From assembly GCA_035358815.1 (NCBI GenBank), contig DAOPQC010000002.1, positions 472,207-536,206 of the forward strand: 64,000 nucleotides of DNA. The letters run 5' to 3'. Both the position numbers and the translations under genes were made by a program. Every line of letters starts with the position of its first letter. Positions within the stretch are counted from its first letter, which is position 1. Below, one piece after another: positions 1-64,000 of the stretch. The notes beneath the pieces are model-generated. The model was not told where the DNA came from, made no database searches, and saw only the letters and a list, made by a program, of their open reading frames with translations. The DNA is from Thermoanaerobaculales bacterium (GTDB taxonomy: Bacteria > Acidobacteriota > Thermoanaerobaculia > Thermoanaerobaculales > Sulfomarinibacteraceae).

Positions 1-527
1 GCCGGTGCGGTGGCGTAGCCGCAAATCGGCACCAGCGCCGCCCACCGGCCCGGGTGACGCGCGCCGAGCACCCAGGTGCCGTGGCCGCCCTGCGACAGGC
101 CGGTCAGCAGCACCCGGCCCGGGTCGACCTGATAGCGGGCGGCGACCTCGTCGAGCATCGCCAGCAGCACGGCCTCGTGCTGCTCCCACTCGTCATCCGG
201 TTCCGGCTTCTGGGGAAGGAGCACCAGGAACGGCCACCGCTCGGGCCTGGCCAGCAGCTCCGGGCCGAGGCCGACGCTGATCTGCCGGGAGCCGTCGCGG
301 CCGCACTCGCCCTTGCCGTGCAGGAAGAGGACCACCGGCCACGTGCGGGAGGCGTCGTAGCTGCGCGGCACGTAGAGCGCGTAGGGGTAGCTGCGTTCGC
401 CGAGCTCGAGCGAGCCAAAGACGAAGCCGGTGCACGACGGCGCGGCAAGGTCCCCCGGAGATGACGCGCACGCCGCCGCCAGCACCGCGACGGCGAGGAC
501 TGCAGACCACCCGCCCCCGACATCCAT
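1..527 (-). CDS. alpha/beta-hydrolase lipoprotein (esterase / PHB-depolymerase-like); C-terminus runs off the window start
   Basis: Absent from the ORF track because the frame is open to position 1. Hand translation from the ATG at 527 gives MDVGGGWSAVLAVAVLAAAC (lipobox), YVPRSYDASRTWPVVLFLHGKGE, and LLTGLSQGGHGTW (GxSxG nucleophile elbow). Confidence 0.7.
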   Translation of the reverse strand, partial: MDVGGGWSAVLAVAVLAAACASSPGDLAAPSCTGFVFGSLELGERSYPYALYVPRSYDASRTWPVVLFLHGKGECGRDGSRQISVGLGPELLARPERWPFLVLLPQKPEPDDEWEQHEAVLLAMLDEVAARYQVDPGRVLLTGLSQGGHGTWVLGARHPGRWAALVPICGYATAP

Positions 528-611
528 TGCGACCTCCCTCACCAATCGATCACCACCACCGGGAACTGGCATGTGTCCACCTCGGCGCGCATTGCAGGCC
601 CCGATCGCCGG

Positions 612-1628
612 CTAGAGCTCCACCAGCCCCGTCGCTGCGGCGACGATGCGCTCGACGTTCGGCAGCGCCCGCCCCTCGCGGCGGCGGTCGTACGGGATCG
701 TGTCCTCGACGCAGACTCTGGCAAAGCGCGCGGCGATGCCGGCCTCGAGCACGGTGGCGGCGAGCTCGCCGGACAGCCCGAAGTCGCGGTAGTCCTCGTC
801 GACCACCAGTAGCCGCCCGGAGCGCCGCACCGCCTCGACCACGGCCGCCCGGTCGAGGGGCTGGACGCTGCGCAGGTCGATGACCGCGGCCTCGGCGCCC
901 CGCTCAGCCGAAAGCCGCTCGGCGGCCGCGAGGGCACGGTGGACCGCGACCCCGACCCCGGCGATCGTCAGGTCGCTCCCCTCCCGCCTCGTCCTCGACA
1001 CGCCGAGCGGGATCGGCTCCCAACGGTCGGGCACGGGCCCCCGCGCGCCGGCCGGCGGCACGTCGTACACCTGGTTGGTGCGACCGCCAGCCCCCAAGAA
1101 GTCGAGCCAGTCCTCGGCCAGCAGCTTGTGCTCGAGGAAGACCACCGGCCCGCCGTGGGCGAGCGCGCCGAGCAGCAGCCCGCCGGCGTCGTCCGGGCTC
1201 GAGGGCACCAACACGGCGAGCCCCGGGATGTGGGCGAGCCAGGCCCACAGCGCCTGCTCGTGCTGGCCGCCGTCGCCGTAGCCGCCGCCGCAGGTCGCGC
1301 GGACCACCACCGGCGCCTGCCAGCGGCCGCCCGAGAAGGCCTCCAGCTTGGCCGCCTCATTCACCAGGGCGTCGACCGCGACCGGGATGAAGTCGACCAA
1401 CATGATCTCGACCACTGGCCGCAGCCCGGCCATGGCGGCGCCGACCGCGGCACCGAGGAAGGCCGACTCGCTGATCGGCGCCGGCCGCACCCGCGCCTCG
1501 CCGAAGCGGGCATAGAGGTTCATCCGCAGGCCGGCCACGTCCTCGCCGAGCACCACCACCCGCTCGTCGGCGGCCATCACCTGGGCAAGCGCGTCCTCGA
1601 TCGCCGCTGCGAAGGTCAGGCTTTTCAT
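612..1628 (-). CDS. 2-oxoacid (pyruvate/acetoin/branched-chain) dehydrogenase E1 component, beta subunit
   Basis: 338 aa. Transketolase-like pyrimidine-binding pattern: VVVLGEDV, RVRPAPISESAFLGAAVGAAMAGLRPVVE, GGQHEQ. Its ATGA overlap with the upstream alpha subunit indicates translational coupling. Confidence 0.9.
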   Translation of the reverse strand: MKSLTFAAAIEDALAQVMAADERVVVLGEDVAGLRMNLYARFGEARVRPAPISESAFLGAAVGAAMAGLRPVVEIMLVDFIPVAVDALVNEAAKLEAFSGGRWQAPVVVRATCGGGYGDGGQHEQALWAWLAHIPGLAVLVPSSPDDAGGLLLGALAHGGPVVFLEHKLLAEDWLDFLGAGGRTNQVYDVPPAGARGPVPDRWEPIPLGVSRTRREGSDLTIAGVGVAVHRALAAAERLSAERGAEAAVIDLRSVQPLDRAAVVEAVRRSGRLLVVDEDYRDFGLSGELAATVLEAGIAARFARVCVEDTIPYDRRREGRALPNVERIVAAATGLVEL

Positions 1629-2650
1629 GCCGGCACCTCCTCGAGGCTCTCGAGCGCAGCTCGGACCGCGGCCTTGACCGCCGCTTCGACCTCGCGCTCG
1701 ATGGCCTCGAGCTCTCCGGCAGCAACGCGCAGCCGGCCACGCAAGCGCTCCACCGGGTCGCGTCCCCGCTCGGCGGCAGCCCGCCCGACCATGCCGGTGA
1801 TGCAGGTAAGGCTCGAGACGCGATCGGCGACGCCGGCGCCAGCGGCAGCAGTCACCGCCCTCGCCAGCGGGCCGACCTTGTCCTTCAGCTCATCCACCGG
1901 GTGGCGCACGAGCCGCCGCAGCGGGTCGCCCAGGAAGTGTCCCTCGGGGTGCACGCAGGCAGCGTGAAGGTAGCCCGGACCGCCGCCGCGACGGGCGCGC
2001 AGGACCGCCTCGCCGGCCGCCTGCCACACCGCCTCGACGTCGGCGCCGTCGACCTCGACGGCCGGCAGGCCAAAGCCGTGCACCCGGTCCGGCAGATTCC
2101 CCGAGGTGACGCGAGCCGACCGCGTGGTGATCGCCATGCCGTTGTCCTTGCACACGAAGAGCACCGGCAGCCGCCAGGAGCCGGCGAGGTTGAGACACTC
2201 GAGCAGCATGCCCTGGTTCATCGCGCCCTCGCCGAAGAAGGCGACCGCCACTCGGTCCGGACGCAGCTGCTGGTGGGCCAATGCGAATCCGCAGGCGAGC
2301 GGCCCCGAGCTGCCGACGATCCCCGACGAGGCGGCCAGGTGCTCCTTCGAGAACAGGTGCATGTGGCCGCCGAGGCCTCGCCCGAGCCCGCCGGCCGCAC
2401 CCAGGCACTCGGCGACGATGGCGGCGAGGTCGACGCCGCGCATCACCATCGGCGGGGTCGAGCGGTGATCAGCGGCCACGCCGTCACCCTCGGCGAGGTG
2501 GTCGAGGACGCCGGCGACGATCCCCTCCTCGCCGATGCCGAGGTGCATCTCGCCCGAAATCAGGCCCTCGCGCCAGAGCCGAGCGATCTCCTCCTCGAGC
2601 CGCCGGCTGGTCCGCATCATCCGGTACAGCCTCAGCAGATCGGGTTTCAT
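1625..2650 (-). CDS. 2-oxoacid dehydrogenase E1 component, alpha subunit (TPP-dependent)
   Basis: The ORF track extends to 2761. I place the start at ATG 2650 (MKPDLLRLYRMMRTSRRLEEE), which follows GGAGG by 7 nt. TPP-binding region: FFGEGAMNQGMLLECLNLA. Confidence 0.85.
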   Translation of the reverse strand: MKPDLLRLYRMMRTSRRLEEEIARLWREGLISGEMHLGIGEEGIVAGVLDHLAEGDGVAADHRSTPPMVMRGVDLAAIVAECLGAAGGLGRGLGGHMHLFSKEHLAASSGIVGSSGPLACGFALAHQQLRPDRVAVAFFGEGAMNQGMLLECLNLAGSWRLPVLFVCKDNGMAITTRSARVTSGNLPDRVHGFGLPAVEVDGADVEAVWQAAGEAVLRARRGGGPGYLHAACVHPEGHFLGDPLRRLVRHPVDELKDKVGPLARAVTAAAGAGVADRVSSLTCITGMVGRAAAERGRDPVERLRGRLRVAAGELEAIEREVEAAVKAAVRAALESLEEVPA

Positions 2651-2802
2651 GGCGTCGCCTCCACCGTTCGAGTGGTCGTTCGAGCCGGCGTCGCTCCGAT
2701 GGACGTGGACCGATTGTAGCGGAGGGTGGGGGTGGCCGGGGTGTCCTGCGGCCTCCCTCACCTGGCGTCAAACTCGCGGCGGGCAGTCCGATGGGCGCTC
2801 CC

Positions 2803-3558
2803 TTACGAGCCCACCCGGCCGGTTGAGAGCGCGCGCGCCCAGTCGTCTCGGCCGTTCGCTCTCGCGCAGCGGGCCGCCGTCTCCCAGTCATAGGGGACGC
2901 GATGGAGCTCCGCACTCCAGCCGTCCGCCATGCGCTCGAGGATCGCGTACGAGGCGTGCGGCGAGCCTGCCTCCATCCGATGAATGACCGGAGAATCGTC
3001 CTCGTAGGCAGGCAACCCGACGCTCCCCGGACTGACGATGAGCGGTCCCCCGGGAAGGCGGACCAGCCGAGGCAGGTGGCTGTGCCCGCAGAGCACCAGC
3101 GGATGGGTTACTCCGTCCAGCAGGTGCCGCGCCTCCGCATCGCTGCGAACGACCGCGTGACCTGAGGACACATCCTCCAGCAGGTACACGGTGTCGTCGC
3201 CCGGCGTGCCGTGAAATAGCAGCACATCGCCATCGAGCACAGCGGTGGCCGGCAGCTGCCGCAGCCAGGACACAGCTCCGGTGCTGAGTGCCTCGACGAC
3301 GAACCTGAGCGTCGAGCTCCGAGCGAGCGCGCCGGCGCGGGCGTCGACGACGAGGCGGTCCTCGTTGCCGGCGACCGTGGCCAACACCGCCTCCTGCTGG
3401 AGCCTGAGGAAGGTCTCCTGAGGCTGGAGCGGGCCGTAGAGGACATCGCCCAGGTTGACGAGCTGCGTCACGCCCCGTCGTCTGGCGTGGTCGAGCACCG
3501 CCGCGAGCGCCCAGATGTTGCCGTGGATGTCCGCGAGTGCACCAACGCGGCCGGTCAT
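2803..3558 (-). CDS. metallophosphoesterase (calcineurin-like phosphoesterase family)
   Basis: 251 aa. Motifs: ALADIHGN, LVNLGDVLYGP, CGHSHLP. These are the classic DxH / GD / GNH(D/E)-type / GH metal-ligand motifs. Confidence 0.8.
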   Translation of the reverse strand: MTGRVGALADIHGNIWALAAVLDHARRRGVTQLVNLGDVLYGPLQPQETFLRLQQEAVLATVAGNEDRLVVDARAGALARSSTLRFVVEALSTGAVSWLRQLPATAVLDGDVLLFHGTPGDDTVYLLEDVSSGHAVVRSDAEARHLLDGVTHPLVLCGHSHLPRLVRLPGGPLIVSPGSVGLPAYEDDSPVIHRMEAGSPHASYAILERMADGWSAELHRVPYDWETAARCARANGRDDWARALSTGRVGS

Positions 3559-3725
3559 GCCGTCATCGTACGGATGAGCTCACGCGGAGTTCTTGAGCAG
3601 TGCCGGGGCGAGTGCGTCCGAGGCTCTGCTGCCGGCGCCGTCGCTACGCGACCAAGATCCGGACGGATGCGGCGCGCGCGTCACGAGGGTCGGCCAACGA
3701 TGGCCTCGTTTCCACTCCCCCTTGC

Positions 3726-3827
3726 GATGCGCGCAGCGCATCCTTCTCGGCGCGCGTGGGGCGCAGGCCAGCCAGCGACCGCGACGCCTCACGAGCACCA
3801 TGCGGCCCGCGACCCGCGTGCGCCGAG
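3726..3827 (-). repeat. 3'-end element family, copy A (GC hairpin GATGCGC-GCA-GCGCATC plus conserved flank)
   Basis: Aligns by eye with 11907-12008 and, reverse-complemented, with 31478-31520. Lies directly downstream, in sense orientation, of the CDS 3848-4342. Confidence 0.7.
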
Positions 3828-3847
3828 GGGCCTATGCCCTCACGCTC

Positions 3848-4342
3848 CTAGCCCTTGGCGAGGCGGACCGAGACGCCGGTCAGCGCCTGCTGCTCGATGC
3901 CGAGGTAGAACACCGGGGCTTTCTTGTCCTTGAGCGACACGTTGACCTTGTTGTCGTTGGCCTTGACCTTGTACTTGGACCCCGTGGTGAACGCGAGCTG
4001 GTTCGCGAGGTCCTTGGCGATCTGCTTGGCCTTGGCCTTGGCGACGACGTTAACCCGGACCAGCTTGGCCTCGCCGCCGGTGGGCTCGAAGACGAGCTCG
4101 AGCACGCCGTTGACCTCGGCCTTGCCCTCGATGATGACGTCCCACGACCCGCGGAAGACCCGCTGCGCCTGTGCCTGCTGCGGCGCGGGCGGCGTTTCCG
4201 GCTGCGGAGCGGCCTGGGCTGCCGCCGGTGGCTCGGCCGGCGGCGGGGTCTCCTGGGCATATGCCGACGCGCCCAGGACGCAGAGCGCGGCGATGGTCAG
4301 CACAATCACGGACTGCAGCGACGGACGACCGCTATTTGTCAT
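3848..4342 (-). CDS. secreted hypothetical protein (Pro/Ala/Gln-rich linker plus Lys-rich beta-rich C-terminal domain)
   Basis: The ORF track starts at TTG 4363. ATG 4342 (MTNSGRPSLQSVIVLTIAALCVLGASAYAQ, a signal peptide) follows GGAGGAG by 4 nt. I recognise no family. Confidence 0.6.
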   Translation of the reverse strand: MTNSGRPSLQSVIVLTIAALCVLGASAYAQETPPPAEPPAAAQAAPQPETPPAPQQAQAQRVFRGSWDVIIEGKAEVNGVLELVFEPTGGEAKLVRVNVVAKAKAKQIAKDLANQLAFTTGSKYKVKANDNKVNVSLKDKKAPVFYLGIEQQALTGVSVRLAKG

Positions 4343-4440
4343 GTTTCTCCTCCTCGTGAGCAAACGTATACCTCAGGGGCCGCGATCAGGCTACCACGCA
4401 AGATTGCGGACCGCACCGTCGCTGTAGCCCCTTCCGCACT

Positions 4441-4471
4441 CCCTCTCCCCTATCCCCTGACCCCTATTCCC
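4441..4471 (-). repeat. G-tract array on the minus strand (GGGAATA GGGGTCA GGGGATA GGGGAGA GGG)
   Basis: Plus strand reads CCCTCTCCCCTATCCCCTGACCCCTATTCCC. It has five G3-4 runs with 3-4 nt spacers, 10 nt downstream of the valS stop. Confidence 0.8.
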
Positions 4472-4481
4472 TTCCACTCCT

Positions 4482-7121
4482 TCACCCGCCCATCTCGGCC
4501 GCGAGCTCGACCTCGACCGTGAAGCGCTCGCCCGCCGGGCTCTCGCCGTCGGCCTGCGACACGCCGCCGGCGACCACGTTGCCGGCGCGCAGCACGTCGT
4601 CGAGCACCGGCGCGAGGGCGGCGCGCTGCGCCGCTGGACCGGTGATGGTCAGGCGCGCCACCGGCCAGCGCAGGCTCTTCTGGGCCGTGGTCTTGGTGCC
4701 GCGGATCTTGGTCAGCACCTCCACCGCCGCGTCGAAGGTGCCGTGGACCTCGGGCACCGCAACCGCCGCCACCTCGTCGAGCGCCGGCCACGCCGTGGTG
4801 TGGACGCTGCGGTCACGGCCGGCGCCGGAGAACCGCCACGACCAGACCTCCTCGGTCACGTAGGGCAGGAACGGGGCGAGCAGCCGCAGGAAGGTGCGCA
4901 GCCCCCATGCCAGGGTCGCGATCGCCGAGCGCCGGGCAGGGCTGTCCTCCTCGGCGTAGGATCGAAGCTTGACCAGCTCCAGGTAGTGGTCGCAGAAGTT
5001 CCAGAACGACTCCTCGGTGACCTGCAGCGCCGCCGCGTAGTCGAAGGCGTCGAAGGCCCGGGTGGCCTGCTCGATGACCCCGCGCATCCGGTCGACCAGC
5101 GCGACGTCGAGCGGCTCGCGGATCGCACCCGGCCCCGGCGCCTCACCCGCGCCGACCGCCCGGTCGAGCTGCATCAGCACGAACCGGCTGGCGTTGAAGA
5201 CCTTGGTGACCAGCCGCTTGCCGACCTTGAACACGCTCGGGTCGTAGGCGGTGTCGGTGCCGAGCCGGGCGCGGGCTGCCCAGTAGCGCACCCCGTCCGC
5301 CGAGAACTCGTCGATGATGTCCTCGGGCGTCACCACGTTGCCCTTGGACTTCGACATCTTCTTGCGGTCCGGGTCGAGGATCCACCCGGAGAGCACGATG
5401 TGGTGCCACGGCACGTCGCCGGAGTGCATCCACGCCTTGACGATGGTGTAGAAGGCCCAGGTCCGGATGATGTCGTGGGCCTGCGGCCGGATGTCCATCG
5501 GGAACAGCCGCCGGTGGCGCTCGTCGTCGATCGCCCAGTGGGACTGGATCTGCGGGGTGAGCGACGACGTCGCCCATGTGTCCATGACGTCGGGGTCGGC
5601 GGTGAACCCGCCCGGCAGGTCGCGCTGCGACTCGCTGAACCCGGGTGGCGTGTCGGTCAGCGGGTCGACCGGGAGCGCTTCAGCGCGGGCGAAGATCGGG
5701 CTCGAGAACTCCGGCTCGCCTCCCTCCCCGACCGGGTACCAGACCGGAAAGGGGATGCCGAAGTAGCGCTGCCGGGAGATGCACCAGTCCTGGTTGAGCC
5801 CCTCCACCCAGTTGAGGTAGCGGCCCTTCATGTGCGCCGGGTGCCACTCGATCTTGTGGCCCTGCTCGAGCAGCTCGGCGCGGCAGTCGAGGACGCGGAT
5901 GAACCACTGCCGGGTCGGCACGAACTCCAGCGGCCGCTCGCCCTTCTCGTAGAACTTGACGATCTGCTCGACCGGCTGCGGCTCGCCGACCAGCGACGGG
6001 CCGTCGAGGCCGTGCAGGCTCCCGTCCTCGGCCAGCAGCTCGGCAACCCTTCGCTTGGCCTGCTTGGTGTTGAGGCCGGCGAGCTGGTCGTAGGCGCGCT
6101 GCGCCGCCTGGGGGTCGACGCTCTCGAACGGCGGCTCGCCGAAGGTCACCGGCAGCAGCCGGCCGTCGCGGCCGAGCACCTGGCGGACCGGCAGGCCGGA
6201 CTGCTTCCACCACTCGACGTCCATGAGGTCGCCGAAGGTGCAGACCATCAGGATGCCGGTGCCCTTCTCGGGGTCGGCGTGGCCGGCGGCGACGATCGGC
6301 ACCCGCGCGCCGAACAGCGGCGTGATCGCGTGCTTGCCAAAGAGCGGCCGGTAGCGCTCGTCGTCGGGGTGGGCCACCACCGCGATGCAGGCCGGCAGCA
6401 GCTCCGGCCGGGTGGTCGCGATCTTGAGCTCGCCGCCGCCCTCGACCGCGAAGCGCAGGTCGTAGAACAGGCCGTGCTGGGTGCGGTCCTCGACCTCGGC
6501 CTGGGCGACGGCGGTCGAGAAGTCGACGTCCCACATCGTGGGCGACTCGAGCTGGTAGACGCGGCCCCGCGCCACCAGGTCGAGGAACGACAGCTGGGAG
6601 GTCCGCCGGCAGTGGTCGTCGATGGTCGCGTAGGGCTCGCTCCAGTCGATCGACAGGCCGAGCCGCCGCCACAGGTGCTCGAAGGCCTTCTCGTCCTCAG
6701 CGGTGACCAGGCTGCACGCCTCGATGAAGTTGCGGCGCGAGACCTCCTCGATCACCCCCTTGCCCTTGCCGCCGATCGTCGGCTTCCATCCCGGGTCGTA
6801 GGGCAGGTGCGGGTTGCAGCGGATGCCGAGGTAGTTCTGGACCCGGCGTTCGGTGGGAAGGCCGTTGTCGTCCCAGCCCATCGGGTAGGCGATGTTCTTG
6901 CCGATCATCCGCTGGTAGCGAACCAGCAGGTCCTGGTGGGTGTAGCTGAAGACGTGGCCAACGTGGAGAGAGCCCGAGACCGTCGGCGGCGGCGTGTCGA
7001 CGACGAAGGTCGCCTCGCGCGGCGCGGTCCGGTCCCAGAGGTAGATTCCCCACTCGTCCCAGCGCCGCCGCCAGGACTCCTCGGTCGCGAGGTGGTCGTA
7101 GCTGCTCGGAATGTCCGCCAT
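4482..7121 (-). CDS. valS: valine--tRNA ligase
   Basis: 879 aa. Class-I signatures: PPTVSGSLHVGHV (HIGH) and KMSKSKGN (KMSKS). Editing-domain and anticodon-binding regions are typical of the short actinobacterial-type ValRS. Confidence 0.95.
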   Translation of the reverse strand: MADIPSSYDHLATEESWRRRWDEWGIYLWDRTAPREATFVVDTPPPTVSGSLHVGHVFSYTHQDLLVRYQRMIGKNIAYPMGWDDNGLPTERRVQNYLGIRCNPHLPYDPGWKPTIGGKGKGVIEEVSRRNFIEACSLVTAEDEKAFEHLWRRLGLSIDWSEPYATIDDHCRRTSQLSFLDLVARGRVYQLESPTMWDVDFSTAVAQAEVEDRTQHGLFYDLRFAVEGGGELKIATTRPELLPACIAVVAHPDDERYRPLFGKHAITPLFGARVPIVAAGHADPEKGTGILMVCTFGDLMDVEWWKQSGLPVRQVLGRDGRLLPVTFGEPPFESVDPQAAQRAYDQLAGLNTKQAKRRVAELLAEDGSLHGLDGPSLVGEPQPVEQIVKFYEKGERPLEFVPTRQWFIRVLDCRAELLEQGHKIEWHPAHMKGRYLNWVEGLNQDWCISRQRYFGIPFPVWYPVGEGGEPEFSSPIFARAEALPVDPLTDTPPGFSESQRDLPGGFTADPDVMDTWATSSLTPQIQSHWAIDDERHRRLFPMDIRPQAHDIIRTWAFYTIVKAWMHSGDVPWHHIVLSGWILDPDRKKMSKSKGNVVTPEDIIDEFSADGVRYWAARARLGTDTAYDPSVFKVGKRLVTKVFNASRFVLMQLDRAVGAGEAPGPGAIREPLDVALVDRMRGVIEQATRAFDAFDYAAALQVTEESFWNFCDHYLELVKLRSYAEEDSPARRSAIATLAWGLRTFLRLLAPFLPYVTEEVWSWRFSGAGRDRSVHTTAWPALDEVAAVAVPEVHGTFDAAVEVLTKIRGTKTTAQKSLRWPVARLTITGPAAQRAALAPVLDDVLRAGNVVAGGVSQADGESPAGERFTVEVELAAEMGG

Positions 7122-7139
7122 GGCGCCCTCCGTCCCGCG

Positions 7140-7493
7140 TCAGCCGCGGGCGGTGGAGAACGCGAAGTCGGCGTCCACGACTTGCAGGCGGTCGGCGTGG
7201 ACCCATGTCGCCACCGCCCCGCCGTCGTCGAGCACCGCGGCGACGATGGTGTCGTCGTCGCCAAACAGATCGTGCCGCTCCTTCTCCTTGATCAGCGACT
7301 CCTCCTTGACCCACAGCACGAGCCGCCGGTCATCGAGCTTGGCCGCGTCGAGGGCGTTGGGGAGGAACTCGCGGATCACCGCGGAGTCGCCTCGCACCAC
7401 CATCAGCACCGGCCGGTACGTCGACGGCGGGTTCGACGAGAGCCACCGCTCCAACTCGTCACGCGTCTGGACATCGACCAGCCAGGGCCCCAT
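7140..7493 (-). CDS. hypothetical protein (117 aa)
   Basis: Ends 19 nt upstream of valS on the same strand. Its composition is not the Arg/Pro-rich type seen in the antisense artefacts. No motif recognised. Confidence 0.5.
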   Translation of the reverse strand: MGPWLVDVQTRDELERWLSSNPPSTYRPVLMVVRGDSAVIREFLPNALDAAKLDDRRLVLWVKEESLIKEKERHDLFGDDDTIVAAVLDDGGAVATWVHADRLQVVDADFAFSTARG

Positions 7494-7586
7494 TTCACCA
7501 TCCTCCTCGCGACATCGGCAGATGATAACAAACAGGGCCGCCGGGCGGGCCCGAGCTTGACAATCCGGCAGCGATCCTGCTTCCCT

Positions 7587-10262
7587 ATGGCCCCGATGGC
7601 GAAGGCACTGATCATCGTCGAGTCGCCGGCCAAGGCGCGGACCATCTCCAACTTCCTGGGGCCGGGTTACGAGGTGGAGTCGTCAATCGGCCACATCCGC
7701 GACCTCCCGTCGTCCGCTGCCGAGATCCCGGCCAAGCTCAAGAAGGAGCCGTGGTCCCGGCTCGGCGTCGACGTCGCGAACAACTTCACTCCCCTCTACG
7801 TCATCCCCCATGGCAAGAAGGCCCAGGTCGACAAGCTGAAGCGCCGGGTCAAGGAGGCCAGCGAGCTGCTGCTCGCGACCGACGAGGATCGCGAGGGCGA
7901 GGCGATTGCCTGGCACCTGGTCGAGGTCCTCGACCCGAAGTGCCCGGTCCGGCGGCTCGTCTTTCACGAGATCACCAGGCCGGCCATCGAGCGCGCGCTC
8001 GCCGAGCCTCGAGACGTCGACCAGGACCTGGTCGCCGCCCAGGAGGCCCGCCGCATCCTCGACCGGCTGGTCGGCTACGAGGTCTCGCCGGTGCTGTGGC
8101 GCAAGCTGCGGCCGAAGCTCTCGGCGGGCCGGGTGCAGTCGGTGGCGACGCGGCTGGTGGTCGCGCGCGAGGAGGCGCGGATGCGCTTCGTCGCCGCCGG
8201 CTTTGCAGGGCTCGAGGCCCTGCTTGAGACCGGCCGCCCGGGCGAGCGGCCGTTCCGCGCCCGCCTTTCCGAGCTCGCGGAAAGGAAGGTTGCCGGGGGC
8301 AAGGACTTCGACGCCGAGACCGGGCAGCTCAAGGACTCCACCCTGCTGGTGCTCGACGAGGCCGCCGCCGCCGCGCTGCGATCCGCCCTCGAGGGCGCCC
8401 GGTTCCGGGTCGCGGACGTCACCGAGAAGCCCTTCGTCAATCGGCCCTACCCGCCGTTCATGACCTCGACCCTGCAGCAGGAGGCCGGCCGCAAGCTGCG
8501 GTTCAACGCCCAGCGGACGATGCGGGTCGCCCAGCGGCTCTACGAGAACGGCTACATCACCTACATGCGGACCGACTCGCTCACCCTGTCGCGGGAGGCG
8601 ATCCACGCCGCGCGGACGCAGGTCGCCGAGCTCTACGGCGCCGAGTACCTTCCCGACCAGCCGCGGGTGTACCGCTCGAAGTCGAAGAGCGCCCAGGAGG
8701 CTCACGAGGCGATCCGGCCGGCGGGCGACCGCTTCCGGACACCGGAGAGCCTGCGCGGCCGGCTCGACGGCGACGAGCACCGGCTCTACGAGCTGATCTG
8801 GAAGCGGACCCTGGCCTCGCAGATGAAGGACGCGACCGGGCTTCGGTCGAATGTCCGGGTGTCGGCCGACGCTCCCGGCCACGGCCACGCGGTCTTCGCC
8901 GCCACCGGCAAGGTGATCACCTTCGCCGGCTTCCTGCGCGCCTACGTCGAGGGAACGGACGACCCCGAGGCCGAGCTGGCCGATCAGGAACGACCGCTGC
9001 CCAGGCTCTCGACCGGCCAGCCGCTCGAGGCCCGCGCGATCGAGGTCACGGTCCACACCACCCAGCCCCCACCGCGCTACACCGAGGCCAGCCTGGTCAA
9101 GGAGCTGGAGAGCCGCGGCATCGGCCGGCCCTCCACCTACGCGACCATCATCGAGACCATCCAGGACCGCGACTACGTGTGGCGCAAGGGCCAGGCGCTG
9201 GTGCCGACCTTCACCGCGTTTGCGGTCACCCGGCTGCTCGAGCGCCAGCTTCCCGACCTGGTGGACTACGACTTCACCGCCCGCATGGAGGACGAGCTCG
9301 ATGCCATCGCCCGCGGCGACCGCGAGGCCGCGCCGTGGCTGCACGACTTCTACTTCGGGACCGAGCAGGGCGGCGGCAGCCGCACCATGCGCGAGGGCCT
9401 CCACCGCCTGGTCAGCGACGCGAACGCGGAGGTCGACCCTCGCGAAGCGTCGCGGATCACCGACCTCGGTGTGACCCCCGACGGCAAGCAGGTGGTGGTG
9501 CGGATCGGCCGCTACGGGCCCTACCTCGAGATCGATGGGCAGCGGGCCTCGGTGCCCGACCGCTTGCCGCCGGACGAGCTGACCGTGGAGAAGGCGGTCG
9601 AGCTGATCGATCGTGGTGCAGGCGGCGGCCGCCGCCTCGGCGATGACACCGCCACCGGCCAGCCGGTGATGCTGCGTCATGGACGCTTCGGACACTACGT
9701 CCAGCTCGGCGAGAACGGCGGTGAAGAGAAGGCCCGGATGGCGAGCCTGTGGCCGTCGATGGACCCGGAGGCGGTGACGCTCGAGGACGCGCTCATGCTG
9801 CTGTCGTTCCCGCGCGCGGTCGGCGCCCACCCGGAGTCCGGCAAGCCGATCATGGCCGCGTTCGGCCGCTATGGGCCATACATCGGCTGCGACGGCGACA
9901 ACCGCACCCTGCCCGACTACGAGTCGCTCCTGACCATGACGGTCGACGGCGCGGTCGAGCTCCTGAAGCAGCCCAAAGGCCGCAGCCGGCGCTCCGGGTC
10001 TCCGTCCGCCCTCGCCGAGCTCGGGCCCCACCCCTCCTCCGGAGCTTCCATCAAGGTCATGAAAGGCCGCTTCGGCCCCTACGTCAGCGACGGCACCGTC
10101 CACGCCTCGCTGCCCAAAGGCGCGGACCCGGCAGCGGTCACGATCGAGGCCGCAGTCGACCTGCTCGCCGCCCGCGAGGACAAGCTGAGGAGCCAGGGCA
10201 AGGACCCCCGCGCCCCAAAGAAGCGCGGAGCCCGCCGCCGCCCCCGCGCATCCAGGGGTTAG
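7587..10262 (+). CDS. topA: DNA topoisomerase I (type IA) with Zn-finger-less C-terminal repeats and a basic tail
   Basis: This is the real part of the 1839-aa run-on ORF. It starts MAPMAKALIIVESPAKARTI (TOPRIM), with an alternative ATG at 7596. It contains the active-site region YITYMRTDS, repeated GRFGPYV/GRYGPY modules and a KKRGARRRPRASRG tail. Confidence 0.95.
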   Translation: MAPMAKALIIVESPAKARTISNFLGPGYEVESSIGHIRDLPSSAAEIPAKLKKEPWSRLGVDVANNFTPLYVIPHGKKAQVDKLKRRVKEASELLLATDEDREGEAIAWHLVEVLDPKCPVRRLVFHEITRPAIERALAEPRDVDQDLVAAQEARRILDRLVGYEVSPVLWRKLRPKLSAGRVQSVATRLVVAREEARMRFVAAGFAGLEALLETGRPGERPFRARLSELAERKVAGGKDFDAETGQLKDSTLLVLDEAAAAALRSALEGARFRVADVTEKPFVNRPYPPFMTSTLQQEAGRKLRFNAQRTMRVAQRLYENGYITYMRTDSLTLSREAIHAARTQVAELYGAEYLPDQPRVYRSKSKSAQEAHEAIRPAGDRFRTPESLRGRLDGDEHRLYELIWKRTLASQMKDATGLRSNVRVSADAPGHGHAVFAATGKVITFAGFLRAYVEGTDDPEAELADQERPLPRLSTGQPLEARAIEVTVHTTQPPPRYTEASLVKELESRGIGRPSTYATIIETIQDRDYVWRKGQALVPTFTAFAVTRLLERQLPDLVDYDFTARMEDELDAIARGDREAAPWLHDFYFGTEQGGGSRTMREGLHRLVSDANAEVDPREASRITDLGVTPDGKQVVVRIGRYGPYLEIDGQRASVPDRLPPDELTVEKAVELIDRGAGGGRRLGDDTATGQPVMLRHGRFGHYVQLGENGGEEKARMASLWPSMDPEAVTLEDALMLLSFPRAVGAHPESGKPIMAAFGRYGPYIGCDGDNRTLPDYESLLTMTVDGAVELLKQPKGRSRRSGSPSALAELGPHPSSGASIKVMKGRFGPYVSDGTVHASLPKGADPAAVTIEAAVDLLAAREDKLRSQGKDPRAPKKRGARRRPRASRG

Positions 10263-10325
10263 GATCTGGGATCTGGGGGATGGGGCCCTTCTCCCGTTCC
10301 CGCTCCCGTTCCCGTCCCCGTTCCC
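10261..10325. repeat. G-rich arm (AGGATCTGGGATCTGGGGGATGGGG) abutting a C-rich hexamer arm (CTCCCG TTCCCG CTCCCG TTCCCG TCCCCG TTCCC)
   Basis: Begins inside the topA stop codon TAG (10260-10262). The first 21 nt are identical to 62467-62487. Confidence 0.85.
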
Positions 10326-10331
10326 GAGACG

Positions 10332-10361
10332 CAAAACGGCCCGGGCGTCACGCCCGGGCCG
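10332..10361 (-). terminator. intrinsic terminator of rpmG (possibly also stops topA from the other side)
   Basis: Perfect 11-bp stem CGGCCCGGGCG / CGCCCGGGCCG with loop TCA (10337-10361). On the minus strand it is followed by TTTT (10333-10336). It lies 29 nt after the rpmG stop. Confidence 0.8.
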
Positions 10362-10389
10362 CGGAAAGTGCGGATTCCGAGCCGTGCAG

Positions 10390-10551
10390 CTAGCGCGCTT
10401 CCTTGTACATCACGTGCTTGCGCACGACGGGGTCGTACTTCTTGAGCTCGAGCCGGTCGGGGGTGTTCTGCTTGTTCTTTTTCAGGTAGTAGGTGTGCGG
10501 GCTCTCGCTGCTCTTCATCTTGATCTGCACCCGGTGTCCCTTGCCAGCCAT
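10390..10551 (-). CDS. rpmG: 50S ribosomal protein L33
   Basis: 53 aa: [53 protein letters not shown]. This is the 3' part of a 226-aa run-on ORF. A GAGGAGG SD precedes the ATG at 10551. Confidence 0.9.
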
Positions 10552-10578
10552 GGTCGTCGTCCTCCTCGCAGCCGGCGG

Positions 10579-10607
10579 ATCATACACGGGGTGAGATTTC
10601 ATGTCAA
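10579..10607 (-). promoter_or_regulatory. sigma70-type promoter for rpmG
   Basis: Minus strand reads TTGACA (10607-10602), a 17-nt spacer, then TATGAT (10584-10579). It lies about 30 nt upstream of the rpmG ATG. Confidence 0.7.
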
Positions 10608-10764
10608 TGTCGGGCGCCCGAACAGGCGTGAGGGGTTGGGGAATAGGGGTTCGCTCCCGACTCCGCCTCCGTGCCCCACCCGCTTCCGCTTCCGATGTGA
10701 TGGCTTTCAACGCAGCGGCGTTACCCTGGGTTCGAAGGTGGGGGTGGTGTGCACGATCCCACTC

Positions 10765-10788
10765 GGGAACGGGAACGGGAACGGGAAC
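10765..10788 (+). repeat. (GGGAAC)4 G-tract microsatellite
   Basis: Perfect hexamer repeat about 105 nt upstream of the YdjC-family gene start. Further G-tract (10632-10649) and CTTCCG (10681-10693) fragments occur in the same gap. Confidence 0.9.
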
Positions 10789-10894
10789 GACGGAACGCCC
10801 GAGGCGTCCGCCCTCCGGAACTCGGGGATTGACGAAAAGGAAATTAAGATACGCAGGTAGGACGGATCGTGCCAGGTCCGCGGCGGAGGTGGAG

Positions 10895-11830
10895 ATGTCA
10901 CGAGATTCCCGAACCCGTGTCGCGTTCGCGGTCGCGTCGTTGATTCTCCTCGTCGTGGTCTCGGCGCCGCAGGCCGCCGAGACGGCCGAGCCGACGCAGC
11001 TGATGATCCGCTGCGACGACGTCGGGATGTGCCACGGCGTCAACACGGCTGTGCGCGAGCTGCTCGCCACCGGCCTGCCGTTCTCGGCCTCGGTGATGTT
11101 CGCCTGCCCGTGGCACCTCGAGGCGGTCGAGATCCTCAGGGACCACCCCGAGGTCGGCGTCGGCGTTCACCTCACGCTCAACTCCGAGTGGGAGCACTAC
11201 AAGTGGGGGCCGGTGGTTGGCGCGGCCAAGGTGCCGTCACTGGTCGACGCGAACGGACACTTCCATCCCACCGAGACCGCGTTCGCCGCTGCCGGGCCCA
11301 ATCTCGACGAGGTGCGAGTAGAGCTCGAGGCCCAGATCCAGCGGGCGCTCGCCACCGGGCTGCGCATCGACTACATCGACTTCCACATGCTGACCGCGGT
11401 CTCGACGCCCGATCTGCAGGCGATCGTGGAGCAGCTCGCGGCCAAGCACGGGCTCGGGATCTCGCGCTACTTCGGCGAGCGGTCGGTGTCGCTGTGGGAT
11501 GTCGCGCCCGGGCGCAAGCTGCCGCGGCTGCTCGAGTCGGTGCGGCAGGCGCGTCCCGGCCTCAACCTGGTCGTGCTCCACGTCGGAACCGACACTCCCG
11601 AAATGGCGGCCCTCATCGACTCCAACTACGCAGCCGACCCCTACCGGGTGGCCATCCACCGGCAGGCCGAGCTCGAAGCCGTCACCTCGCCCGCCTTCTG
11701 GGCGGCGCTCCAGACTTCCGGGATCGAGCTCCTCAACTACCGCGACCTCGTGCAACGCCGCGGCCTCGCCGCGATGAAGGCCCCCGAGGTCATCGGCTCC
11801 TACTCGACGTCCTTCACCGAGACGCCATAG
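10895..11830 (+). CDS. YdjC/ChbG-family carbohydrate deacetylase with an N-terminal signal peptide
   Basis: The start is reset to ATG 10895 after GGAGGTGGAG. It begins [29 protein letters not shown] and then [14 protein letters not shown], the YdjC DD-x-G motif. Confidence 0.8.
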
Positions 11831-11883
11831 TCGACGAGAAGCTCATCCGCACCCGGTTTTTTGAGGTTCGGTGCGCGACGACA

Positions 11884-12008
11884 GTTTTCTTTCAGTTTCT
11901 TCATTCTGACGCGCGCAGCGCGTCACTCTCGGCGCGCGCGGGGCGTAGGCCGACGGGGACGGTCAAACATCACTCACTCCGAGCGGCCTACGACCCGCGT
12001 GCGCCGAG
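11884..12008 (-). repeat. 3'-end element family, copy B (hairpin TGACGCGC-GCA-GCGCGTCA)
   Basis: Holds the same conserved block as copies A and C. Its distal 21 nt overlap the last 6 codons plus the stop of the GH105 gene. Confidence 0.7.
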
Positions 12009-13166
12009 CTTGAGCATCTCGCTGCCCGCCATCAGGAAGGCGCCGGTACCGTACTCCATGCTGTCGTCGGCGCTCACCGAGCGGGGGTCGTAGCCGATCT
12101 GCTGCACCCAGCCGAGCTTTCCGGAGGGCTGCAGCGCCCACATCAGGCCCTGCCAGCCGCGGCGCGCCGCGGGCAGAAACATCGAGGCGTCGAGCAGGCC
12201 GCGATTGACGCCCCACGCGAGGCCATAGGTGAAGAAGCCGGAGCCGCTCGACTCGGGGATCGGGTACTCGCCGGGGTCGAGCAGGCTCGAACGCCACAGC
12301 CCATCCTCACCCTGCACCGCGGCCAGCGCCGCCGCCATGTCGCGAAACAGCTGCTCGTAGCGCGGGCGATCCGGGTAGTCGGCCGGCATGTGCTCCAAAA
12401 CCAGGGCGAGGCCCGCGAAGACCCAGCCGTTGCCGCGCGACCAGAAGACCTTGAGGCCGCTCGGGGTGCGCGGGCCGGAGCCGTCGGCCTGGACGACGTA
12501 GCGGCCGTCGCGGTACCAAAGTCGCTCCTCCTGGTCGTAGAGGTAGGAGTAGGTGTCCCACCACATGCCGTTCATCAGGTCGAGGTAGCGGCGGTCGCCG
12601 GTGGCCTCGGCGATGAGCGCCATGGCCGGCGGCGCCATGAACAGGGCGTCGCACCACGACCAGTTGTCGTTCTCCGACCAGCCGACGACGGGCCCGGGCC
12701 GGGGCTCGGCGATCATCGCCTCGAGGCGAGCCACGGTGGGCGCGATCATCGCCGGATCGCGCTCAACGAGGAAGAGCTGGGCATAGGTCTGGGCGATGCA
12801 GAGGTCGTCGGCGTGACGGGGCCGCGGCCCGGGCTGCCAGCCGTTGCGCTCTGAGATGTCCATCGCCGCCGCCAGGTAGCGCGAGTCGCCGGTCGCGTTG
12901 GCGGCCGCCATCACGCCGGCGAAGAAGGCGCCGCGCACCCACTCGGTGTCGCTCACCGGCTGGGTGCCGCCGTCGGGCAGCGGCGCCTCGTACACGATGT
13001 GGTCGATCTGCCAGTCGAAGGCCCTCGCCATGGCCTCGGCGACGGCGTCGGGAGAGAAGACGTCCGGCTGCTGCGGCGGCTCGGCGGCGCGCTTCGCGCA
13101 GCCCGCGATCAGCGCCGCCACGGTCGCGGTCACGGCGAAGAGATGGCACGCTCGTCGGACGATCAT
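11988..13166 (-). CDS. GH105/GH88-type unsaturated glucuronyl/rhamnogalacturonyl hydrolase, lipoprotein
   Basis: 392 aa. Lipobox LIAGC. Alpha/alpha-toroid family motifs: WSWCDALFMAPPA, FWSRGNGW, GSGFFTYGLAWG. Confidence 0.8.
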   Translation of the reverse strand: MIVRRACHLFAVTATVAALIAGCAKRAAEPPQQPDVFSPDAVAEAMARAFDWQIDHIVYEAPLPDGGTQPVSDTEWVRGAFFAGVMAAANATGDSRYLAAAMDISERNGWQPGPRPRHADDLCIAQTYAQLFLVERDPAMIAPTVARLEAMIAEPRPGPVVGWSENDNWSWCDALFMAPPAMALIAEATGDRRYLDLMNGMWWDTYSYLYDQEERLWYRDGRYVVQADGSGPRTPSGLKVFWSRGNGWVFAGLALVLEHMPADYPDRPRYEQLFRDMAAALAAVQGEDGLWRSSLLDPGEYPIPESSGSGFFTYGLAWGVNRGLLDASMFLPAARRGWQGLMWALQPSGKLGWVQQIGYDPRSVSADDSMEYGTGAFLMAGSEMLKLGARGS

Positions 13167-13207
13167 CAGCGACCTCCGGTTTCATCGACCACGGTAGCAG
13201 CTCGACG

Positions 13208-15754
<2,547 letters not shown>

Positions 15755-15923
15755 CCCTGTCCCCTTCCTCGTGAGCGCCGCCCGTCAGCCCGTGAAGTGC
15801 AGCCAGACCAGCCCGACACAGCAGCCGCAACTATAACCGCAGCACCCCGTTCGGACGCCAACCCGGCCGACGCCGGCGAGCCGGCCCCGGGGGGGTGCCC
15901 GCCGCGAGCACCGAGGACACCCC

Positions 15924-15962
15924 TTGACAAATACTACGAAGCGATATATATCTATTCGTACT
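15924..15962 (+). promoter_or_regulatory. promoter plus palindromic operator upstream of the PadR gene
   Basis: TTGACA lies at 15924-15929 and an AT-rich -10 candidate (TATATATC) at 15945-15952. Inverted repeat TACTACGAA-N15-TTCGTACTA (8 of 9 complementary, 15932-15962) is centred on the palindrome GATATATATC. The ATG at 15963 implies a very short or absent leader. Confidence 0.6.
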
Positions 15963-16535
15963 ATGAACGACGAACTCACCCTCACCCCGCTCCGCCTCGC
16001 CATCCTCGGGCTGGTCGCGATGACCCCGCAGTCCGGCTACGACCTGAAGAAGGTCTTCGACGCGACTCCGATGGGCCACTTCAGCAGCAGCCCCGGCGCC
16101 ATCTACCCGGCGCTCAAGGGCCTCGAGAAGCTCGGCTGGATCCGCGGCCGCCAGGAGAAACCGCGCTCGCGCCGGCCCCGCTTCGTGTACACGATCACTG
16201 AGCGTGGCGACGCGGTGCTCCGCGCCGAGCTCTCCAAGCCGGTCACCCGCGAGGCGCTGATCTGGCACTTCGACCTGGTGATGCTCCGGTTCGCCTTCAT
16301 GGATCGTCTCGGCCGCCCGGCAGCGCTCCAGCTCCTCGCGCAGCTCCGGGCCGAGTCCGAGTCCTACGCCAGGCACCTCGAGCGGCTCCGGCAGGAGCTG
16401 CAGGGGCAGATGTCGCCGTGCGGCCGGCTGGCCCTGGAGCACGGCATTCAGGGTTTCCGGGGCGACGCGCGCTGGGCCGCGCGAGCCATCAACGAGCTCA
16501 CTGAGCCAGTCGACGAAAGGAAGGTGTCCAGATGA
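15963..16535 (+). CDS. PadR-family transcriptional regulator
   Basis: The start is reset to MNDELTLTPLRLAILGLVAMTPQSGYDLKKVF, followed by SPGAIYPALKGLEKLGWI. This is a winged-helix PadR signature with a C-terminal dimerisation helix region. Confidence 0.85.
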   Translation: MNDELTLTPLRLAILGLVAMTPQSGYDLKKVFDATPMGHFSSSPGAIYPALKGLEKLGWIRGRQEKPRSRRPRFVYTITERGDAVLRAELSKPVTREALIWHFDLVMLRFAFMDRLGRPAALQLLAQLRAESESYARHLERLRQELQGQMSPCGRLALEHGIQGFRGDARWAARAINELTEPVDERKVSR

Positions 16536-17419
16536 GCACTGAGAAGTCCACGAGCATCGGGACCTGGATCTGGAAGGTCCTGGCGATCGCCGCGGCGTAC
16601 TTCGTGGGGACGATGATCAGCGGCATGGTGATCACCGCGGCCGGCATGTCATGGCCGGCCTTCCCGAACCCACCCAGCCAGACCACCAACCTCGTCCTGG
16701 GCGCGCTCAGCGCGGTACTGGTGGCCGGCTGCCTCGCACTCCTCGCCTGGGGAGTGCGCGGATCGCAGCCCGTGCGCTGGCTCGTCCTCGCCGCATTCAC
16801 CTACGTCATCTTCGGCCTCAACAACCAGATCGAGGCCGCGGCCTTCACCGCCTTCGGCGGCACCGCCACGATGATCGTGTTCTTCGTCGCGCCGTGCCTG
16901 CTCGGCGCCGCCGCGGCGGCTTGGCTGGTCGGTCCCGGGACGGGGCTGCAGCCTCGGGGCGCCACGGTCTTCGGCCGGCCGGCGTCCGCCTGGTGGTGGC
17001 GAGTCATGGTCGCGTGGCTCGCGTTCCCGGTGATCTACGTGTTCTTCGGGATGCTGGTCTCCCCGATCGTGGTCCCGTTCTACAAGGACCCGAGCTTCGG
17101 GCTGACGCTTCCCGGCTGGAACACCATCTTCCCGGTGGTCCTGTTGCGCAGCGCGCTCGCCCTCGCCGTGACCCTGCCGGTCCTCGTCCTCTGGTCACGC
17201 TCGCGGCGCGCCCTCTTCGTGTCGCTGGCGGTTGCGTTCTTCGCCATGATGGGCCTGATCGGTCTTGCCGCGACGACCTTCTTCCCGCCGACGCTGCGCA
17301 TCGCGCACTCGATCGAGATCCTCGGCGACGCAGTCGTCTACGCGTGGGTGCTGGTCGCCCTTTTCATCCCGAAGGCGCGAACGGGGAGCACCGACCGGCT
17401 GCCTGTCGCCGCCGAGTGA
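16532..17419 (+). CDS. polytopic integral membrane protein of unknown function
   Basis: 295 aa. By eye it has about 8 hydrophobic spans. An ATGA overlap couples it to the PadR gene. Confidence 0.7.
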   Translation: MSTEKSTSIGTWIWKVLAIAAAYFVGTMISGMVITAAGMSWPAFPNPPSQTTNLVLGALSAVLVAGCLALLAWGVRGSQPVRWLVLAAFTYVIFGLNNQIEAAAFTAFGGTATMIVFFVAPCLLGAAAAAWLVGPGTGLQPRGATVFGRPASAWWWRVMVAWLAFPVIYVFFGMLVSPIVVPFYKDPSFGLTLPGWNTIFPVVLLRSALALAVTLPVLVLWSRSRRALFVSLAVAFFAMMGLIGLAATTFFPPTLRIAHSIEILGDAVVYAWVLVALFIPKARTGSTDRLPVAAE

Positions 17420-17465
17420 GCTCGACCCGCTCGGCCCGCTGCGGATCGCGGGTTACGGGGGGCGG

Positions 17466-18323
17466 TCACGCTCCCCGGCTCAACCGCGCGATCCGGTCCG
17501 TGACGTCGTTCCGCATCCGGTCGACGAGCGCGGTCGTGTAGGCGGCCACGTCGAGCGAGGGGTCGGCGACCAGCGGCGTCAGGTCGACCGCAAAGGCGAG
17601 CATGGTGTTGCGGTCGACCTCGTGCGACTCGAAGAAGGTGGCGTTGGCCAGGCGCCGCCCCTGAACCGCGAGGTCGTAGCGCTTGCCGCCCGAGATCTGC
17701 GAGTCGAAGATCCCGGACAGGGCCGCGGCCAGGTTCGGGCGGTCGTCGACCGGCAGCACCTGCTTGTCCGCGTCGGGCAGCCAGTCGAGGCTGCGCCAGA
17801 CCTCGCAGCCGTAGACGCGCAGGGGGCGGACCGCCGGCTCGAGGAGACGCAGCGCGGCGATCGCACGCAGGCAGCTCGCGACGTGGGTGTCGTGCTTGTC
17901 GGCCGGGTTGTGGAGGTAGACGACCTGCGGTTTCGCGCGCGCGAGGATCTCGAGGAGGTCGCCGACCGGGCCCGGGTTCGACGCGTCCTTGAGCTCGGCG
18001 CTCGAGTACATGAGCTGGAGCTGGCAGCCGTAGCCGCCGATCAGGGCGGCGTGGCGCTGCTCGCTCACCCGGATCCGCACCATCTCGTCGTTGGAGCAGC
18101 CGGCGTAGGGGCCGGTGCGGGCGCTGCCGGCGCCGTTGGTCATGGTGACGCCGACGAAGCAGCGGTCGCTGCGGCCGAAGCACTCGAGAATGCCGTGCAG
18201 GGCCATGAACTCGATGTCGTCCTGGTGCGCCCCGACTGCGAGGTGGGTGGTGCGGGCGAGCGCCTCCTCGAGGGGGCCGCCGCCGGGCACGTAGACGTCG
18301 GCTTTTGGCTTTGTCAGCTTCAT
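17466..18323 (-). CDS. PIG-L/LmbE-family N-acetylglucosaminyl deacetylase
   Basis: The start is reset to ATG 18323 (MKLTKPKADVYVP) after GGAGG. HLAVGAHQDDIEF matches the AHPDD(E) zinc motif, followed by HNPADKHDTH. An ATGA overlap links it to the upstream ROK-like gene. Confidence 0.85.
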   Translation of the reverse strand: MKLTKPKADVYVPGGGPLEEALARTTHLAVGAHQDDIEFMALHGILECFGRSDRCFVGVTMTNGAGSARTGPYAGCSNDEMVRIRVSEQRHAALIGGYGCQLQLMYSSAELKDASNPGPVGDLLEILARAKPQVVYLHNPADKHDTHVASCLRAIAALRLLEPAVRPLRVYGCEVWRSLDWLPDADKQVLPVDDRPNLAAALSGIFDSQISGGKRYDLAVQGRRLANATFFESHEVDRNTMLAFAVDLTPLVADPSLDVAAYTTALVDRMRNDVTDRIARLSRGA

Positions 18324-19735
18324 TCCGTGGCCTCCTTCGGCGCGATCCTCGGCAGGCTGGCGGCCGCGATCGCCTGGCCGTGGCGCTTGAACTGCTCGTC
18401 GGGGGTGCTGATCGCGATCGTGCTTGCGAGCTCGGTGAACTCGTCCGCGAGGATCGCCTCGGCCGTCTCGATCATCACTCCTCCGCCCTCGCCCGAGGTG
18501 ACCCGGCCGAGCACCAGCAGGTGCCGGAGGTCGTACCAGCGGGCGTACCAGGCGATCGAGTACCCGAGGTAGGCGCCGATCGTCTCGTAGATCGCTCTTG
18601 CCCGCGGGTCGCCCGCCGCCATCCGGGACTGGACCTCCTTCAGGCGATCGGCGAAGGGCATCTCCTCCGGCAGTTCGATGCCGGCGGTCCGGGCCAGCCG
18701 CGCCACGGCCTGCTGGGAGAAGTACTGGACGCCGCACCCGACGTCGCCCGACCACTCGTCGGCCGGTGCGTCCTCGCGGTAGTCGACCGGCGCGAAGGCG
18801 AGCTCGTTGAGCCGGCTGGTGATGTGCCCGTCGGCGTCGCAGTAGCCGGCGGCCATGCTGGTGCCCATCGAGATGCCGAGCAGGCGGTCCGCGCCGAGGC
18901 TCATCGAGGCCGCGAGCGCCGTCACCTCGCCGTCGTTCACCACCTCGAACGGCACGTCGTTCCATGCGCTCCTCACCCGCTTGAAGAGCGGCCGGATGTG
19001 GGCGTCGAAGTCGGCCTCCGAGATCCCCCGGAACAGCGATGCCACCCGTGGCTCGTTGCCGACGTAGACCCCGGCCGCGCTGCCTCCGATCGCGTCCACC
19101 CGCGGCAGGTGGGCGGCTGCCCGCTCAAGCGAGTCCATGATGCCGGCGAAGTGATAGCCCGGGTCCGACTCGAAGTAGGGGCTCCACTCCACCTCCTCGG
19201 CATGGACCACCCGGCCGTCGATGACCGCCGCGCTCTTGCGGTCGCTGCCGCCGAGGTCGAAGCCGATCCGGCAGCCGTCGAGGTTGCGGCCGAGCGGCAT
19301 GGCGGCCACCCGCGGCGCCGGCGCGTCGTCGATGGCGATGCTGCGGACGGCCATGTCGTCGCCGTAGATCCGGCGGCCGACGACGTCGTAGTCGAACGCC
19401 CGTCTGCCGGAGCGGGCGTAGGCCGCGGCCAGCGACTCGGCGAGCTGCGGGTGGCCGCCGACCAGGATCTCGGAGCCGCCGTTCACCCACAGCAGGGCCT
19501 TGATCAACCGCTCCACGTGCTTGAGGTTGAGTGCGGCGTCCCCGCCCAGGTGCGGCAGGACCGCTGTCTCCTCGCGGAACACCGTGCCGTCGCGCCGCCT
19601 CACGCAGAGCACCACGGGCGCGCTGCGCGGATCGGCCGCGACGCGCTCCGCGAAGGCCCGCTCCCAGAGCACGGCCGGCACGAAGCCGGGGTCCAAGACC
19701 GGCTGGTGCCTGACCTCCACCGTCAGCCCGCTCAT
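18320..19735 (-). CDS. ROK/PPGK-like sugar kinase homolog with an N-terminal extension of about 150 aa of unknown function
   Basis: 471 aa. The kinase-like core runs from RIGFDLGGSDRKSA, with VVNDGEVTALA and GISMGTSMAAGY. There is no CxCGxxGC zinc motif, and I recognise no family for the N-terminal 150 aa. Confidence 0.7.
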   Translation of the reverse strand: MSGLTVEVRHQPVLDPGFVPAVLWERAFAERVAADPRSAPVVLCVRRRDGTVFREETAVLPHLGGDAALNLKHVERLIKALLWVNGGSEILVGGHPQLAESLAAAYARSGRRAFDYDVVGRRIYGDDMAVRSIAIDDAPAPRVAAMPLGRNLDGCRIGFDLGGSDRKSAAVIDGRVVHAEEVEWSPYFESDPGYHFAGIMDSLERAAAHLPRVDAIGGSAAGVYVGNEPRVASLFRGISEADFDAHIRPLFKRVRSAWNDVPFEVVNDGEVTALAASMSLGADRLLGISMGTSMAAGYCDADGHITSRLNELAFAPVDYREDAPADEWSGDVGCGVQYFSQQAVARLARTAGIELPEEMPFADRLKEVQSRMAAGDPRARAIYETIGAYLGYSIAWYARWYDLRHLLVLGRVTSGEGGGVMIETAEAILADEFTELASTIAISTPDEQFKRHGQAIAAASLPRIAPKEATE

Positions 19736-19810
19736 GGCATCAGGCCCTCCCGCTCCGGCATGGCCCTCGCGGCACCGGCCGGATCATATCCCGCGGCGGC
19801 AAGCGAGCCA

Positions 19811-21610
19811 TCAACCGCGGCGGGCGGCGGCGCCTGCCTCGGCGGCGGCCGACGCCCCCCAGATCTTCGGCACCACCACCGCCAGCCCGGTCCCGGCGAT
19901 CGCCGCCGCTCCGAGGCACACCGCCGCCTGCATCCCGTGGCCGTACAGGAGGGCGCCGATCCCGAACAGCGCCGCGTAGACGAAGGTGACGCCGAGCACC
20001 CAGCCGAGCACGGCCAGCGACATGCTGTCGCGCGGACCGACGTCGGGGGCGTCGCCGACGACCTTCCTCCAGCCGGGGCCGGCGGGCCGCACCACCGCGT
20101 AGAAGCGGCGCAGGGTCGCCAAGTCGGCCGGCGGCGTCAGGAAGGTGACCACCACCCAGACGACGGTGGTCAGCGCCACCGACATCACGAGGGCGACGTG
20201 GTCCGACAGCTCGAGGCCGTTCTTCCGCGCCACGAACAGGCCCACCGCGATGGTGAACGACGAGGCCATGGCCGCGATCTCTGACCAGGCGTTGATCCGC
20301 CACCAGAACCAGCGCAGGAGGTACAGCAGGCCGGTCCCGGCGCCGATCGACAGCAGCAGCTGGAAGGCCTCGCCGGCGGTGGTCAGCAGGAACATCCCGG
20401 CGCCCGAGACCGTCATCAGCACCGCCGTCATGACTCGCGACAGCCAGACCATGCGCTTCTCCGTCGCGTCGGGGTTGAGGAATCGCTGGTAGAAGTCGTG
20501 CACGAGGTAGGAGCAGCCCCAGTTGAGGTGGGTCGACATGGTCGACACGTAGGCCGACAGCAGCGCCGCCACCAGCAGCCCGATCAGGCCCGCCGGCAGG
20601 AGGGTCAGCATGGCCGGGTAGGCCAGGTCGTTGCCGATCAGGCTGTCGGAGACGTGGGGCAGCGCGGTCTTGATGTCGGCGAGGGTCGGGAACACCAGCA
20701 TCGAGCTCAGGGCGACGATGATCCAGGGCCACGGCCGCAGCGCGTAGTGGGCGATGTTGAACCACAGCGTGGCGGCCATGGCGTGCCGCTCGTCCTTGGC
20801 GGCGAGCATCCGCTGCGCGATGTAGCTGCCGCCGCCCGGCTCCGCACCCGGGTACCACACCGACCACCACTGGATGGTCAGCGGCACGACCAGCACCGAC
20901 AGGGTGAGGCCCCAGTCCGAGAAGTCGGGCAGCAGGTGCAGCGTCTTGGGATCGATCTGCGCCATCAGGCCGGCCAGGCCCCCGACCTGGGGCTGCGACA
21001 GCGCGACGTAGGCGGCCGCGATGACGCCGGCCATCGCGATGACGAACTGGACCAAGTCCGAGGCCAGCACGCCCCACAGCCCCGAGATCGCCGCGAACCC
21101 GACGCAGATCACGCCGCAGACGAGCACCGTCTGCAGCCGGTCCCAGCCGAGCATGACGTTGGCGATCTTGGCCGCCGCCAGGGTGACCGAGGCCATGATC
21201 GCGCAGTTGAAGAAGAACCCGAGGTAGACCGCGCGGAAGCCGCGGACGAAGGCCGCCGACCGCCCCGAGTAGCGCAGCTCGTAGAACTCGAGGTCGGTGA
21301 GCACCCCGGATCGGCGCCACATCTTGGCGTAGAAGAACACCGTCAGCATGCCGGTGAGCAGGAAGGCCCACCACGCCCAGTTCTGCGACACCCCGTGGGT
21401 GCGCACGAAGTCGGTGACGAGGTTGGGCGTGTCGGTGGAGAAGGTGGTGGCGACCATCGAGGTGCCAATCAGCCACCACGGCGCCGACCGTCCCGAGGCG
21501 AAGAACTCGGAGATGCCGCTCGACGCGCGCCGGGCGTAGTAGATCGCCGGAGCGGCGGAGAGGAGGAGGGAAAGCACGATCACGACCCAGTCGATGGCAA
21601 CGAGCTGCAT
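19811..21610 (-). CDS. sodium:solute symporter family (SSF) transporter
   Basis: The start is reset to ATG 21610 (MQLVAIDWVVIVLSLLL) after GGAGG. It contains FFASGRSAPWW and many TM spans. The ORF-track N-terminal 48 aa are a run-on. Confidence 0.85.
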   Translation of the reverse strand: MQLVAIDWVVIVLSLLLSAAPAIYYARRASSGISEFFASGRSAPWWLIGTSMVATTFSTDTPNLVTDFVRTHGVSQNWAWWAFLLTGMLTVFFYAKMWRRSGVLTDLEFYELRYSGRSAAFVRGFRAVYLGFFFNCAIMASVTLAAAKIANVMLGWDRLQTVLVCGVICVGFAAISGLWGVLASDLVQFVIAMAGVIAAAYVALSQPQVGGLAGLMAQIDPKTLHLLPDFSDWGLTLSVLVVPLTIQWWSVWYPGAEPGGGSYIAQRMLAAKDERHAMAATLWFNIAHYALRPWPWIIVALSSMLVFPTLADIKTALPHVSDSLIGNDLAYPAMLTLLPAGLIGLLVAALLSAYVSTMSTHLNWGCSYLVHDFYQRFLNPDATEKRMVWLSRVMTAVLMTVSGAGMFLLTTAGEAFQLLLSIGAGTGLLYLLRWFWWRINAWSEIAAMASSFTIAVGLFVARKNGLELSDHVALVMSVALTTVVWVVVTFLTPPADLATLRRFYAVVRPAGPGWRKVVGDAPDVGPRDSMSLAVLGWVLGVTFVYAALFGIGALLYGHGMQAAVCLGAAAIAGTGLAVVVPKIWGASAAAEAGAAARRG

Positions 21611-21771
21611 GGTGGACCTACCTCCGTTCCAGGCTTCGGGAAGACCGGGCGCCACGCGGCATCCGGGCCCTGCTCCGGGCTGTCGTGCGAGCCATGATAC
21701 CGGAGCGCGGCCGCCGCGCACTGGCGCGCCGCCCGCGGCTGGGAGAGAATGCACCGCACGCGAGGTGAACC

Positions 21772-23901
21772 ATGAGGAACCCGATGATCGCCACGTTGAT
21801 CACCCTGGCCGCAACCGCCGCGGCCGGAGCCGCGGTCGCGGCAAGCTCGCCGGCGACCCTTGATCTGATGCCGATGCCCCGGCTCGTCGAGCTCGGCTCG
21901 GGTGATCTCACGATCACTGCGGGCTTCACCGTCTCCATCGACGGCGGCGGCGCCACGCCGCGGCTCGCCGACGGTGTGCAGCGGATGCTGCGGCGGCTGT
22001 CCGACCGTTCGGGCCTGTTCTTCCCGCCTTCGACCTTCCTCGAGCTCACGGGGCGACCCGCCGCGGCGCTGACGATCAGTGCGGGCCGCGCCGGCGCGCT
22101 GGTCCTGGGCGAGGACGAGAGCTACACGCTCCGGGTTGCCGGCGACGGCATGCTCCTGACGGCGGCCACCGACATCGGCGCGCTGCGCGGGCTCGAGACC
22201 GTGCTCCAGCTCGTCACCCTCGACGAGCGGGGAGTGACGGTCCCGATGGTCCGGATCGAGGACGCGCCCCGCTTCCCGTGGCGCGGGCTGATGATCGACG
22301 CAAGCCGCCACTTCATGCCGGTCGAGGTCGTCAAGCGCAACCTCGACGCCATGGCCGCGGTCAAGCTCAACGTGCTGCACTGGCACCTCGTCGACGACCA
22401 GGGCTTCCGCGTCGAGTGCCTGGCCTTCCCGCGCCTCCACGAAGCGGCGTCGGACGGCAGCTACTACACCCGCGCCCAGATCCGCGAGGTCCAGATTTTT
22501 GCCGCGGCGCGCGGGATCCGGGTCGTTCCCGAGTTCGACCTGCCCGGCCACGCCACCGCCTGGGCGACCGCCTACCCCGAGCTCGCGAGCCTGCCCGGAC
22601 CCTACCGGATCGAGCGCAGCTGGGGCATCTTCGACCCCACGTTGAACCCGATCCAGGAGGAGACCTACCGCTTCCTCGACGCCTTCTTCGGCGAGATGGC
22701 CGCGCTGTTCGACGATGAGTTCATGCACATCGGCGGCGACGAGAACAACGGCATCCAATGGGCGGCCAACCCGGAGATCGCGGCCCACATGGCGCGCGAG
22801 GGCTACGCCGACACCCTGGCGATGCAGCGCTACTTCAACGAGCGCATGCTCGAGATCTTCACCCGCCACGGCAAGCGCATGATCGGCTGGGACGAGATCT
22901 TCCAGGAGGGCCTGCCGAAGGACATCGTGATCCACTCCTGGCGCGGCCGCGAGGCGCTCGCCGAGGCGGCGAGCCGGGGCTACGCCGGAATTCTCTCCAA
23001 CGGCTACTACATCGACCTCATGCAGCCGACCGACTTCCACTACCTCAACGACCCGCTGCCGGCCGACTCGCCGCTGCCTGAGGAGGCGCGCCGGCTGGTC
23101 CTGGGCGGCGAGGCCACGATGTGGGCCGAGTTCGTCACCCCGGAGACCGTGGACTCCCGGATCTGGCCGCGCACCGCGGCCATCGCCGAGCGGCTGTGGT
23201 CCCCGGGGAGCGTGACCGACGTTGCCGACATGTACCGCCGGCTCGACCGGATCAGCCGGCTGCTCGAGGAGCACGGCCTGCTGCACCTGAAGAACCGGCC
23301 GATGATGCTGCGCCGGCTGTGCCAGTGCCGGGACCTCGCCGGCCTTGAGACCCTGCTCGGCGTGGTCGAGCCGGTCAAGGTCTACCGCCGCAACGCGCTG
23401 CGCAAGGACTCGCCCCACCCCTACACCCAGCTGTCGCCGCTGACCCGGCTGGTCGACATCGCCGGAGCGGACGCGGCCGATGCCCGCGCCTTCCGGTGGA
23501 CCGTGGAGCGGATGGCGGCCGACGGCTTCGCCACTCCGGCCGACATTGACGCAGCGCGGCAGTTGCTGCTGCGCTGGCGGGGAAACCACGCGACCGTCGT
23601 GGAAACGCTGCGGGCGTCACCAGGCTTGGCCGAGATGGAGCCGCTGTCGGCGACGCTGGCCGAGACGGCCGCGATCGGGCTCGAGGCCCTCGAGCTCGCC
23701 TCCTCACGGCTCGCGGCGCCGGCAGGCTGGCTCGAGCCGCGCCTGGCGCGCCTCGAGGCCGCCCGGGCGCCGGTCGGCGAGGCCGAACTGATGGTCGTCG
23801 ATCCCTTGGTGCTGCTTGCCTGCCTCGCGGCCGGGCCGGAGGGCGCGGCGGCGGACGGCTGCCGGCTCCGCGCCGGGACCGGCGCGGCGGGCGACCACTG
23901 A
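21772..23901 (+). CDS. GH20 beta-N-acetylhexosaminidase with a long helical C-terminal extension
   Basis: 709 aa with a signal peptide. Motifs: RFPWRGLMIDASRHF, LHWHLVDDQGFR, HIGGDE (catalytic D-E pair), GGEATMWAE. Confidence 0.9.
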   Translation: MRNPMIATLITLAATAAAGAAVAASSPATLDLMPMPRLVELGSGDLTITAGFTVSIDGGGATPRLADGVQRMLRRLSDRSGLFFPPSTFLELTGRPAAALTISAGRAGALVLGEDESYTLRVAGDGMLLTAATDIGALRGLETVLQLVTLDERGVTVPMVRIEDAPRFPWRGLMIDASRHFMPVEVVKRNLDAMAAVKLNVLHWHLVDDQGFRVECLAFPRLHEAASDGSYYTRAQIREVQIFAAARGIRVVPEFDLPGHATAWATAYPELASLPGPYRIERSWGIFDPTLNPIQEETYRFLDAFFGEMAALFDDEFMHIGGDENNGIQWAANPEIAAHMAREGYADTLAMQRYFNERMLEIFTRHGKRMIGWDEIFQEGLPKDIVIHSWRGREALAEAASRGYAGILSNGYYIDLMQPTDFHYLNDPLPADSPLPEEARRLVLGGEATMWAEFVTPETVDSRIWPRTAAIAERLWSPGSVTDVADMYRRLDRISRLLEEHGLLHLKNRPMMLRRLCQCRDLAGLETLLGVVEPVKVYRRNALRKDSPHPYTQLSPLTRLVDIAGADAADARAFRWTVERMAADGFATPADIDAARQLLLRWRGNHATVVETLRASPGLAEMEPLSATLAETAAIGLEALELASSRLAAPAGWLEPRLARLEAARAPVGEAELMVVDPLVLLACLAAGPEGAAADGCRLRAGTGAAGDH

Positions 23902-24039
23902 GGGCCGAAGCCGACGGCGCCTCGCGACGGCGGGGCCTTCCGAAGGTCGAACCGGCGGCCGGTTTCGTGTAGCCTCGCATCGGCCTGAGGGGGACGTCGC
24001 GCCGCCGGGGATTCCCTGGCGGCCCGTTCGGGGGGAGAC

Positions 24040-25872
24040 ATGGCACAGATCGGACTGACGGGCCTCGACCTCGCCATCATCGCCGTGTACCTGGTGGCGG
24101 TGACCGTCATCGGCCTCGCCGTGCGCCGGCGGGCGGCGAGAAGCGTCGAGTCCTACCTGCTCGGTGACAAGAGCCTGCCCTGGTACATGCTCGGCCTGTC
24201 CAACGCTTCCGGGATGTTCGACATCTCGGGCACGATGTGGCTGGTCACCATCGGCTTCGTCTACGGCCTGAAGAGCATCTGGCTGCCCTGGCTGTGGCCG
24301 ACCTTCAACCAGATCTTCCTGATGGTCTACCTGTCGGCCTGGCTGCGCCGGTCGAACGTGACCACCGGCGCCCAGTGGATCGAGACCCGGTTCGGCACCG
24401 GCATCGGCGCCCGCCTGTCGCACATGGTGGTGGTGATCTTCGCGCTCATCGGCGGCCTCGGCTTCCTCGCCTACGGCTTCGTCGGCCTGGGCAAGTTCGT
24501 CGAGATCTTCATCCCGTGGGAGGTGGTCCAGCCCTGGATCGGGATCACGGTCTCGCCCGAGCACGTGCCCCACCTGTACGGCATCGTCTTCACCCTGGTC
24601 GCGGTGGCCTACACCGTCCTCGGCGGCATGCGGTCGATCGTGCTCGCCGACGTCCTCCAGTACACCATCATGACCGTCTCGGCGGTGGTGGTGGCGGTGA
24701 TCGCCATGACCGCCCTCGCCGCCAACCCGCTGGTGGTGCCCGACGGCTGGATGAGCCCGTGGTTCGGTTGGAACCTCGACCTCGACTGGAGCGGGATCAT
24801 CGCCGAGGTCAACCAGAAGATCGCCTCCGACCAGTTCTCGCTGTTCACCATCTTCTTCATGATGATGGTCTTCAAGGGAATCCTGGTCAGCGCGGCCGGG
24901 CCGGCGCCCAACTACGACATGCAGAAAATCCTGGCCACCCGGTCGCCGCGCGAGGCCGCGAAGATGAGCGGCTTCGTCAGCCTGGTCCTGAGCCCGTCGC
25001 GCTACCTGATGATCGCCGGCTTCATGGTGCTCGGGCTGCTGTTCTACGACCGGCTCGACCTGGTCGTGGGCGGCCAGATCGACTTCGAGCAGATCCTGCC
25101 GTCGGCGATCAACGAGTTCGTGCCCGCCGGCCTGACCGGGCTGCTGCTCGCCGGCCTGGCGGCGGCCTTCGTCTCGACCTTCGCCGGGACCCTCAATGCG
25201 GCCCAGGCCTACGTGGTCAACGACCTCTACCACAAGTACATCGACCCCAAGGCCACCCACCGGCGCACGGTGCTGATCAACTACGCGAGCGGGCTGCTGC
25301 TGGTGGTCGTCAGCATGGTGCTCGGCTTCTATGCCGGCAACGTCAACAACATGCTGCAGTGGATCGTGTCGGCGCTGTGGGGCGCCTACCTGTCGTCCAA
25401 CGTGCTCAAGTGGTACTGGTGGCGGTTCAACGGCTTCGGCTACTTCTGGGGCATGGTGGCCGGCATCGTCCCGGCGCTGGTCGCCCCGGCGATCTGGCCG
25501 CAGATGCTGCCGCTGTACTACTTCCCGCACCTGATGGCGATCTCGCTGGTCGGCTGCCTGCTCGGCACCTTCCTGACCGCGCCCACCGACCAGGAGACCC
25601 TGAAGACCTTCTACCGCACGGTGCGGCCGTGGGGCTTCTGGGGACCGATCCGCCGCCTGGTCGAGGCCGAGGACCCGGCCTTCCGGCGCAACCGCAACTT
25701 CAAGCGCGACATGTTCAACATCGTGGTCGGCACCGCGTGGCAGACCGCCCTGGTGGCGCTGCCGATCTACTTCGTGCTGATGCGGTGGCAGGCGGTGGCG
25801 GTGACGGCGGCGATCGTCGCGGCGACGATGGTCATCCTCAAGAAGACCTGGTACGACCGGCTCGAAGACTGA
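24040..25872 (+). CDS. sodium:solute symporter family (SSF) transporter
   Basis: 610 aa and polytopic. It sits immediately upstream of the epimerase/GH130 genes, with a 4-nt gap. Confidence 0.85.
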   Translation: MAQIGLTGLDLAIIAVYLVAVTVIGLAVRRRAARSVESYLLGDKSLPWYMLGLSNASGMFDISGTMWLVTIGFVYGLKSIWLPWLWPTFNQIFLMVYLSAWLRRSNVTTGAQWIETRFGTGIGARLSHMVVVIFALIGGLGFLAYGFVGLGKFVEIFIPWEVVQPWIGITVSPEHVPHLYGIVFTLVAVAYTVLGGMRSIVLADVLQYTIMTVSAVVVAVIAMTALAANPLVVPDGWMSPWFGWNLDLDWSGIIAEVNQKIASDQFSLFTIFFMMMVFKGILVSAAGPAPNYDMQKILATRSPREAAKMSGFVSLVLSPSRYLMIAGFMVLGLLFYDRLDLVVGGQIDFEQILPSAINEFVPAGLTGLLLAGLAAAFVSTFAGTLNAAQAYVVNDLYHKYIDPKATHRRTVLINYASGLLLVVVSMVLGFYAGNVNNMLQWIVSALWGAYLSSNVLKWYWWRFNGFGYFWGMVAGIVPALVAPAIWPQMLPLYYFPHLMAISLVGCLLGTFLTAPTDQETLKTFYRTVRPWGFWGPIRRLVEAEDPAFRRNRNFKRDMFNIVVGTAWQTALVALPIYFVLMRWQAVAVTAAIVAATMVILKKTWYDRLED

Positions 25873-25876
25873 CGCC

Positions 25877-27091
25877 ATGGACCGACCGGCCCTTCGGGGC
25901 GCTATCGCCCGCGAGCTCGAGACCAACCTGCTGCCGTTCTGGCGCGAGCGCAGCCTCGACCACCGCCGCGGCGGTTTCATCGGCGAGATGGCGAACGACG
26001 GCACCGTTCGCGAGGATGCGCAGCGCGGGCTGATCCTCAACGCCCGCCTGCTGTGGACCTTCTCGGCGCTGTACCGCGAGCTCGGCGACGAGCGCGACCT
26101 GGCCCTGGCGCGGCGCGCGCTCGAGGCGCTCGAGACGGCCTTCCACGACCGCGAGCACGGCGGCTACTTCTGGCGGACCGATGCCGAAGGCCGCCCGCTC
26201 GACACCTCCAAGAAGGTCTACGGCCAGGCCTTCTGCATCTACGCGCTCGCCGAGCTCCACCGCGCGACCGGCGATGCGGCGGCCTTCGACGCCGCGACCG
26301 CGCTCCTCGGGCTGGTCGACCGCCACGCCCGCGACCCGCGTTTCGGCGGCTGGATCGAGGCCCGCGCCCGCGCCTGGTCCGAGGCCGACGACCTGCGGCT
26401 GTCGGACAAGGACATGGACGTCGCCAAGTCGATGAACACCCACCTCCACCTGCTGGAGGCGGTCACCAACCTTCACCGCGCGCGGCCGTCCGCAGCGACC
26501 GCCGAGCGGCTCGCCGAGCTGCTGGCCATCTTCGACCGCCACATCCTCGGCCCGGACCCGCTCGACCGGCACCTGCGCCCCTTCTTCGACGAGCGGTGGG
26601 ACGTGTGCTCGGACAGCTACACATTCGGTCACGACATCGAGGCGGCGTGGCTGCTGTCGGAGGCGGCCGAGGTGCTCGGCGACCCGCCGGCGCTCGAGAA
26701 GGCGACCGGCTGGGCCATCGACCTCGCGCGGACGGCGCTCGCCCAGGGCCTGGGCCCGGATGGCGGGCTCGCCTACGAGGGGCGAGCAGGCGAGGTGACC
26801 AACCGCGACCACGACTGGTGGTGCCAGGCCGAGGCGGTCATCGGCTTCTGGCACGCCTTCTCGCTCACCGGCGAGCCGGCCTTCGCCGAGGCCTCGGCTC
26901 GCAGCTGGAGCTTCATCGACCGCTTCCTCGTCGACCGGGTCCACGGCGACTGGCACTGGCGGGTCAAGGCCGACGGCGAGGTCGACCGCGCCGAGCCCAA
27001 GGTGTCGGAGTGGAAGTGTCCCTACCACAGTGTTCGGATGTGCCTCGAGATGATGCGGCGTCTGGCCGACGCCGGTGGGGCGGCGCCATGA
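25877..27091 (+). CDS. AGE-family 2-epimerase (cellobiose/mannobiose 2-epimerase-like)
   Basis: 404 aa. N-acylglucosamine 2-epimerase superfamily pattern: [56 protein letters not shown]. Confidence 0.85.
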
Positions 27092-28278
27092 GGGTCCAGA
27101 GCTTCGGCGAGCGCAGAGGTGAGATCTTCGACGACTACGAGCGGCTGATCGCGCGGACGAACCAGCCGGAGGAGCGCAGCAATGGGGTGGTCCAGCGCTG
27201 GCGCCACCCGGTGCTGACCGCCGATCACACCCCGCCGTTCTGGCGCTACGACCTCGACGAGGCGACCAACCCGCACCTGCTGGAGCGGCTCGCGATCAAC
27301 GCCGTGTTCAATCCCGGCGCGATCTTCCACGACGGCAAGTTCTGCCTGATGGCGCGGGTCGAGGGCGCGGACCGCAAGAGCTTCTTCGCGGTCGCCGAGA
27401 GTGAAAGCGGCGTCGACGGCTTCCGCTTCCGCGACCGGCCGGTCGTGATGCCCTCAACCGCCGACCCCGACGTCAACGTCTACGACATGCGCCTAGTCCG
27501 GCACGAAGATGGATGGATCTACGGCCTGTTCTGCACCGAGCGCAAGGACCCGGCGGCGCCCCGCGGCGACCTCTCGTCGGCGGTGGCCCAGTGCGGGATC
27601 GCGCGCACCCATGACCTTGAGACCTGGGAGCGCCTGCCCGACCTGCGGACGCCCTCGCCCCAGCAGCGCAACGTGGTCCTCCACCCCGAGCTCGTCGACG
27701 GCAGGTACGCCTTCTACACCCGACCGCAGGACGGCTTCATCGAGGCCGGTTCGGGCGGCGGCATCGGCTGGGGCCTGTCGGAGCGGATCGATCCTGCGGT
27801 CATCGACCGGGAGGTCATCGTCCACGACCGCGCCTACCACACCATCGCCGAGGTCAAGAACGGGCTCGGCCCGGCGCCGATCAGGACCAGCCGCGGCTGG
27901 CTGCAGCTCGCCCATGGGGTGCGCAACACTGCGGCCGGGCTGCGCTACGTGCTGTACGCCTTCATGACCGCCATCGACGAGCCATGGCGCGTCATCCACG
28001 CGCCCGGCGGCCACCTGCTCGCGCCCGAGGGCGAGGAGCGCGTCGGCGACGTCTCGAACGTGGTCTTCTCGTGCGGCTGGATCGACCGGCCGGACGGCGC
28101 CCTCTACATCTACTACGCCTCGTCGGACAGCCGCTGCCACGTCGCGACGACCACCGTCGAGCGGCTCGTCGACTACTGCCGACACACCCCACCCGACCCG
28201 CTGCGGTCGGCGGCCTGTGTCACGCAGCGGCTCGAGCTCATCGAGCACAACCTCAAGCTGATGGGAGGTGAGCGATGA
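27088..28278 (+). CDS. GH130 4-O-beta-D-mannosyl-D-glucose phosphorylase-like
   Basis: The start is reset to ATG 27088 (ATGA overlap with the epimerase). As I recall it, the protein is collinear with Bacteroides fragilis MGP: [69 protein letters not shown]. Confidence 0.9.
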
Positions 28279-29501
28279 CGAGGGCATTGGCTGCGCTCGC
28301 GGTGGCCATCCTCGCCGTGGCACCGGCCGCACAAGCGCAGAAGTTCGAGGGCCTGGCCCTGACGCCGCCGATGGGCTGGAACAGCTGGAACCACTTCGCG
28401 TGCGACATCAGCGAGGAGACGGTGCGGCAGACCGCCGACGCCATGGTCGCCTCGGGGATGAGGGACGCCGGCTACCTCTACGTGAACATCGACGACTGCT
28501 GGCACGGCGAGCGCGACGCCGACGGCTTCATCGGGGCCGATCCCGGGCGCTTCCCCTCGGGGATCAAGGCGCTCGCCGACTACGTCCACTCCAAGGGGCT
28601 CAAGCTCGGCCTCTACTCCGACGCCGGCTGGAAGACCTGCGGCGGCCGGCCCGGCAGCCGCGGCCGCGAGTTCCAGGACGCCCTGACCTACGCCCGCTGG
28701 GGGGTCGACTACCTCAAGTACGACTGGTGCTCGACCGAGGGGCTCAGGGCCGAGGGCGCCTACCAGACCATGGCGGCGGCGCTCACGGCGGCCGGCCGGC
28801 CGATCGTGTTCTCGATCTGCGAGTGGGGCGACAACAAGCCGTGGGAGTGGGCCGGCGACGTCGGCCACCTGTGGCGGACCACCGGTGACATCACAGCCTG
28901 CTTCGACTGCGAGGTCGACCACGGCGACTGGTCGTCGTGGGGGGTGCTGCGGATCCTCGACTTGCAGGAGGGCCTGCGGGCCCACGCCGGCCCCGGCCAC
29001 TGGAACGACCCCGACATGATGGAGGTCGGCAACGGGATGAGCGAGAGCGAGGACCGGGCCCACTTCTCGATGTGGGCGATGCTCGCCGCGCCGCTGATCG
29101 CCGGCAACGACCTGCGGACGATGTCCGAGACGACGCGGTCGATCCTCACCAACCGCGAGGTGATCGCCGTCGACCAGGACCCGCTCGGCATCCAGGGTTT
29201 CCGCCACTCCCGCGACGGCGACCTCGAGGTCTGGTACCGGCCGCTCGCTGACGAGGACTGGGCGGTGTGCGTGCTCAACCGCGGGCCCGCACCGCGGCGG
29301 ATCGAGCTCGACTGGCACGACGAAACGGTGTCCGACGAGCTGTCGGGCCGGCAGACGCTCTTCAACGCCAGGCTGTACCGGGTGCGCGACCTGTGGACCG
29401 GCAAGGACCTCGGCACCACCCGCCGGGTCCTCGACGCAGAGATCGGGGGCCACGACGTGCTCATGGTGCGACTCGCCCGGGTGCTGGACGCGGACGACTG
29501 A
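28275..29501 (+). CDS. GH27 alpha-galactosidase, secreted
   Basis: 408 aa with a signal peptide. Motifs: [29 protein letters not shown] (nucleophile Asp region), PDMMEVGN. Confidence 0.9.
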
Positions 29502-29514
29502 TCGGGAGGGCAGC

Positions 29515-31449
29515 ATGCGCTGGACAGTGACGCTGATCGCGTTGATCGCCATCTCGCAACCCGTTGCCGCCGAGCTTTCGGCGAGCAGCCTGTTCGGCAG
29601 CCACATGGTGCTGCAGCGCGACGCCGTGGTCCCGGTCTGGGGCACGGCGACGCCTGGATCACAGATCACGGTCGCGATCGCCGGCCACAGCGTCACTGCG
29701 GCTGCCGACCCGGCGGGGCGGTGGCGGGCCGAGCTCCCGGCGCTGGCGGTGGGCGGGCCGCACGCCCTGCTGGTCTCCGGCGACGGCGCCCGGATCGAGC
29801 TCGAGGACGTCCTGGTGGGCGACGTCTGGGTCTGCTCCGGCCAGTCCAACATGGAGTGGACGGTGGCCGACTCGATGCATGCAGCGCAGGAGATCGCGGC
29901 CGCCGATGATCCCGGCATCCGCCACTTCAAGGTGCCCAAGTCGTGGGCCGAGGTTCCTTCCGACACCCTCGCCGGCGGCGCCTGGGAGACGGCCGACCCG
30001 GCGCACGCCGGCGGCTTCACTGCGGTCGGCTACTTCTTCGCGCGTGAGCTGCGCCGCCACCACGCGGTGCCGATCGGCCTCCTCCATACCAGCTGGGGCG
30101 GCAGCCGCATCGAGCCCTGGATGAGCGCCGCCGCGCTCGGGCTGCCCGACACGGCGGTCGAGGGCCTGCTGGCCGCCGAGGCCGCGCAGGAGAAGGCAAC
30201 GCTCGAGCGGGTCCGTGCCCGGATCGGCACGCTGCCGGAGAGCGACCACGGTCTGGTTGACGGGCGGGCGGTGTGGGCCGCGCCGGACCTCGACGACTCG
30301 GGATGGCTCGAGCTCGATGCGGCGAGGCTCTGGGAGGAACAGGGCTGGGAGGGGATGGACGGCATCGGTTGGTACCGGTCGAGCTTCGAGCTGTCGGCCG
30401 AGGAGGCGAAGGCTGGTGTCCGGCTCGGCCTCGGCCCCATCGACGACTGCGACACCAGCTGGGTCAACGGTCACCAGGTCGGCCGCACCGAGTGGGCCTG
30501 GAACCGGGCCCGGGTCTACGACGTGCCGCCGGAGACACTGCGCGCCGGCCGCAACGTGATCGCGATCCGGGTCGAGGACGGGGGCGGCGGCGGCGGCCTC
30601 TACGGCGGCGCCGACGCCCGCTTCGTGGAAGCCGGTGGAGTGCGGCGGCCGCTGCCTGACCGCTGGCGCTTCCAGATCGGGTGGGTGAACGTCAACAGCG
30701 AGTCGCGCAAGAACCAGGTGCCCACCGTGCTCTACAACAAGATGGTCCACCCGCTGCTGCCGTTCCCGGTCGCCGGCTTCCTCTGGTACCAGGGCGAGTC
30801 GAACGCCGGGCCGGGCGAGGCCTTCGAGTACCGGAAGCTCTTCGCCAACATGATCCGCCAGTGGCGCGCCGACTGGGGGCGCGGCGACCTGCCCTTCCTG
30901 TGGGTGCAGCTCGCCAACTTCATGGCGCCGGTCGACGAGCCCGGCGACAGCGACTGGGCGATGCTCCGCGAGTCGCAGTCGGCGGCCCTGGCTCTGCCCC
31001 GCACCGGCCAGGCGGTGGCGATCGACATCGGCGACGCCGCCGACATCCACCCTCGCAACAAGCAGGAGGTCGGCCGCCGGCTGGCGCTGGCCGCGCGCAA
31101 GGTGGCGTACGGCGAGAAGCTGGTGTTCTCCGGGCCCACCTACCGCAGCCACGAGGTGAAGGACGGCCGCGTCGTGATTGCCTTCGACCACGTCGGCGGC
31201 GGGCTCGCGGCGAGGGGCCGCAGCGACGGGAAGCTCGCCGAGTTCGCGATCGCCGGCGCGGACGGCCGCTTCGTCCGCGCCGAGGCGCGGATTGACGGCG
31301 ACCGGGTCGTGGTCTGGAGCGAGCAGGTGGCGGAGCCGGCCGCGGTCCGCTACGCCTGGGCCGACAACCCGGCGGGAGCGAACCTGGTCAACGCCGAGGG
31401 CCTGCCGGCGTCGCCGTTCCGCTCGACGCCCGGGGGTAGCGGCCCCTGA
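29515..31449 (+). CDS. SASA-family (sialate O-acetylesterase-like / DUF303) carbohydrate acetylesterase
   Basis: 644 aa with a signal peptide. It contains VWVCSGQSNMEW (GQSN catalytic Ser motif), a central beta-sandwich insert, and FLWYQGESN. Confidence 0.85.
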   Translation: MRWTVTLIALIAISQPVAAELSASSLFGSHMVLQRDAVVPVWGTATPGSQITVAIAGHSVTAAADPAGRWRAELPALAVGGPHALLVSGDGARIELEDVLVGDVWVCSGQSNMEWTVADSMHAAQEIAAADDPGIRHFKVPKSWAEVPSDTLAGGAWETADPAHAGGFTAVGYFFARELRRHHAVPIGLLHTSWGGSRIEPWMSAAALGLPDTAVEGLLAAEAAQEKATLERVRARIGTLPESDHGLVDGRAVWAAPDLDDSGWLELDAARLWEEQGWEGMDGIGWYRSSFELSAEEAKAGVRLGLGPIDDCDTSWVNGHQVGRTEWAWNRARVYDVPPETLRAGRNVIAIRVEDGGGGGGLYGGADARFVEAGGVRRPLPDRWRFQIGWVNVNSESRKNQVPTVLYNKMVHPLLPFPVAGFLWYQGESNAGPGEAFEYRKLFANMIRQWRADWGRGDLPFLWVQLANFMAPVDEPGDSDWAMLRESQSAALALPRTGQAVAIDIGDAADIHPRNKQEVGRRLALAARKVAYGEKLVFSGPTYRSHEVKDGRVVIAFDHVGGGLAARGRSDGKLAEFAIAGADGRFVRAEARIDGDRVVVWSEQVAEPAAVRYAWADNPAGANLVNAEGLPASPFRSTPGGSGP

Positions 31450-31546
31450 GCGCGGCACTGACGCCATGCCATGAGCTGGCCGCTCCCCCCGCGCGTCGAG
31501 AGTGATGCGCTGCGCGCATCTCGAAACAGACGAAAGCTGAATGCAG
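31450..31546 (+). repeat. 3'-end element family, copy C (hairpin GATGCGC-TGC-GCGCATC, then a purine-rich tail)
   Basis: Starts at the first base after the esterase stop. It is the reverse complement of the copy A/B plus-strand sequence, so all three copies share the same orientation relative to the upstream gene. Confidence 0.7.
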
Positions 31547-31770
31547 TCTCAGACCAAGCGGGGCGGTCAGCGGGCTGGCAGAAGAGGTCAGTCGAAGGCC
31601 CTTGCCAGCGGCCGGCCACCGGCTATCTTCTCGACGGAACGACCCGGAGGTGAGCATGCCGCCGCACGCCGCTGTCCGATCGCCGTCCGCTGACGCTGCC
31701 CCTGGTCACTGCCGCTGATCGCTGTGATCTTCGCCGTGGATGCTGCCCCGCGGCTGACGCCCGCGGGTGA

Positions 31771-32613
31771 TCACTCGACGGAGGGATCGGCCGGGAGGCC
31801 GAGCTCGCGGTAGAGCTCGCGGCGGCCGGCCTTGTCGCCGTCGAGGATGCCGCGGGCGTAGCGGGCGACCTCGGCCGCGACGGCGCGCGGCACCACGATC
31901 ACGCCATCCCCGTCGGCCACCACCACGTCGCCCGGGACCACCAGCACGCCGCCGCAGACCACCGGCCGATTGACCGACTCGATCTGGTTGCGGCCGGGCC
32001 GGATCCCGCGGCCGACGCCGCGCAAGTACAGCGGCACGCCCTCGGTCTCGACCTCGTCGGTGTCGCGGGCGGTGCCGTCGGTGACCACCCCGACCATGCC
32101 GCGCTGCTTCCAGGCGAGGATGTTGTACGAGCCGATCGACCCGACGTCGACGTTGTCCGCGTCGTCGAGCACCAGCACCGATCCCGGCCGCAGCAGCACG
32201 TCGAACGGCTCGGGCGAGAGCTCCTCGTACCACTGCCCCACCCAGCGGTCGAAGTCCGCAGCCTCGCGCCTGCCGGCCGGCGGCAGGTTGGTCGGCACGT
32301 AGCGCGCCGTGACCGCGATGCCGACAAAGCGGTGGCGGTAGGTCGTGGTGTCCGTCCACAGCGGCCGGATCGCCCGGTCCACGAGGCCGACGTTCTGCAG
32401 GCCAGCCGCGTCCATGCCGTCGGAGACGTCGGCCACCCGCAGGCCGGCGTAGAGCGCGATCAGGGCTTGGTCCTCCTCGGCGGTGAACACCGGCGTCGCG
32501 ATGAAGCCCTTGCCGGCGCGCAGCTCCTGGAGCGCCGCCTCATCGGGTGGCTGCTGGGCCACCGCCGCAGCCGCTGCGAGCACCATCACGCCTGCAAACA
32601 GGATGCGCATCAT
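31771..32613 (-). CDS. RraA-family protein (RraA / HMG-CHA aldolase fold) carrying a signal peptide
   Basis: 280 aa. It begins MMRILFAGVMVLAAAAAVAQQ. The RraA core reads VGSIGSYNILAWKQRGMVGVVTDGTARDTDE, followed by VVCGGVLVVPGDVVVADGDGVIVVP. Confidence 0.75.
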   Translation of the reverse strand: MMRILFAGVMVLAAAAAVAQQPPDEAALQELRAGKGFIATPVFTAEEDQALIALYAGLRVADVSDGMDAAGLQNVGLVDRAIRPLWTDTTTYRHRFVGIAVTARYVPTNLPPAGRREAADFDRWVGQWYEELSPEPFDVLLRPGSVLVLDDADNVDVGSIGSYNILAWKQRGMVGVVTDGTARDTDEVETEGVPLYLRGVGRGIRPGRNQIESVNRPVVCGGVLVVPGDVVVADGDGVIVVPRAVAAEVARYARGILDGDKAGRRELYRELGLPADPSVE

Positions 32614-32622
32614 GCCTCCCCA

Positions 32623-33810
32623 TCATTTCTTGAGGTTGAGCAGCAGCCGGGGGGCGTTCTCCCCGCGGCAGCGGAACGCGGCGTCGATCGGCCCCAGCGG
32701 CGTGACCGCCAGGCCGAGGCTGCGGCCGTCCACGAGCCGCTGCAGAACCGGCCGCGAGACGACGAACCAGGTCTTCCCGCCGGCGGCCTCGTTCACCGGC
32801 CAGTCGATGATCGGCTGCGGGTTGAAGGCCTCGTCGAGGATCTGGCCCCGCAGCAGGCCGTCGAGCGTCACCGATTCGCGGCGCCACGTCGGATCGCCGC
32901 CGAGGATCTCCACCACCCGCACCAGCCCCATGTCCTTCATGTCCCTCGAGTCGCGCTGCACCGTCGCCGTCGACAGCTCGAGCAGGCCCTGGCCGGCCAC
33001 GCGGCGGCCCTGGAAGGCACCGAGGTCGAACCGGAGGACTGTCCACACGGTTCCGTTGACGGTCAGCACCGGCTGCTTCGCGCCGCCTTCGACAATCGAC
33101 CACTCGCCGAGGTTGACCCCGGGGTTGGCGAGGTCGACCACGGCCGCCTCGACGGCGGCGATCGAGTTCGCGAACAACGCCGGGTCCGGGACCGGCGGAT
33201 GGTACGGCACCGCGTCGCCCAGGTCAGGTCCGGCGGTCGCCGCCTCCACCACGTCGACCCTGAAATAGTCGACGTCGACCCGGTAGCGGTCATGCCCCCA
33301 GTCGATCAGCGCCATCTGTGCGAAAACCGTGTCGCCGGGTTCCACCGGGAACTCCCGGGTGGTCATGCTGATCTCGTGCCAGACGCCGGCGGCCGGCAGA
33401 TCGAACTCCAAGAGGTGACTGTGGAAGTCGGTGGTGCGCTGGGTGTTGCAGTGGAGGTTGACGCGGCGAGGGGCGTGGCTTGAACGGATCCGCGCCGCGA
33501 TCCGCAGCTCCCAGCCGGGCTCGGCGAGCCGCGCCACGTCGATGTCCCCCGACACTCGGTGCTTGACGAGCGCCCACCAGACATTGCGGCGATCGTGCGT
33601 CGCGTCGACCAGGATCGAGGCGAAGCCCTCGCCAGTGGCGGCGAGGTCCATCGTCGCCTCGCCGTCGCCGGTGAAGAACGCCCAGCCGTCGACGCCGCTC
33701 GGATCGAGGCGCAGCTGAGGCTCATCGAAGCTCTCGAGGAACTGGCCGCGCGCCGGGAGGGCGGCCGCCAGGGCGAGGGCTGCTGCGAGCAGCAGCGCCC
33801 GGCCGGCCAT
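32623..33810 (-). CDS. secreted hypothetical protein (two predicted beta-sandwich-like halves; possible carbohydrate-binding role)
   Basis: The start is reset to ATG 33810 (MAGRALLLAAALALAAALPARGQ), which overlaps the mannanase stop as TGATG. No catalytic motif recognised. Confidence 0.65.
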   Translation of the reverse strand: MAGRALLLAAALALAAALPARGQFLESFDEPQLRLDPSGVDGWAFFTGDGEATMDLAATGEGFASILVDATHDRRNVWWALVKHRVSGDIDVARLAEPGWELRIAARIRSSHAPRRVNLHCNTQRTTDFHSHLLEFDLPAAGVWHEISMTTREFPVEPGDTVFAQMALIDWGHDRYRVDVDYFRVDVVEAATAGPDLGDAVPYHPPVPDPALFANSIAAVEAAVVDLANPGVNLGEWSIVEGGAKQPVLTVNGTVWTVLRFDLGAFQGRRVAGQGLLELSTATVQRDSRDMKDMGLVRVVEILGGDPTWRRESVTLDGLLRGQILDEAFNPQPIIDWPVNEAAGGKTWFVVSRPVLQRLVDGRSLGLAVTPLGPIDAAFRCRGENAPRLLLNLKK

Positions 33811-35129
33811 CAACGAACCGCCCTCATCCGCGCGGCCTTGCGCTCGAGCACGGCCAGCGTCGATGCGTCGGCCGCGAACACTGAGTTGCGGCCCTGCGGC
33901 TCCTGCGGCGGGTCGCCGGTGAAGCTGTCGCCGTGGCGCCACACGAACTGATCGGTGTCCGCCGCCGCGCCGTGGCCGCCCCAGGTCCAGAAGTTGCTGC
34001 CGGCGACCGGGCCACCCGCCGCCGCGTTCGCCGCGAGGTGACCGAGCACGGTTCGATAGTAGTGGTCGCGCACCGTGGTCGGCGCCGCCGGCGAGTACGA
34101 GTGGAGGTCGCGCGGGATGCCGAACTCGTCCATGACGAGCGGCTTGGAGAGCTGCTCGGCGAACACAATGTGCTGGTCAATGTAGTCGATCGCCAGCCGC
34201 TCGGCCTCGGGGTAGGTGGCGTCGTGGCGCAGGGGGTCGTACCAGCTCCAGTTGAGGACCCAGAGGTGGACGGTCAGGTAGTCGACGTTCGGAAAGCGGT
34301 GGATGGCGAGGTAGATCTCGGGTCGGCCCAGGCTGCCGCGCAGCCCCTCGCTGCCGACCGAGATCAGGTGGTTCGGGTCGAGCGAGCGGATGAAGTCGGC
34401 GGTCGCGCCGATCCAGCTCACGAAGACCTCGCGGTTGCCCCATCCCGGCCGGCCGCGGCCGGGCCGCGGCTCGTTGGCGAGCTGCCAGGCCATGATCGTC
34501 GGGTCGTCCCGGTAGCGCAGCCCGGTGTAGCGGTTCTTGCGGTGGACCAGCGTCTCGACGTAGCGGCGAAAGGCGGCGTTGGCGCCGGCGTGGCTGTAGA
34601 AGCGGGCCGAGAAGTTCATGAACTGGTCCCACGAGTTCTCGGCGAAGAACGGGTTGGGTACCGGCACGCCCTCGACCCACGACAGGTACTGGGCCATGCC
34701 GCCCGACCACTCCCAGTAGTTGTTGAGGACGACCACCGCCAGCATGTCGCGGCGGGCCATCTCGGCGAGCAGGAAGTCGAGCCCGTCGAGCAGCCGCTCG
34801 TCGCAGCGCCCGAGCTCGGGCTGGATCGGCGGCCACACCGTGTTGGGCTGGCCGACGCCCTCGGAGGCGCCCATCACCCGCAAGTTGTCGATGCCGAGCG
34901 AGTGCAGCAGATCGAGCTCGCGGCGCAGCCGGTCGCGGTCGCCGCCCTCGGCCAGCGCCGCCAGGTTGCAGCCGTACCAGAAGTTGGCGCCGACGAAGGA
35001 GTAGGGCTCACCTTTCCTGATGAGATTCGTCCCCTGAACCGCGACGAACTCGCGCGGCGGCGCTTCGACCCGCCCGGCACAGGCGGCAGCGAAGACCGCG
35101 GCGGCGAGTGCAGCCGCGAGGGCGCGCAT
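33810..35129 (-). CDS. GH5 endo-beta-1,4-mannanase
   Basis: 439 aa with a signal peptide. Clan GH-A motifs: WQLANEPR (acid/base Glu) and MDEFG (nucleophile Glu). The overall pattern resembles fungal/bacterial GH5_7 mannanases. Confidence 0.85.
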   Translation of the reverse strand: MRALAAALAAAVFAAACAGRVEAPPREFVAVQGTNLIRKGEPYSFVGANFWYGCNLAALAEGGDRDRLRRELDLLHSLGIDNLRVMGASEGVGQPNTVWPPIQPELGRCDERLLDGLDFLLAEMARRDMLAVVVLNNYWEWSGGMAQYLSWVEGVPVPNPFFAENSWDQFMNFSARFYSHAGANAAFRRYVETLVHRKNRYTGLRYRDDPTIMAWQLANEPRPGRGRPGWGNREVFVSWIGATADFIRSLDPNHLISVGSEGLRGSLGRPEIYLAIHRFPNVDYLTVHLWVLNWSWYDPLRHDATYPEAERLAIDYIDQHIVFAEQLSKPLVMDEFGIPRDLHSYSPAAPTTVRDHYYRTVLGHLAANAAAGGPVAGSNFWTWGGHGAAADTDQFVWRHGDSFTGDPPQEPQGRNSVFAADASTLAVLERKAARMRAVR

Positions 35130-35147
35130 CGACCGCTCCTCGGCCCG

Positions 35148-37502
35148 CTAACCGGCCGGCCGCTCGAGCCGGGCGCGGTGGACCTGCGCCTGTCGCAGCG
35201 CGCGCTCGAGCTCGGCCTGCCGGCCCTGGCGGGAGTAGACGTCGGCCAGGATGTAGTAGCCGAGGACCTTGAGGTCGTCGGCTTCGGCCCGCGCGAGCCC
35301 GTCCCTCGCGAGCCGCTCGACCTCGGCCAGCTCCCGCCCCTGCTGCAGCAGAACCCGGGCGAGCAGCAGGTAGGGCTTGGCCGATTCGGGCGTCTTCTCG
35401 ATCAAGGTCTGCAGCTCCCGCTCCGCTCCCGCCGCGTCGCCGAGCGCAAGGAGCACGTTGCCGAGGTTGAAGCGGGCCGGCATGTTGTTCGGGAACAGCT
35501 CGACCTCCTCGGCGTAGGCCGCGCGGGCCTCCGGCAGCCGCCCCCCCTCCTCGTACACCAGCCCGAGATGGAAGTGCGCGAGCGGGAACTTCGGTCGCTC
35601 GTCGACGATGACGTCGAGCTGGTTCTCGGCCTCGGAGAGGTGGCCGAGGTTGATGTTGGCAACCGCGAGGTTGAGGCGGTTGCGGGTCAGCTTGGGCTGT
35701 ATCTCGACCGCCTTCTCGAGCAGCGGCAGCGCCGCCGCGTGGTCGCCTTCGTCCATGTGGGCCGCTGCCATCAGCGCGTAGGCCTCGGCGTTCTTCGGGT
35801 CGACCGCCAGGATCCGCTTGGCGAGCGCCACCACCTCCTCGTGCTTGCCCTCCTCGGAGAGGATGCCGGCCATCGTGATCAGCGCCGGCGTGCTGTCCGG
35901 ATGCTCCCGTAGGTACTCATCGAGCAGCGACTTGGCTTCCGCGGTGCGGCCGGTCTTGCGGTAGCAGGTGGCGAGCATGTGCTTGGCCTGGCCGACCCCG
36001 GGATCCTGGCCGAGCACTTTCTCGAGGACCTCCGCGCTCTCCGCCCAATTGTCCTCGAGCATCAGCTGCGAGGCGTACCCCACCGCCTCGAACAGGTGGA
36101 GCTTGTCCTTGGGATCGGCCAGGTTGGCGCCGGTCGGCGCGGCGCTGTCGCCGCCGACATAGCCGAGGGCCGCCAGCATGCCCAGCGTTTCCTGGTCGAG
36201 GTCCGCCGCCTCGGTCGCCGGCGCACCGGCCTCGATCTCTGCGCGCAGTGCCGCAAGCTGCGCCCGCAGCCGCTCCGCGAGCGCGGGTTCGTCCCGCACC
36301 AGGTTCGTCGCCTCGTCGGCGTCCTGCGCGTGGTCATAGAGCTCGGCCCGCGGCGCGTCGATGAACTTGTGGGTCGCGGTACGCAGGCCGTAGAGCGCGC
36401 TCCAGCCGTACTGGAGGTTGACCGCCATTGACTCCGAGTAGGCGGGCCGCGGCTCACCACCCTCTGGATCCAGGATCAGCGGCAGCAGCGACTGGCCATG
36501 CAGCGGCTGCGGCGGGGCGACGCCGACGAGGTCGAGAACGGTCGGCATGACGTCGATGGTGCGCACCTGCTGGGACACCCGGACCCCTTCGGCGCCGGAC
36601 CCGGGGGCCCTGACGATCAGCGGCACCCGGACCGTGGCGTCGTAGATGTAGTAGCCGTGCTCGGTCTCTCCATGGTCGCCGAGGGCCTCGCCGTGATCGC
36701 CGACCACCACCACGACCGTCTCCTCGGCGATTCCTCGCTCGTCGAGCCAGTCGAGGACGCGGCCGACCTCGGAGTCGGTGAAGGCGATCTCGCCGTCGTA
36801 GAGGCCGCTCGCGCCGCGGCCCGAGAAGCGGGTCTTGAAGGGCTCGGGCGGGTCGTAGGGGATGTGCGGGTCGTAGAGGTGGAGCCAGGCGAAAAACGGG
36901 CGGCCGTCGCCCTGGTCGAGCCACTCGAGACCGAGGTCCACCACTTGGTCCGCTGGCCGCTGCACGCCAGCCAGGTCGAGGCGCTGGTCGGGGGCCAGCT
37001 TGAAGCTGTCGTCATAGTGCTCGAACCCCTGGCTCAATCCCCAACGCTGGTCGATCACGAAGGCGCCGATGACCGCGCCGCAGCGATAGCCGGCGCCGGC
37101 GAGCGTCTCGGCGAGGGTGGTCTGGACCTCGGCGAGCGCGGCGCCGCCGTTGAGGCGCACGCCGTGGAACGGCGGGTAGAGCCCGGTCAGGATCGAGGAG
37201 TGCGCGGGCAGTGTGAAGGCGGTGGGGGTGATGGTCTGCTCGAACAACGCCCCCTCGCGGGCGAGCCGGTCAAGCCGCGGGGTCTCGGCGGCAGCCCACC
37301 CGTACGCGCCGATGCGGTCGGCGCGGGTGGTGTCGAGGGTGATCAGGAGGACGTTGGCGCTCTGCAACGCCGACCGCAGGGCCTCGATCCTGCGGCCGGC
37401 GGACGCTCCGGTGCCGCCGGCCCGGCCGAGCCACCACACCACCAGCGCGATGGCGGCGAGGGCCGCAAGGGCTGCGATCGTAGTGACGACCCGGCGACTC
37501 AT
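35148..37502 (-). CDS. membrane-anchored sulfatase-like (alkaline-phosphatase superfamily) domain fused to a C-terminal TPR array
   Basis: 784 aa. An N-terminal TM helix precedes LITLDTTRADR, where Thr replaces the Cys/Ser that forms formylglycine. It also has GDHGE and about 10 TPR-like repeats in the C-terminal half. Confidence 0.8.
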   Translation of the reverse strand: MSRRVVTTIAALAALAAIALVVWWLGRAGGTGASAGRRIEALRSALQSANVLLITLDTTRADRIGAYGWAAAETPRLDRLAREGALFEQTITPTAFTLPAHSSILTGLYPPFHGVRLNGGAALAEVQTTLAETLAGAGYRCGAVIGAFVIDQRWGLSQGFEHYDDSFKLAPDQRLDLAGVQRPADQVVDLGLEWLDQGDGRPFFAWLHLYDPHIPYDPPEPFKTRFSGRGASGLYDGEIAFTDSEVGRVLDWLDERGIAEETVVVVVGDHGEALGDHGETEHGYYIYDATVRVPLIVRAPGSGAEGVRVSQQVRTIDVMPTVLDLVGVAPPQPLHGQSLLPLILDPEGGEPRPAYSESMAVNLQYGWSALYGLRTATHKFIDAPRAELYDHAQDADEATNLVRDEPALAERLRAQLAALRAEIEAGAPATEAADLDQETLGMLAALGYVGGDSAAPTGANLADPKDKLHLFEAVGYASQLMLEDNWAESAEVLEKVLGQDPGVGQAKHMLATCYRKTGRTAEAKSLLDEYLREHPDSTPALITMAGILSEEGKHEEVVALAKRILAVDPKNAEAYALMAAAHMDEGDHAAALPLLEKAVEIQPKLTRNRLNLAVANINLGHLSEAENQLDVIVDERPKFPLAHFHLGLVYEEGGRLPEARAAYAEEVELFPNNMPARFNLGNVLLALGDAAGAERELQTLIEKTPESAKPYLLLARVLLQQGRELAEVERLARDGLARAEADDLKVLGYYILADVYSRQGRQAELERALRQAQVHRARLERPAG

Positions 37503-37590
37503 GGTGCGCTCAGCCCTCCCCCTCCCCGTGCCCGACCCGAGGGCTCCACCGTTGCGTTCGGCCGGACGCGGGGCTCCTCCGCACCCCGTC

Positions 37591-37623
37591 GGGAACGGGA
37601 ACGGGAACGGGAACGGGAACGGG
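37591..37623 (+). repeat. (GGGAAC)5GGG G-tract microsatellite
   Basis: Perfect repeat between the receptor-gene terminator and the sulfatase-TPR gene start. Confidence 0.9.
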
Positions 37624-37627
37624 CATA

Positions 37628-37659
37628 CATAAAACTGGAGGGCCCGGGGGGGCCCTCCA
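37628..37659 (-). terminator. intrinsic terminator of the TonB-dependent receptor gene
   Basis: Perfect 10-bp stem TGGAGGGCCC / GGGCCCTCCA (37636-37659) with a 4-nt loop. On the minus strand it is followed by GTTTTATG. It lies 26 nt after the stop at 37685. Confidence 0.8.
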
Positions 37660-37684
37660 AAGGATAGCAGCGATCGGAGAGAGA

Positions 37685-40600
37685 CTAGAAGTCGAGCTTG
37701 ACGCCGAGCCGGAAGATCTGCGGCATCACGATCGAGCCGACCTGGCCGTAGTCGGAGGCCGCGAAGCCGACCCGGTTCGGGGCGTCCTCGTTGAGGATGT
37801 TGAGGCCGTCCAGGGCGATGGTCAGGCCGCCGCCCCAGTCACCGAGGCCGAAGCGCTTCTGGAGGCTCAGGTCGAGGATCATCGTCGCCGGCATCCAGTC
37901 CGGATCCTCAGGATCGTCGGCGACCATGAAGTTGTGCCACCCGGTCCCCACCAGGACCGCGTTGGGGTCGTAGGCGCCCATCCACGACGCGTAGAAGGGG
38001 CCGTAGCTCTCGATCGGGAAGATCGCCCGGCCCGAGTCGTAGCGCAGCCGGACGCCGAGGTCGGTCTCGATCACCGGGATGGTGTAGCTGCCGGCGACCT
38101 TGGCCATGATCTCCGGGGTCATCAGGGCCGGCCCGCTGAGGTTGTTCTGGAAGTGGTTTGGCGAGCTGCCGAACGGCGTGTCCATGGTCAGCGGCCCGTC
38201 GATGTACCAGTTCTGGTCGACGACCCTCGGGTAGAAGCCATCGGTGTCGGTGTAGTTGATGGCGAAGCTGCCCTGCCAGCGGTTGGAGTAGCGCTTGTTC
38301 AGCACCAGCTGCAGGCCCTGGTAGGTGCGGTCGACGTCCTGACCGTTCCACTCCGACAGGTTGTTCGCCCGCCACCCGCGCGTGTCGTTGTTTGCCGGGT
38401 ACAGGGCGTCGGTGCCGTCGATCACCCCATCGTTGTTGAAGTCCTCGACGACAATCGACCAGACCTCGGTGTCGTAGCCGGTCCAGGTGGTGTAGGGCCT
38501 GGACTCCCACTGGAAGGCCTCGCCGGTCTCCAGGTTGTACGGCTCCAGGATCAGGAAGTCAGTGGTGAGCTTGTAGATGTAGCTGAGCTCGATGGCCACG
38601 TCCTTGCCGAGCTGGTGCTGGAGCGAGACGTTGAACTGGTCGGTGTAGGGGCTCGAGGTGCCGTCCGCCACCGTCAGCCGCCATGAGGCGTCAAGAGTCT
38701 GAGACTGTTGCAGGTAGGCCGGTTCCATGCCGTAGAGCTGGCCGGTCGCCCACACCACCTCGTTGGGGTCGATCCAGTTGTTGCCGTTCTGGTCGACGTC
38801 CTCGTACGGGAACCAGTAATAGTACGTGTCTTGCTGGTACGTGCCCATGTCCGGTCCCATGCGGCGCAAGGCCTCGACGCTGAGCGGCGCGTAGTAGCGC
38901 CCCGCGTGGGCACGCAGCACCGTCCGGTCGTCGCCGGTGATGTCCCAGGCGACGCCGATACGCGGCGACCAGGTGGTGAAGTCGTAAACGTCGTAGGCCG
39001 CGGTCGAGCGCATCTCGACCGGGTTGTCGGCGTCACTCGGGTTGTCGAAGTACTCGTAGATCTTGCCCTCGCCGTAGTCGGCCGTCATGTTGTCGTAGCG
39101 CAGCCCGAGGTTGAGGGTGACGCGATCGGAGACCACCCACTGGTCGTCGACGAAGAAGCCGAGCGAGTCCGACTCGCGCACGTTGAGCCACGGGTGGCGG
39201 GTGTACACGCGGTTGTAAAAGGCCACGGTGTCGTTGGGCGCGATGCACCAGGTGTAGTCGCAGGACCACCAGGCGTTGTTCATGTACTCGCGGGTGTAAC
39301 CCCAGCCGTAGGGGTAGGCGAAGTTGGCCTGGTTCTGGAAGTAGCCGCCATACCAGTCGCCGTTGGCCGTGGTGTACTGGGCGCCGAACTTGATCTCGTG
39401 GGAGCCCGCCCAGTCCTCGGCATAGTGGGTGAAGTCGGCCTGCAGGGTGTCGCGCTTCGACTTCTGGGCCTCGATGTAGGGGAAGTCACCGTTGGTGCCG
39501 ACCGCGCGGCCGCCGATCCACTTCCACCAGTTGATGTAGCCCGGGTGCCCGACGAGCGACGGGGTCGTGGGGCTCTGGTCGGTATCGAAGCCCAGGTACT
39601 TGAGGCCGAGCAGGTTGGTGTCCGAGATCACCCACTGGTAGTCGAACTGCCAGGTCGTGTTCTCGACCGGCGAGTCGTAGTACATGGTGGGGTCCCAGCC
39701 CGGGCTCCAGGTGACGTTGCCGCTGAAGTTGTCCTCGTAGTGCAGGCCGAGCCAGGCGCGGTGGTTGCCGCCGAACTCGCCGGTCAGCTTGAGGTCGTAG
39801 AGGTCCGACTCGTAGACCGCGAGCGGGATCCACAGCGGGGTGTCGGTCTCCGAGTCGCGGTGGCTGTAGCCGGCGTAGAACCACAGCTTGTCCTTGAGGA
39901 TCGGGCCGCCGAGAGTGGCGGTGGCCTCCCAGTTGCTGTCCGGCTGGGTGGTCAGGTCTTCCTCCGGGTCGGCCCACAGCCAGTCCTCACCGAAGAACAG
40001 GGTCGAGTTGTCCGCGGCGTCGCCGAGCTGGGTGTAGTAGGCGGCGCTGCCGTGGAAGTCGTTGCTGCCGGACTTGGTCAGCACGTCGACCGCGGCGCCG
40101 GAGAACGAGCCGTACTCGGCCTGCGAGCCGAGCGACAGGACCTTGACCTGCTCGACGGTGTCGTAGTTCACCTGGACCAGCGAGCCCCACGGGGCGCCGC
40201 GCGGGTTGGTGGTGTTGACGCCGTTGACGAGGAAGATGTTCTCGTTCGCCGCGCTGCCGTAGGCCGAGGGGCTGGGCAGCCACGACTCGTCGGAGCCCAC
40301 CGACGCCATGCCGGGGGCGGTCAGGGTCAGGTCGTAGAACGACTCACGGCCCGTGGGCAGGACGTCGAGCAGCTCGCCGCTGAAGGTCGTCGAGATGGTC
40401 GACGACCGGGTGTCCACGATCGGTGCCTCGGAGGTGACGATGATCTCGCCGGTCGAGGCTGCGATCGCAAGGTCGATTGTGAGAGCGATCGACGAGCCGG
40501 CGTTGACCACGACGTTCTCGACCTTGTTGGTGTTGAAGCCCGCCAGGCTGGTGGTCACCGTGTAGGCGCCCGTCGGCACGCTCAGGAAGGCGAACCTGCC

Positions 40601-40816
40601 GGTGTTGTCCGACACCATGGTCCGCTGACCGGTCACCAGGGCCGGGCCCTCGAGCACGACCGTCGCACCCGCGGTGGCGGTGCCGTCCGGCAGCAGGACC
40701 ACGCCGCTGACCGTTCCGGTCGTGACCGACTGCGCCCAGGCCATCGGCGCAATCATCACCAGGATCGCGCTCAACACGAGGTACACACGCGGTCTGTAGA
40801 TCATGCTTCGGTCCAT
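37685..40816 (-). CDS. Oar-type TonB-dependent outer-membrane receptor with an N-terminal carboxypeptidase-regulatory-like domain
   Basis: The start is set at ATG 40816 (MDRSMIYRPRVYLVLSAILVMIAPMAWAQ) after GGGAGGAG. It contains TGTVSGVVLLPDG...TVTTSLAGF (CarboxypepD_reg-like), a plug region and a long Tyr/Trp/Asp-rich barrel. The terminal residues are LGVKLDF. Confidence 0.85.
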   Translation of the reverse strand: MDRSMIYRPRVYLVLSAILVMIAPMAWAQSVTTGTVSGVVLLPDGTATAGATVVLEGPALVTGQRTMVSDNTGRFAFLSVPTGAYTVTTSLAGFNTNKVENVVVNAGSSIALTIDLAIAASTGEIIVTSEAPIVDTRSSTISTTFSGELLDVLPTGRESFYDLTLTAPGMASVGSDESWLPSPSAYGSAANENIFLVNGVNTTNPRGAPWGSLVQVNYDTVEQVKVLSLGSQAEYGSFSGAAVDVLTKSGSNDFHGSAAYYTQLGDAADNSTLFFGEDWLWADPEEDLTTQPDSNWEATATLGGPILKDKLWFYAGYSHRDSETDTPLWIPLAVYESDLYDLKLTGEFGGNHRAWLGLHYEDNFSGNVTWSPGWDPTMYYDSPVENTTWQFDYQWVISDTNLLGLKYLGFDTDQSPTTPSLVGHPGYINWWKWIGGRAVGTNGDFPYIEAQKSKRDTLQADFTHYAEDWAGSHEIKFGAQYTTANGDWYGGYFQNQANFAYPYGWGYTREYMNNAWWSCDYTWCIAPNDTVAFYNRVYTRHPWLNVRESDSLGFFVDDQWVVSDRVTLNLGLRYDNMTADYGEGKIYEYFDNPSDADNPVEMRSTAAYDVYDFTTWSPRIGVAWDITGDDRTVLRAHAGRYYAPLSVEALRRMGPDMGTYQQDTYYYWFPYEDVDQNGNNWIDPNEVVWATGQLYGMEPAYLQQSQTLDASWRLTVADGTSSPYTDQFNVSLQHQLGKDVAIELSYIYKLTTDFLILEPYNLETGEAFQWESRPYTTWTGYDTEVWSIVVEDFNNDGVIDGTDALYPANNDTRGWRANNLSEWNGQDVDRTYQGLQLVLNKRYSNRWQGSFAINYTDTDGFYPRVVDQNWYIDGPLTMDTPFGSSPNHFQNNLSGPALMTPEIMAKVAGSYTIPVIETDLGVRLRYDSGRAIFPIESYGPFYASWMGAYDPNAVLVGTGWHNFMVADDPEDPDWMPATMILDLSLQKRFGLGDWGGGLTIALDGLNILNEDAPNRVGFAASDYGQVGSIVMPQIFRLGVKLDF

Positions 40817-41123
40817 GGACTCCTCCCTTCCTTCCTCAGATCGGGGATGGTTGCTGGTGGTGCACCCCGGCACGACCGTGGGCGCGACCGGGAAAGGCCG
40901 ACAGGCCGGGCCCGGCGGCTCGGCTCAACCGTTGACTCCCATGTGAGCACTGACTGCGGAGCGGGCGACGGCGAGGGGAGGAGGCCGAGCAGGCCCGGAA
41001 CGCGGCTCCAGCGCGATGGCCACACCGAGCCTTTCCCGCTGACCCTCACCCCGGCGAGCTCGCCCATGACGACCGGCACCGCTCCCTCCCACCCGCACCG
41101 ACGGACGCGGCGGCGTTGCACCA

Positions 41124-41131
41124 GATTATAC
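41124..41131 (-). promoter_or_regulatory. extended -10 promoter candidate (TGTATAAT) for the receptor gene
   Basis: Minus strand reads TGTATAAT. The -35 is poor (CTTTCT). It would give a leader of about 300 nt before ATG 40816. Confidence 0.45.
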
Positions 41132-41379
41132 ACCGGTCTCCAGACGCAGAAAGCCCTGGTCGCCAAGCGGTTTCCGGGCCATGGCTGCGGCCCCGCGGCG
41201 TACCCGACCAGGGATCTTCACCACCTGTCCATGGGCTGGACAACCCGGCGAGGCGTGCCGGCCCCCCCGACCAGCGGCGGCCGCCCCGTCACTGTCGTTG
41301 AACACCCCGGATTTCGGACGCTATCATGGGGCCCGCGACGGGTCCGGTCGCGGGCCACGTCGGGTTGGGGGGGGTTGTC

Positions 41380-42648
41380 ATGCATCGACAGGGTCTCGTG
41401 CTGGCCGGCATCGGCGTGTTTCTCTTTCTCGCGCTGGCGGCGGGACACGCCGAGGCGCAGGCCGCGCGCGTGGTGGTCACGGTGAAGGACGCCGCCGGTC
41501 ACCCGATCGAGGGCGTGACGGTGACCGTGACTTGCGCCGCCAGGTCTGACTACCGCGAGCTGAGAACCACGAGCAAGAAGGGCACCGCCGCCGTAACCCA
41601 CATGGACTGGCTCGAGGCCTACACCTACCTGTTCGAGAAGGAAGGCTACGAGGCCCAGACCCGGGAGGTCCGGCCGGACTACACCGAGACCACCAAGCTG
41701 GAGGTCGTCCTGCCGGCCCGGGTGGCGGTCGCCGCCCCTGCCGCCGAGCCGGCCGCGCCGTCCGGCCGCGGCCGGGCGCTGGCCGCGTTTACCGAGGGCA
41801 CCGAAGCGCACCAGGCGGGGGACCTCGAGCTGGCGGAGAGGAAGTTCCGGCAGGCGGCGGAGCTCAGCCCGGACGCCGCCGAGCCCCACATCGCGCTGTC
41901 GGTGGTGGCCCACGAACGCGGAGACCTCGCCGGGGCGGCGACCGAGGCCGAGGCGGCGCTCAGGATCAGCCCGACCAACGCCCAGGCCCTGTTCCTGCGC
42001 TACGACGCCTACCGGCTGCAGGGCGACGCCGAGAGGACGGCCGCGGCGCTCGAGGCCCTGCGCCAGTCCGGCACCGCGCCGGCGGCGGCCCAGGAGGTCT
42101 TCCGCAAGGGGCTCGACGCACACCGCAGCGGCGACGCCGAGCTCGCGGTGGCGAAGTTCCGGCAGTCGATCGAGCTCGACCCGAGGCTCGCCAACGGCTA
42201 CGTCATGCTCGCGAGCATTGCCCTCAGGAAGGGCGACGTGGCGCAGGCCGCCGAGTTGGTCGGCAAGGCGCTCGAGATCGAGCCGGGCAACGCCAACGCG
42301 CTCAAGGTCCGCTACGACGCGCTGCGCCAGGCCGGCGACGAGGCCGGCGCCAAGCAGGCCCTGGACGCGCTGATCGCGGGCGACCCGGAGTGGGCTGCCA
42401 CCGAGCTCTACAACCACGCGGTCGAGCTCTACAACGCCGACGAGATGGCGAGCGCCGCCGACGCCTTCGAGCGGGTGATCGCGGCCAAGCCGGAGGACGC
42501 GCGGGCCCACTTCCTGCTCGGCATGGCCAAGTACAACATCGGCCAAACCGAGGATGCCAAGACCCACCTGACCAGGTTCCTGGAGCTCGCGCCAGACGAC
42601 CCCGACGCCGCGCTCGCGCGGGAGATGCTGCGCTACGGCTCGAAGTGA
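41380..42648 (+). CDS. secreted protein with an N-terminal carboxypeptidase-regulatory-like Ig domain plus TPR repeats
   Basis: The start is reset to ATG 41380 (MHRQGLVLAGIGVFLFLALAAGHAEAQ). It contains VVVTVKDAAGHPIEGVTVTV, then 7-8 TPR-like 34-mers. Confidence 0.8.
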   Translation: MHRQGLVLAGIGVFLFLALAAGHAEAQAARVVVTVKDAAGHPIEGVTVTVTCAARSDYRELRTTSKKGTAAVTHMDWLEAYTYLFEKEGYEAQTREVRPDYTETTKLEVVLPARVAVAAPAAEPAAPSGRGRALAAFTEGTEAHQAGDLELAERKFRQAAELSPDAAEPHIALSVVAHERGDLAGAATEAEAALRISPTNAQALFLRYDAYRLQGDAERTAAALEALRQSGTAPAAAQEVFRKGLDAHRSGDAELAVAKFRQSIELDPRLANGYVMLASIALRKGDVAQAAELVGKALEIEPGNANALKVRYDALRQAGDEAGAKQALDALIAGDPEWAATELYNHAVELYNADEMASAADAFERVIAAKPEDARAHFLLGMAKYNIGQTEDAKTHLTRFLELAPDDPDAALAREMLRYGSK

Positions 42649-42695
42649 TCCGAGCATCGGCTCGACGGTGCGATCTGCAAGCTGAGGAGGTGACC

Positions 42696-43787
42696 GTGAC
42701 CAGCACGATCCATCGCCGTTTCCTGAGTGTCCTCTTCGCCGCTTTCGCGCTGTCGGCTCCGCTCGTGGCCGGCGCCGCCGGAGGGGACGGAGTCGACTGG
42801 TGGAACGTACCCTACCCCGAGCCCTTCGACGCCTCGGGCATTCAGACAACGCTCGAGCGCATCCACGTCGAGGGCAACCGCTTCGTCGATCCGGCCGGCA
42901 ACCCGGTGGTGCTCTACGGGGTCAACATCTCCGACCCGGACAAGCTCGCCAAGCAGGGTCACTGGAGCAAGGCCCACTTCCAGGTGATCAAGGACTGGGG
43001 CGCCACCCTGGTCCGGGTCACGGTCCACCCGGTGGCCTGGAAGGAGCGCGGCAAGGACGAGTACTTCAAGCTGCTCGACCAGGCCGTGACCTGGGCCTCG
43101 GAGCTCGGCCTGTACCTCAACATCGAGTGGCACGGCATCGGCAACTTGCAGACCGAGGTCTTCCAGCACCCGATGCACTTCACGAGCCGGCAGGAAACCT
43201 ACAACTTCTGGCGGGACGTCTCCTTCCGCTATGCCGGCGTCCCGGCGGTCGCCTTTTACGAGCTGTTCAACGAGCCGACGACCTACCGCGAGCAGCTCGG
43301 GCGGATCAGCTGGGCCGAGTGGAAGGTCATCGTCGAGCAGATGATCACCATCATCCGCGCCCACGACCCCGAGGTGATCCCGCTGGTCGGCGGCTTCGAC
43401 TGGGCCTACGAGCTGAGGAGCGTCGGCGCCGACCCGATCGGGTTTGCGGGCATCGGCTACGTCACCCACCCCTACCCGATGAAGGCGGCCCAGCCCTGGG
43501 AGGAGAACTGGGAGAAGGACTGGGGCTACGTCGCCGACAAGTACCCGGTGATGGCGGCCGAGATCGGGTTCATGGCCGCAGGCGAGCCCGGCGCGCACAC
43601 CCCGGTGATCGCGGACGAGGACTATGGCCGGCGGATCACGGCCTACTTCGAAAAGAAGGGGATCTCGTGGACGGTCTGGTGCTTCGACGTGGACTGGGCG
43701 CCGCAGATGATCTCGGACTGGGACTACACCCCGACGAAGCAGGGCGCGTTCTTCAAGGCGTACATGTTGGAGAGGGCTTCACGCTGA
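42696..43787 (+). CDS. GH5 endoglucanase (cellulase-family), secreted
   Basis: GTG start at 42696, 6 nt after GAGGAG. It has a signal peptide. Motifs: YELFNEP (acid/base Glu) and MAAEIGF (nucleophile Glu). Confidence 0.85.
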   Translation: MTSTIHRRFLSVLFAAFALSAPLVAGAAGGDGVDWWNVPYPEPFDASGIQTTLERIHVEGNRFVDPAGNPVVLYGVNISDPDKLAKQGHWSKAHFQVIKDWGATLVRVTVHPVAWKERGKDEYFKLLDQAVTWASELGLYLNIEWHGIGNLQTEVFQHPMHFTSRQETYNFWRDVSFRYAGVPAVAFYELFNEPTTYREQLGRISWAEWKVIVEQMITIIRAHDPEVIPLVGGFDWAYELRSVGADPIGFAGIGYVTHPYPMKAAQPWEENWEKDWGYVADKYPVMAAEIGFMAAGEPGAHTPVIADEDYGRRITAYFEKKGISWTVWCFDVDWAPQMISDWDYTPTKQGAFFKAYMLERASR

Positions 43788-43792
43788 GCTTC

Positions 43793-43960
43793 GTTCCCGC
43801 CCCGCTCCCGTTCCCGCTCCCGTTCCCGGACGTGCGGTCACGCGCTGTGGGGCTGCGCCGCCTGCACTGCCTCGGACCAACGCCGCGCAGCGATGGAGCA
43901 GAGAGTGCCCACTTCAACGCCACATTCGGGAAGGGGTACGGGAACGGGTACGGGAACGGG
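43793..43960. repeat. intergenic element with a C-rich hexamer arm (43796-43827), a 100-nt core and a G-rich hexamer arm (43928-43960)
   Basis: The arms are imperfect inverted repeats ((C/T)TCCCG versus GGGAAC/GGGTAC). The core shares TCGGACCAACGCCG with the 272-bp tandem unit. The element fills the gap between two convergent GH5 genes. Confidence 0.8.
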
Positions 43961-43970
43961 CCGAGCTCCG

Positions 43971-45077
43971 CTAGGGCACCCACCTCCCCCCCGGCCTCCT
44001 GATCTCGGGTGACGCGCACCTCCCCGTGACCATCGAGTAGGGCCGCACCGCGGTGTTGGCGATGCTGTGCTCGTCGGTCACCGACGCCTCGAGCCCCCAG
44101 CCGAAGAGCGTGTCGTAGGTGCTGTCGCTGGTCATGTCGAGCCAGGTCTGGGGGTTGTTGCCGGGGCCCCACTCCCAGGGGAACATGCCGATGTCGTCAA
44201 GGTCGGTCTGCTCGAGGATGGTCAGGTAGGGAATCTCACCCGAGGGCGTCATGTCCCAGCGGTTGCCGAACTCGCCGACCATCAGCGGCAGCTCCAGCGC
44301 CACCGACTCGGCGAGCTCGTCGATCACCGTCTGCGCGGTGTAGCCCCACCTCCGCGGCCACCACATGTGGATCGAGAAGATGAGGTTGTGGTCCGGGTCG
44401 GCGGCGATCAGCGCCGGGCCTTCCGACTGCAGCACGTCGATGTTCTTGCCCCAGTCCGTGCCGTCGATGACCAGCGGCACGTGGATCCCGGCGGCGCGCA
44501 TCCGCCCCACCGCCTCCCGGTAGCCCTCGCGGAACTCGTCGTCGGTCACGCTCGCATCACCGACCTCGTTGCCGATGTTGATCAGCAGGTGGCGCCGGTG
44601 CCTGGCGACGACAGCGAGGACCTCGGACGAGGTCCACCAGTCGACCAGCGCGGGGAGCATCGACCAGTCGCCAATACCGTCGTGCAGCTCGATCAGCGGA
44701 ATCAGGCCTTCCTTGACGCAGTTGGTGATCGCCGTGTCGAGCTCCGCCGGGGTGCCGCTCATCAGCCAGACCATGCGCACCGAGTTGGCGCCGGTCTTCG
44801 CGATCTCGCGGCACGAGGGCACGCCGTCGATGTCCATCCAGATGATCATCTTGTTGATGCCGCGCAGCACGACCTTCTCGCCGCAGCGGTCGTAGAGGTG
44901 GCGGCCAACGACCCGGAAGCCGTCGCTCGTCGCTTCGGCTGCCTGCCCCACGCTGACAGCCGACGGCGCGGCCGCGACCGAGGCGGTCGATGCCGCCTCG
45001 GCGGTGAGCACCGAGAGAAGCAGCGCGACGACGAGGCCGGCGATGGCGCGCACCAGACCCTCCGACGACTCCAGCAT
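43971..45077 (-). CDS. GH5 (clan GH-A) endo-beta-mannanase-like, secreted
   Basis: 368 aa with an N-terminal hydrophobic signal. Motifs: INIGNEVG (acid/base Glu) and MVGEFG (nucleophile Glu). The start-codon choice is uncertain because the SD is weak. Confidence 0.8.
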   Translation of the reverse strand: MLESSEGLVRAIAGLVVALLLSVLTAEAASTASVAAAPSAVSVGQAAEATSDGFRVVGRHLYDRCGEKVVLRGINKMIIWMDIDGVPSCREIAKTGANSVRMVWLMSGTPAELDTAITNCVKEGLIPLIELHDGIGDWSMLPALVDWWTSSEVLAVVARHRRHLLINIGNEVGDASVTDDEFREGYREAVGRMRAAGIHVPLVIDGTDWGKNIDVLQSEGPALIAADPDHNLIFSIHMWWPRRWGYTAQTVIDELAESVALELPLMVGEFGNRWDMTPSGEIPYLTILEQTDLDDIGMFPWEWGPGNNPQTWLDMTSDSTYDTLFGWGLEASVTDEHSIANTAVRPYSMVTGRCASPEIRRPGGRWVP

Positions 45078-45121
45078 AGCCGTTCTCGTGCCGCCGGCCG
45101 CGTGCTACGTCGCGACGTGTC

Positions 45122-45193
45122 GGGCACGGGAACGGGGACGGGCACGGGAACGGGGACGGGCACGGGAACGGGGACGGGCACGGGAACGGGCAC
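45122..45193 (+). repeat. 18-mer G-tract array (GGGCAC GGGAAC GGGGAC) x4, giving 12 evenly spaced G3-4 runs
   Basis: Read directly from the sequence. It starts 45 nt upstream of the mannanase ATG (45077, minus strand), and its last 18 nt overlap the first 272-bp unit. Confidence 0.95.
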
Positions 45194-46128
45194 CCGCCCA
45201 CCCGCGAATGAACCGCTACGAGCGCCAAGAGCGCAAAGTCAACGAAACTCAAACCAAGACGACTGCTTCGCGCCCTTCGCGCCTTGGCGGTTCAAATGGC
45301 CAGCCAACATCCGCCGCGTCCTCCGCGTCCTCGGCGGTTCGATCTGTCCGCAATCGCTTCGGACCAACGCCGGCACCTCGCACGCGGAGCGCGTTCCGCG
45401 CCGCCGGCCGCGCCGCCGGTCGCCAACTCCCTCAGCCACCTCCTCTCGGGAACGGGAACGGCCACCCGCCCACCCGCGATTGAACCGCTGAGATCGCCAA
45501 GAGCGCAAAGTCAACGAAACTTAAACCAAGACGACTGCTTCGCGCCCTTCGCGCCTTGGCGGTTCAAATGGCCAGCCAACATCCGCCGCGTCCTCCGCGT
45601 CCTCGGCGGTTCGATCTGTCCGCAATCGCTTCGGACCAACGCCGGCACCTCGCACGCGGAGCGCGTTCCGCGCCGCCGGCCGCGCCGCCGGTCGCCAACT
45701 CCCTCAGCCACCTCCTCTCGGGAACGGGAACGGCCACCCGCCCACCCGCGATTGAACCGCTGAGATCGCCAAGAGCGCAAAGTCAACGAAACTTAAACCA
45801 AGACGACTGCTTCGCGCCCTTCGCGCCTTGGCGGTTCAAATGGCCAGCCAACATCCGCCGCGTCCTCCGCGTCCTCGGCGGTTCGATCTGTCCGCAATCG
45901 CTTCGGACCAACGCCGGCACCTCGCACGCGGAGCGCGTTCCGCGCCGCCGGCCACGTGTCCACTCGGACCCTTCCTCAGCCATCTCCTCTCGGGAACGGG
46001 AACGGGGACGGGAACGGGAACGGCCACCCGCCCACCCGCGATTGAACCGCTGAGAGCGCCAAGAGCGCAAAGTCAACGAAACTTAAACCAAGACGACCGC
46101 TTCGCGCCCTTCGCGCCTTGGCGGTTCA
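45176..46128. repeat. tandem array of 3.4 copies of a 272-bp structured unit
   Basis: Units begin at 45176, 45448, 45720 and 45992, a period of exactly 272 bp. Units 2 and 3 are identical for about 235 nt. Unit 4 has an expanded hexamer tract and is truncated at 46128. The ORF track shows the same 91-aa peptide three times. Confidence 0.95.
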
Positions 46129-46211
46129 GCCTCCGCGTTCGGACGCGGATCCGGCTTCGCCTACGGCTCTGCCGTGACGAGAACGGAAGTGGGCGCGGAA
46201 GCGGGTCGAAC

Positions 46212-46267
46212 ACCGCCTCACCGCCTCACTGCCTCACTGCCCCACTGCCTCACTGCCCCACTGCCTC
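46212..46267. repeat. octamer tandem repeat (CACYGCCY) x7
   Basis: Sequence reads CACCGCCT CACCGCCT CACTGCCT CACTGCCC CACTGCCT CACTGCCC CACTGCCT. It runs into the SDR stop codon (46266-46268). Confidence 0.9.
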
Positions 46268-47033
46268 ATATCGCCGGCATGACGTTGCCGCCGCACACCG
46301 GGATGAAGGCGCCGGTGATGAAGCCGGCGAGGTCAGAGGCCAGAAGCGCGACGGCGTTCGCGACGTCCTGGTCGGTGCCGCGCCGCCGCAGCGGGACGGC
46401 CGCCTCGTACTCCGGCTGACGCTCGGTGCCCGCGCTGCGGTGGCGGTCGGAGACCATCCAGCCCGGCGCCACCTGATTGACCGTGATGCCGTGCGGGCCG
46501 AGCTCGCGCGCCAGCACCCTAAAGAGCCCGTCCATCCCGCGCTTGCCGGCGGCGTAGGCGGATTGGGTCTCGAAGCACTGCATCGCGCACTCGGTGTTGA
46601 TGCCGATCACCCGGCCGCGGCCGCGTGCGATCATGCCGGGCGCGAAAGCCTTCACCAGGTGGACGCTGTGCAGGACGCACGAGGCGAACTGGCTCGCGAA
46701 GTCCTCGACCGGTTGGTCGAGGACCGGCTGCCAGTGGTACTGGATGACCGCATTGGCGACGATGACGTCGGCGGGCCCGAGCTCGGCCGCCACCGCGTCG
46801 CGCATCGCCTCGACCGACTCCAGCGACGTGACGTCCGCCTGGACGGCGATCGCCCGTACCCCGCTCGACCGCAGCTCCTCGAGCAGGGCCGCGGCCCGCC
46901 CCTGCCCGCGGTGGTAGTGCACCGCCACTGCGGCGCCGGCCCTCCCCAGCGTGCGGGCGATCACCCGGCCGAGCTCGCCGCTCGCCCCGGTCACCACGGC
47001 CACCCGTCCTTGCAGATCAATCGCGAGCCTCAT
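46266..47033 (-). CDS. short-chain dehydrogenase/reductase (FabG-like SDR)
   Basis: The start is reset to ATG 47033 ([22 protein letters not shown], the TGxxxGxG motif) after GAGGAGG. It contains a YAAGK catalytic Tyr-x3-Lys. Confidence 0.85.
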
Positions 47034-47167
47034 CGGTTCCTCCTCAGCGAATGACGTCCTGTGGCATCTGCTGCCAATTCTCGCCTGTCCGCAAGACAGC
47101 GCAAGGGCCTTGGCGAACGCGCCTCGACCGCCGACAGGCCGTGCTAGGCTCCGCGCGGGAGGGCGCC

Positions 47168-49594
47168 ATGAGGTTCGGACACTTCGACGATGCATCCCGC
47201 GAGTACGTCATCGAGACGCCGCGCACCCCCTACCCCTGGATCAACTACCTCGGCACCGAGGAGTTCTTCTCGCTGATCTCGCACACCGCGGGCGGCTACT
47301 GCTTCTATCGCGACGCGCGCTTCCGGCGGCTCCTCCGCTACCGCTACAACAACGTGCCCACCGACGTCGGCGGCCGCTACTTCTACATCCGCGACGGCAG
47401 CGACGTCTGGACGCCGTCGTGGGTGCCGGTCAAGGCCGAGCTCGACCGCTTCTCCTGCCGGCACGGCCTCGGCACGACGCGGATCACCGGGGAGCGGAAC
47501 GGGATCGTCGCCGAGCAGCTGGCGCTGGTGCCGCTCGGCGAGACCGCCGAGGTCCACCAGCTGAGCCTCACCAACACCACCGCAAAGCCGAGGTCCCTGT
47601 CGGTGTTCTCGTTCGTCGAGTTCTGCCTGTGGAACGCCTGGGACGACCAGACCAACTTCCAGCGCAACTTCTCGACCGGCGAGGTCGAGATCGAGGGCAG
47701 CGCGATCTACCACACGACCGAGTACCGCGAGCGCCGCAACCACTACGCGGTGTTCGGGGTCAATGCGGCGATCGCCGGCTTCGACACCGACCGCGAGACC
47801 TTCGTCGGCCGCTGCAACGGCCTCCACGAGCCCGAGGTCGTGCTCGCCGACCGGGCGGCCAACTCGGTGGCGAGCGGCTGGGCGCCGGTCGGCTCCCACC
47901 AGGTCGACGTCAAGCTGGCGGCCGGCGAGACGCGCCGGCTCATCTTCGTGCTCGGCTACGTCGAGAACCCGGCCGCCGACAAGTGGGAGCGGCCTGGCGT
48001 CGTCAACAAGGCGCCGGCGCGCGCCCTGCTCGCGCGCTTCAGCACGCCCGAACAGGTCGAGGCCGCGATCGCGAGGCTGCGCGACCACTGGTCGGAGCTC
48101 CTCTCGGCCTACGTGCTCGACTCGCCGGACGAGCGGCTCAACCGGATGGTCAACACCTGGAACCCCTACCAGTGCATGGTGACCTTCAACCTGTCACGCA
48201 GCGCCTCCTACTTCGAGAGCGGCATCGGCCGCGGCATGGGCTTCCGCGACTCCAACCAGGACCTGCTCGGCTTCGTCCACCTGGTGCCGGCGCGGGCGCG
48301 CGAGCGGATCCTCGACATCGCCGCCACCCAGTTCGCCGACGGCAGCGCCTACCACCAGTACCAGCCGCTGACCAAGCGCGGCAACCACGACATCGGCTCC
48401 GGCTTCAACGACGACCCGCTGTGGCTGATCGAGGGCGTCGCCGCCTACGTCCGGGAGACCGGCGACGAGGCGATCCTGACCGAGGACGTGCCCTTCGACA
48501 ACGAACCTGCCAACAGCGCCAGCCTGTTCGAGCACCTGCGGCGCTCCTTCCACTACACGCTCTCGAACCTCGGCCCGCACGGCCTGCCGCTGATCGGCCG
48601 CGCCGACTGGAACGACTGCCTCAACCTCAACTGCTTCTCCGAGACGCCGGACGAGCCCTACCAGACCACCGCCAACCGCGAGGGCCGCACCGCCGAGTCG
48701 GTGTTCATCGCCGGCCTGTTCGTTCACGCCGCGCCCCTCTTCGCCGAGCTCGCCGAGCTAATGGGCTTCGCCGACGAGGCGGCCGCCGCCCGCGACCACG
48801 CCGCCCGGATGGAGCGGGCGGTGCTCGAGCACGGCTGGGACGGCGAGTGGTTCCTGCGCGCGTACGACTACTTCGGCAACAAGGTCGGCAGCCGCGACTG
48901 CGACGAGGGCAAGATCTTCATCGAGCCGCAGGGCTTCTGCGCGATGGCCGGAATCGGCGTCTCCGACGGCCGGGCAGTGCAGGCGCTCGACTCGGTGAAG
49001 CAGCACCTCGACACCCGCTACGGCATCGTCCTCAACCAGCCCGCCTACTCGACCTACCACGTCGAGCTCGGCGAGATCTCCTCCTACCCGCCGGGCTACA
49101 AGGAGAACGCCGGCATCTTCTGCCACAACAATCCCTGGGTGATGATCGCCGAGACCGTGGTCGGCCGCGGCGACCGGGCGTTCGAGTACTACACCAAGAT
49201 CGCCCCTGCCTGGCTCGAGGAGATCTCCGAGATCCACCGCACCGAGCCCTACGTCTACGCGCAGATGGTGGCGGGCTCGGACGCCGTCCGCCACGGCGAG
49301 GCCAAGAACTCCTGGCTGACCGGCACCGCAGCCTGGAACTGGGTGGCGATCGCGAACCACATCCTCGGCATCCGCCCCGAGCTCGGCGGGCTGCGCGTCT
49401 CGCCCTGCATCGCCGCCGAGATCCCGCACTTCACGGTCACCCGCCGCTGCCGCGGCGCGATCTACCGGATCCGGGTGGTCAACCGGCTCGAGCACAAGGT
49501 GCCACGCCTCAGGGTCAACGGCCGGCCGATCGAGGGCACCCTGGTGCCGTGGGCCCCGGCTGGCGCCACGGTCGAGGTTGAATGCCGAACTTGA
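47168..49594 (+). CDS. GH94 cellobiose phosphorylase
   Basis: The start is reset to ATG 47168. From memory it is collinear with Cellvibrio gilvus CBP: [72 protein letters not shown]. Confidence 0.92.
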
Positions 49595-49826
49595 CTCGCT
49601 TCCGCTTCCGCGCCCGCTTCCGAACGACGGCGCGAAGGCTGGACCTGCGCCCCGTCCCGCCTCCGCTTCCGGGCCCGTCAGCAGATGTTCGAACCGCCGA
49701 GACCGCAGAGGGCGCGGAGAGGTGCGGCGCAAGACCACTCCTCCGCGTGCTCAGCGTGCTCAGCGGTTCAACACAGAATCCGGAAGCGGAAGCGGATGCG
49801 GGCGCGGAAGCGGGTGGGGGTGGAGG
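49595..49826. repeat. intergenic element with a CTTCCG-type arm, a central 86-nt hairpin and a GGAAGC-type arm
   Basis: Arms 49602-49622 and 49793-49813 are complementary at 20 of 21 positions. The central imperfect hairpin spans 49687-49772 (GAACCGC...GCGGTTC). The element fills the gap between the convergent GH94 and lipoprotein genes. Confidence 0.85.
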
Positions 49827-49829
49827 CGC

Positions 49830-51794
49830 CTACCGCGGCTCGCGCAGCACCCTCCGGATGACCTCGGCCTTGGCGGGGTCGGCCGCAATGTGATCCCACT
49901 GCCAGAACACGACGCCGGCCGAGGGCGGCTCGAGCGCGGCCCGCAGGCCGGCCTCGAGCTCGTCGACCGACAGCGCCTCGTCCCGGTAGGCCGCCGCGAC
50001 CTGGATGCTCGGCAGCACCGGGCAGCGTCCGGCCTCGGCGACGTCGCGGACCACCGATGCGATCCACTCCGGCGGACGATAGAGCATGTGCGCGTAGCAC
50101 ATCGGTGACAGGTAGTCGGCGAGGTGGCCGAGGGCCGCGCGGTCCTGGCCGGCGATGCGGCCGATCGCGCCCTCGAAGTCGCCGGTCCGCCACGGCACGA
50201 CGTGGAGGTTCACCCGCAGGTTCGACTTGACCGCCTTGGCAGCCTGGATGATCTGCCACGCCAGCGAGGAGATCGTGTCCTCCTTGAAGGCGGTCCACTC
50301 GGCGGCCGCGTTGGTGCGGATCCAGGCCGCGGCGGCGACCGGGTCGTCGACCGGCAGCTGCGACCCCGGAGCGAGGGTCGCGGCGAAGCGCCGCAGGCAC
50401 TTCGGGCAGTAGCAGGCGTCGGGCAGGCGCGCCGGGTCGGCGTCGGGCCGCACCTCTTCCCAGAACACGAAGTCGCGGATGAAGTCGAGGCTGAGGCCGT
50501 CCGGCCGCAGCTTCTGCACGAGCGCGACCGCCTCGTCGACCCGGCGCTGCCGCAGCTCGTCCCGCGACGGGCAGGCGAACTCCACCCAGTCGTCCTTCGC
50601 CGGCTTACCGTCGGCGGTCACCGCAGAGAGGCTGGGGTCCGCCGCGAGCGCCTCCGGCGCGTAAAGCACCGGGAAGATCACGTAGATCTGGATGCCGGCT
50701 TGCCTCGCGAGCTCTCGGAAGCCCTCGCGCGAGGCGAGCTGCTCGCTCGCGAACACGTGCGTGACGCCGAGCTCCCGCCACCCGGCGAACAGCTCGCCGA
50801 GATCACCGTCAAAGTCGTAGATCTTCACCCCGACGATCGGCCGCGGCGTCGGGTCGTAGCCGTTGGCAGGCGACGCCGCACCGGCAGCTACGAAACCGGC
50901 ATCCGGGCCGGGCGGGAAGACGTCGAGGACCGTGAAGTCGACCCAGTAGAGCCCGGCCGCGTTCGGCACCGCGGCCAGGATCGCCCGGCCGATGTCGCCC
51001 GGCGGGTCAGCGAGCTGGCGCCACCACGGCCGGTCTGACGGGTAGCCGAACTGGAAGGCCACTGGCGCCGGCACGAAGCTGCGGCCCCACGCCGCGAACT
51101 CCTCGACCATCGCGTCGAGCGAGGGCAGGATCTGGCTGTCGTCGACGAACAGCAGGCCGTCGCGCAGCGTCGGCGGCAGCTTGGACTGCTCCCAGTGCTT
51201 GAGGAACAGGCGGTAGCGCGGGTCGTGGCTGCGGATCGCCGCCAGCCACGCCGCCGCCTCCTCGTCGGTGACCGGCTTGCCCTCGGGACGCTCGGTCGAC
51301 TGGTACCACTCGACGTCGATGCCGAAGCCGGCCACGCTCGGGTGGCTGCCGTAGCGGCCGAGCACGAGGTGGATGAGCTCCGCGACCGGCGCGTGGCCGG
51401 GCTCGACCTGCAGCCAGACCCGGAAGCCATTGCGGTCGAAGAGGTCGAGGGCCGCCTGGTTGTGGTCCTCCGGCACCGCGGTGATGAGTGGGCTTGACGG
51501 CTCGGCAGGGAAGTTGAGCTCGGTGCCGTCGCCGCGCAACCGGCCGACGATCCAGATCGTCTCGGGCACCGCGCCGTCGAAGCGCGACGCCATCTCCTGT
51601 CCGACCCGCAGCCAGTACTCGGGCCCGGGGTCGCGCTGCGGCCCGTAGGCCGAGAAGCGGAAGCCGGCGCCGAGCGGCCGGCCGGCGCCGGGCTCCGGGC
51701 CGCCGTCACCCGCCGAGCCGCAGCCCATCGGGAGGAGCCCGACGGCCACCGCCACCATCGAGAGCCACCCGAGCCTGAACCGCGCAAACCTCAT
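49830..51794 (-). CDS. lipoprotein with two tandem TIM-barrel-like, glycoside-hydrolase-like domains of unknown specificity
   Basis: 654 aa. Lipobox LLPMGC. The second half (DFIRDFVFWEE, CYCPKCLRRF, NLHVVPW) resembles uncharacterised GH-like (GHL/DUF4015-type) families. An ATGA overlap links it to the upstream ROK kinase gene. Confidence 0.7.
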   Translation of the reverse strand: MRFARFRLGWLSMVAVAVGLLPMGCGSAGDGGPEPGAGRPLGAGFRFSAYGPQRDPGPEYWLRVGQEMASRFDGAVPETIWIVGRLRGDGTELNFPAEPSSPLITAVPEDHNQAALDLFDRNGFRVWLQVEPGHAPVAELIHLVLGRYGSHPSVAGFGIDVEWYQSTERPEGKPVTDEEAAAWLAAIRSHDPRYRLFLKHWEQSKLPPTLRDGLLFVDDSQILPSLDAMVEEFAAWGRSFVPAPVAFQFGYPSDRPWWRQLADPPGDIGRAILAAVPNAAGLYWVDFTVLDVFPPGPDAGFVAAGAASPANGYDPTPRPIVGVKIYDFDGDLGELFAGWRELGVTHVFASEQLASREGFRELARQAGIQIYVIFPVLYAPEALAADPSLSAVTADGKPAKDDWVEFACPSRDELRQRRVDEAVALVQKLRPDGLSLDFIRDFVFWEEVRPDADPARLPDACYCPKCLRRFAATLAPGSQLPVDDPVAAAAWIRTNAAAEWTAFKEDTISSLAWQIIQAAKAVKSNLRVNLHVVPWRTGDFEGAIGRIAGQDRAALGHLADYLSPMCYAHMLYRPPEWIASVVRDVAEAGRCPVLPSIQVAAAYRDEALSVDELEAGLRAALEPPSAGVVFWQWDHIAADPAKAEVIRRVLREPR

Positions 51795-52669
51795 GCTGTT
51801 GCCCCCGTCCCGCCGCCCGCGGTCATCGCGTCGACGTAGAGCGCCGCCGCCCCGAGCACGGCCGCGTCCGCGAGCTCGCTCGCCTCGATGACCAGCCGCT
51901 CGATCACGTGCGGGTAGGCGAAGGCGGCGAGCCCTGCCCGCATCGGCGCTTCGAAGAGGTCGAACGCCGCCGCGATCGATCCGCCCAGGATCACGGCCTC
52001 GGGGTCGTAGGCGCAGCAGACGATCATCACCGCCTCGGCGAGCTCGCGGCCGAAGCGCTCGAAGAGCGCGATCGCCGCCGCGTCACCGGAGCGCGCCCGC
52101 TCGTGGGCCTCGCCCCCCGACACCCCGCCCTCGCGCAGGAAGAAGCGGCCGGCGCACCAGTCCTCGAGCGTGAGGCCCTTGTGCGGCATGGCGCCGATCT
52201 CGCCGGCACAGCAGTTACGGCCGCTGTGCAGGAGGCCGCCGATGATCACGCCGGTCCCGAGGCCGGTGCCGAGCGTCAGCCCGACCAGGTCGCGGTACGC
52301 CCGCCCCTTGCCGAACACGTGCTCGCCGACGGCGAAGGCGTTGGCGTCGTTGTTGACGTACGTCGGCACGGAGAAGCGCCGCTCGAGCACCGCCTTCAGC
52401 GGCACCCGCTTCCAGGACGGGATGTTCTCGACCTCGAACACGGTTCCCGTCGCGACGTCGACCACGCTCGGCACGCCGCAGCCGATGCCGACCACCTGCT
52501 CGTCATGGAGCTCGGCGATCGCGGACGCGATCTCCTCGAGCACCACCTGCTCGGCGGCCTGGCCGGAAATCGGCCGGCTGACGGCGCGGGCGACCCTGCC
52601 ACCCGCGACCGCGCCGACCCTGACCTTGGTGCCGCCGAGGTCGACCCCGATGATGGTTCCCTCGCCCAC
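51791..52669 (-). CDS. ROK-family sugar kinase (glucokinase / GlcN / GlcNAc kinase-like)
   Basis: 292 aa with a GTG start 7 nt after GGGAGG. Motifs: IIGVDLGGTKVRVG, VNNDANAFAVGE, GLTLGTGLGTGVI, CAGEIG. Confidence 0.85.
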   Translation of the reverse strand: MGEGTIIGVDLGGTKVRVGAVAGGRVARAVSRPISGQAAEQVVLEEIASAIAELHDEQVVGIGCGVPSVVDVATGTVFEVENIPSWKRVPLKAVLERRFSVPTYVNNDANAFAVGEHVFGKGRAYRDLVGLTLGTGLGTGVIIGGLLHSGRNCCAGEIGAMPHKGLTLEDWCAGRFFLREGGVSGGEAHERARSGDAAAIALFERFGRELAEAVMIVCCAYDPEAVILGGSIAAAFDLFEAPMRAGLAAFAYPHVIERLVIEASELADAAVLGAAALYVDAMTAGGGTGATA

Positions 52670-52690
52670 GGCCCAACCTCCCTGGTGGCG

Positions 52691-53968
52691 TCATCCCCTG
52701 CCGCGGCCGGTCAGGCTCGCCAGCAGCTCGCGCGGCGTGACGGTGGCGTTGTCGACCAGCGGCTTCGCCCACAGCCCGATCGAGAAGATGTAGCCGAGGG
52801 TCAGAAAGAGCAGCGTCATGGCGGCCCGCAGCCCGATCTGGTCGCCGATCGCGCCGACCAGCCACGGCACCACCGCGCCGCCGAGGATCCCGCTGCACAG
52901 GATCCCGGAGAACGAACCGTGGTGCTCGGCGACCGAGTTCAGCGCGAGCGAGAAGACGATCGACCACATCACCGACAGGAAGAAGCCGAACGCCATGAAG
53001 GCGAGCCGCGAGACCGAGGCTGGGCCCGAGAGCGCCACCACGAGGCTCAGCATGGCCGCGGTCGTGAAGCCGACCAGCACGCGCCGCGCGTCGATCAGCT
53101 TCAGCAGCAGCAGGCCGAGCAGGCAGCCGGCGGTCATCAGGCCCCAGAAGTAGGAGACGGTGCGCGCGCCCTCCACCTGGGGGTCGAGCCCGTGGTAGAC
53201 CTCGAGGAAGCGGGACACCCAGTTGGCGACTCCCTGCTCGGTGCCGACGTAGGCGAAGATCCCGAAGAAAAAGAGCCAGACGTAGCGATTGCGGAGCAGC
53301 TCGCGGTAGGTCGAGGCTCCGCCGGTGCGCTCGTCGGCCTTGAGCTCGACCCTGGGCAGCCGGACCGAGGCCAGCACCAGGACCATGACCGCGGTGACCA
53401 CCGTGAAGACCCAGTAGAGCGACACCCAGGGCAGCGCCGGCGGCACGATCCCGGCGAGCAGCCCGAGCACCCCGTCGGCCGGACGCGGGTCGGCCTGGAG
53501 TCGCGCCACCAGGAACGAGTAGACGTGGGGGCTCAGGAACGAGGCCGAGCCGAACACCAGCTGCGCCATCACCGAGAAGAAGGCGAAGTGCTCCTCGCCA
53601 CCCGCCACCCGCAGCAGCGGGTTGATCGCCACCTGCAGCATGGTCATGCCGATGCCAATCGAAAACAGCGACACCAGCGCCACTGCGAAGGTCGGGAAGC
53701 TCGCGAACAGGAACGAGCCGCCGAAGGCGAGCACGAAGGCGGCGACCAGGATCGGCTTGTGGCCGAAGCGCTCGAGCAGCACCCCGGCCGGGATCGACAT
53801 CACGCCGTAGGCGACGAAGAACGAGAACGGCAGGAAGCCGGCCAGGGTCAGGCTCAGGCTGAAGCCCTTGATGATGTCCGGCACCAGCGGCCCCAGGATG
53901 TTGGTCAGGAAGGAGATCACGAAGAAGATCAGGAACACGAGCAGGACGATCGCCATGCTCCGCTTCAT
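52691..53968 (-). CDS. MFS sugar:H+ symporter (FucP/GluP-type)
   Basis: 425 aa with 12 predicted TM segments. The N-terminal pattern FFVISFLTNILGPLVPDIIKGF is typical of glucose/galactose/fucose permeases. Confidence 0.85.
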   Translation of the reverse strand: MKRSMAIVLLVFLIFFVISFLTNILGPLVPDIIKGFSLSLTLAGFLPFSFFVAYGVMSIPAGVLLERFGHKPILVAAFVLAFGGSFLFASFPTFAVALVSLFSIGIGMTMLQVAINPLLRVAGGEEHFAFFSVMAQLVFGSASFLSPHVYSFLVARLQADPRPADGVLGLLAGIVPPALPWVSLYWVFTVVTAVMVLVLASVRLPRVELKADERTGGASTYRELLRNRYVWLFFFGIFAYVGTEQGVANWVSRFLEVYHGLDPQVEGARTVSYFWGLMTAGCLLGLLLLKLIDARRVLVGFTTAAMLSLVVALSGPASVSRLAFMAFGFFLSVMWSIVFSLALNSVAEHHGSFSGILCSGILGGAVVPWLVGAIGDQIGLRAAMTLLFLTLGYIFSIGLWAKPLVDNATVTPRELLASLTGRGRG

Positions 53969-54015
53969 GCGCTCACCCCTCGTTCTGCGCCGCCGTGCGG
54001 CGCCTCATCCTCGCG

Positions 54016-56694
54016 TCAGCTCGCGCCCGGCCGACCGCCTTCGGCCGCGCCGGCCGCGAGCGTCACCACCATCTCGGGCACATTCCAGCCGGCGGCCTGC
54101 ACGAGCGCGCCGTCGAGCGAGCCGGCACCGGGCACCCGCACCCGCAGCAGCCGCTCCTCGCCCGGCAGCAGCGTCACGTAGTTGTCGTCCCACAGCACCG
54201 GCAGGATAGACTTCCCCGCCGCGTCGACCAGCCGCAGCTCGATGAAGAAGGCGACCGCCTCGCTCGGGTTGCGGAGCCGGACCGTGACCTCGGGGCCGGC
54301 CGCCGGATGCTCGACCGCGGCCTCGAGCTCGAGACCAACCTCGGGCAGCTGGTCGAGCGCCGAGAAGTCGGCGAAGCTCTTGGTCGGGGTCACGAACCAC
54401 AGGCTATTGCCCCAGTCGAGCACGTCCTCGGTGGTCGACAGCCAGTAGAAGTTGCGGGCGATCTCGCTCCCCTCGCGGTCGGCAAGCCGCAGGTCGAGGA
54501 ACCAGACCGGGGTCGGCGGCTTGACATCGGCGAGTGACAGCACGAGAGCCGAGGACGCGCCGTCGATGCTCGCCTCCCGCGTCGCGCTCTCAAACTCGCG
54601 GCCGTGCAGGTCGAGGGCGCGGACGGTCGCGACGCCGTCACGGCGCGCCAGCGTGTCGTTGACCAGGTGGACGGTCCGGTCGTGGTAGTTGTAGGCCAGG
54701 CTCAGCGGCCGGCAGGCGGCGCGCGCGCCGTAGAACGCGCCGTTGGGCATCAGGTCGTGGCCGTAGAGCTGCCAGTACATCTCCGGCCAGGCCGAGTTGA
54801 GCATCCACTGAATCACCCCGGTGGTCAGCGGCCGGTTGACCGCGAACGCCTCGAACATCGGCCGCATCGCCTCGTAGCTCGCCGCCTGCGCCTTGCGCAG
54901 GAACTCCTCGACGCCCGCCGACGGGCCATAGCGCCGGTCAAGAGCCTCGATGAAGCGGTTCATCTGGTTGAACTCGTTGCGGCCGCAGTGGTAGTCCCAG
55001 ACCTCGTCGACCGGCCACAGGTGCTCGGGCGGGATCATCCGCTTGACGCTCTCGAGCGGCGGCGGCTGCGGGCCGGGGCCGGTCTCGGTGTTGAAGCCGT
55101 AGGCACCGCCGCGCTCGCGGTCCTCGTACCAGTAGCGCGGCGGCACCCAGTCGTACGGCCCATTCATCTTGACCCCGCTCGGGCCGCTCACCTCGCTCTC
55201 CAGCCAGCCGCAGGAGACGAGGGACGGGCGGCTGGTGTCGGACATCGCGAGCACCGCCTGGTACTGCCGCTCGAGGTCGGGGTGCGGCAGCAGGTCGCTC
55301 GCCAGCACCCAGGTGAAGATGCTCGGGTGGTTGCGCAGGTAGCGCACCTGGTCGCCGAGCGACGCCGCCACCAGCGCCATCTCCTCAGGCTCGAGCACGC
55401 CTCCATACTGCTCGTCGACCGGCTTGCCGAGGTAGTCCTCCCACTCCCACTGGCAGCTCCAGCCCGGCATGATCAGCACGCCCTCGCGGTCGGCAATGTC
55501 GTACAGCGCCTGGCTCGATCCCCAGAAGCCCTCGAGCCGGATGGTGTTGAGGCCCATGTGCTTGACGTAGGCGATCTGGGCCTCGAGCTTCTCCGGCGTG
55601 TCGGCGAGCAGCGGGTCATCGACCCAGCCGCCGCCGCGCACCAGCACCGGCTTGCCGTTGACGGTGAAGCCGCGGTGGCCCTGCTCGTTGAAGGAGGTGC
55701 CGACCTCACGCACGCCGAAGGTGACGTCGGTCGAGTCGGACAGGCGGTCGCCGGCGAACGCCGTGGCCCGCAGCGAGTAGAGCTCGGGCTTGCCCAGGGT
55801 GTGCGGCCACCAAAGGCGCGGTGCATCGAGCTTGAGGACCGGGTGCTGGTCCGCGGCGAAGCGCACGACCGTCTGCTGCCCCGGCTCGAGCGCGACCTCG
55901 GTCTGGAACGCGGACCCCTCGAGCTCGCCCCTGGCGGTCGCGGTCAGCGCCTCCTCGCCGTGGTTGGTCAGCAGCATCTCCACGGTGAGCTCGGCCGAGG
56001 CCAGGGTGTCGAGGTCGACGTCGGAGCGGACGAAGACCTCGTCCACCGACACCGGGCCGGTCAGACGCAGGGCCACCGGCCGCCAGAGGCCCATGTTGCG
56101 GTCGGGCGGCCGCGGGTTCCAGTCGACGAAGCCGATCGTGAAGTCGCCGGGCTGCGGCGGCAGGACCTCCACTGCCAGAGCGTTGACCCCTGGACGGACG
56201 TGGCCGGCGAGGTCGAGGGAGTGCACCCGGAAGGCGCCGACGATCTCGTCGGCCGAGGCCAGCTGGGCGCCGTTGACCCAGACGTTGGCGCGGTAGTTGA
56301 TCCCCTCGAAGATCAGGCGCGCGGAGCCCCCAGCCTCACGCTTGCTGAGGGTGAACTCGGTCCGGTACCACCATGGCGCGTCGAACTGCTCGGTGGGCAC
56401 CTCCTCGAGGTTGGTGCCGAGGTAAAGGTCGGGGTAGCGGCCGGCGGCGACCAGCGCCGCCATCGGCGTCGCGGGCACCGAGGTCGCGACCCAGGCACCG
56501 GCATCGAAGCCCGGCGTCGACAGCGCGGCGCCGTCGTCGCCCGCATCCGCCGCCGCCGAGATCCGCCACCCGTCGGCGAGCTCGCGCCGGTTGGTCATGG
56601 GCGCCTCCCGCCCTGCGCAGCTCGAGAGAACGAGGAGCGCGCACGAGGCCGCGGCCAGCGACGACACCCTGGAGTGGACCGAGGGAGCTGGCAT
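54016..56694 (-). CDS. GH2 family exo-glycosidase of the beta-mannosidase / exo-beta-D-glucosaminidase (CsxA-like) clade, lipoprotein
   Basis: This is the real part of a 2020-aa run-on ORF; the start is set at ATG 56694 (892 aa). Signal/lipobox LVLSSC. Motifs: WWYRTEF, LIFEGINYRANVWVNG, NTIRLEGFWG, PGWSCQWEWE. Confidence 0.85.
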   Translation of the reverse strand: MPAPSVHSRVSSLAAASCALLVLSSCAGREAPMTNRRELADGWRISAAADAGDDGAALSTPGFDAGAWVATSVPATPMAALVAAGRYPDLYLGTNLEEVPTEQFDAPWWYRTEFTLSKREAGGSARLIFEGINYRANVWVNGAQLASADEIVGAFRVHSLDLAGHVRPGVNALAVEVLPPQPGDFTIGFVDWNPRPPDRNMGLWRPVALRLTGPVSVDEVFVRSDVDLDTLASAELTVEMLLTNHGEEALTATARGELEGSAFQTEVALEPGQQTVVRFAADQHPVLKLDAPRLWWPHTLGKPELYSLRATAFAGDRLSDSTDVTFGVREVGTSFNEQGHRGFTVNGKPVLVRGGGWVDDPLLADTPEKLEAQIAYVKHMGLNTIRLEGFWGSSQALYDIADREGVLIMPGWSCQWEWEDYLGKPVDEQYGGVLEPEEMALVAASLGDQVRYLRNHPSIFTWVLASDLLPHPDLERQYQAVLAMSDTSRPSLVSCGWLESEVSGPSGVKMNGPYDWVPPRYWYEDRERGGAYGFNTETGPGPQPPPLESVKRMIPPEHLWPVDEVWDYHCGRNEFNQMNRFIEALDRRYGPSAGVEEFLRKAQAASYEAMRPMFEAFAVNRPLTTGVIQWMLNSAWPEMYWQLYGHDLMPNGAFYGARAACRPLSLAYNYHDRTVHLVNDTLARRDGVATVRALDLHGREFESATREASIDGASSALVLSLADVKPPTPVWFLDLRLADREGSEIARNFYWLSTTEDVLDWGNSLWFVTPTKSFADFSALDQLPEVGLELEAAVEHPAAGPEVTVRLRNPSEAVAFFIELRLVDAAGKSILPVLWDDNYVTLLPGEERLLRVRVPGAGSLDGALVQAAGWNVPEMVVTLAAGAAEGGRPGAS

Positions 56695-56829
56695 CGAATC
56701 ACCCCCACCATGATGCCGTCGAATTGTGACATGGCCGCGGCGAAAGCGGCGCCCGCCTCGCTTCGTTGCAGCGTATATACTCTCGGCGGCGACGCCGCCG
56801 CACGCACGGGGAGCACACAGGGAGGCGCC

Positions 56830-57867
56830 ATGGGCCTGAGGGACGAGATCCTGGACCAGCCGGCTGCCGTCGCCCGCCTGCTCAACGGCCAGGCCGGGAC
56901 GGTCGCCGAGGTCGCGCGGCGCATCCGCGATCGCGCGCCACGCCTCGTCTACATCGCCGCCCGCGGCAGCTCCGACAACGCTGGCCTCTACGCGAAGTAC
57001 CTGTGGGGGGCGCACAACCGGCTCCCGGTGGCGCTCGCCACGCCATCCCTGTTCAGCGTCTACTCCTCGCCGCCGGCCCTCGGCGAGGCGCTGGTCGTGG
57101 GCATCTCGCAGTCCGGGCAGTCGCCCGACATCGTCAGCGTCGTCGAGGAGGGCCGGCGCCAGGGCGCGCTGACCCTGGCCATCACCAACGACCCCACATC
57201 GCCGCTCGCCGGCGCGGCCGAGCTGGTCATCGACACCATGGCCGGCCCGGAGCTCGCGGTCGCAGCGACCAAGACCTACACCACCCAGCTCGCCGCGATC
57301 GCCATGATCTCGACCGCCCTCTCCGGCGACGCCGGGCAGCAGGCCCGGCTCGCGCGCGCCCCGGCCCTGATTGGCGAGGCGCTGGCGCTCGAGGACACGA
57401 TCGCCGCAGCCTCGGCGCGCTACCGCTACATGTCGCAGGGCGTGGTGCTCGGCCGTGGCTTCAACTACGCCACCGCGTTCGAGTGGGCGCTCAAGCTCAA
57501 GGAGCTCGCCTACGTCGCCGCCGAGCCCTACTCGTCGGCCGACTTCCAGCATGGCCCGGTGGCGCTGGCGAGCCGCGGCTTCCCGGTGTTCGCGGTGGTC
57601 GCCGGCGGACGCATGGCCGACAACATCCGCGCGCTGCTCGCGCGGCTGGTCGCCGAGCAGGGTGTAGAGCTGCTGGCGATCGCCAACGACGCCGAGTCTC
57701 TCGCGCTCGCGCACACGCCGCTGCCGCTGCCCGCCGACCTGCCGGAGTGGCTGTCGCCGATCCCGGCGATCGTGCCGGCGCAGCTCCTGTGCTACCACCT
57801 GACCCGGGCCCGAGGCTTCGACACCGAGGGCCCGCGCGGACTGACCAAGGTCACCCTCACCTGGTGA
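56830..57867 (+). CDS. SIS-domain sugar-phosphate isomerase/deaminase (GlmS-C-terminal-like; GlmD / NagB-II type glucosamine-6-P deaminase candidate)
   Basis: The start is reset to ATG 56830 after GGGAGG. It has two SIS repeats: IAARGSSDNAGLYAKY, VGISQSGQSPD, VAATKTYTTQL, EWALKLKELAYV. Confidence 0.85.
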   Translation: MGLRDEILDQPAAVARLLNGQAGTVAEVARRIRDRAPRLVYIAARGSSDNAGLYAKYLWGAHNRLPVALATPSLFSVYSSPPALGEALVVGISQSGQSPDIVSVVEEGRRQGALTLAITNDPTSPLAGAAELVIDTMAGPELAVAATKTYTTQLAAIAMISTALSGDAGQQARLARAPALIGEALALEDTIAAASARYRYMSQGVVLGRGFNYATAFEWALKLKELAYVAAEPYSSADFQHGPVALASRGFPVFAVVAGGRMADNIRALLARLVAEQGVELLAIANDAESLALAHTPLPLPADLPEWLSPIPAIVPAQLLCYHLTRARGFDTEGPRGLTKVTLTW

Positions 57868-57885
57868 GCCAAGGAACCGGAGGTC

Positions 57886-59079
57886 ATGATGCGCCGTTCG
57901 ATCCCATCGTCCACCGCCGCCTCGCACCGGCTCCTCGTGCCGGCCCTGCTGCTCCTCGGCGCAGGCCTCGCCGCCGGCCTCGCCTGGACGCAGCAGCCTG
58001 CCGAACCCGACGGCCCGCTCCCTGTGCGCGGCTTCTGCATCGCGGCGCCGCTGCCGGACGGCGTCGACGCCTTCATCGACTTCATCGAGCAGGAGCTTGC
58101 TCCGGCCTCGATCAACACCCTGGTGCTGCGCGTCGACTACAACTTCGAGTACGAGTCCCAGCCCGAGCTGCGCGACGAGGTGGCGCTGAGCGGCAAGCAG
58201 GTCAAGAAGATCGTCAAGGCCTGCCGCCGGTCCGGGATCCGCGTCATCCCCCAGATCAACCTGCTCGGCCACCAGTCGTGGGAGGACGAGCTCATTGGCC
58301 TGCTCCGCGTCCACCCGGAGTTCGATGAGACGCCCCACATCCCGCTGCCCGAGGTCTATGTGTGGCCGAACCCGGACGGGCTCTACTGCAAGAGCTACTG
58401 CCCGCTCCACCCGCAGCTGCACTCGGTGGTGTTCCCGTTGATCGACGAGCTGCTCGAGGCCTTCGAGGCCGACGCCTTCCACGCCGGCATGGACGAGGTC
58501 TTCTACATCGCCGACCCCAAGTGCCCGCGCTGCGGCGGCCGCGATCCGGCGGAGCTGTTCGCGGGCGAGGTGACGGCGATCCGCAACCACCTGGCGTCGC
58601 GGGGCGCCGAGCTGTGGATCTGGGGCGACCGCCTGATCGACGGCAAGACCACCGGGATCGGGATGTGGGAAGCGAGCATGAACAACACCCACCGCGCGGT
58701 CGACCTCATCCCCAAGGACGTCGTGATCGCCGACTGGCACTACGAGCGCGCCGACCCGACTGCCCCCTACTTCGCGGTCAAGGGCTTCAAGGTCGTCAGC
58801 TGCCCGTGGCAGTTCGCGGAGGTCGCCTCCGCCCACATCCGCGCGACCCTCGAGTCGCGACGGACGTCGACCCCCGAGATGCGGGAGCGCTTTGCCGGCG
58901 TCATGCAGACGGTGTGGGCCCCTGCCGAGTCCTTCCTCGACCAGTTCTACGGCCGGGTCCCGCCCGACCGCGAGCGGGGCGACCCGATCGACTGCTGCAA
59001 GCGCTACCTTGCCGAGATGAAGGAGCTCGCGGGCCAGCCACAGCCGGCGGCCGCCGGCGGCGGCGGTCACTCGCCGTAG
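57886..59079 (+). CDS. secreted GH20-like catalytic-domain-only protein (distant hexosaminidase homolog)
   Basis: 397 aa with a signal peptide. It is TIM-barrel-like, and FHAGMDEV resembles the GH20 H-x-G-x-D-E catalytic motif. The assignment is tentative. Confidence 0.65.
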   Translation: MMRRSIPSSTAASHRLLVPALLLLGAGLAAGLAWTQQPAEPDGPLPVRGFCIAAPLPDGVDAFIDFIEQELAPASINTLVLRVDYNFEYESQPELRDEVALSGKQVKKIVKACRRSGIRVIPQINLLGHQSWEDELIGLLRVHPEFDETPHIPLPEVYVWPNPDGLYCKSYCPLHPQLHSVVFPLIDELLEAFEADAFHAGMDEVFYIADPKCPRCGGRDPAELFAGEVTAIRNHLASRGAELWIWGDRLIDGKTTGIGMWEASMNNTHRAVDLIPKDVVIADWHYERADPTAPYFAVKGFKVVSCPWQFAEVASAHIRATLESRRTSTPEMRERFAGVMQTVWAPAESFLDQFYGRVPPDRERGDPIDCCKRYLAEMKELAGQPQPAAAGGGGHSP

Positions 59080-60038
59080 AAGTTCTTGTCCCAGGCGTGG
59101 CGGCGCAGGATCGCGAGCGTCGCCTCGTCGAGCGTCCCCTGTTCGGACACCGCCAGGTTGGCATCGACGTGGCGGACAGTCCTCATGCCGGGGATCACGG
59201 TGCTGACCGCTGGATGCGAGAGGCAGAAGCGCAGCGCGATCTCGGGCAGCGTGCCCGCGACGCCCGCGAGGTCCCGGCGCAGGGCCGCCACCCGCTCCTC
59301 GACCTGCCGCGGCCGGTCGCCCGCGAAGTACTCGGCGCGGAAGTCGCCCGGGTCGAAGACCGTCGTCGCGGTGATCGCCCCGGTCAGGGCGCCCTCGTCG
59401 AACGGCACCCGCGCGATGACGCCGACCCCCACCTCGCGGGCGAGCGGCAGCAGTCGGCGCTCCGGGCTCTGGTCGAAGATGTTGTAGATCACCTGCACCG
59501 CGTCGACCAGGCCGCTGCCCACCAGCTCGAGCGCCGAGTCGGGATCGTGATCGTTGATCGAGACCCCGACCGCCCGCGCCTTGCCCGACGCCTTGAGGTC
59601 GGAGAAGGCCCGGCGCCAGTCGTCGCTTGCGAACCACTCCGGGTTCCACACGTGCAGCTGCTGCAGGTCGAGGGCCTCCAACCGGAGGTTGCGCAGGCTC
59701 TGCTCGGTGCATGCCATCACGTAGTCGTAGGGGAAGACCTCCTCGATCCCGATCCCTCGCCGCGCCGGCCACTGCTCGTTCTTCGGCGGAACCTTGGAGG
59801 CGACGAACACCGGCCTCCCGGCCTCCCGCACCACCTCGCCGACCAGCCGCTCGCTGTGGCCGTCGCCGTACGCGAGCGCGGTGTCGATGAAGTTGAGCCC
59901 GAGCTCGATCGACCGCCGGAGCGCGCGCCGCGCCTCGGCGTCGGTCCGGCCGAGCCACTGCACCCCGCCGACTCCCCATGCGCCGTAGGAGACCTCGCTG
60001 ACCTCGAAGCCGGTCCTGCCGAGCCTGCGGTACCTCAC
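59067..60038 (-). CDS. aldo/keto reductase
   Basis: The start is reset to GTG 60038, giving (M)RYRRLGRTGFEVSEVSYGAWGVGG, the canonical AKR N-terminus. It contains IDTALAYGDGHSE. Its 3' end overlaps the convergent GH20-like gene by 13 nt. Confidence 0.85.
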   Translation of the reverse strand: MRYRRLGRTGFEVSEVSYGAWGVGGVQWLGRTDAEARRALRRSIELGLNFIDTALAYGDGHSERLVGEVVREAGRPVFVASKVPPKNEQWPARRGIGIEEVFPYDYVMACTEQSLRNLRLEALDLQQLHVWNPEWFASDDWRRAFSDLKASGKARAVGVSINDHDPDSALELVGSGLVDAVQVIYNIFDQSPERRLLPLAREVGVGVIARVPFDEGALTGAITATTVFDPGDFRAEYFAGDRPRQVEERVAALRRDLAGVAGTLPEIALRFCLSHPAVSTVIPGMRTVRHVDANLAVSEQGTLDEATLAILRRHAWDKNFYGE

Positions 60039-60086
60039 AGTGTGCGCCTCTCGATCTTCCGTCGCTTCGACAACCCAACCTTCAGA

Positions 60087-60167
60087 AGGATTTCGTGCCG
60101 CAGCGGCCGTCGAACTGCCCTTCGGTCGACCCCGTACGCCGAAACGGCCGATGCGGCACGAAATCCT
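60087..60167 (-). terminator. large stem-loop (23-bp arms, 1 mismatch) at the 3' end of the DUF4388 gene; terminator or regulatory hairpin
   Basis: Arm AGGATTTCGTGCCGCAGCGGCCG (60087-60109) pairs with CGGCCGATGCGGCACGAAATCCT (60145-60167). The 35-nt loop has its own 5-bp stem. The hairpin overlaps the stop codon and lies 49 nt upstream of the AKR start. Confidence 0.6.
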
Positions 60168-61281
60168 AACGGTAGCGGATCTCGACCAGCCCGGCCTTGA
60201 CGAGCTTCCAGAACACCACCAGCGCCTCGAGCTCGGGCAGCGGCGAGATCTTGAGGATCGACCCGAGGTCGCTGCCGCCACCGATCCGCGACAGGATGAA
60301 GCCTTCCTCTGGGGTCAGCGACATGCCGCCCAGGTCGGCGGTCTTGGCGGCGAGCACCGGCACCCCGCCGCGATCCACGCCAGCCTCCTGCAGCTTCGCC
60401 CGGAGCTCGGACTCCACCGTCTTGATCTCGCGGCCAAGGTCCCGGTCGTCGGGCATCAGGCTCCCGGCGGCCCGCAGCCGGCGCAGCGCCTGCTCGAGGT
60501 CGAGCTCCACGATGCGGGCCCGGGCCTCGGCCACCAGGTCGGCGGCGGCGGTGGCGGGCGGCGCTGCCGGGGCGGACACCACCCTCGGCCGCACTGCCTT
60601 CAGGCGCCCGCTCGCCGCCATCTGGAACAGGATCTCGGACACGAAGTACTCGCCCGAGTGGGTCTGCAGGCAGATCTCCTCGACGCTGCGATCGTCGTTG
60701 ACCAGCTCGAGCACCGCCCGCCGGGCCTCGTCGGTCTCGCCCTCGAGCAGATCGCGCACCGCCACCGGCACGCACTGCGCCGAGGGTATGAAGCGCCGGA
60801 TCCGGGCCCACTCGTCGACCCTCCGGATGCCCTCTAGGGTCACCGAGGTGACGTTCAGCGAGATCGGCACCATCTCGTACGCCGGCAGCTCGCCGGCGAG
60901 AAAGCGGAACTGACCGTCCTCCCACAGGAACAGCTCGAAGATCGACTCCTCGGCCTTCAGCGCGAGCATCCGCTGGAGCTCCGCCTCGGCGACGGCCCCC
61001 TGGTCGACCAGGATCTTGCCAATCATCTCGCCGCTGCGGTCCTGCTCGCCGACTGCCGCCGCGAGCTCGGCCTCGCCGATGCAGCCGTGGCTGACCAGAA
61101 AATGCCCGAGGAACTCCCTGGGGTCGGTCGAGTTGCAGGACACGATCGCGCCGTCGCGGAAGTAGATCGACTTCACCACGTCGCCGTTGGAGACCATGAG
61201 CGTGCCGGTGGAGTGGCCGTTGGACAGCCAGCCGAAGATGTCTGACAGGACCATGGTCTTGAGGCTGCCGGCGATGGTCAT
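60166..61281 (-). CDS. DUF4388 (PATAN)-domain protein
   Basis: 371 aa. GSLKTMVLSDIFGWLSNGHSTGTLMV is the DUF4388 signature. It also has a GspE-N-like segment (MIGKILVDQGAVAEAELQRML) and a C-terminal LTPEEGFILSRIGG motif. Confidence 0.7.
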   Translation of the reverse strand: MTIAGSLKTMVLSDIFGWLSNGHSTGTLMVSNGDVVKSIYFRDGAIVSCNSTDPREFLGHFLVSHGCIGEAELAAAVGEQDRSGEMIGKILVDQGAVAEAELQRMLALKAEESIFELFLWEDGQFRFLAGELPAYEMVPISLNVTSVTLEGIRRVDEWARIRRFIPSAQCVPVAVRDLLEGETDEARRAVLELVNDDRSVEEICLQTHSGEYFVSEILFQMAASGRLKAVRPRVVSAPAAPPATAAADLVAEARARIVELDLEQALRRLRAAGSLMPDDRDLGREIKTVESELRAKLQEAGVDRGGVPVLAAKTADLGGMSLTPEEGFILSRIGGGSDLGSILKISPLPELEALVVFWKLVKAGLVEIRYR

Positions 61282-61361
61282 GGTGTCGTCTTCCGCCCTC
61301 CGCGACCGAGCGACGTGGATTGCAGTCTGCGCTGATCAGGTTGCCGCCGAGCGGGCTCGGA

Positions 61362-61841
61362 TCAGCCAGCGGCCTGATAACGGGTCCAGACCTCGGTGCG
61401 GCCGAGCAGCGACACACCGATGAAGCCCCGCACCTTGAGCGTGTCGCTGCCGTCGAGCGCCATCTTGCACTTGTAGGTCTTGCCCTCGTCCGGCGCGTAG
61501 ATGGTGCCGCCCTTCCACTTGCCGTCGCCGGCGTACTCGAAGTCGAACATCATCTCGAGACCGATGATCGGTCGCTGCCGGAGATTTTCCTCCGGGTTCT
61601 CCCGGTCGACCTTCTCCTGGCCCGCCATCCCCTGCTCGTCGTCCGCCGGGTAGACCGGCTTCTCGAGCCAGATGATCTTGCCGAAGTACTTGCCGTCCTT
61701 CTCGTAGACCTGGATCCGGGCCCCTCCGTCCTCGGTGCCGAGCGCGGTCGCCCACACGCCGACAACCGCGTCTCCCTCTCCGGCAATCCCAGGAACGGCG
61801 GCCAGCGCCACGATCGTGACCAGCAGTGCTGCACGTCTCAT
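61362..61841 (-). CDS. DUF2147-family secreted protein
   Basis: 159 aa with a signal peptide. Motifs: GVWAT..GGARIQVYEKDGKYFGKIIWL and GTIYAPDEGKTYKCKM..L.VRG. Confidence 0.75.
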   Translation of the reverse strand: MRRAALLVTIVALAAVPGIAGEGDAVVGVWATALGTEDGGARIQVYEKDGKYFGKIIWLEKPVYPADDEQGMAGQEKVDRENPEENLRQRPIIGLEMMFDFEYAGDGKWKGGTIYAPDEGKTYKCKMALDGSDTLKVRGFIGVSLLGRTEVWTRYQAAG

Positions 61842-61942
61842 GAGACCCTCCTCCGGGAACTCCCTTGCGGGACATCATACCGCGCGCCGGACGGGGCGTG
61901 GTCGACCGGGAGGCTGGTACAGTGCAGGCGACCGTGTGCGGC

Positions 61943-62458
61943 ATGACGTGGACCCTGGCGGCCCGGCTCGCGGTGGTGGCCGCACTCGCCGCGGCAGGGC
62001 CGGCCTGCGACCGCCCGCCCTCGCGGCCGGCGCCGTCGCGGCCGACCGCGGACTTGGTTGCGGCCACGCCGAACGCCGTCGGCATCCCCTACGGCCGCTA
62101 TCTCCTGGTCCGCAGCGGCGAGCGCGTCATCGCCCTGTACGTCAGCGCGCTGACGCCGCTCGGCGATCGGGTGTCGTACCGCTGGTACCTGGCGGACGGC
62201 GACGGCCGCTTCGCCCGGCCGGAGGAGCTCGAGCGCGGCGAGGGCGAGGCAGTGGAGCGCCCTCACACCGGCCGCTTCGCTCTCCCCGGGCCGCTGACCC
62301 TGAGCTGGTCGCGGGGCTCGACCGAGTTCGGTTGGCTGTACTGGCCGGAGGCCGATGGCGGCTTCGCGGTCTACTCGCGGCCGTTCGCCGATCTCGGCGA
62401 CGTCGGCGCCGCCCGGGACGGCGGCAGGTGGATGGTGCGGGAGGACTTCCGCCGCTGA
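61943..62458 (+). CDS. hypothetical lipoprotein
   Basis: The start is reset to ATG 61943 (MTWTLAARLAVVAALAAAGPAC, a lipobox). No family recognised. Confidence 0.55.
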   Translation: MTWTLAARLAVVAALAAAGPACDRPPSRPAPSRPTADLVAATPNAVGIPYGRYLLVRSGERVIALYVSALTPLGDRVSYRWYLADGDGRFARPEELERGEGEAVERPHTGRFALPGPLTLSWSRGSTEFGWLYWPEADGGFAVYSRPFADLGDVGAARDGGRWMVREDFRR

Positions 62459-62466
62459 GGCCACAG

Positions 62467-62585
62467 AGGATCTGGGATCTGGGGGATAGGATCTAGGGCC
62501 GCCGCCCGCCCGCGACCACTGCCGGCTCTCCCGCGGGGCCCGCCTCGCGTCCTCCCTATTCCCCAGATCCTAGATCCCAGATCCT
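62467..62585. repeat. 119-bp element with GGATCT/GGGGATA-type inverted arms
   Basis: The outer 14 bp form a perfect inverted repeat (AGGATCTGGGATCT ... AGATCCCAGATCCT). The inner arm modules are shuffled and the core is a 55-nt GC-rich segment. The left arm is identical for 21 nt to 10261-10281. Confidence 0.85.
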
Positions 62586-62635
62586 ATCGATGGCCTGCTT
62601 TCACGCGTGACCTCGATCCGATAAGCTGTCCGGCC

Positions 62636-64000
62636 ATGATCGCAGTATCGGGCCTCGCCAAGTGGTTCGGTGCACAGTCCCTGTTCGAGGGGGTCGGCTT
62701 CCAGCTCAACCCCGGCTGCCGCTATGGGCTGGTCGGGGCCAACGGCTCGGGCAAGACGACGCTGCTGCGGATCCTCGCCGGACAGGAGGAGCCGAGCGCC
62801 GGCACCGTGTCGCGGCCGCGGCGGCTGCGGCTCGGCACCCTCGAGCAGGACCACTACCGCTTCGAGGAGCTGCCGATCCTCGAGGTGGCGATGATGGGCC
62901 ACCACGAGCTGTGGCAGGCGATCCGCGACAAGGAGTCGCTGCTCGAGCGCGCCGACACCGGGTTCGACGGCGACCGCTATGCCGAGCTCGAGGACGTCAT
63001 CGCGAGCCATGACGGCTATGCCTTCGAGGCGCGCTCCGCAGAGATCCTCGAGGGGCTCGGCATCCCGACTCCGCTCCATCGCGATCCCCTGTCGACCCTG
63101 TCGGGCGGCTTCAAGCTGCGGGTCCTGCTCGCCCAGGCGCTGGCCGCGGACCCCCAGTGCCTGCTCCTCGACGAGCCGACGAATCACCTCGACATCCTGT
63201 CGATCCGCTGGCTCGAGAAGTTCCTGGCCGGGTTCGCCGGCTGCGCGCTGGTGATCTCGCACGACCACCGCTTCCTGGACAACGTCGCCACCCACATCCT
63301 GGACATCGACTACCAGACGGTGACCCTCTACACCGGCAACTACACCGCCTTTTCCGAGGCCAAGCAGGCGGAGCGCGAGCGGCGCGAGGCCGAGATCGCC
63401 AAGCGCGAGAAGGAGATCGCCCAGCACCAGGCGTTCGTGGACCGGTTCCGCGCCAAGAACACCAAGGCCCGCCAGGCGCAGAGCAAGATCAAGCAGATCG
63501 AGCGGATCGTGATCGATCGGCTGCCGCTGTCGTCGCGCCGCTACCCGACCTTCCAGTTCCGGCAGCGGCGTCCCAGCGGCAAGCAGGTGCTGACCTTCGA
63601 GGGTGTCGCGAAGGCGTTCGGGGACAACCAGGTGCTGCGCGACGTCACGCTCCACGTTCGCCGCGGCGACCGGTTGGCGATCATCGGTCCGAACGGCATC
63701 GGCAAGTCGACGCTGCTCAAGGTCGCCATGGGACAGCTGGCGGCCGACGCCGGCACCGTCACCTGGGGGCACGAGACCTACCCCGGCTACTTCGCACAGG
63801 ACCACCGCGAGCGGCTCGAGGGCAGCGACGCCACGGTCGAGGGCTGGCTCGGCGAGGCCTGCAGCGGCGAGGGCATCGGCTTCGTTCGCGGCCAGCTCGG
63901 AAAGGTGCTGTTCTCGCGCGACGAGGTCGACAAGAGGGTGGCCTCGCTGTCAGGCGGCGAGGCGGCCCGCCTGCTGTTCGCCCGGCTCGGCGTCGAGAAG
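62636..64000 (+). CDS. ABC-F family ATPase (YbiT/Uup-like); C-terminus runs off the window end
   Basis: Absent from the ORF track because the frame is open at the edge. Hand translation gives MIAVSGLAKWFG, GLVGANGSGKTTLL (Walker A), LSGGFKLRVLLAQAL, LLLDEPTNHLD, a charged linker (EREREAEIAKREKEI), a second GPNGIGKSTLL and LSGGEAARL. Confidence 0.9.
   Translation, partial: MIAVSGLAKWFGAQSLFEGVGFQLNPGCRYGLVGANGSGKTTLLRILAGQEEPSAGTVSRPRRLRLGTLEQDHYRFEELPILEVAMMGHHELWQAIRDKESLLERADTGFDGDRYAELEDVIASHDGYAFEARSAEILEGLGIPTPLHRDPLSTLSGGFKLRVLLAQALAADPQCLLLDEPTNHLDILSIRWLEKFLAGFAGCALVISHDHRFLDNVATHILDIDYQTVTLYTGNYTAFSEAKQAERERREAEIAKREKEIAQHQAFVDRFRAKNTKARQAQSKIKQIERIVIDRLPLSSRRYPTFQFRQRRPSGKQVLTFEGVAKAFGDNQVLRDVTLHVRRGDRLAIIGPNGIGKSTLLKVAMGQLAADAGTVTWGHETYPGYFAQDHRERLEGSDATVEGWLGEACSGEGIGFVRGQLGKVLFSRDEVDKRVASLSGGEAARLLFARLGVEK

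Follow-up and report, generated by a model that had tools for sequence, protein, structure and literature searches.

Dispersed hairpin-forming DNA repeats at TAG stop codons in a Thermoanaerobaculales clade of Acidobacteriota: a probable family of non-autonomous mobile elements

Results

Three copies of a larger family

The repeats described here are dispersed, multi-copy, imperfectly palindromic DNA elements, restricted to one Acidobacteriota clade, which carries the label Holophagae or Thermoanaerobaculales. The unit is about 130 bases long and hairpin-forming, and there are dozens of copies per genome. We suggest that the family is probably non-autonomous mobile hairpin DNA of the REP/REPIN/MITE kind that inserts 3′ of (C/G)TAG, possibly moved by a Y1 enzyme. 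It is a new family of this known type, and there is as yet no evidence for a dedicated RNA gene. From its 5′ edge, the element consists of (C/G)TAG, a long hairpin (H1) whose arms vary between subfamilies but retain their complementarity, a 3-nt spacer and a constant short hairpin (H2, GGATGCGC-TGC-GCGCATCC); TGA(C) often stands directly 3′ of H2.

The first-pass annotation of the window (the whole 64-kb stretch of DNA that was analysed) reported three copies, each sense-oriented at a gene 3′ end. All three are where it placed them, and the orientation holds for each (Table 1); the genes flanking B are convergent, as are those flanking C. An exact match to the core GAYGCGCTGCGCGCRTC is present at each of the three H2 positions listed in Table 1 and nowhere else in the window, and a covariance model run over the 64 kb with filters off returned only A, B and C (E 5e-16 to 2e-11). 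The repeat is therefore real, but the extent of about 100-125 nt first given to it understated its size and structure, as the long stem H1 had been missed. A segment noted as shared by A and B, CTCGGCGCACGCGGGTCG, does exist but is actually the 5′ arm of H1, a 23-24 bp imperfect stem-loop; CTCGGCGCACGCGGGTCGYRGGCC forms the 5′ arm of the 24-bp imperfect stem and GGCCTRCGCCCC(A)CGCGCGCCGAG its 3′ arm. Copy C has the long stem in compensated form (CTCGACGC...GCGTCGAG and AGCGGCC/GGCCGCT), and its 5′ arm falls within the final part of the esterase gene, whose stop is the TGA at 31447-31449. The purine-rich tail originally counted as part of the family did not hold up, being conserved only among orthologous copies of B.

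Table 1. Repeat features in the 64-kb window
Feature	Position	Strand	Description
Copy A	3726-3850	minus	H1 + H2 + 5′ module
Copy A, 5′ module	3828..3850	-	TAGGAGCGTGAGGGCATAGGCCC, 23 nt; present additionally in copy A
Copy A, first triplet of 5′ module	3850-3848	-	TAG stop of the 164-aa ORF 3848-4342
Copy A, H1	3746..3827	-	5′ arm 3827-3804, loop 3803-3770, 3′ arm 3769-3746; from fold and pair counts; covariance-model match 3726-3827, 101 bits
Copy A, H2	3726..3742	-	GATGCGC-TGC-GCGCATC
Copy B	11908-12008	minus	H1 + H2
Copy B, H1	11928..12008	-	5′ arm 12008-11985, 3′ arm 11951-11928; fold z = -5.8; 95 bits
Copy B, H2	11908..11924	-	variant GACGCGC-TGC-GCGCGTC (compensated C:G pair); core match
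Copy C	31422-31520	plus	H1 + H2
Copy C, H1	31422..31500	+	diverged, compensated; 5′ arm 31422-31444, 3′ arm 31478-31500; 75 bits
Copy C, H2	31504..31520	+	GATGCGC-TGC-GCGCATC
fam2 palindrome	60088..60166	-	79 nt, arms GGATTTCGTGCCGCA.. / ..TGCGGCACGAAATCC, without H2; marginal model match, 20.7 bits; its first G completes the TAG stop of gene 60166-61335

When 185,579 species genomes were scanned for the pattern, core and 5′ arm appeared together in at least 72 copies, all in three MAGs labelled "Holophagae"/Thermoanaerobaculales and in no other species genome. A profile search of the fetched loci and the window gave 102 non-overlapping matches, and individual copies are 93-95% identical to the family consensus. 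One could ask whether these counts reflect no more than chance or a base composition of 70% G+C (GC-rich coding motifs, ..EIEALRA.. among them), since the 26-nt core pattern also matches coding sequence in about 23 unrelated genomes, Variovorax and Pseudoxanthomonas included. Those coding matches, however, have neither the 5′ arm nor the stem; under the family model the window copies score 75-101 bits against about 20 for the best unrelated sequence in the window; and the core with ≤2 mismatches occurs five times in the window against 0.78 expected, a count never reached in shuffles. We give this explanation practically no credence.

The copies are dispersed on contigs of 0.25-1.6 Mb, and their neighbours are housekeeping genes (valS neighbours, fabF, glycoside hydrolases). 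This setting bears on a superficial resemblance to integron-type attC sites at the 3′ ends of gene cassettes, like the Vibrio VCRs, which are likewise imperfect dyads of about 125 nt with variable sequence and conserved structure, a fixed orientation after the ORF and conserved mismatches through which the two strands come to differ. We regard the attC explanation as very improbable: scattering beside housekeeping genes speaks against it, RYYYAAC / GTTRRRY core sites are absent, the window contains neither a cassette array nor an integrase, and the flanking genes are syntenic in element-free relatives.

The 5′ end adjoins a TAG stop codon

In further copies, from related genomes, the preference for gene 3′ ends and for one orientation proved strict. 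A co-oriented stop codon lies ≤5 nt from, or inside, the 5′ end of the element in 47 of 76 copies, whereas the 3′ end abuts a stop codon in none of 71. The partner stop is TAG in 46 of 50 cases, compared with 75 of 281 (27%) elsewhere (odds ratio 32, P = 7e-19), and TAG is the first triplet of the element in 53 of 61 copies. The preceding base in these 53 is C (28), G (19), T (5) or A (1), that is CTAG in 53% and GTAG in 36%; C is commoner there than before other TAG stops (28/53 versus 19/80, P = 8e-4). An independent metagenome scan anchored on H2 alone gave again the order of gene, TAG, variable H1 and constant H2, with an upstream ORF at 74 of 101 sites, a TAG end in 64 of these 74, and stop-to-H2 distances that peak at 75-85 nt and about 105 nt. 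Within the 5′ arm of fam1, the subtype found in the window, there is an extra GTAG, which pairs as GTAG...CTAC within the stem.

Sense orientation directly 3′ of coding sequence would also suit an RNA structure of the 3′ UTR selected by the host, for instance a terminator that depends on a factor or works with no U-tract, an obstacle to 3′ exonucleases or a processing site for RNase III/E; the copies would then be numerous because a useful module had been recruited, and not through selfish spread. We consider this possible but unlikely. Such a function leaves the TAG requirement at the partner stop unexplained, and at 23 of the 50 abutted gene 3′ ends the next gene downstream is co-oriented, the excess of convergent neighbours (54% versus 42%) not being significant (P = 0.16).

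Three other ideas about the junction were rejected. The 5′ module of the master copy has TAG in all three frames, and three-frame stops are kept in 22 of 65 copies against 0.9% of shuffles, but the second and third TAG are among the least conserved positions of the consensus and resemble leftovers of repeated xTAGGCC arm motifs, which argues against a selected three-frame stop cassette. Stop-codon recoding of the PYLIS or SECIS kind was considered briefly and set aside, as the TAGs stand at conserved protein C-termini. Nor is there a conserved gene downstream of the element: the sequences that recur there are repeat modules (fam2; a 30-55 nt extension) and contain no ORFs.

Pairing and covariation in H1 and H2

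The strong covariation is in the long stem H1, which was not recognised at first. Over 52 distinct copies, changes on both sides are seen at 12 of the 20 pairs that make up the main H1 helix; with 13 such pairs in all, the number was not reached in any of 500 shuffles, and 89.7% of cells are paired. The two 24-nt arms of H1, which enclose a loop of about 34 nt, are paired in 85% of cells and are not themselves small palindromes. The basal arm sequences are specific to subfamilies yet complementary, and at least six different arm sequences are combined with one constant H2. Covariation of this kind is expected for a DNA hairpin or inverted repeat as much as for RNA. The double change from T:A to C:G in H2, which had been put forward in support of a selected structure, is real in copy B but is weak evidence of selection. 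It recurs in the orthologous copies L010, L040 and L073, and because it is a single event common to orthologues, it says little about selection acting on H2. There is no other compensatory pair in H2; one extra copy has a C.A mismatch at the same position, and H2 is otherwise invariant.

Several properties of the stems bear on a host-selected RNA. The sense RNA of the master copy folds as a single rod (-84 kcal/mol, z = -4.6), which favours it, as do two comparisons between orthologues. Copy C is a unique sequence that would be hard to homogenise by conversion, yet it has a compensated pair between orthologues, with A:T in L003 and L076 where the window has C:G (AGAGGCC/GGCCTCT versus AGCGGCC/GGCCGCT); and in L040, an orthologue of copy B, the stem is kept through three changes on both sides. 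Against it, the non-Watson-Crick cells of the sense strand show no excess of G.U over A.C (17 versus 23), and the three conserved stem mismatches include A.C and C.A, which weaken the sense RNA and become wobbles only if the antisense strand is read. Rfam contained no family matching the window at gathering thresholds, and relaxed E-values gave only generic long-hairpin matches to eukaryotic miRNA precursors, far under threshold. The observation that no U-tract follows the hairpin, and that the element is hence not a classical terminator, is borne out: no T-run stands 3′ of H1 or H2 in any window copy. A terminator scan of the window found nothing at copies A or B; in favour of an RNA role, classical terminator-like sites are scarce in the window as a whole (9 versus 4.5 expected), and the element-free relative L105 has a classical hairpin and T-run terminator after the gene that precedes copy A.

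Related subfamilies

The window subtype fam1 is a derived form, an unpaired fam3 5′ arm joined to a complete second hairpin (CTCGGCGC.../...GCGCCGAG) and H2. The commoner fam3 is a simple hairpin; fam2 and fam3 are both inverted-repeat hairpins of about 80 nt, and the fam2 arms stand before H2 in related genomes. These simple hairpins could suggest a classical MITE, that is, a deletion derivative of an insertion sequence with a DDE transposase, terminal inverted repeats and staggered cuts at TA or CTAG. The CTAG context matches that of IS630/IS5. In L104, fam4, which is a neighbouring family, has a clean duplication of CTAG (or TA) at such a site. Moreover, the 5′ module is complementary in part to the H2 region: the 5′ end (AGGAGCGTGTAGGGCAT) agrees at 13 of 16 positions with the 3′ end (AGGATGCGCGCAGCGCAT) when the latter is reverse-complemented, and the two ends pair in the sense fold. 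Nevertheless, we find a classical MITE improbable. No target-site duplication was found at fam1 or fam3, whose flank on the 3′ side reads TGA, CGA, TGG or the like, with TA in just about 3 of 72; insertion at a palindromic CTAG or TA should yield both orientations, which the complete absence of 3′ ends at stop codons contradicts; the combination of so many arm sequences with a single H2 is hard to square with sequence-specific recognition of terminal repeats; and the fetched loci contain no insertion sequence with these ends.

Empty sites, gene ends and turnover

Three comparisons of empty and filled sites were available, and in all of them the 3′ junction is unreadable. At the site of copy A, the upstream gene ends in TAG also in the element-free relatives L103 and L105, and all homologues of the 164-aa ORF terminate at the same residue. 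A FabF site filled in L009 is empty in the 90%-identical L111, where it reads GAC TAG GAC; in three more distant relatives it reads TGA. The third site, an intergenic one, holds the element in L064 but not in L007, with a spacer too diverged to give the exact junction.

Copy B is of a different kind. The final six codons of GH105 (LGARGS) lie in its 5′ arm, and a GTAG within that arm supplies the TAG stop at 11990-11988. That the element provided this end of the gene had been proposed from the sequence, and a comparison of C-termini agrees: element-free syntenic relatives end in LKLASE* or LKLARE*, their TAA or TGA standing three codons before the stop now in use. Copy B thus did not land on a TAG.

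The repeats also change in place. The copy A site is occupied by fam1 in the window lineage and by a fam3 hairpin in genome G1 (L102), and in strains L097-L099 the 5′ module of copy A is replaced by a GGAGTTCG-type arm. Between strains with near-identical flanks, about 12 or more clustered substitutions fall inside copy A (with one further difference downstream), a patch swap that points to conversion and not to constraint. At the same time, many copies are orthologous in position and 94-97% identical despite a synonymous divergence of the genomes of 15-23%. Such conservation needs gene conversion or purifying selection, and therefore leaves room for a host function. In favour of a host-selected RNA, orthologous master-type copies and copy C are more conserved, at 0.94-0.97 against 0.77-0.85 for neighbouring third-codon positions (P 1e-5 to 1e-10), although the orthologues of copy B have evolved at or above the synonymous rate.

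Discussion

Four roles were offered for the repeat when it was first noticed, and the small non-autonomous mobile element fits best. According to the mechanism that we propose, the element would insert directly 3′ of a (C/G)TAG that is already there, always the same way round and with no duplication of the target. At a G+C content of 70%, a site of this kind would usually be a stop codon, so that insertion there would be harmless and the copy would be retained. A candidate for the enzyme acting in trans is a Y1 transposase (an HUH-type single-strand DNA enzyme) of the RAYT, TIRYT or class 3 TnpA kind, which would recognise the single-strand hairpin. After their spread, copies may have been homogenised by gene conversion. 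Its location in the 3′ UTR makes co-transcription of the element probable, and we speculate that it could have a secondary role as a 3′ hairpin that stabilises or ends the transcript or affects translation termination.

A close parallel to a mobile hairpin of this sort is found in the GTAG-tagged REPs and REPINs mobilised by RAYT (TnpA-REP), which are high-copy, dispersed extragenic palindromes (Bertels & Rainey 2011, PMC3116915; Di Nocera et al. 2013, PMC3733652). Like them, the family has dispersed and mostly extragenic palindromic copies within a genome, an xTAG at the foot of the hairpin (and the GTAG...CTAC pair within the fam1 stem), a REPIN-like geometry in which a spacer of about 34 nt separates inverted arms of about 24 nt (though these are not small palindromes in their own right), mosaics with other repeats, and a location mostly downstream of genes with the TAG often being the stop codon; GTAG-tagged REPs often provide the TAG stop of flanking ORFs (PMC3733652). 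Persistence at orthologous sites is shared with REPINs (PMC3116915; bioRxiv 10.1101/2022.05.22.493013). The family differs from REPs and REPINs in that CTAG is a commoner tag than GTAG, the unit measures 80-130 nt (20-40 nt for a REP), the constant extra hairpin H2 on one side only makes it asymmetric, the arms vary widely between subfamilies, and no cognate RAYT flanked by family repeats was found among the loci examined.

Within the same phylum, RAYT-like TIRYT genes occur in Acidobacteria (PMC3733652), as do class 3 Y1 transposases bordered by high-copy hairpins (Quentin et al. 2018, PMC6006769; Di Nocera et al. 2013), the associated 'atypical secondary structures' numbering for example about 600 in Solibacter usitatus. 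The foot described for class 3 is CnGA, whereas that of the family is xTAG, although CTGA does occur 3′ of H2. One H2-carrying metagenome contig (L212), of unverified lineage, encodes a Y1_Tnp ORF (PF01797, 34.2 bits). Its motifs are, however, of the RAYT type (HYHL, YIHLNP) and not of class 3 (Y....Q), and it is flanked by its own inverted repeats, which are unrelated to the family. Motif screens for Y1 transposases over about 0.8 Mb of fetched loci gave no candidate besides L212, which belongs to the metagenome set.

IS200/IS605 elements and PATEs resemble the family in their insertion 3′ of a fixed short sequence in a single orientation and with no duplication, a pattern that we find here as well, in having a hairpin at each end, and in a strand asymmetry that the family displays through its conserved mismatches. 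The two end hairpins of the family differ in size, unlike those of IS200/IS605, and there is no coding part; the mechanism is in our case inferred. We know of no description of a (C/G)TAG target for the IS200/IS605 family. ERIC and Correia (NEMIS) MITEs are similar in that they, too, are imperfectly palindromic, measure 100-150 nt, lie in intergenic DNA that is transcribed and form long RNA hairpins, with subfamilies that arise through internal rearrangement. They have orientation-dependent effects on mRNA. The TA duplication and the use of both orientations that characterise them are not seen in the family, which is locked to stop codons. Rho-independent terminators share with the family a GC-rich hairpin 3′ of the gene, and L105 has one at the equivalent place; the family differs by the missing U-tract and by copies that have sequence in common and not shape alone.

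A compromise between mobility and host function would be a domesticated 3′-end module: units of TAG, variable H1 and constant H2, inserted by a Y1 enzyme exactly 3′ of (C/G)TAG and in a single orientation, would have become the lineage's standard U-tract-less terminator or stabiliser or a modulator of UAG termination, the invariant H2 being the site of a dedicated protein and the orthologues outlasting synonymous sites through selection. We think this rather improbable and prefer a mobile hairpin whose copies are simply tolerated at stop codons.

If our interpretation is true, this would be the first REP/REPIN-like repeat superfamily described in the Thermoanaerobaculia/Holophagae branch of Acidobacteria, and an unusually strong form of the known tendency of repeats to adjoin stops, with 86-92% of partner genes ending in TAG and the orientation locked. 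In practical terms, the repeats confound the prediction of sRNAs, terminators and gene ends in these MAGs, C-termini such as that of GH105 are partly element-derived, and the repeats, which are likely assembly break points, also provide a convenient strain-typing marker. None of these points overturns current understanding. The constant H2 beside a freely varying H1 would offer a natural dataset for what a hairpin-recognising transposase reads, and the family bears on whether 3′-UTR hairpins may substitute for classical terminators in high-G+C lineages.

Structure of the element

The first-pass annotation proposed three copies of a repeat, each in sense orientation at a gene 3' end. These copies (A, B, and C) are real and related; a 17-nt core occurs exactly three times in the window (see table), and a same-strand gene precedes each copy. 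A covariance model run against the window, whose G+C content is 70%, recovered only these copies (101, 95, and 75 bits), the next and unrelated match scoring about 20 bits. Copy A follows a 164-aa ORF, and a co-oriented phosphoesterase gene lies 168 nt downstream of it. Copies B and C, both flanked by convergent genes, overlap the ends of a GH88/GH105 hydrolase gene and a SASA-type esterase gene, respectively.

Alignment and folding identify CTCGGCGCACGCGGGTCG, earlier described simply as shared sequence, as the 5' arm of a 24-bp imperfect stem (H1), whose 3' arm, GGCCTRCGCCCC.CGCGCGCCGAG, lies immediately upstream of the short GC hairpin (H2). In copy C, the H1 5' arm falls within coding sequence and the stem is in compensated form (CTCGACGC/GCGTCGAG, GGGGG/CCCCC, AGCGGCC/GGCCGCT). 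Among 52 distinct copies, standard pairs fill 89.7% of cells, and changes on both sides are found at 13 pairs, 12 of these within the 20-pair main H1 helix; they total 46 cells, a figure reached by 0/500 shuffles, and slid controls collapse. The original structural argument was based on H2, the weaker of the two hairpins. Its U:A to C:G change is real but is confined to four mutually orthologous copies (copy B, L010, L040, and L073), with C.A there in one other copy and H2 otherwise near-invariant. The "compensatory" changes could alternatively stem from palindrome-templated correction or gene conversion. Apart from three conserved mismatches (A9.C, C12.A, and U16.C), G.U and A.C occur with equal frequency (17 and 23 cells, respectively), and there is thus no sign of selection specifically on the sense RNA. 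Folded at full length, the sense strand forms one rod (-84 kcal/mol, z = -4.6), with the 5' module paired to the H2 region; on the antisense strand, H1 and H2 form instead. A search of Rfam returned nothing resembling the element.

Distribution and modular design

A pattern anchored on the spacer and H2, leaving the covarying position free, was run against 185,579 species, each represented by a single genome. Of the 95 loci returned, 72 also carry the 5' arm, all within three MAGs labelled Holophagae (MFD00032.bin.2.196, MFD00709.bin.2.175, and FeB_10); the remaining matches, about 23, are coding-sequence look-alikes without the stem. The organism of the window is itself present in several digester and wetland assemblies and is placed in Thermoanaerobaculales by one source. 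Profile searching of the fetched DNA gave 102 non-overlapping matches. The copies are 93-95% identical to a master consensus, [C]TAGGAGCGTGTAGGGCATAGGCCC-CTCGGCGCACGCGGGTCGTAGGCC-(34 nt)-GGCCTACGCCCCACGCGCGCCGAG-AAG-GATGCGCTGCGCGCATC-CTGA.

Weaker matches and neighbouring repeats reveal a modular superfamily in which varied long hairpins precede a constant 3' module, H2. The subtype of copies A-C (fam1) consists of an unpaired fam3 5' arm, a complete second hairpin, and then H2. A metagenome-contig scan with H2 alone, unbiased as to H1, yielded >120 contigs; at 92 of 112 sites, a basal stem 12 nt or longer stops 0-6 nt short of H2, and fam3-like hairpins predominate. In related genomes, fam2 arms occur upstream of H2 and also beside fam1 copies.

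Repeat features of the window and arms of the related palindromic families
Feature	Position	Strand	Description
Core, copy A (3726-3850)	3726-3742	minus	GAYGCGCTGCGCGCRTC, exact match
Core, copy B (11908-12008)	11908-11924	minus	GAYGCGCTGCGCGCRTC, exact match
Core, copy C (31422-31520)	31504-31520	plus	GAYGCGCTGCGCGCRTC, exact match
fam2 element	60088-60166	minus	79-nt palindrome, no H2; abuts TAG stop of gene 60166-61335
CGGGAA-type arrays	10293-10327, 10764-10800, 37589-37623, 43926-43960, 45104-45190, 45974-46024		
fam2			arms GGAGTTCGTGCCGCAGTGGCC and GGCCAATGCGGTACGAACTCC
fam3			simple hairpin, ~80 nt; arms GGAGCGTGTGGGGCAGAGGCC and GGCCTCTGCCCCACACGCTCC
fam4			arms begin CCCGCG; terminal repeats GCCCGCATATCTCACC / GGTGAGGTATGCGGGC
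Variant arms			GGAGATTGA.., TAGGATCGCGAA.. and CTGAGAGC..

Other repeats are found nearby. Arrays of CGGGAA (variants CGGGGA and CGGGCA) occupy intergenic window DNA on both strands and border a 272-nt unit repeated in tandem three to four times (45157-46128, 84-98% identity); similar CCCGTT/CCCGTA arrays flank elements in two other loci (L046 and L074). The YdjC-like gene (10601-11830, plus) has a longest ORF of 409 aa, compared to 311 aa in public gene calls. As the extra N-terminal stretch contains the array at 10764-10800, translation probably begins downstream of it.

Association with TAG stop codons

The preference for gene 3' ends and the fixed orientation persist in further copies. At the genome loci, the stop of a co-oriented gene lies within 5 nt of the element 5' end, or inside it, in 47/76 copies, whereas a gene end lies within 5 nt of the 3' end in 0/71. 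The stop of the abutting genes is TAG in 46/50, compared to 75/281 elsewhere in the same loci (P = 7e-19), and C precedes TAG more often at elements (28/53) than at other TAG stops (19/80, P = 8e-4). The element's first TAG serves as the stop in 33 copies; about six use the second or third, and six an in-stem GTAG. At H2-scan sites, 74/101 have an upstream co-oriented ORF, 64 of the 74 ending in TAG, and distances from stop to H2 show two peaks, one at 75-85 nt and the other near 105 nt. The 5' half of the master copy (first ~47 nt, e.g. L081 671-720) has four occurrences of TAGG, which explains the three-frame stop codons in 22/65 copies, against 0.9% of shuffles; copy A (3804-3850) has TAG, TGA, and TAG across the three frames.

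At the copy A site, homologues of the upstream protein all terminate at the same residue, and relatives without the element (L103 and L105) likewise have a TAG stop. The FabF site carries the element in L009 and is empty in the 90%-identical L111, reading GAC TAG GAC; in three more remote relatives the site has GAC TGA. TAG at both empty sites indicates that the stop codon was present first, with the element lying 3' of it. Copy B differs. In syntenic relatives without the element (L106 and L108), GH105 ends LKLASE* or LKLARE* with a TAA or TGA stop, and in the element-carrying clade it ends LKLGARGS* or LKLGARRP*. The comparison bears out the suggestion that the element supplied the end of this gene, the last codons and stop coming from the H1 5' arm. 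The GH105-YdjC spacer of L106 and L108 has (CGCTAT)n or (CAGCTAT)n arrays where the window holds copy B.

Turnover and origin

One intergenic site has the element in one related genome (G2, L064) and lacks it in another (G1, L007). The copy A site is occupied by fam1 in the window lineage, by fam3 in G1, and in L104 by fam1 together with a fam4 MITE (~1690-1880), which sits between the TAG stop and fam1 with a CTAG (or TA) target duplication. No target duplication was found flanking fam1 or fam3. We note that fam4 also lies upstream of fam1 in L005, L070, L088, and L049, and that in L103 PemK-like and HicA-like toxin-antitoxin genes (1635-2838) directly follow the copy A gene, in place of the element and the phosphoesterase gene. 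Three strains (L097, L098, and L099) have flanks almost identical to the window, with one further difference downstream; in their copy A, a fam2-type arm, GGAGTTCGCACCGCATCGG, replaces GGAGCGTG-AGGGCATAGG in the 5' module (window 3828-3850), and the stem has five more substitutions (window 3746-3827). These differences look like a gene-conversion patch. Many copies occupy orthologous sites across G1, G2, G3, and the window lineage. Identity between orthologous copies is 94-97% for the master and C types, compared to 77-85% at adjoining third-codon positions; copies of the B type diverge at roughly the synonymous rate or above it with the stem retained, one of them (L040) having three changes on both sides of the stem.

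Of the four roles considered in the first pass (3'-UTR stabiliser, RNase-processing site, 3'-UTR-derived sRNA, and small non-autonomous mobile element), the last is best supported. We place the family with REP/REPIN/MITE-type elements on the basis of its copy number, hairpin with co-varying arms, narrow taxonomic range, site polymorphism, conversion patches, and mosaic nesting. Its (C/G)TAG junction resembles hairpin-recognising Y1 transposition in being one-sided, orientation-locked, and duplication-free. GTAG-tagged REPs are known donors of TAG stops (PMC3733652), and RAYT-like TIRYT genes are known from Acidobacteria, as are class 3 Y1 genes with which high-copy hairpins are associated (PMC3733652, PMC6006769). 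One metagenome contig (L212, reverse strand 1748-2729) encodes a RAYT/TIRYT-like Y1_Tnp ORF (PF01797, 34 bits) with HYHL and YIHLNP motifs. On either side of the gene lies an inverted repeat of its own, GAGGTTGTGATACCTGGCACC; this repeat and the gene's 3' end are duplicated together downstream, and about 680 nt farther along there is an H2 element. As these repeats are unrelated to the family, we can only infer a link between the element and a Y1 transposase.

A secondary role as RNA is plausible from the position of the element and from L105, where the orthologue of the copy A gene, without the element, is followed by a classical terminator (GGGGTCCGCCAC-GAAG-GTGGCGGACCCTC, then GTTTTG, ~1700-1745). 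The 3' hairpin may act as a stabiliser or terminator, or may affect translation termination, as reported for REPs near stop codons (Liang et al. 2015, as cited in PMC6006769). The initial observation is confirmed and extended, and we regard the family as of moderate interest for its unusually strict association with TAG stops and its design of variable H1 and constant H2.

What the first reader, a model, noticed from the sequence alone, without database searches (positions are those of the whole stretch)
17466..23901. An SSF transporter, an extended ROK-like protein and a PIG-L deacetylase form an operon divergent from a GH20 hexosaminidase: a possible deacetylase-dependent GlcNAc/chitobiose module
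On the minus strand the order is symporter (19811-21610), then a 75-nt gap, then the ROK/PPGK-like protein (18320-19735). An ATGA overlap couples that protein to a PIG-L/LmbE-family deacetylase (17466-18323, AHQDD zinc motif). The operon is transcribed divergently from a secreted GH20 beta-N-acetylhexosaminidase (21772-23901).

In Thermococcales, chitin catabolism uses an LmbE-family deacetylase (Dac) on GlcNAc2/GlcNAc, in place of the NagA route used after phosphorylation. Here a deacetylase of the same family is translationally coupled to a kinase-like protein. That protein has a 150-aa N-terminal domain which I cannot assign. No nagA or nagB-I type genes are visible in the window. Substrate and reaction order are inference only.
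Basis: inference. Interest (0 to 1): 0.55.

Follow-up and report, generated by a model that had tools for sequence, protein, structure and literature searches.

The report
Amino-sugar operon with substitute deacetylase
A soil/sludge bacterium that has no standard NagA enzyme carries a transporter, an unusual sugar kinase and a PIG-L deacetylase in one operon. The kinase-deacetylase pair recurs across several bacterial phyla and most likely converts N-acetylglucosamine to glucosamine-6-phosphate by a route nobody has tested.

Summary
In detail: all four genes, the ATGA overlap, the 75-nt gap and the AHQDD motif are at the stated coordinates.

The "ROK-like" protein fails Pfam ROK (14.6 bits against a 22.9 cut-off). 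Its AF2 model (pLDDT 94.7) has a ROK kinase fold over about 320 residues. The extra 148-residue N-terminal domain has no clear match in the PDB.

Kinase and deacetylase form a widespread conserved pair. A PIG-L gene lies directly after the kinase in 55 of 80 genome loci.

In three loci a bona fide NagA sits directly after the kinase instead; a fourth holds a truncated amidohydrolase fragment.

Canonical NagA is present in 3 of 55 genomes with the PIG-L pair. It is present in 16 of 21 assessable genomes without it. The switch occurred at least four times on the kinase tree. Kinases on either side are up to 81% identical, and no alignment position tells the two groups apart.

The window's own genome (98.9% complete) has no NagA and no NagB-I. 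It does have a NagB-II-like deaminase 35 kb away in the same window.

Best reading: GlcNAc uptake, phosphorylation, then PIG-L deacetylation of GlcNAc-6-P, with PIG-L acting as a NagA analogue. The archaeal deacetylase-first order remains a live rival. Nothing has been assayed.

The scan had already noted the neighbouring glucosamine cluster of this genome.

The parts
19811..21610 (-). Sodium:solute symporter family transporter (599 aa from the ATG at 21610). It is the first gene of the operon and the likely importer of the N-acetylhexosamine.
   Evidence: Pfam SSF 9.5e-28. TIGR00813 scores 118.8 bits, below its cut-off. Orthologues at 77-95% identity sit upstream of the kinase in L001-L004. 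A 52% orthologue lies in a kinase-PIG-L-NagB-SSF operon of a Kiritimatiellota genome, L025.
19736..19810 (-). 75-nt gap between the transporter and kinase genes.
   Evidence: Sequence. A 271-nt contig from RNA libraries X17/X18 is identical to the window and spans 19694-19964, across this gap. This is compatible with co-transcription but does not prove it.
18320..19735 (-). Atypical ROK-fold sugar kinase (471 aa), predicted to be a GlcNAc or N-acetylhexosamine 6-kinase.
   Evidence: No Pfam or NCBIfam hit at threshold. AF2 model pLDDT 94.7, pTM 0.91. Foldseek finds ROK gluco-, ManNAc- and GlcNAc-kinases at E 1e-18 to 1e-12 and TM (target) 0.57-0.80 in the rows shown (0.7-0.8 for the kinases), over about 320 residues. 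hhalign to the window's canonical ROK gives probability 92.8 and aligns DLGGS/DLGGT, NDGE/NDAN, GTS/GTG and NELA/GEIG. At least 8000 relatives exist; 1782 representatives score E<=1e-3.
19292..19735 (-). N-terminal domain of the kinase (residues 1-148), specific to this family and of unassigned fold.
   Evidence: Conserved along the whole family: invariant P20, L82, W83, G86, F114 and D115 in 57 sequences. Separate AF2 model pLDDT 94.8. Best VIA-align Z is 5.4, to a de novo designed protein, among 48,161 chains. Foldseek PDB has no hit at E<=0.001.
17466..18323 (-). PIG-L/LmbE-family zinc deacetylase (285 aa), translationally coupled to the kinase. Predicted functional replacement of NagA.
   Evidence: Pfam PIG-L 44.7 bits. 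H33, D35, D36, R85, H144 and H147 match the family's metal, base and sugar-binding residues. Three further arginines are conserved in both kinase-linked subfamilies: R69 and R223 invariant, R269 at >=90%. A PIG-L gene follows the kinase in 55 of 80 loci.
21611..21771 (.). Divergent intergenic region between the operon and GH20.
   Evidence: No sigma-70 consensus was found, which is uninformative for this phylum.
21772..23901 (+). GH20 beta-N-acetylhexosaminidase with a signal-peptide-like N-terminus. It probably releases the monosaccharide outside the cytoplasm.
   Evidence: Pfam GH20 catalytic domain 4.1e-94 plus GH20b domains. It is adjacent to the operon only in the Holophagae loci L001-L003.
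56830..57867 (+). NagB-II-like two-SIS-domain protein. It is the candidate GlcN-6-P deaminase that would complete the pathway. It is encoded 35 kb away in a second amino-sugar cluster.
   Evidence: Two SIS domains. NF046059 NagB-II 233.8 bits (cut-off 430) and the GlmS C-terminal half 225 bits. There is no PF01182 NagB anywhere in the genome.

Best explanation
This is an N-acetylglucosamine (N-acetylhexosamine) uptake and catabolism operon in which a PIG-L deacetylase takes the place of NagA.

Proposed path:
- The exported GH20 releases GlcNAc (inferred).
- The SSF symporter imports it (inferred).
- The atypical ROK-fold kinase makes GlcNAc-6-phosphate (inferred from fold, conserved catalytic motifs and its adjacency to NagA in other phyla).
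- The translationally coupled PIG-L enzyme removes the acetyl group to give GlcN-6-phosphate (inferred; this would be a new substrate class for the LmbE superfamily).
- The NagB-II-like SIS deaminase at 56830-57867 converts that to fructose-6-phosphate, or it enters cell-wall synthesis (inferred).

What is shown: gene order, family and fold assignments, the conserved pairing, the NagA/PIG-L alternation, and the absence of NagA and NagB-I from this genome. No step has been shown biochemically.
For: 1. Pairing. A PIG-L gene lies directly downstream of the kinase in 55 of 80 loci from Acidobacteriota, Verrucomicrobiota, Planctomycetota, Kiritimatiellota, Lentisphaerota, Actinomycetota, Chloroflexota, Myxococcota and Hydrogenedentota. 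Fifty of 74 scanned ORFs were called by Pfam and five more by tblastn. Two PIG-L subfamilies only about 20% identical to each other fill this slot.

2. Same slot, NagA. In L040, L041 and L047 the downstream gene is a TIGR00221 NagA above its cut-off (283.7, 248.9 and 234.7 bits). L024 holds a truncated one. In L016 the downstream gene is NagB.

3. Alternation. NagA above cut-off occurs in 3 of 55 PIG-L-linked genomes, against 16 of 21 assessable genomes without PIG-L downstream. The quick tree needs at least 4 switches forced by supported branches.

4. Kinase sameness. Kinases across the switch are 78-81% identical in Vicinamibacterales and 76% for L012 against L016. Of the aligned positions, 124 carry the same residue in >=90% of both groups, and none discriminates them.

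5. Operons. Kinase-PIG-L-NagB-SSF occurs in L025; NagB-kinase-PIG-L in L065; kinase-PIG-L-SIS with a ROK repressor in L072.

6. Own genome (98.87% complete). The best NagA hit is 20 bits. There is no PF01182. Its only other PIG-L is in frame with a GT2 glycosyltransferase.

7. Catalytic residues are kept in the kinase and in the deacetylase.

8. Three arginines absent from the aligned Dac sequence or lying outside the PDB-alignable core are conserved in both linked PIG-L subfamilies: R69 and R223 invariant, R269 at >=90%. This fits an anionic substrate.
Against: - No known LmbE/PIG-L enzyme acts on a sugar phosphate. The 2014 review lists only substrates with a GlcNAc core decorated at the anomeric carbon, and the word 'phosphate' does not occur in its main text (passages read).
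- The nearest solved relatives are the archaeal diacetylchitobiose deacetylases, which act on unphosphorylated sugars. The margin over BshB and MshB is only 8-10 bits.
- ROK kinases can be broad, so an unchanged kinase could phosphorylate both GlcNAc and GlcN.
- In a quality-filtered Acidobacteriota sample the contrast is weaker. NagA is above cut-off in 2 of 19 genomes with the pair, against 63 of 251 overall. If sub-cut-off amidohydrolase hits are counted, it is 7 of 19 against 84 of 251.
- Four genomes in that sample (G106, G122, G218, G279) have the kinase with neither a PIG-L gene downstream nor NagA.
- Related genomes are not independent samples.
- I could not place the arginines in the active site, because no structure of the deacetylase was predicted.
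Confidence: 0.5

Rival explanations
1. Deacetylase-first route, the first reader's Thermococcales-like reading. The PIG-L enzyme deacetylates free GlcNAc and/or chitobiose in the cytoplasm. The kinase is a glucosamine (or broad hexose/hexosamine) kinase that makes GlcN-6-P. The SIS deaminase finishes the pathway.
For: - The best PDB profile matches of the partner PIG-L family are the diacetylchitobiose deacetylases 8bgn/8bgo (6.7e-12) and PH0499 (1.6e-10), ahead of BshB1 (1.6e-9) and MshB (6e-9).
- All characterised LmbE enzymes use unphosphorylated GlcNAc moieties.
- This route also predicts the absence of NagA.
- The window holds a GH2 with an exo-beta-D-glucosaminidase Ig domain, plus a SIS deaminase.
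Against: - It requires the kinase to use GlcN in PIG-L genomes and GlcNAc where NagA is its immediate neighbour. Yet no position discriminates the two groups, and sister-clade kinases are 78-81% identical.
- The genome already has a canonical ROK kinase inside the glucosamine cluster (51791-52690).
- The match to Dac covers only the N-terminal ~140 residues of the common PIG-L core.
Confidence: 0.3
2. Same chemistry but a different or broader sugar, or a different purpose. The substrate could be GalNAc, ManNAc or MurNAc-derived sugar. Alternatively the module could serve salvage of amino sugars into cell-wall precursors rather than energy catabolism.
For: - GH20 enzymes release both GlcNAc and GalNAc (established knowledge of the family).
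- NamZ exo-muramidase lies upstream of the kinase in L040, and GH123 beta-N-acetylgalactosaminidase lies downstream in L079.
- NahK-like APH kinases lie two genes downstream of the PIG-L gene in both L025 and L065; in L065 a GalE-like epimerase follows.
- This operon contains no deaminase, and the genome has GlmS.
Against: - NagB or a SIS deaminase is the most frequent functionally informative extra neighbour (L012, L016, L025, L053, L065, L072).
- The NagA alternation points to the GlcNAc-6-P node.
Confidence: 0.12
3. The pair is not catabolic. It could take part in biosynthesis of a low-molecular-weight thiol or a glycoconjugate (BshB/MshB-like role), or the kinase-like protein could be a non-catalytic sensor.
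For: - PIG-L hits TIGR04001 BshB1 weakly (28.9 bits, cut-off 182.5).
- In several Bacillota loci the kinase stands among unrelated genes.
Against: - No glycosyltransferase or cysteine ligase lies nearby.
- Neighbours are a transporter, GH20, NagB, NagA and sugar regulators.
- The kinase keeps the catalytic Asp and the phosphate-binding motifs.
- The N-terminal domain shows no match to a DNA-binding fold.
Confidence: 0.05

Closest known systems
NagK-NagA-NagB pathway of GlcNAc catabolism (E. coli/Shewanella/Xanthomonas types, including NagB-II and non-PTS transporters)
   Same: Same overall logic: import, 6-phosphorylation, deacetylation, deamination. The kinase has the ROK fold, like NagK. NagA or NagB occupy the neighbouring slot in some phyla. 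A NagB-II-like gene lies in the window.
   Different: There is no NagA (amidohydrolase superfamily) in the genome; a PIG-L/LmbE zinc hydrolase stands in its place. The kinase fails the ROK models, lacks the ROK cysteine motif and carries an extra 148-aa domain. The transporter is SSF rather than PTS, NagP or ABC.
Thermococcales chitin pathway: Dac (LmbE-family diacetylchitobiose deacetylase), GlmA, ADP-dependent kinase, GlmD
   Same: An LmbE-family deacetylase in amino-sugar catabolism of an organism without NagA. Dac structures are the best PDB matches of the partner family. The final step uses a SIS-type deaminase.
   Different: The match is limited to the N-terminal core (48 bits). Here the deacetylase is translationally coupled to a ROK-fold kinase whose orthologues sit next to NagA, which favours action after phosphorylation. 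The organism is a bacterium. No GH35 GlmA is present; the window's candidate glucosaminidase is a GH2 located 35 kb away.
ROK sugar kinases (glucokinase GlcK 2qm1, Thermus hexokinase 3vov, NanK 2yhy/2aa4, NagK 7p7w/4db3)
   Same: Same two-domain ASKHA/ROK fold over about 320 residues (TM on target 0.70-0.80). Conserved DxGGS, NDG(D/E), GTS and E311 motifs.
   Different: 12-20% identity in the listed rows. It scores below the Pfam ROK gathering score. It has no zinc-binding Cys cluster (motif recalled). It has a family-specific N-terminal domain without a clear structural relative.
MshB / BshB (mycothiol and bacillithiol GlcNAc-conjugate deacetylases)
   Same: Same PIG-L fold family and the same metal, base, Arg and His residues.
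   Different: Weaker profile match than to Dac. The gene context is catabolic, not thiol biosynthesis. Extra arginines are conserved in the C-terminal half.

Membership tests
ROK family (Pfam PF00480) | Score above the family's gathering threshold | tested here: not met
   14.6 bits against a cut-off of 22.9, E 0.025. No NCBIfam ROK model matched at E<=1.
ROK family (Pfam PF00480) | ASKHA two-domain kinase fold of the ROK type | tested here: met
   Foldseek top hits are all ROK kinases or repressors, E 1.5e-18 to 1e-11, TM (target) up to 0.80. hhalign to a canonical ROK gives probability 92.8, E 4e-7.
ROK family (Pfam PF00480) | Catalytic Asp in the N-D-x-N/G motif, the DxGG(T/S) phosphate-1 motif and the sugar-binding Glu of the ExGH motif | tested here: met
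   D160, N267-D268 and E311 are invariant or >=90% conserved and align with the ROK motifs. The His of ExGH is absent (NELAF). The roles of these motifs are recalled knowledge.
ROK family (Pfam PF00480) | Zinc-binding cysteine motif CxCGxxGCxE (motif recalled from memory) | tested here: not met
   The sequence after E311 reads ...DEWSGDVGCGVQYFSQ... with a single Cys.
PIG-L / LmbE superfamily (PF02585) | Score above the gathering threshold | tested here: met
   44.7 bits against 28.2.
PIG-L / LmbE superfamily (PF02585) | Metal ligands and general base in (A/P)H(P/Q)DD ... HxDH, plus the conserved sugar-binding Arg (MshB R68) and His (MshB H144) | tested here: met
   H33, D35, D36, R85, H144 and H147 are present. 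Invariant across 35 partners, except H144, which is Asn in subfamily B. R85 aligns with the Arg of the Dac IRRKEE segment. Residue roles come from review PMC4101496 (passages).
Diacetylchitobiose deacetylase (Dac) of Thermococcales | Orthology, or full-length similarity, to Dac | tested here: inconclusive
   Best PDB profile hit, but only profile positions 24-161 align, at 48 bits and 8-10 bits above BshB and MshB. The single sequence gives only two weak matches (best E 0.13, to TT1542) and none to Dac, BshB or MshB at E<=1.
Diacetylchitobiose deacetylase (Dac) of Thermococcales | Activity on GlcNAc2/GlcNAc | not testable with these tools
   Needs an enzyme assay.
NagA (TIGR00221, amidohydrolase superfamily) | Homology to NagA | tested here: not met
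   The deacetylase is a PIG-L protein. The genome's best TIGR00221 hit is 20 bits, elsewhere in the genome. The claim here is a functional analogue only.
Sodium:solute symporter family (PF00474) | Score above the gathering threshold over the full domain | tested here: met
   97.6 bits, profile positions 1-396 of 406. The substrate is not testable here.
Glycoside hydrolase family 20 | GH20 catalytic domain plus the GH20b N-terminal domain | tested here: met
   316.2 and 45 bits.
NagB-II (NF046059) | Score above the equivalog cut-off | tested here: not met
   233.8 bits against 430. It is about as similar to the GlmS isomerase half, at 225 bits. It works like a SIS sugar-phosphate deaminase or isomerase, but membership is unproven.

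The most novel reading that the evidence does not exclude
The two kinase-linked PIG-L subfamilies are the first LmbE-superfamily enzymes that act on a sugar phosphate. They would be GlcNAc-6-phosphate deacetylases that have repeatedly displaced NagA. Together with a previously unrecognised kinase family (a ROK core plus an N-terminal domain with no clear structural relative among solved structures), they would form the main GlcNAc catabolic route in NagA-less Acidobacteriota, Verrucomicrobiota, Planctomycetota, Kiritimatiellota and others.
Probability: 0.45. Interest if true: 0.75.

Novelty: new variant of a known kind. Interest (0 to 1): 0.62.

Why it matters
GlcNAc from chitin, peptidoglycan and glycoproteins is a major carbon and nitrogen source in soil, sludge and guts.

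In the 251 Acidobacteriota genomes sampled here, only 63 have a canonical NagA. How the rest process GlcNAc is an annotation gap.

A conserved kinase-PIG-L pair, with at least 8000 sequence clusters for each partner, would fill that gap. It would correct metabolic reconstructions of abundant uncultured phyla. It would add a new substrate class to the LmbE superfamily and define a new kinase family.

The hypothesis can be tested directly with two recombinant proteins and an E. coli nagA complementation.

Tried and rejected
1. Sequence-only assignment of the kinase. Pfam, NCBIfam and PDB phmmer gave nothing at threshold.

2. Fold of the N-terminal domain. VIA-align against 48,161 chains gave a best Z of 5.4, to a de novo designed protein, and everything else scored 4.6 or less. 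Foldseek PDB gave a best E of 0.08, to APOBEC-like deaminases, with TM 0.35. No assignment was possible. This does not show that the fold is new.

3. Rosetta-stone argument from the NagB-PIG-L fusion upstream of the kinase in L053. I dropped it, because that PIG-L domain has a degenerate SPEPLDD motif and no detectable similarity to the partner subfamilies.

4. Literature. I found no paper linking PIG-L/LmbE to GlcNAc-6-P deacetylation or describing this kinase family. (Ravcheev and Thiele 2017, passages read) lists known NagK and NagB replacements but none for NagA. The library lacks most subscription journals.

5. Consensus promoter and terminator scan of 17200-22000. It found no promoter and one plus-strand terminator-like site at 17346-17360, inside the 3' end of the convergent ORF, 58 nt before its stop at 17419. 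This is uninformative.

6. RNA libraries. Only short contigs were found, and none covers the kinase/PIG-L junction.

The protein atlas only returns automatic 'ROK family protein' labels.

8. The careful maximum-likelihood tree did not finish, so the quick tree was used.

9. My first greedy ORF caller picked antisense ORFs in high-GC loci. I replaced it with strand-aware picking.


Full report
**Observation**

The window is about 70% G+C. Its closest relatives are Holophagae (Acidobacteriota) genomes. DNA nearly identical to it occurs in activated-sludge and wastewater metagenomes.

- SSF transporter, 19811-21610 (minus strand). I accept the ATG at 21610 because GGAGG precedes it.
- A 75-nt gap.
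- Kinase-like gene, 18320-19735.
- An ATGA stop/start overlap.
- PIG-L gene, 17466-18323.
- A divergent GH20 gene, 21772-23901.

Pfam confirms SSF, PIG-L and GH20. AHQDD is at residues 32-36 of the PIG-L protein.

**The kinase-like protein**

It has no Pfam hit at 1e-3. ROK reaches only 14.6 bits against a 22.9 cut-off. There is no NCBIfam hit and no meaningful PDB sequence hit.

It nevertheless belongs to a very large, full-length-conserved family:
- 1782 representatives at 50% clustering with E<=1e-3, of which 375 are below 1e-30.
- Nearly all full-length relatives listed are 440-500 residues long and align from about residue 10 onward, so the N-terminal domain is part of the family.

An AF2 model built on 49 sequences is confident (pLDDT 94.7, pTM 0.91). 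Foldseek places residues ~155-465 squarely among ROK kinases: glucokinase 2qm1, Thermus hexokinase 3vov, ManNAc kinases and GlcNAc kinases, at E 1e-18 to 1e-12 and TM on the target up to 0.80.

A profile comparison with the canonical ROK kinase encoded elsewhere in the window gives probability 92.8%. It aligns DLGGS with DLGGT, NDGE with NDAN, GTS with GTG, and NELA with GEIG. D160, N267, D268 and E311 are invariant or nearly so. The ROK cysteine cluster (motif recalled from memory) is absent. I therefore read it as an active kinase with a ROK-type core that is not a member of ROK as currently modelled.

**The N-terminal domain**

Residues 1-148 were folded alone, using 57 sequences, with pLDDT 94.8. 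The domain is a small alpha/beta unit.
- In 48,161 PDB representatives, the best VIA-align Z is 5.4, to a de novo designed protein. All other matches score 4.6 or less.
- Foldseek finds nothing at E<=0.001.
- Its conserved residues include E75, R76, K79 and D115.

Its role is unknown. It is present whichever deacetylase the genome uses, so it is not specific to the PIG-L partnership.

**Gene neighbourhood**

I examined 80 loci from species-representative genomes.
- The gene directly downstream of the kinase is a PIG-L deacetylase in 55 loci. Fifty of 74 picked ORFs were called by Pfam. Five more (L010, L011, L051, L055, L067) were called by tblastn after my ORF pick had taken the wrong frame.
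- Four loci end within 325 nt of the kinase and cannot be judged (L001, L038, L061, L074).
- That leaves 21 other loci.

The PIG-L partners fall into two subfamilies that are only about 20% identical to each other: 30 sequences (the window's included) and 20 loci among the 50 Pfam-called loci plus the window, with L018 truncated. The slot, rather than a particular lineage of gene, is what is conserved.

Among the 21 other loci:
- In L040, L041 and L047 the downstream gene is a NagA scoring above the TIGR00221 cut-off, at exactly those coordinates (283.7, 248.9 and 234.7 bits).
- L024 has a truncated copy.
- L016 has NagB.

Wider context adds the following:
- NagB next to the pair in L012, L025 and L065.
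- A SIS-domain protein after the pair in L072.
- A 52%-identical SSF transporter in the L025 operon.
- ROK-type repressors in L072 and L076, and AraC regulators in four loci.
- NamZ (L040), GH123 (L079), a NagX-like HGSNAT protein (L074) and NahK-like kinases (L025, L065).

GH20 adjacency is limited to the three Holophagae loci.

**NagA alternation**

TIGR00221 scores above its curated cut-off in 3 of the 55 genomes with the kinase-PIG-L pair (L013, L017, L018). Without the unpublished genome G080 this is 3 of 54. It scores above cut-off in 16 of the 21 assessable genomes without a PIG-L gene downstream. A seventeenth, L068, has a NagA in three adjacent pieces.

Many genomes also show amidohydrolase hits of 95-224 bits. 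I treat these as a paralogue, because such hits occur alongside an above-cut-off NagA in G016, G018, G024, G033, G038, G045 and G050. Their function is unknown, and they remain a caveat.

On a quick IQ-TREE tree of 76 kinases, supported branches force at least 4 changes of the 'NagA, no PIG-L' state. These involve Lentisphaeria, an Akkermansiaceae genome, Bacillota and a Vicinamibacterales subclade.

Across these switches the kinases are 78-81% identical within Vicinamibacterales, and 76% for L012 against L016. In an alignment of 52 PIG-L-linked and 16 NagA-genome kinases, 124 positions carry the same residue in >=90% of both groups. No position discriminates them.

**Quality-filtered sample**

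I also searched 251 Acidobacteriota genomes at >=90% completeness.
- NagA is above cut-off in 63.
- The kinase is present in 27.

Of 25 usable kinase-positive genomes (excluding the window's own genome and unpublished G128):
- 19 have a PIG-L gene directly downstream. Two of these 19 have NagA above cut-off.
- One has NagA and no PIG-L gene downstream.
- Four have neither.
- One ends at a contig edge.

Here the contrast is weaker. It disappears if sub-cut-off amidohydrolase hits are counted (7 of 19 against 84 of 251). This sample partly overlaps the 80 loci and is not independent of them.

**The window's own genome**

At 98.87% completeness, the best NagA hit is 20 bits and there is no PF01182 NagB.

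It has two PIG-L genes. The other one is in frame with a GT2 glycosyltransferase, which is a biosynthetic context.

Its SIS proteins include GlmS and a 345-aa two-SIS protein inside the window at 56830-57867. That protein matches NagB-II at 233.8 bits (below the 430 cut-off) and the GlmS isomerase half at 225 bits.

This gene belongs to a second cluster at 49830-59079: a GH2 with an exo-beta-D-glucosaminidase Ig domain, an MFS transporter, a canonical ROK kinase and a GH20-like protein. I confirmed the domain calls only.

**The deacetylase**

H33, D35, D36, R85, H144 and H147 match the LmbE metal ligands, general base and conserved sugar-binding Arg and His described in the 2014 review (PMC4101496, passages read).

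A profile of 35 partners finds the archaeal diacetylchitobiose deacetylases first (8bgn/8bgo at 6.7e-12, PH0499 at 1.6e-10). BshB1 follows at 1.6e-9 and MshB at 6e-9. Only the N-terminal ~140 positions align in each case.

R69 and R223 (invariant) and R269 (>=90%) are conserved in both kinase-linked subfamilies. R69 has no counterpart in the aligned Dac sequence. This fits an anionic substrate, but I could not locate these residues in three dimensions.

**Expression**

Four metatranscriptome libraries from two studies contain short contigs identical to parts of the region. One 271-nt contig spans 19694-19964, from the transporter's 3' end across the gap into the kinase gene. Contigs from RNA libraries can derive from contaminating DNA and do not prove a single transcript. 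Nothing covers the kinase/PIG-L junction.

**Interpretation**

What is shown is a conserved, translationally coupled kinase-deacetylase pair. It is embedded in amino-sugar contexts, and it alternates with NagA.

Both possible reaction orders predict the loss of NagA. I favour kinase-first (confidence 0.5) for three reasons:
- The same, undifferentiated kinase sits directly before bona fide NagA in other phyla, and NagA requires the 6-phosphate.
- The genome already has a separate ROK kinase in its glucosamine cluster.
- The linked PIG-L subfamilies share extra arginines.

Against this reading, no LmbE enzyme is known to take a sugar phosphate, and the closest solved relatives are Dac enzymes. 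The deacetylase-first route therefore remains a serious rival (0.3). A different N-acetylhexosamine or a salvage role (0.12), and a non-catalytic or biosynthetic role (0.05), are less likely.

**Novelty**

The pathway logic is known. The components are not. The kinase family is uncharacterised, with an unassigned extra domain. The PIG-L subfamilies stand in NagA's place.

My six literature searches found no description of either. The searchable library omits most subscription journals, and no supplements were consulted.

I class this as a new variant of a known kind.

Noticed in passing
window 24040-31449 (+): Directly after GH20, on the same strand, come a second SSF transporter (24040-25872), a cellobiose/mannobiose 2-epimerase (25877-27091; NF041848 337.9 bits) and a GH130 phosphorylase in the 26053-28278 frame. 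A GH27 alpha-galactosidase and a SASA-type esterase follow. This looks like the epimerase/phosphorylase route for beta-mannan or N-glycan cores, so GH20 may belong to that operon as much as to the divergent one.
   Followed up: partly
window 49830-59079: A second amino-sugar cluster: a 750-aa protein with no family, a canonical ROK kinase, an MFS transporter, a GH2 with an exo-beta-D-glucosaminidase Ig domain, a NagB-II-like SIS protein and a GH20-like protein. A GH94 phosphorylase lies just upstream (46832-49594).
   Followed up: partly
window 15924-17419 (+): A PadR regulator overlaps a 295-aa ORF that has no family hit. The pair is convergent on the PIG-L gene. It recurs beside the operon in L002 and L003 (PadR 75% identical, the ORF 76-82%); in L004 only the ORF is seen, at 51%.
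   Followed up: no
L053:3963-5972: A NagB fused to a PIG-L-like domain lies upstream of the kinase. The metal-binding His motif of that domain is degenerate (SPEPLDD), so it is probably non-catalytic. It is unrelated to the kinase-linked PIG-L subfamilies.
   Followed up: partly
genomes G016, G018, G024, G029, G043, G046 and others: A recurrent amidohydrolase paralogue scores 170-224 bits on the NagA model, just under the cut-off, and usually covers model positions ~50-360. It co-occurs with true NagA in several genomes. It also occurs in some genomes that have only the PIG-L pair. Its function is unknown, and it could blur the NagA-absence argument.
   Followed up: partly
L020:7387-8847 and L079:7416-8780: In two NagA-containing genomes from different phyla, the gene after the kinase is a ceramidase-like protein (PF04734, weak hits; 26% identical to each other). 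Ceramidases are also N-acyl amidases, so this could be a third kind of amidase in the same slot.
   Followed up: no
L030 (record titled Bifidobacteriaceae): Its kinase is sister to that of the Vicinamibacterales locus L022, on very short branches, and the downstream gene is 91% identical. The record's taxonomic label looks wrong (a mis-binned MAG).
   Followed up: no
G213, G279, G108: Some Acidobacteriota carry two copies of the kinase. In G213 only one copy has a PIG-L gene downstream.
   Followed up: no
window 10601-15754: A YdjC-like carbohydrate deacetylase with a ~130-aa N-terminal extension, a GH88 unsaturated glucuronyl hydrolase and a GH3 with an Exop_C domain lie just beyond the PadR gene. 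A sulfatase-TPR fusion (35148-37838) and a large outer-membrane barrel protein (37685-40924) lie further on. The whole window is a glycan-degradation supercluster.
   Followed up: no

Follow-up and report, generated by a model that had tools for sequence, protein, structure and literature searches.

The BOX elements of pneumococci and the Correia elements of Neisseria are small and non-coding, with inverted ends around a variable interior, and in BOX the boxB module varies in tandem number. The MIRUs of mycobacteria are tandem repeats located between co-directional genes, and their copy number is polymorphic among strains. REP and BIME sequences are intergenic and exceed 100 copies per genome, and a RAYT gene that belongs to REPs or REPINs has these same repeats at its flanks. 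REP sequences are imperfect palindromes of 20-40 nt: here the palindrome itself makes up a small stem-loop, with an unpaired GTAG/CGTC at the foot of the stem (PMC3333891, PMC3733652). In BIME-2 clusters multiple tandem copies are present, which are well conserved at each locus while their number varies by strain (PMC3333891).

The block described here is located in a 64,000-nucleotide stretch of DNA, below called the window. It is a 1.15-kb intergenic region of non-coding nested repeats, and every detail that we checked agrees with this. Two minus-strand genes enclose the block: on one side is the stop codon of a short-chain dehydrogenase (SDR) gene, on the other the start codon of a GH5 mannanase gene. 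The features of the block and its neighbours are:

43971 to 45077, minus strand: GH5 mannanase gene, adjoining the block downstream (ORF of 368 aa; Pfam PF00150, E=7e-10)
45078 to 45121: unique spacer of 44 nt between the mannanase ATG and the repeats, read from the sequence
45122 to 45193, plus strand: 18-mer array, (GGGCAC GGGAAC GGGGAC) in about 4 copies, with 12 G-runs (TRF)
45176 to 45447, plus strand: unit 1 of the 272-bp repeat (TRF; nhmmer, E=9e-90)
45448 to 45719, plus strand: unit 2 of the 272-bp repeat (TRF, nhmmer, folding, inverted-repeat search)
45448 to 45461: hexamers of unit 2
45462 to 45478: CCACCCGCCCACCCGCG of unit 2
45480 to 45567: hairpin of unit 2, followed by a spacer; a representative imperfect palindrome of about 88 nt with left arm TTGAACCGCTGAGATCGCCAAGAGCGCAAAG, a 27-nt loop and right arm CTTCGCGCCCTTCGCGCCTTGGCGGTTCAA (further hairpin copies at 45208-45295, 45752-45839 and 46042-46129)
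45588 to 45616, plus strand: third arm of unit 2 (GCGTCCTCCGCGTCCTCGGCGGTTCGATC), oriented as the right arm (copies at 45316-45344 and 45860-45888)
45617 to 45719: GC-rich tail of unit 2
45720 to 45991, plus strand: unit 3 of the 272-bp repeat (TRF, unit comparison)
45992 to 46129, plus strand: partial unit 4, with a 32-nt hexamer tract, the CCACCC segment and the hairpin at 46042-46129
46130 to 46210: unique tail with the hexamer-type sequence GGAAGYGGGCGCGGAAGCGGG (homologous tails in assemblies L141 and L185)
46211 to 46268, plus strand: octamer array, CACTGCCY in 7.2 copies, which abuts and overlaps the SDR stop codon
46266 to 47033, minus strand: SDR gene, adjoining the block upstream (Pfam adh_short_C2, E=2e-44)

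ORFs in the block reach 165 aa and have zero Pfam matches, and in assemblies L001 and L002 no gene is called between the SDR and mannanase genes. Further, 272 is not divisible by 3, so the reading frame shifts from unit to unit. A small-protein reading of the ORFs was dropped, as they have no Pfam match and their frames differ among the units. The SDR protein has 255 aa in the gene calls of the assemblies, and its ORF is open back to 47195. Homologues of the mannanase are named mannan endo-1,4-beta-mannosidase by JGI.

The main repeat has a period of 272 at 45175-46128, with 3.4 copies, 94% matches and a score of 1599 in TRF. Its hairpins start 272, 272 and 290 bp apart, and the last spacing is explained by an 18-bp expansion of the hexamer tract in unit 4. 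This partial unit has neither the spacer nor the third arm. Units 2 and 3 are the same over their first 234 nt; at unit positions 235-264 there are 12 substitutions between them and zero indels. Between units 1 and 2 there are 7 differences. A preliminary description of this DNA had reported a gene-free block of nested repeats, 3.4 copies of a 272-bp unit with an expanded hexamer tract in unit 4, near-identical units 2 and 3 separated by same-length substitutions, and a few point changes in unit 1, and all of this holds. Two of its statements need adjustment. TRF finds the 18-mer CGGGCACGGGAACGGGGA in 3.9 copies at 45121-45190 with 100% matches, so the array exists as described, except that the last hexamer of the fourth copy is GGGCAC and not GGGGAC. 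The division of the unit into four parts is likewise correct, but what was called a second CGN-periodic segment holds a third copy of the arm. The octamer CACTGCCT is found by TRF in 7.2 copies at 46211-46268, with 90% matches.

We defined a G-quadruplex pattern as at least four runs of three or more Gs, with 1-7 nt between the runs. Positions 45122-45190 fit this pattern with 12 runs and 45992-46018 with five, as do the remaining hexamer tracts of the window; (GGGCACGGGAACGGGGAC)4 is the G-tract sequence of the candidate G-quadruplex.

The hairpin at 45480-45567 has a folding energy of -36.6 kcal/mol on the plus strand and -46.6 on the minus strand (z -6.3 and -6.5); that the minus strand folds better had been predicted in the preliminary description. 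The whole 272-bp unit, in comparison, folds barely better than shuffled sequences (z -2.1 and -1.7). Each arm consists of three tandem repeats of 8-9 nt (CGC-S-AAG-NN) and ends with GGTTCA, and the third arm is 72% complementary to the left arm in the inverted-repeat search. In the window the 30-nt right arm occurs 4 times versus 0.00 expected, and GGGAACGGGAAC, with at most one mismatch, 31 times versus 0.45 expected. The d(GCGAAGC) mini-hairpin was considered and rejected: the arms read GCGAAGG or GCGAAGA, and the closing C is missing.

The number of repeats differs between strains. The window is identical to assembly L001. In L002, which comes from a separate sample and has the locus on a 580-kb contig, the same 3.4 units are found plus one additional 18-mer; all three full units differ by SNVs, and unit 3 bears private ones. 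L003 has 2.4 units with variants of its own; the 18-mer array is missing there, and the octamer is present in only about 2 copies. Across strains the 18-mer array has 0, 4 or 5 copies, and the identity between units within the species of the window is 92-100%.

In a related species (L141, deposited as Holophagae) the orthologous spacer is about 395 bp long and holds one copy. In a second related species there are two copies with 76% identity to each other, and four independent assemblies (L185-L188) show them. The difference between one copy in L141, two diverged copies in L185 and the 2.4 to 3.4 near-identical copies in the species of the window shows the array to be a lineage-specific amplification with homogenisation, in line with the recent amplification or concerted evolution proposed earlier. 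The last partial unit of L003 is the one nearest to the single L141 copy (84.9%). Across species the right arm stays the same; it is the left arm and the loop that drift. Between species the element is 86.8-95.4% identical and the flanking genes 86.9-89.3%. The element is thus conserved as much as the flanking genes or more, a pattern that points to constraint or gene conversion and away from pure neutrality.

The full 272-bp profile was found by nhmmer at this locus only, and elsewhere the hairpin part alone matches. A unit-specific 22-mer had one hit, contig L184, in a metagenome collection from which the array-bearing JGI contigs are evidently missing. Further, 26-28 nt of the 44-nt mannanase leader resemble a segment in the tail of each unit, with a local alignment score of 32-33 (shuffled sequences 16 +/- 2.4, maximum 28). 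A recent duplication that included the leader is not needed to explain this, as the tail is already present in L185.

The block is probably a 272-bp composite element amplified in tandem at this one locus, variable between strains and of a minisatellite or BIME-2-like kind. A BIME-2-type tandem cluster is its closest analogue. Like the BIME-2 clusters of E. coli, the array is an intergenic mosaic of inverted palindromic modules and linkers, placed head-to-tail at one locus between co-directional genes, with near-identical copies whose number varies by strain (2.4 to 3.4 here). However, the unit is 272 bp long instead of about 100 bp. The arm is a direct repeat of three 8-9-nt modules and not a self-folding REP: a hairpin requires two arms that are 10-150 nt apart. 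The GTAG/CGTC tag is absent, as the arms terminate in TTGAACC...GGTTCAA and CGTC is found only inside some arm variants. There is also no cognate RAYT, and the arm sequence is common to several phyla, whereas REP families are largely lineage-specific. The preliminary description did not name this type of cluster.

REPINs resemble the element in having two inverted modules of about 30 nt and a spacer that together form a long hairpin, and probably in having many intergenic copies per genome. A RAYT is in fact present in a sister strain, L003, and in L004 (NF047646, 81.8 bits), but it is flanked by GGTTGTGATACCTGGCA and not by arms. At the corresponding site the window has no RAYT, and GGTTGTGATACCTGGCA is absent as well. 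The RAYT/REP reading was rejected, since the only RAYT observed has a different flanking motif. With arms that are neither self-folding nor tagged and a RAYT that goes with another motif, the likeness to REP and BIME is one of organisation and not of membership.

Other known systems match in part. BOX, Correia elements and MITEs share with the arm element the small size, the modular build without coding capacity, the inverted ends and the variable interior. In contrast, the arm element has no target-site duplication, its ends are blurred, and its distribution is cross-phylum and not restricted to a genus. MIRUs and other intergenic VNTRs share with the array the tandem arrangement in a co-directional spacer and the strain-polymorphic copy number, but here the unit is several-fold longer and composite, consisting of a hairpin and microsatellites. 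The array is not a CRISPR array, in which unique spacers alternate with short identical repeats: here one unit follows directly on the next, repeated in full and with zero unique spacers.

The arms, unlike the full unit, are widely distributed. A 19-mer of the right arm has exact matches in at least 120 loci of other genomes. Those listed come from Acidobacteriota, Planctomycetota, Nitrospirota, Chloroflexota, Desulfobacterota, Myxococcota, Alpha-, Beta- and Gammaproteobacteria, Methylomirabilota and Verrucomicrobiota, with at least one cyanobacterial locus; among them the identical 19-mer is seen in isolates of purple sulfur bacteria as well as in MAGs from about ten phyla. Since the preliminary description had proposed to regard its reading as refuted if the unit were conserved nowhere else, we note that the element is kept at the orthologous locus, and that its arms reach these phyla. 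An inverted partner arm lies within 170 nt of 69 of the 118 right arms listed (58%), compared with 1 of 122 in the control. The paired elements in this set are 57-220 bp in total and have a variable interior of 10-150 nt without coding capacity. Solo arms, tandem arms and hairpins with an extra arm are all present among the listed matches, and a hairpin plus an extra right arm, as in the 272-bp unit, is found at L069, L082, L097, L116, L158 and L173. One Thermoanaerobaculia MAG has 7 near-identical copies of the element, and in other genomes the local density is up to about 2 arms/kb versus 0.012/kb in shuffled sequences. The arms sit in intergenic contexts of all kinds.

GTTCA is conserved across the family. 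Left arms, which were not selected by the search, retain the heptamer core at over 90% conservation, while complementarity is not kept at the paired 'S' position. A blastn search of a plasmid collection with the consensus hairpin gave zero matches. A degenerate arm pattern, GCGNNCTCRGCGGTTCRA, had 53 single matches in viral contigs, nearly all in coding sequence or tRNA-like T-arms, and was discarded as unspecific. Keyword searches of the literature returned nothing on such an arm family, and searches with sequence strings returned unrelated primers only.

The family behind the array looks undescribed. Tentatively, the arms, (CGC-S-AAG-NN) repeated 2-4 times and ending with GGCGGTTCA, may belong to one undescribed pan-bacterial family of intergenic palindromes with a shared mechanism, and the array would then be its first BIME-2-like tandem form. 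Such a family would be kept by the sequence of its arms, as the identical 19-mer suggests, and not by their pairing. Its upkeep could depend on a conserved binding protein, or on a system for mobilisation or gene conversion. An identical 19-mer across phyla is not easily explained by vertical descent alone.

Several other explanations should be weighed against these readings. The preliminary description listed an amplified MITE-like element as a candidate, in which the arms of about 30 nt would be terminal inverted repeats for a transposase and the array the product of repeated or end-to-end insertion. Part of this agrees with what was found: the listed elements are small, non-coding and bounded by inverted arms, single genomes can have multiple copies, such as the seven in the Thermoanaerobaculia MAG, and horizontal spread is the easiest account of the cross-phylum distribution. 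Yet zero direct repeats were seen at the 69 element borders examined, so target-site duplications are lacking, and at several loci the palindromy runs on into the flanks. In Thermoanaerobaculia and Nitrospirota copies the conserved repeat reaches past the arms, which means that these are not the ends of the element. The existence of solo and directly repeated arms, the restriction of the full unit to this locus and the lack of any transposase-sized interval between arm pairs (120 loci, up to 8 kb, neighbouring elements aside) also count against it. Finally, head-to-tail units with identical junctions fit duplication better than independent insertions, and we regard a MITE-like origin as unlikely. 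Quite unlikely, too, is the protein-binding or insulator array of the preliminary description, with sites for a DNA- or RNA-binding protein that would read the CGC-S-AAG repeats, acting as an insulator or tuner of the mannanase gene with copy number as dosage. The conservation of the heptamer core and not of the pairing is what a binding site would show, and an invariant right arm next to a drifting left arm and loop, as well as an element conserved above the neighbouring gene between L141 and L185, point in the same direction. Against this, there is no candidate protein, a spacing of 8-9 bp turns successive sites to different faces of the helix, the arm family occurs in every kind of intergenic context, and the copy number varies freely among near-identical strains.

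That each unit encodes one small structured RNA, in a tandem sRNA array, had also been suggested and is very unlikely. In its favour, the hairpin is strong: z is about -6 for either strand, and the minus strand is more stable by 10 kcal/mol. Units 1 and 2 each have CACCTCCT on the plus strand, an anti-SD-like or SD-like motif that reads AGGAGGTG on the minus strand. But the stability does not extend to the whole unit, promoter-like and terminator-like sites were looked for and none were found, solitary arms exist too, and both strands of the hairpin fold. The right arm of L185 unit A is decayed, and neither L185 nor L141 has the CCTCC motif. No Rfam family matches the array even with E up to 10 allowed, in agreement with the earlier statement that the unit resembles no described RNA. 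In the window none reaches the gathering score (the best match in the region has E=0.7 and 18 bits versus a gathering score of 87), and the hairpins of 20 loci from other phyla have zero Rfam matches. Compensatory pairs were not seen either: double changes are seen in 0 of 14 consensus pairs, where the right arm is fixed by the search pattern, and complementarity at the free variable positions is 48%, 35% and 47%, the last compared with 31% in permutations (p about 0.04). The notion that mis-assembly inflated a single element is highly improbable. Many short-read contigs break at the array, those of L006-L010 and L184 stop within or just short of it, and the MAG scaffolds L004 and L005 have N-gaps inside it; in addition, units 2 and 3 share 234 nt in the window, so short reads leave the number of unit-2-type copies unfixed. 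However, the independent L002 has 3.4 units, each with SNVs of its own, and the array is therefore not an assembly artefact; the 2.4 distinct units of L003 and the two diverged units in four independent assemblies of a related species argue likewise. An integron attC cluster (CALIN) with tiny non-coding cassettes would explain imperfect, hairpin-forming inverted repeats of attC-like length at regular spacing. The core sites of attC are RYYYAAC (R'') and GTTRRRY (R'), and the hairpin feet ATTGAAC and GTTCAAA do not fit them. This misfit led us to drop the attC reading, and as the arms have an internal 8-9-nt periodicity that is absent in attC and are scattered singly in ordinary intergenic regions, its probability is negligible.

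Returning to the tandem amplification that we favour, the pattern of the copies suggests growth and homogenisation of the array, between units, through unequal homologous recombination or through replication slippage. Slippage would account for the length changes in the adjacent 18-mer, hexamer and octamer tracts. By analogy with REP/BIME clusters, hairpins formed in RNA that reads through from the SDR gene could shield the end of the upstream mRNA, or damp transcription into the mannanase gene. The G-tract arrays are on the template strand for the mannanase gene and could form G-quadruplexes there. Most likely the array is selectively near-neutral and maintained by the same process as the arm family. 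A role of the hexamer tracts in Rho loading was also considered and rejected: on the sense strand, C-rich hexamer tracts follow stop codons in about 5 cases, and other tracts fail. Downstream of 39 crudely defined gene ends no general bias of C over G was seen (p=0.42).

Taken alone, the array is an ordinary case of repeat-driven instability in an intergenic spacer. In practice it breaks short-read assemblies at the SDR-mannanase locus, and it is a ready strain marker for an Acidobacteriota-like lineage of activated sludge. Of greater interest is the arm family, which spans phyla. If its members share a mechanism, it would be a rare non-coding element found across phyla, open to study by comparative genomics and existing metatranscriptomes.

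The 64-kb window contains two loci with arms. Related sequences outside the block are:

49686 to 49776: solitary related palindrome, TTCGAACCGCCGAGACCGCAGAGGGCGCGGAG ... CTCCGCGTGCTCAGCGTGCTCAGCGGTTCAA (sequence, arm regex)
43792 to 43960: two hexamer tracts in inverted orientation, (GTTCCC/GCTCCC)n at 43792-43828 and (GGGTAC/GGGAAC)n at 43927-43960

The solitary palindrome folds with -52.6 and -53.9 kcal/mol (z -5.7) and is flanked by inverted tracts of (CGCTTC)n and (GAAGCG)n, at about 49597-49668 and 49790-49835. The pair of hexamer tracts is placed between two convergent GH5 genes, and CACTGCCT and TCGGACCAACGCCG are common to its interior and the block.

In the gene-free spacer between the ATG of the GH5 mannanase (45077, minus) and the stop of the SDR gene (46266, minus), Tandem Repeats Finder calls three arrays, confirming the nested-repeat block of the preliminary description:

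45121-45190, 18-mer array, 3.9 copies with 100% matches
45175-46128, array of the 272-bp unit, 3.4 copies with 94% matches (score 1599)
46211-46268, octamer array CACTGCCT, 7.2 copies

These repeats far exceed chance: there are 4 copies of the 30-nt right arm where 0.00 are expected, and 31 of the hexamer dimer where 0.45 are. The hairpin starts are spaced by 272, 272 and 290 bp, the last spacing being 18 bp longer because the hexamer tract of unit 4 is expanded. Units 2 and 3 are identical over 234 nt and then differ by 12 substitutions without any indel, while 7 positions differ between units 1 and 2. The described anatomy of the unit holds, but it understates one part: a third copy of the arm in each unit (e.g. 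45588-45616), oriented as the right arm and 72% complementary to the left arm. The CACTGCCT octamer and a 14-mer of the block, TCGGACCAACGCCG, recur at 43866-43885.

The ~88-nt palindrome at 45480-45567 has a predicted folding energy of -36.6 kcal/mol on the plus strand and -46.6 on the minus strand (z -6.3 and -6.5). The entire unit barely beats shuffled sequences (z -2.1 and -1.7). The earlier claim that the block holds no credible CDS stands: none of its ORFs, of up to 165 aa, has a Pfam match, the unit length of 272 is not divisible by three, and the gene calls of two assemblies place nothing in the spacer. Neither a U-tract terminator nor a sigma-70-like promoter is found across 44900-46500, and no Rfam family matches the hairpins in the window or at 20 loci of other phyla. 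In units 1 and 2 the plus strand carries CACCTCCT (45437-45444, 45709-45716), which on the minus strand reads AGGAGGTG, a perfect Shine-Dalgarno-like octamer; since unit 3 has it in changed form and the related species lack it, it is probably incidental.

Ten assemblies with the locus were found through exact matches to the mannanase protein, and their spacers were compared directly.

Spacer between the mannanase and SDR genes in the assemblies compared
Window (L001): 1188 bp; 3.4 units, 4 copies of the 18-mer
L002 (separate sample, 580-kb contig): 1206 bp; 3.4 units as in the window, one 18-mer more, private SNVs in unit 3
L003: 800 bp; 2.4 units, about 2 octamers, 18-mer array absent
L004, L005 (MAG scaffolds): N-gaps within the array
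L006-L010, L184 (six contigs): terminate inside the array or shortly before it

The array is real, polymorphic and hard for short-read assemblers, because the three full units of L002 are all mutually distinguishable, the copy number varies from 2.4 to 3.4, and other assemblies show gaps or contig ends here. An assembly artefact is rejected on the same distinguishable units and on the presence of the array in independent assemblies. In the window, the number of unit-2-type copies is not strictly fixed by short reads, because units 2 and 3 share their 234 nt. The 18-mer, hexamer and octamer microsatellite flanks also vary in length among strains. Nearly all close homologues of the mannanase (P0001-P0013) lie on contigs of 1-3 kb, which fits a pattern, across many samples, of assemblies breaking at repeat-laden spacers beside the gene.

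One related locus came from scanning species-representative genomes, on a 327-kb contig of an uncultured Holophagae MAG according to its record title (L141). There the mannanase and SDR genes are arranged as in the window, and the ~395-bp spacer holds one copy of the hexamers, CCACCC segment, hairpin, spacer and third arm, followed by a hexamer and octamer tail. The second relative, represented by four independent assemblies (L185-L188), has a mannanase with 81% protein and 86.9% DNA identity. Its two units are only 76% alike, the first having a decayed hairpin of another arm subtype and already the GC-rich tail of the window units; inside the window's species units are 92-100% alike. The copy states of one, two diverged and 2.4-3.4 homogenised bear the mark of tandem duplication with later unequal exchange and concerted evolution; the ancestral state may have been one copy or two. 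Matches to the full 272-bp profile are confined to this orthologous locus; elsewhere only the hairpin segment is found.

Between species, the element is 86.8-95.4% identical, compared with 86.9-89.3% for the flanking genes. For L185 and L141, the non-coding element, here ~150 nt, is 95.4% identical and the adjoining mannanase genes 89.3%. The element is conserved as much as the flanking genes or more, which points to some constraint or to gene conversion by copies elsewhere. Substitutions at the orthologous locus fall in the left arm and loop, and the right arm is constant. The comparison shows that three related lineages have a non-coding composite element in this spacer, and that one of them has it tandemly amplified and homogenised.

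The array itself, real and well described in the preliminary account, is one more form of something well known; what surprises is the family of arms beneath it, which spans phyla. The arm consists of three direct repeats of 8-9 nt with the core CGC-S-AAG, the outermost continuing into GGTTCA. In species-representative genomes the exact right-arm 19-mer TTCGCGCCTTGGCGGTTCA is found in more than 120 stretches among the matches listed. Judged by record titles, the matches listed come from Holophagae, Thermoanaerobaculia and other Acidobacteriota, Planctomycetota, Nitrospirota, Anaerolineae, Desulfobacterota, Myxococcota, Methylomirabilales, one Luteolibacter, Alpha- and Betaproteobacteria, one Fischerella, and the purple sulfur isolates Thiobaca, Marichromatium, Allochromatium and Thiorhodococcus. 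A few are coding or chance (Streptomyces, Dehalococcoidia, one Planctomycetota locus). Among the matches listed, an inverted partner lies at most 170 nt away for 69 of 118 arms; in a displaced control this holds for 1 of 122. The resulting arm-pair elements are 57-220 bp long with unrelated interiors. Other arms are solitary, in direct tandem, or form a hairpin plus one more right arm; this last layout, at six loci (L069, L082, L097, L116, L158, L173), is that of the 272-bp unit. Local arm density reaches about 2 per kb, compared with 0.012 per kb in shuffled sequence. In a crude survey of gene context, family hairpins lie in every type of spacer, 28 co-directional, 7 divergent and 4 convergent. 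Neither Rfam nor sequence-string and keyword searches of open literature turned up the family, which may still have been described earlier.

At several family loci the palindromy runs on into flanking microsatellites. It is likewise extended at the window's second element (49686-49776), with inverted (CGCTTC)n tracts on both sides. In some lineages the conserved repeat reaches past the arms: the Thermoanaerobaculia MAG CAZKGM01 has 7 near-identical copies of ~170 nt (L086, L091, L095, L131, L143, L153, L168), with the hairpin inside conserved flanks CGTTCTTATAGGCACCGTTTCGAGTGTCGATGAGGCTTGATTG ... ATTGTTGCCCCACCGGGATCATGCGTGCG. This repeat is a lineage-specific composite on the same arms as the window unit. 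In Marichromatium isolates (L080, L103, L108, L166, L178, L180) hairpins are followed by heptamer microsatellites, e.g. (CTGGTCG)n and (CTGGCGG)n, mirrored across the hairpin, a parallel to the hexamer tracts beside the window's elements. One Gemmataceae contig (L066) has two matches to Acido-Lenti-1 RNA (RF01687, 46.7 bits) on opposite strands, 2771-2816 (minus) and 2901-2946 (plus), ~1.4 kb from its hairpin element.

At its variable S position the left arm is complementary to the right in only 48%, 35% and 47% of cases; a permutation for the third figure only gives an expectation of 31% (p about 0.04). A consensus fold of 26 hairpins has 14 invariant pairs and 0 compensatory changes, but is uninformative on this point since the search pattern held the right arm constant. 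The evidence for selection on arm pairing is weak.

We favour, with moderate confidence, the reading that the array is a tandem cluster of BIME-2/VNTR-like type, built from a dispersed palindromic element and lacking a dedicated product. Closest in organisation are the BIME-2 and atypical BIME clusters of E. coli, tandem copies conserved in their locus and variable between strains (PMC3333891). Units would be gained and lost through unequal recombination or slippage between them, and a cellular effect, if any, would resemble what has been suggested for REP/BIME clusters, where SDR read-through RNA would carry hairpins that might protect the 3' end of the SDR mRNA or damp read-through into the mannanase. 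The G-tract arrays fit the pattern of putative G-quadruplexes, with 12 runs at 45122-45190, ~44 nt from the mannanase ATG, on the strand templating mannanase transcription. The remaining weight is shared by an amplified MITE, a protein-binding array, a tandem sRNA array, the artefact dismissed earlier, and attC sites, whose core boxes do not fit. Membership of a MITE family is undermined by the ill-defined ends and by the lack of target-site duplications, none being found at family elements.

Membership in REP/REPIN was rejected: the arms are not self-folding REPs and are without GTAG or CGTC tags (PMC3733652), and the REP-associated tyrosine transposase (RAYT) of the sister strain L003 has a different flanking motif. 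This 326-aa Y1 transposase matches NCBIfam NF047646, 'REP-associated tyrosine transposase', at 81.8 bits (cut-off 80). It is encoded, alongside two ORFs (97 and 135 aa) that lack annotation, by a 2.3-kb insertion separating the GH94 gene from the SDR gene (L003 6126-8432, also in L004; window counterpart ~47034-47050). The insertion is bracketed by copies of GGTTGTGATACCTGGCA, a motif absent from the window, and resembles the TIR-flanked Y1 transposases reported from Acidobacteria (PMC3733652).

Downstream of GH94, the spacer is 236 bp with a hairpin in the window (49595-49850) and 803 bp without one in L003 (2896-3699). The two versions are wholly different and lie between nearly identical proteins; spacers of this lineage undergo wholesale turnover. 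Hexamers of the (GGGAAC)n type occur in no fewer than five further intergenic regions of the window, all fitting the G-quadruplex pattern:

10292-10326, minus strand, (GGGAAC)n-type microsatellite
10764-10789, plus strand, the same type
37590-37623, plus strand, the same type
43792-43828, minus strand, the same type
43927-43960, plus strand, the same type

Two of these tracts lie between convergent GH5 genes, inverted with respect to each other, and tract orientation relative to gene ends is inconsistent. GGATCTGGGATCTGGGGGAT occurs twice exactly, at 10262-10281 and 62468-62487, just past gene ends, and GGGAATAGGGGT twice, at 4460-4471 (minus) and 10639-10650 (plus). The spacers of this genome look like mosaics of a few modules.
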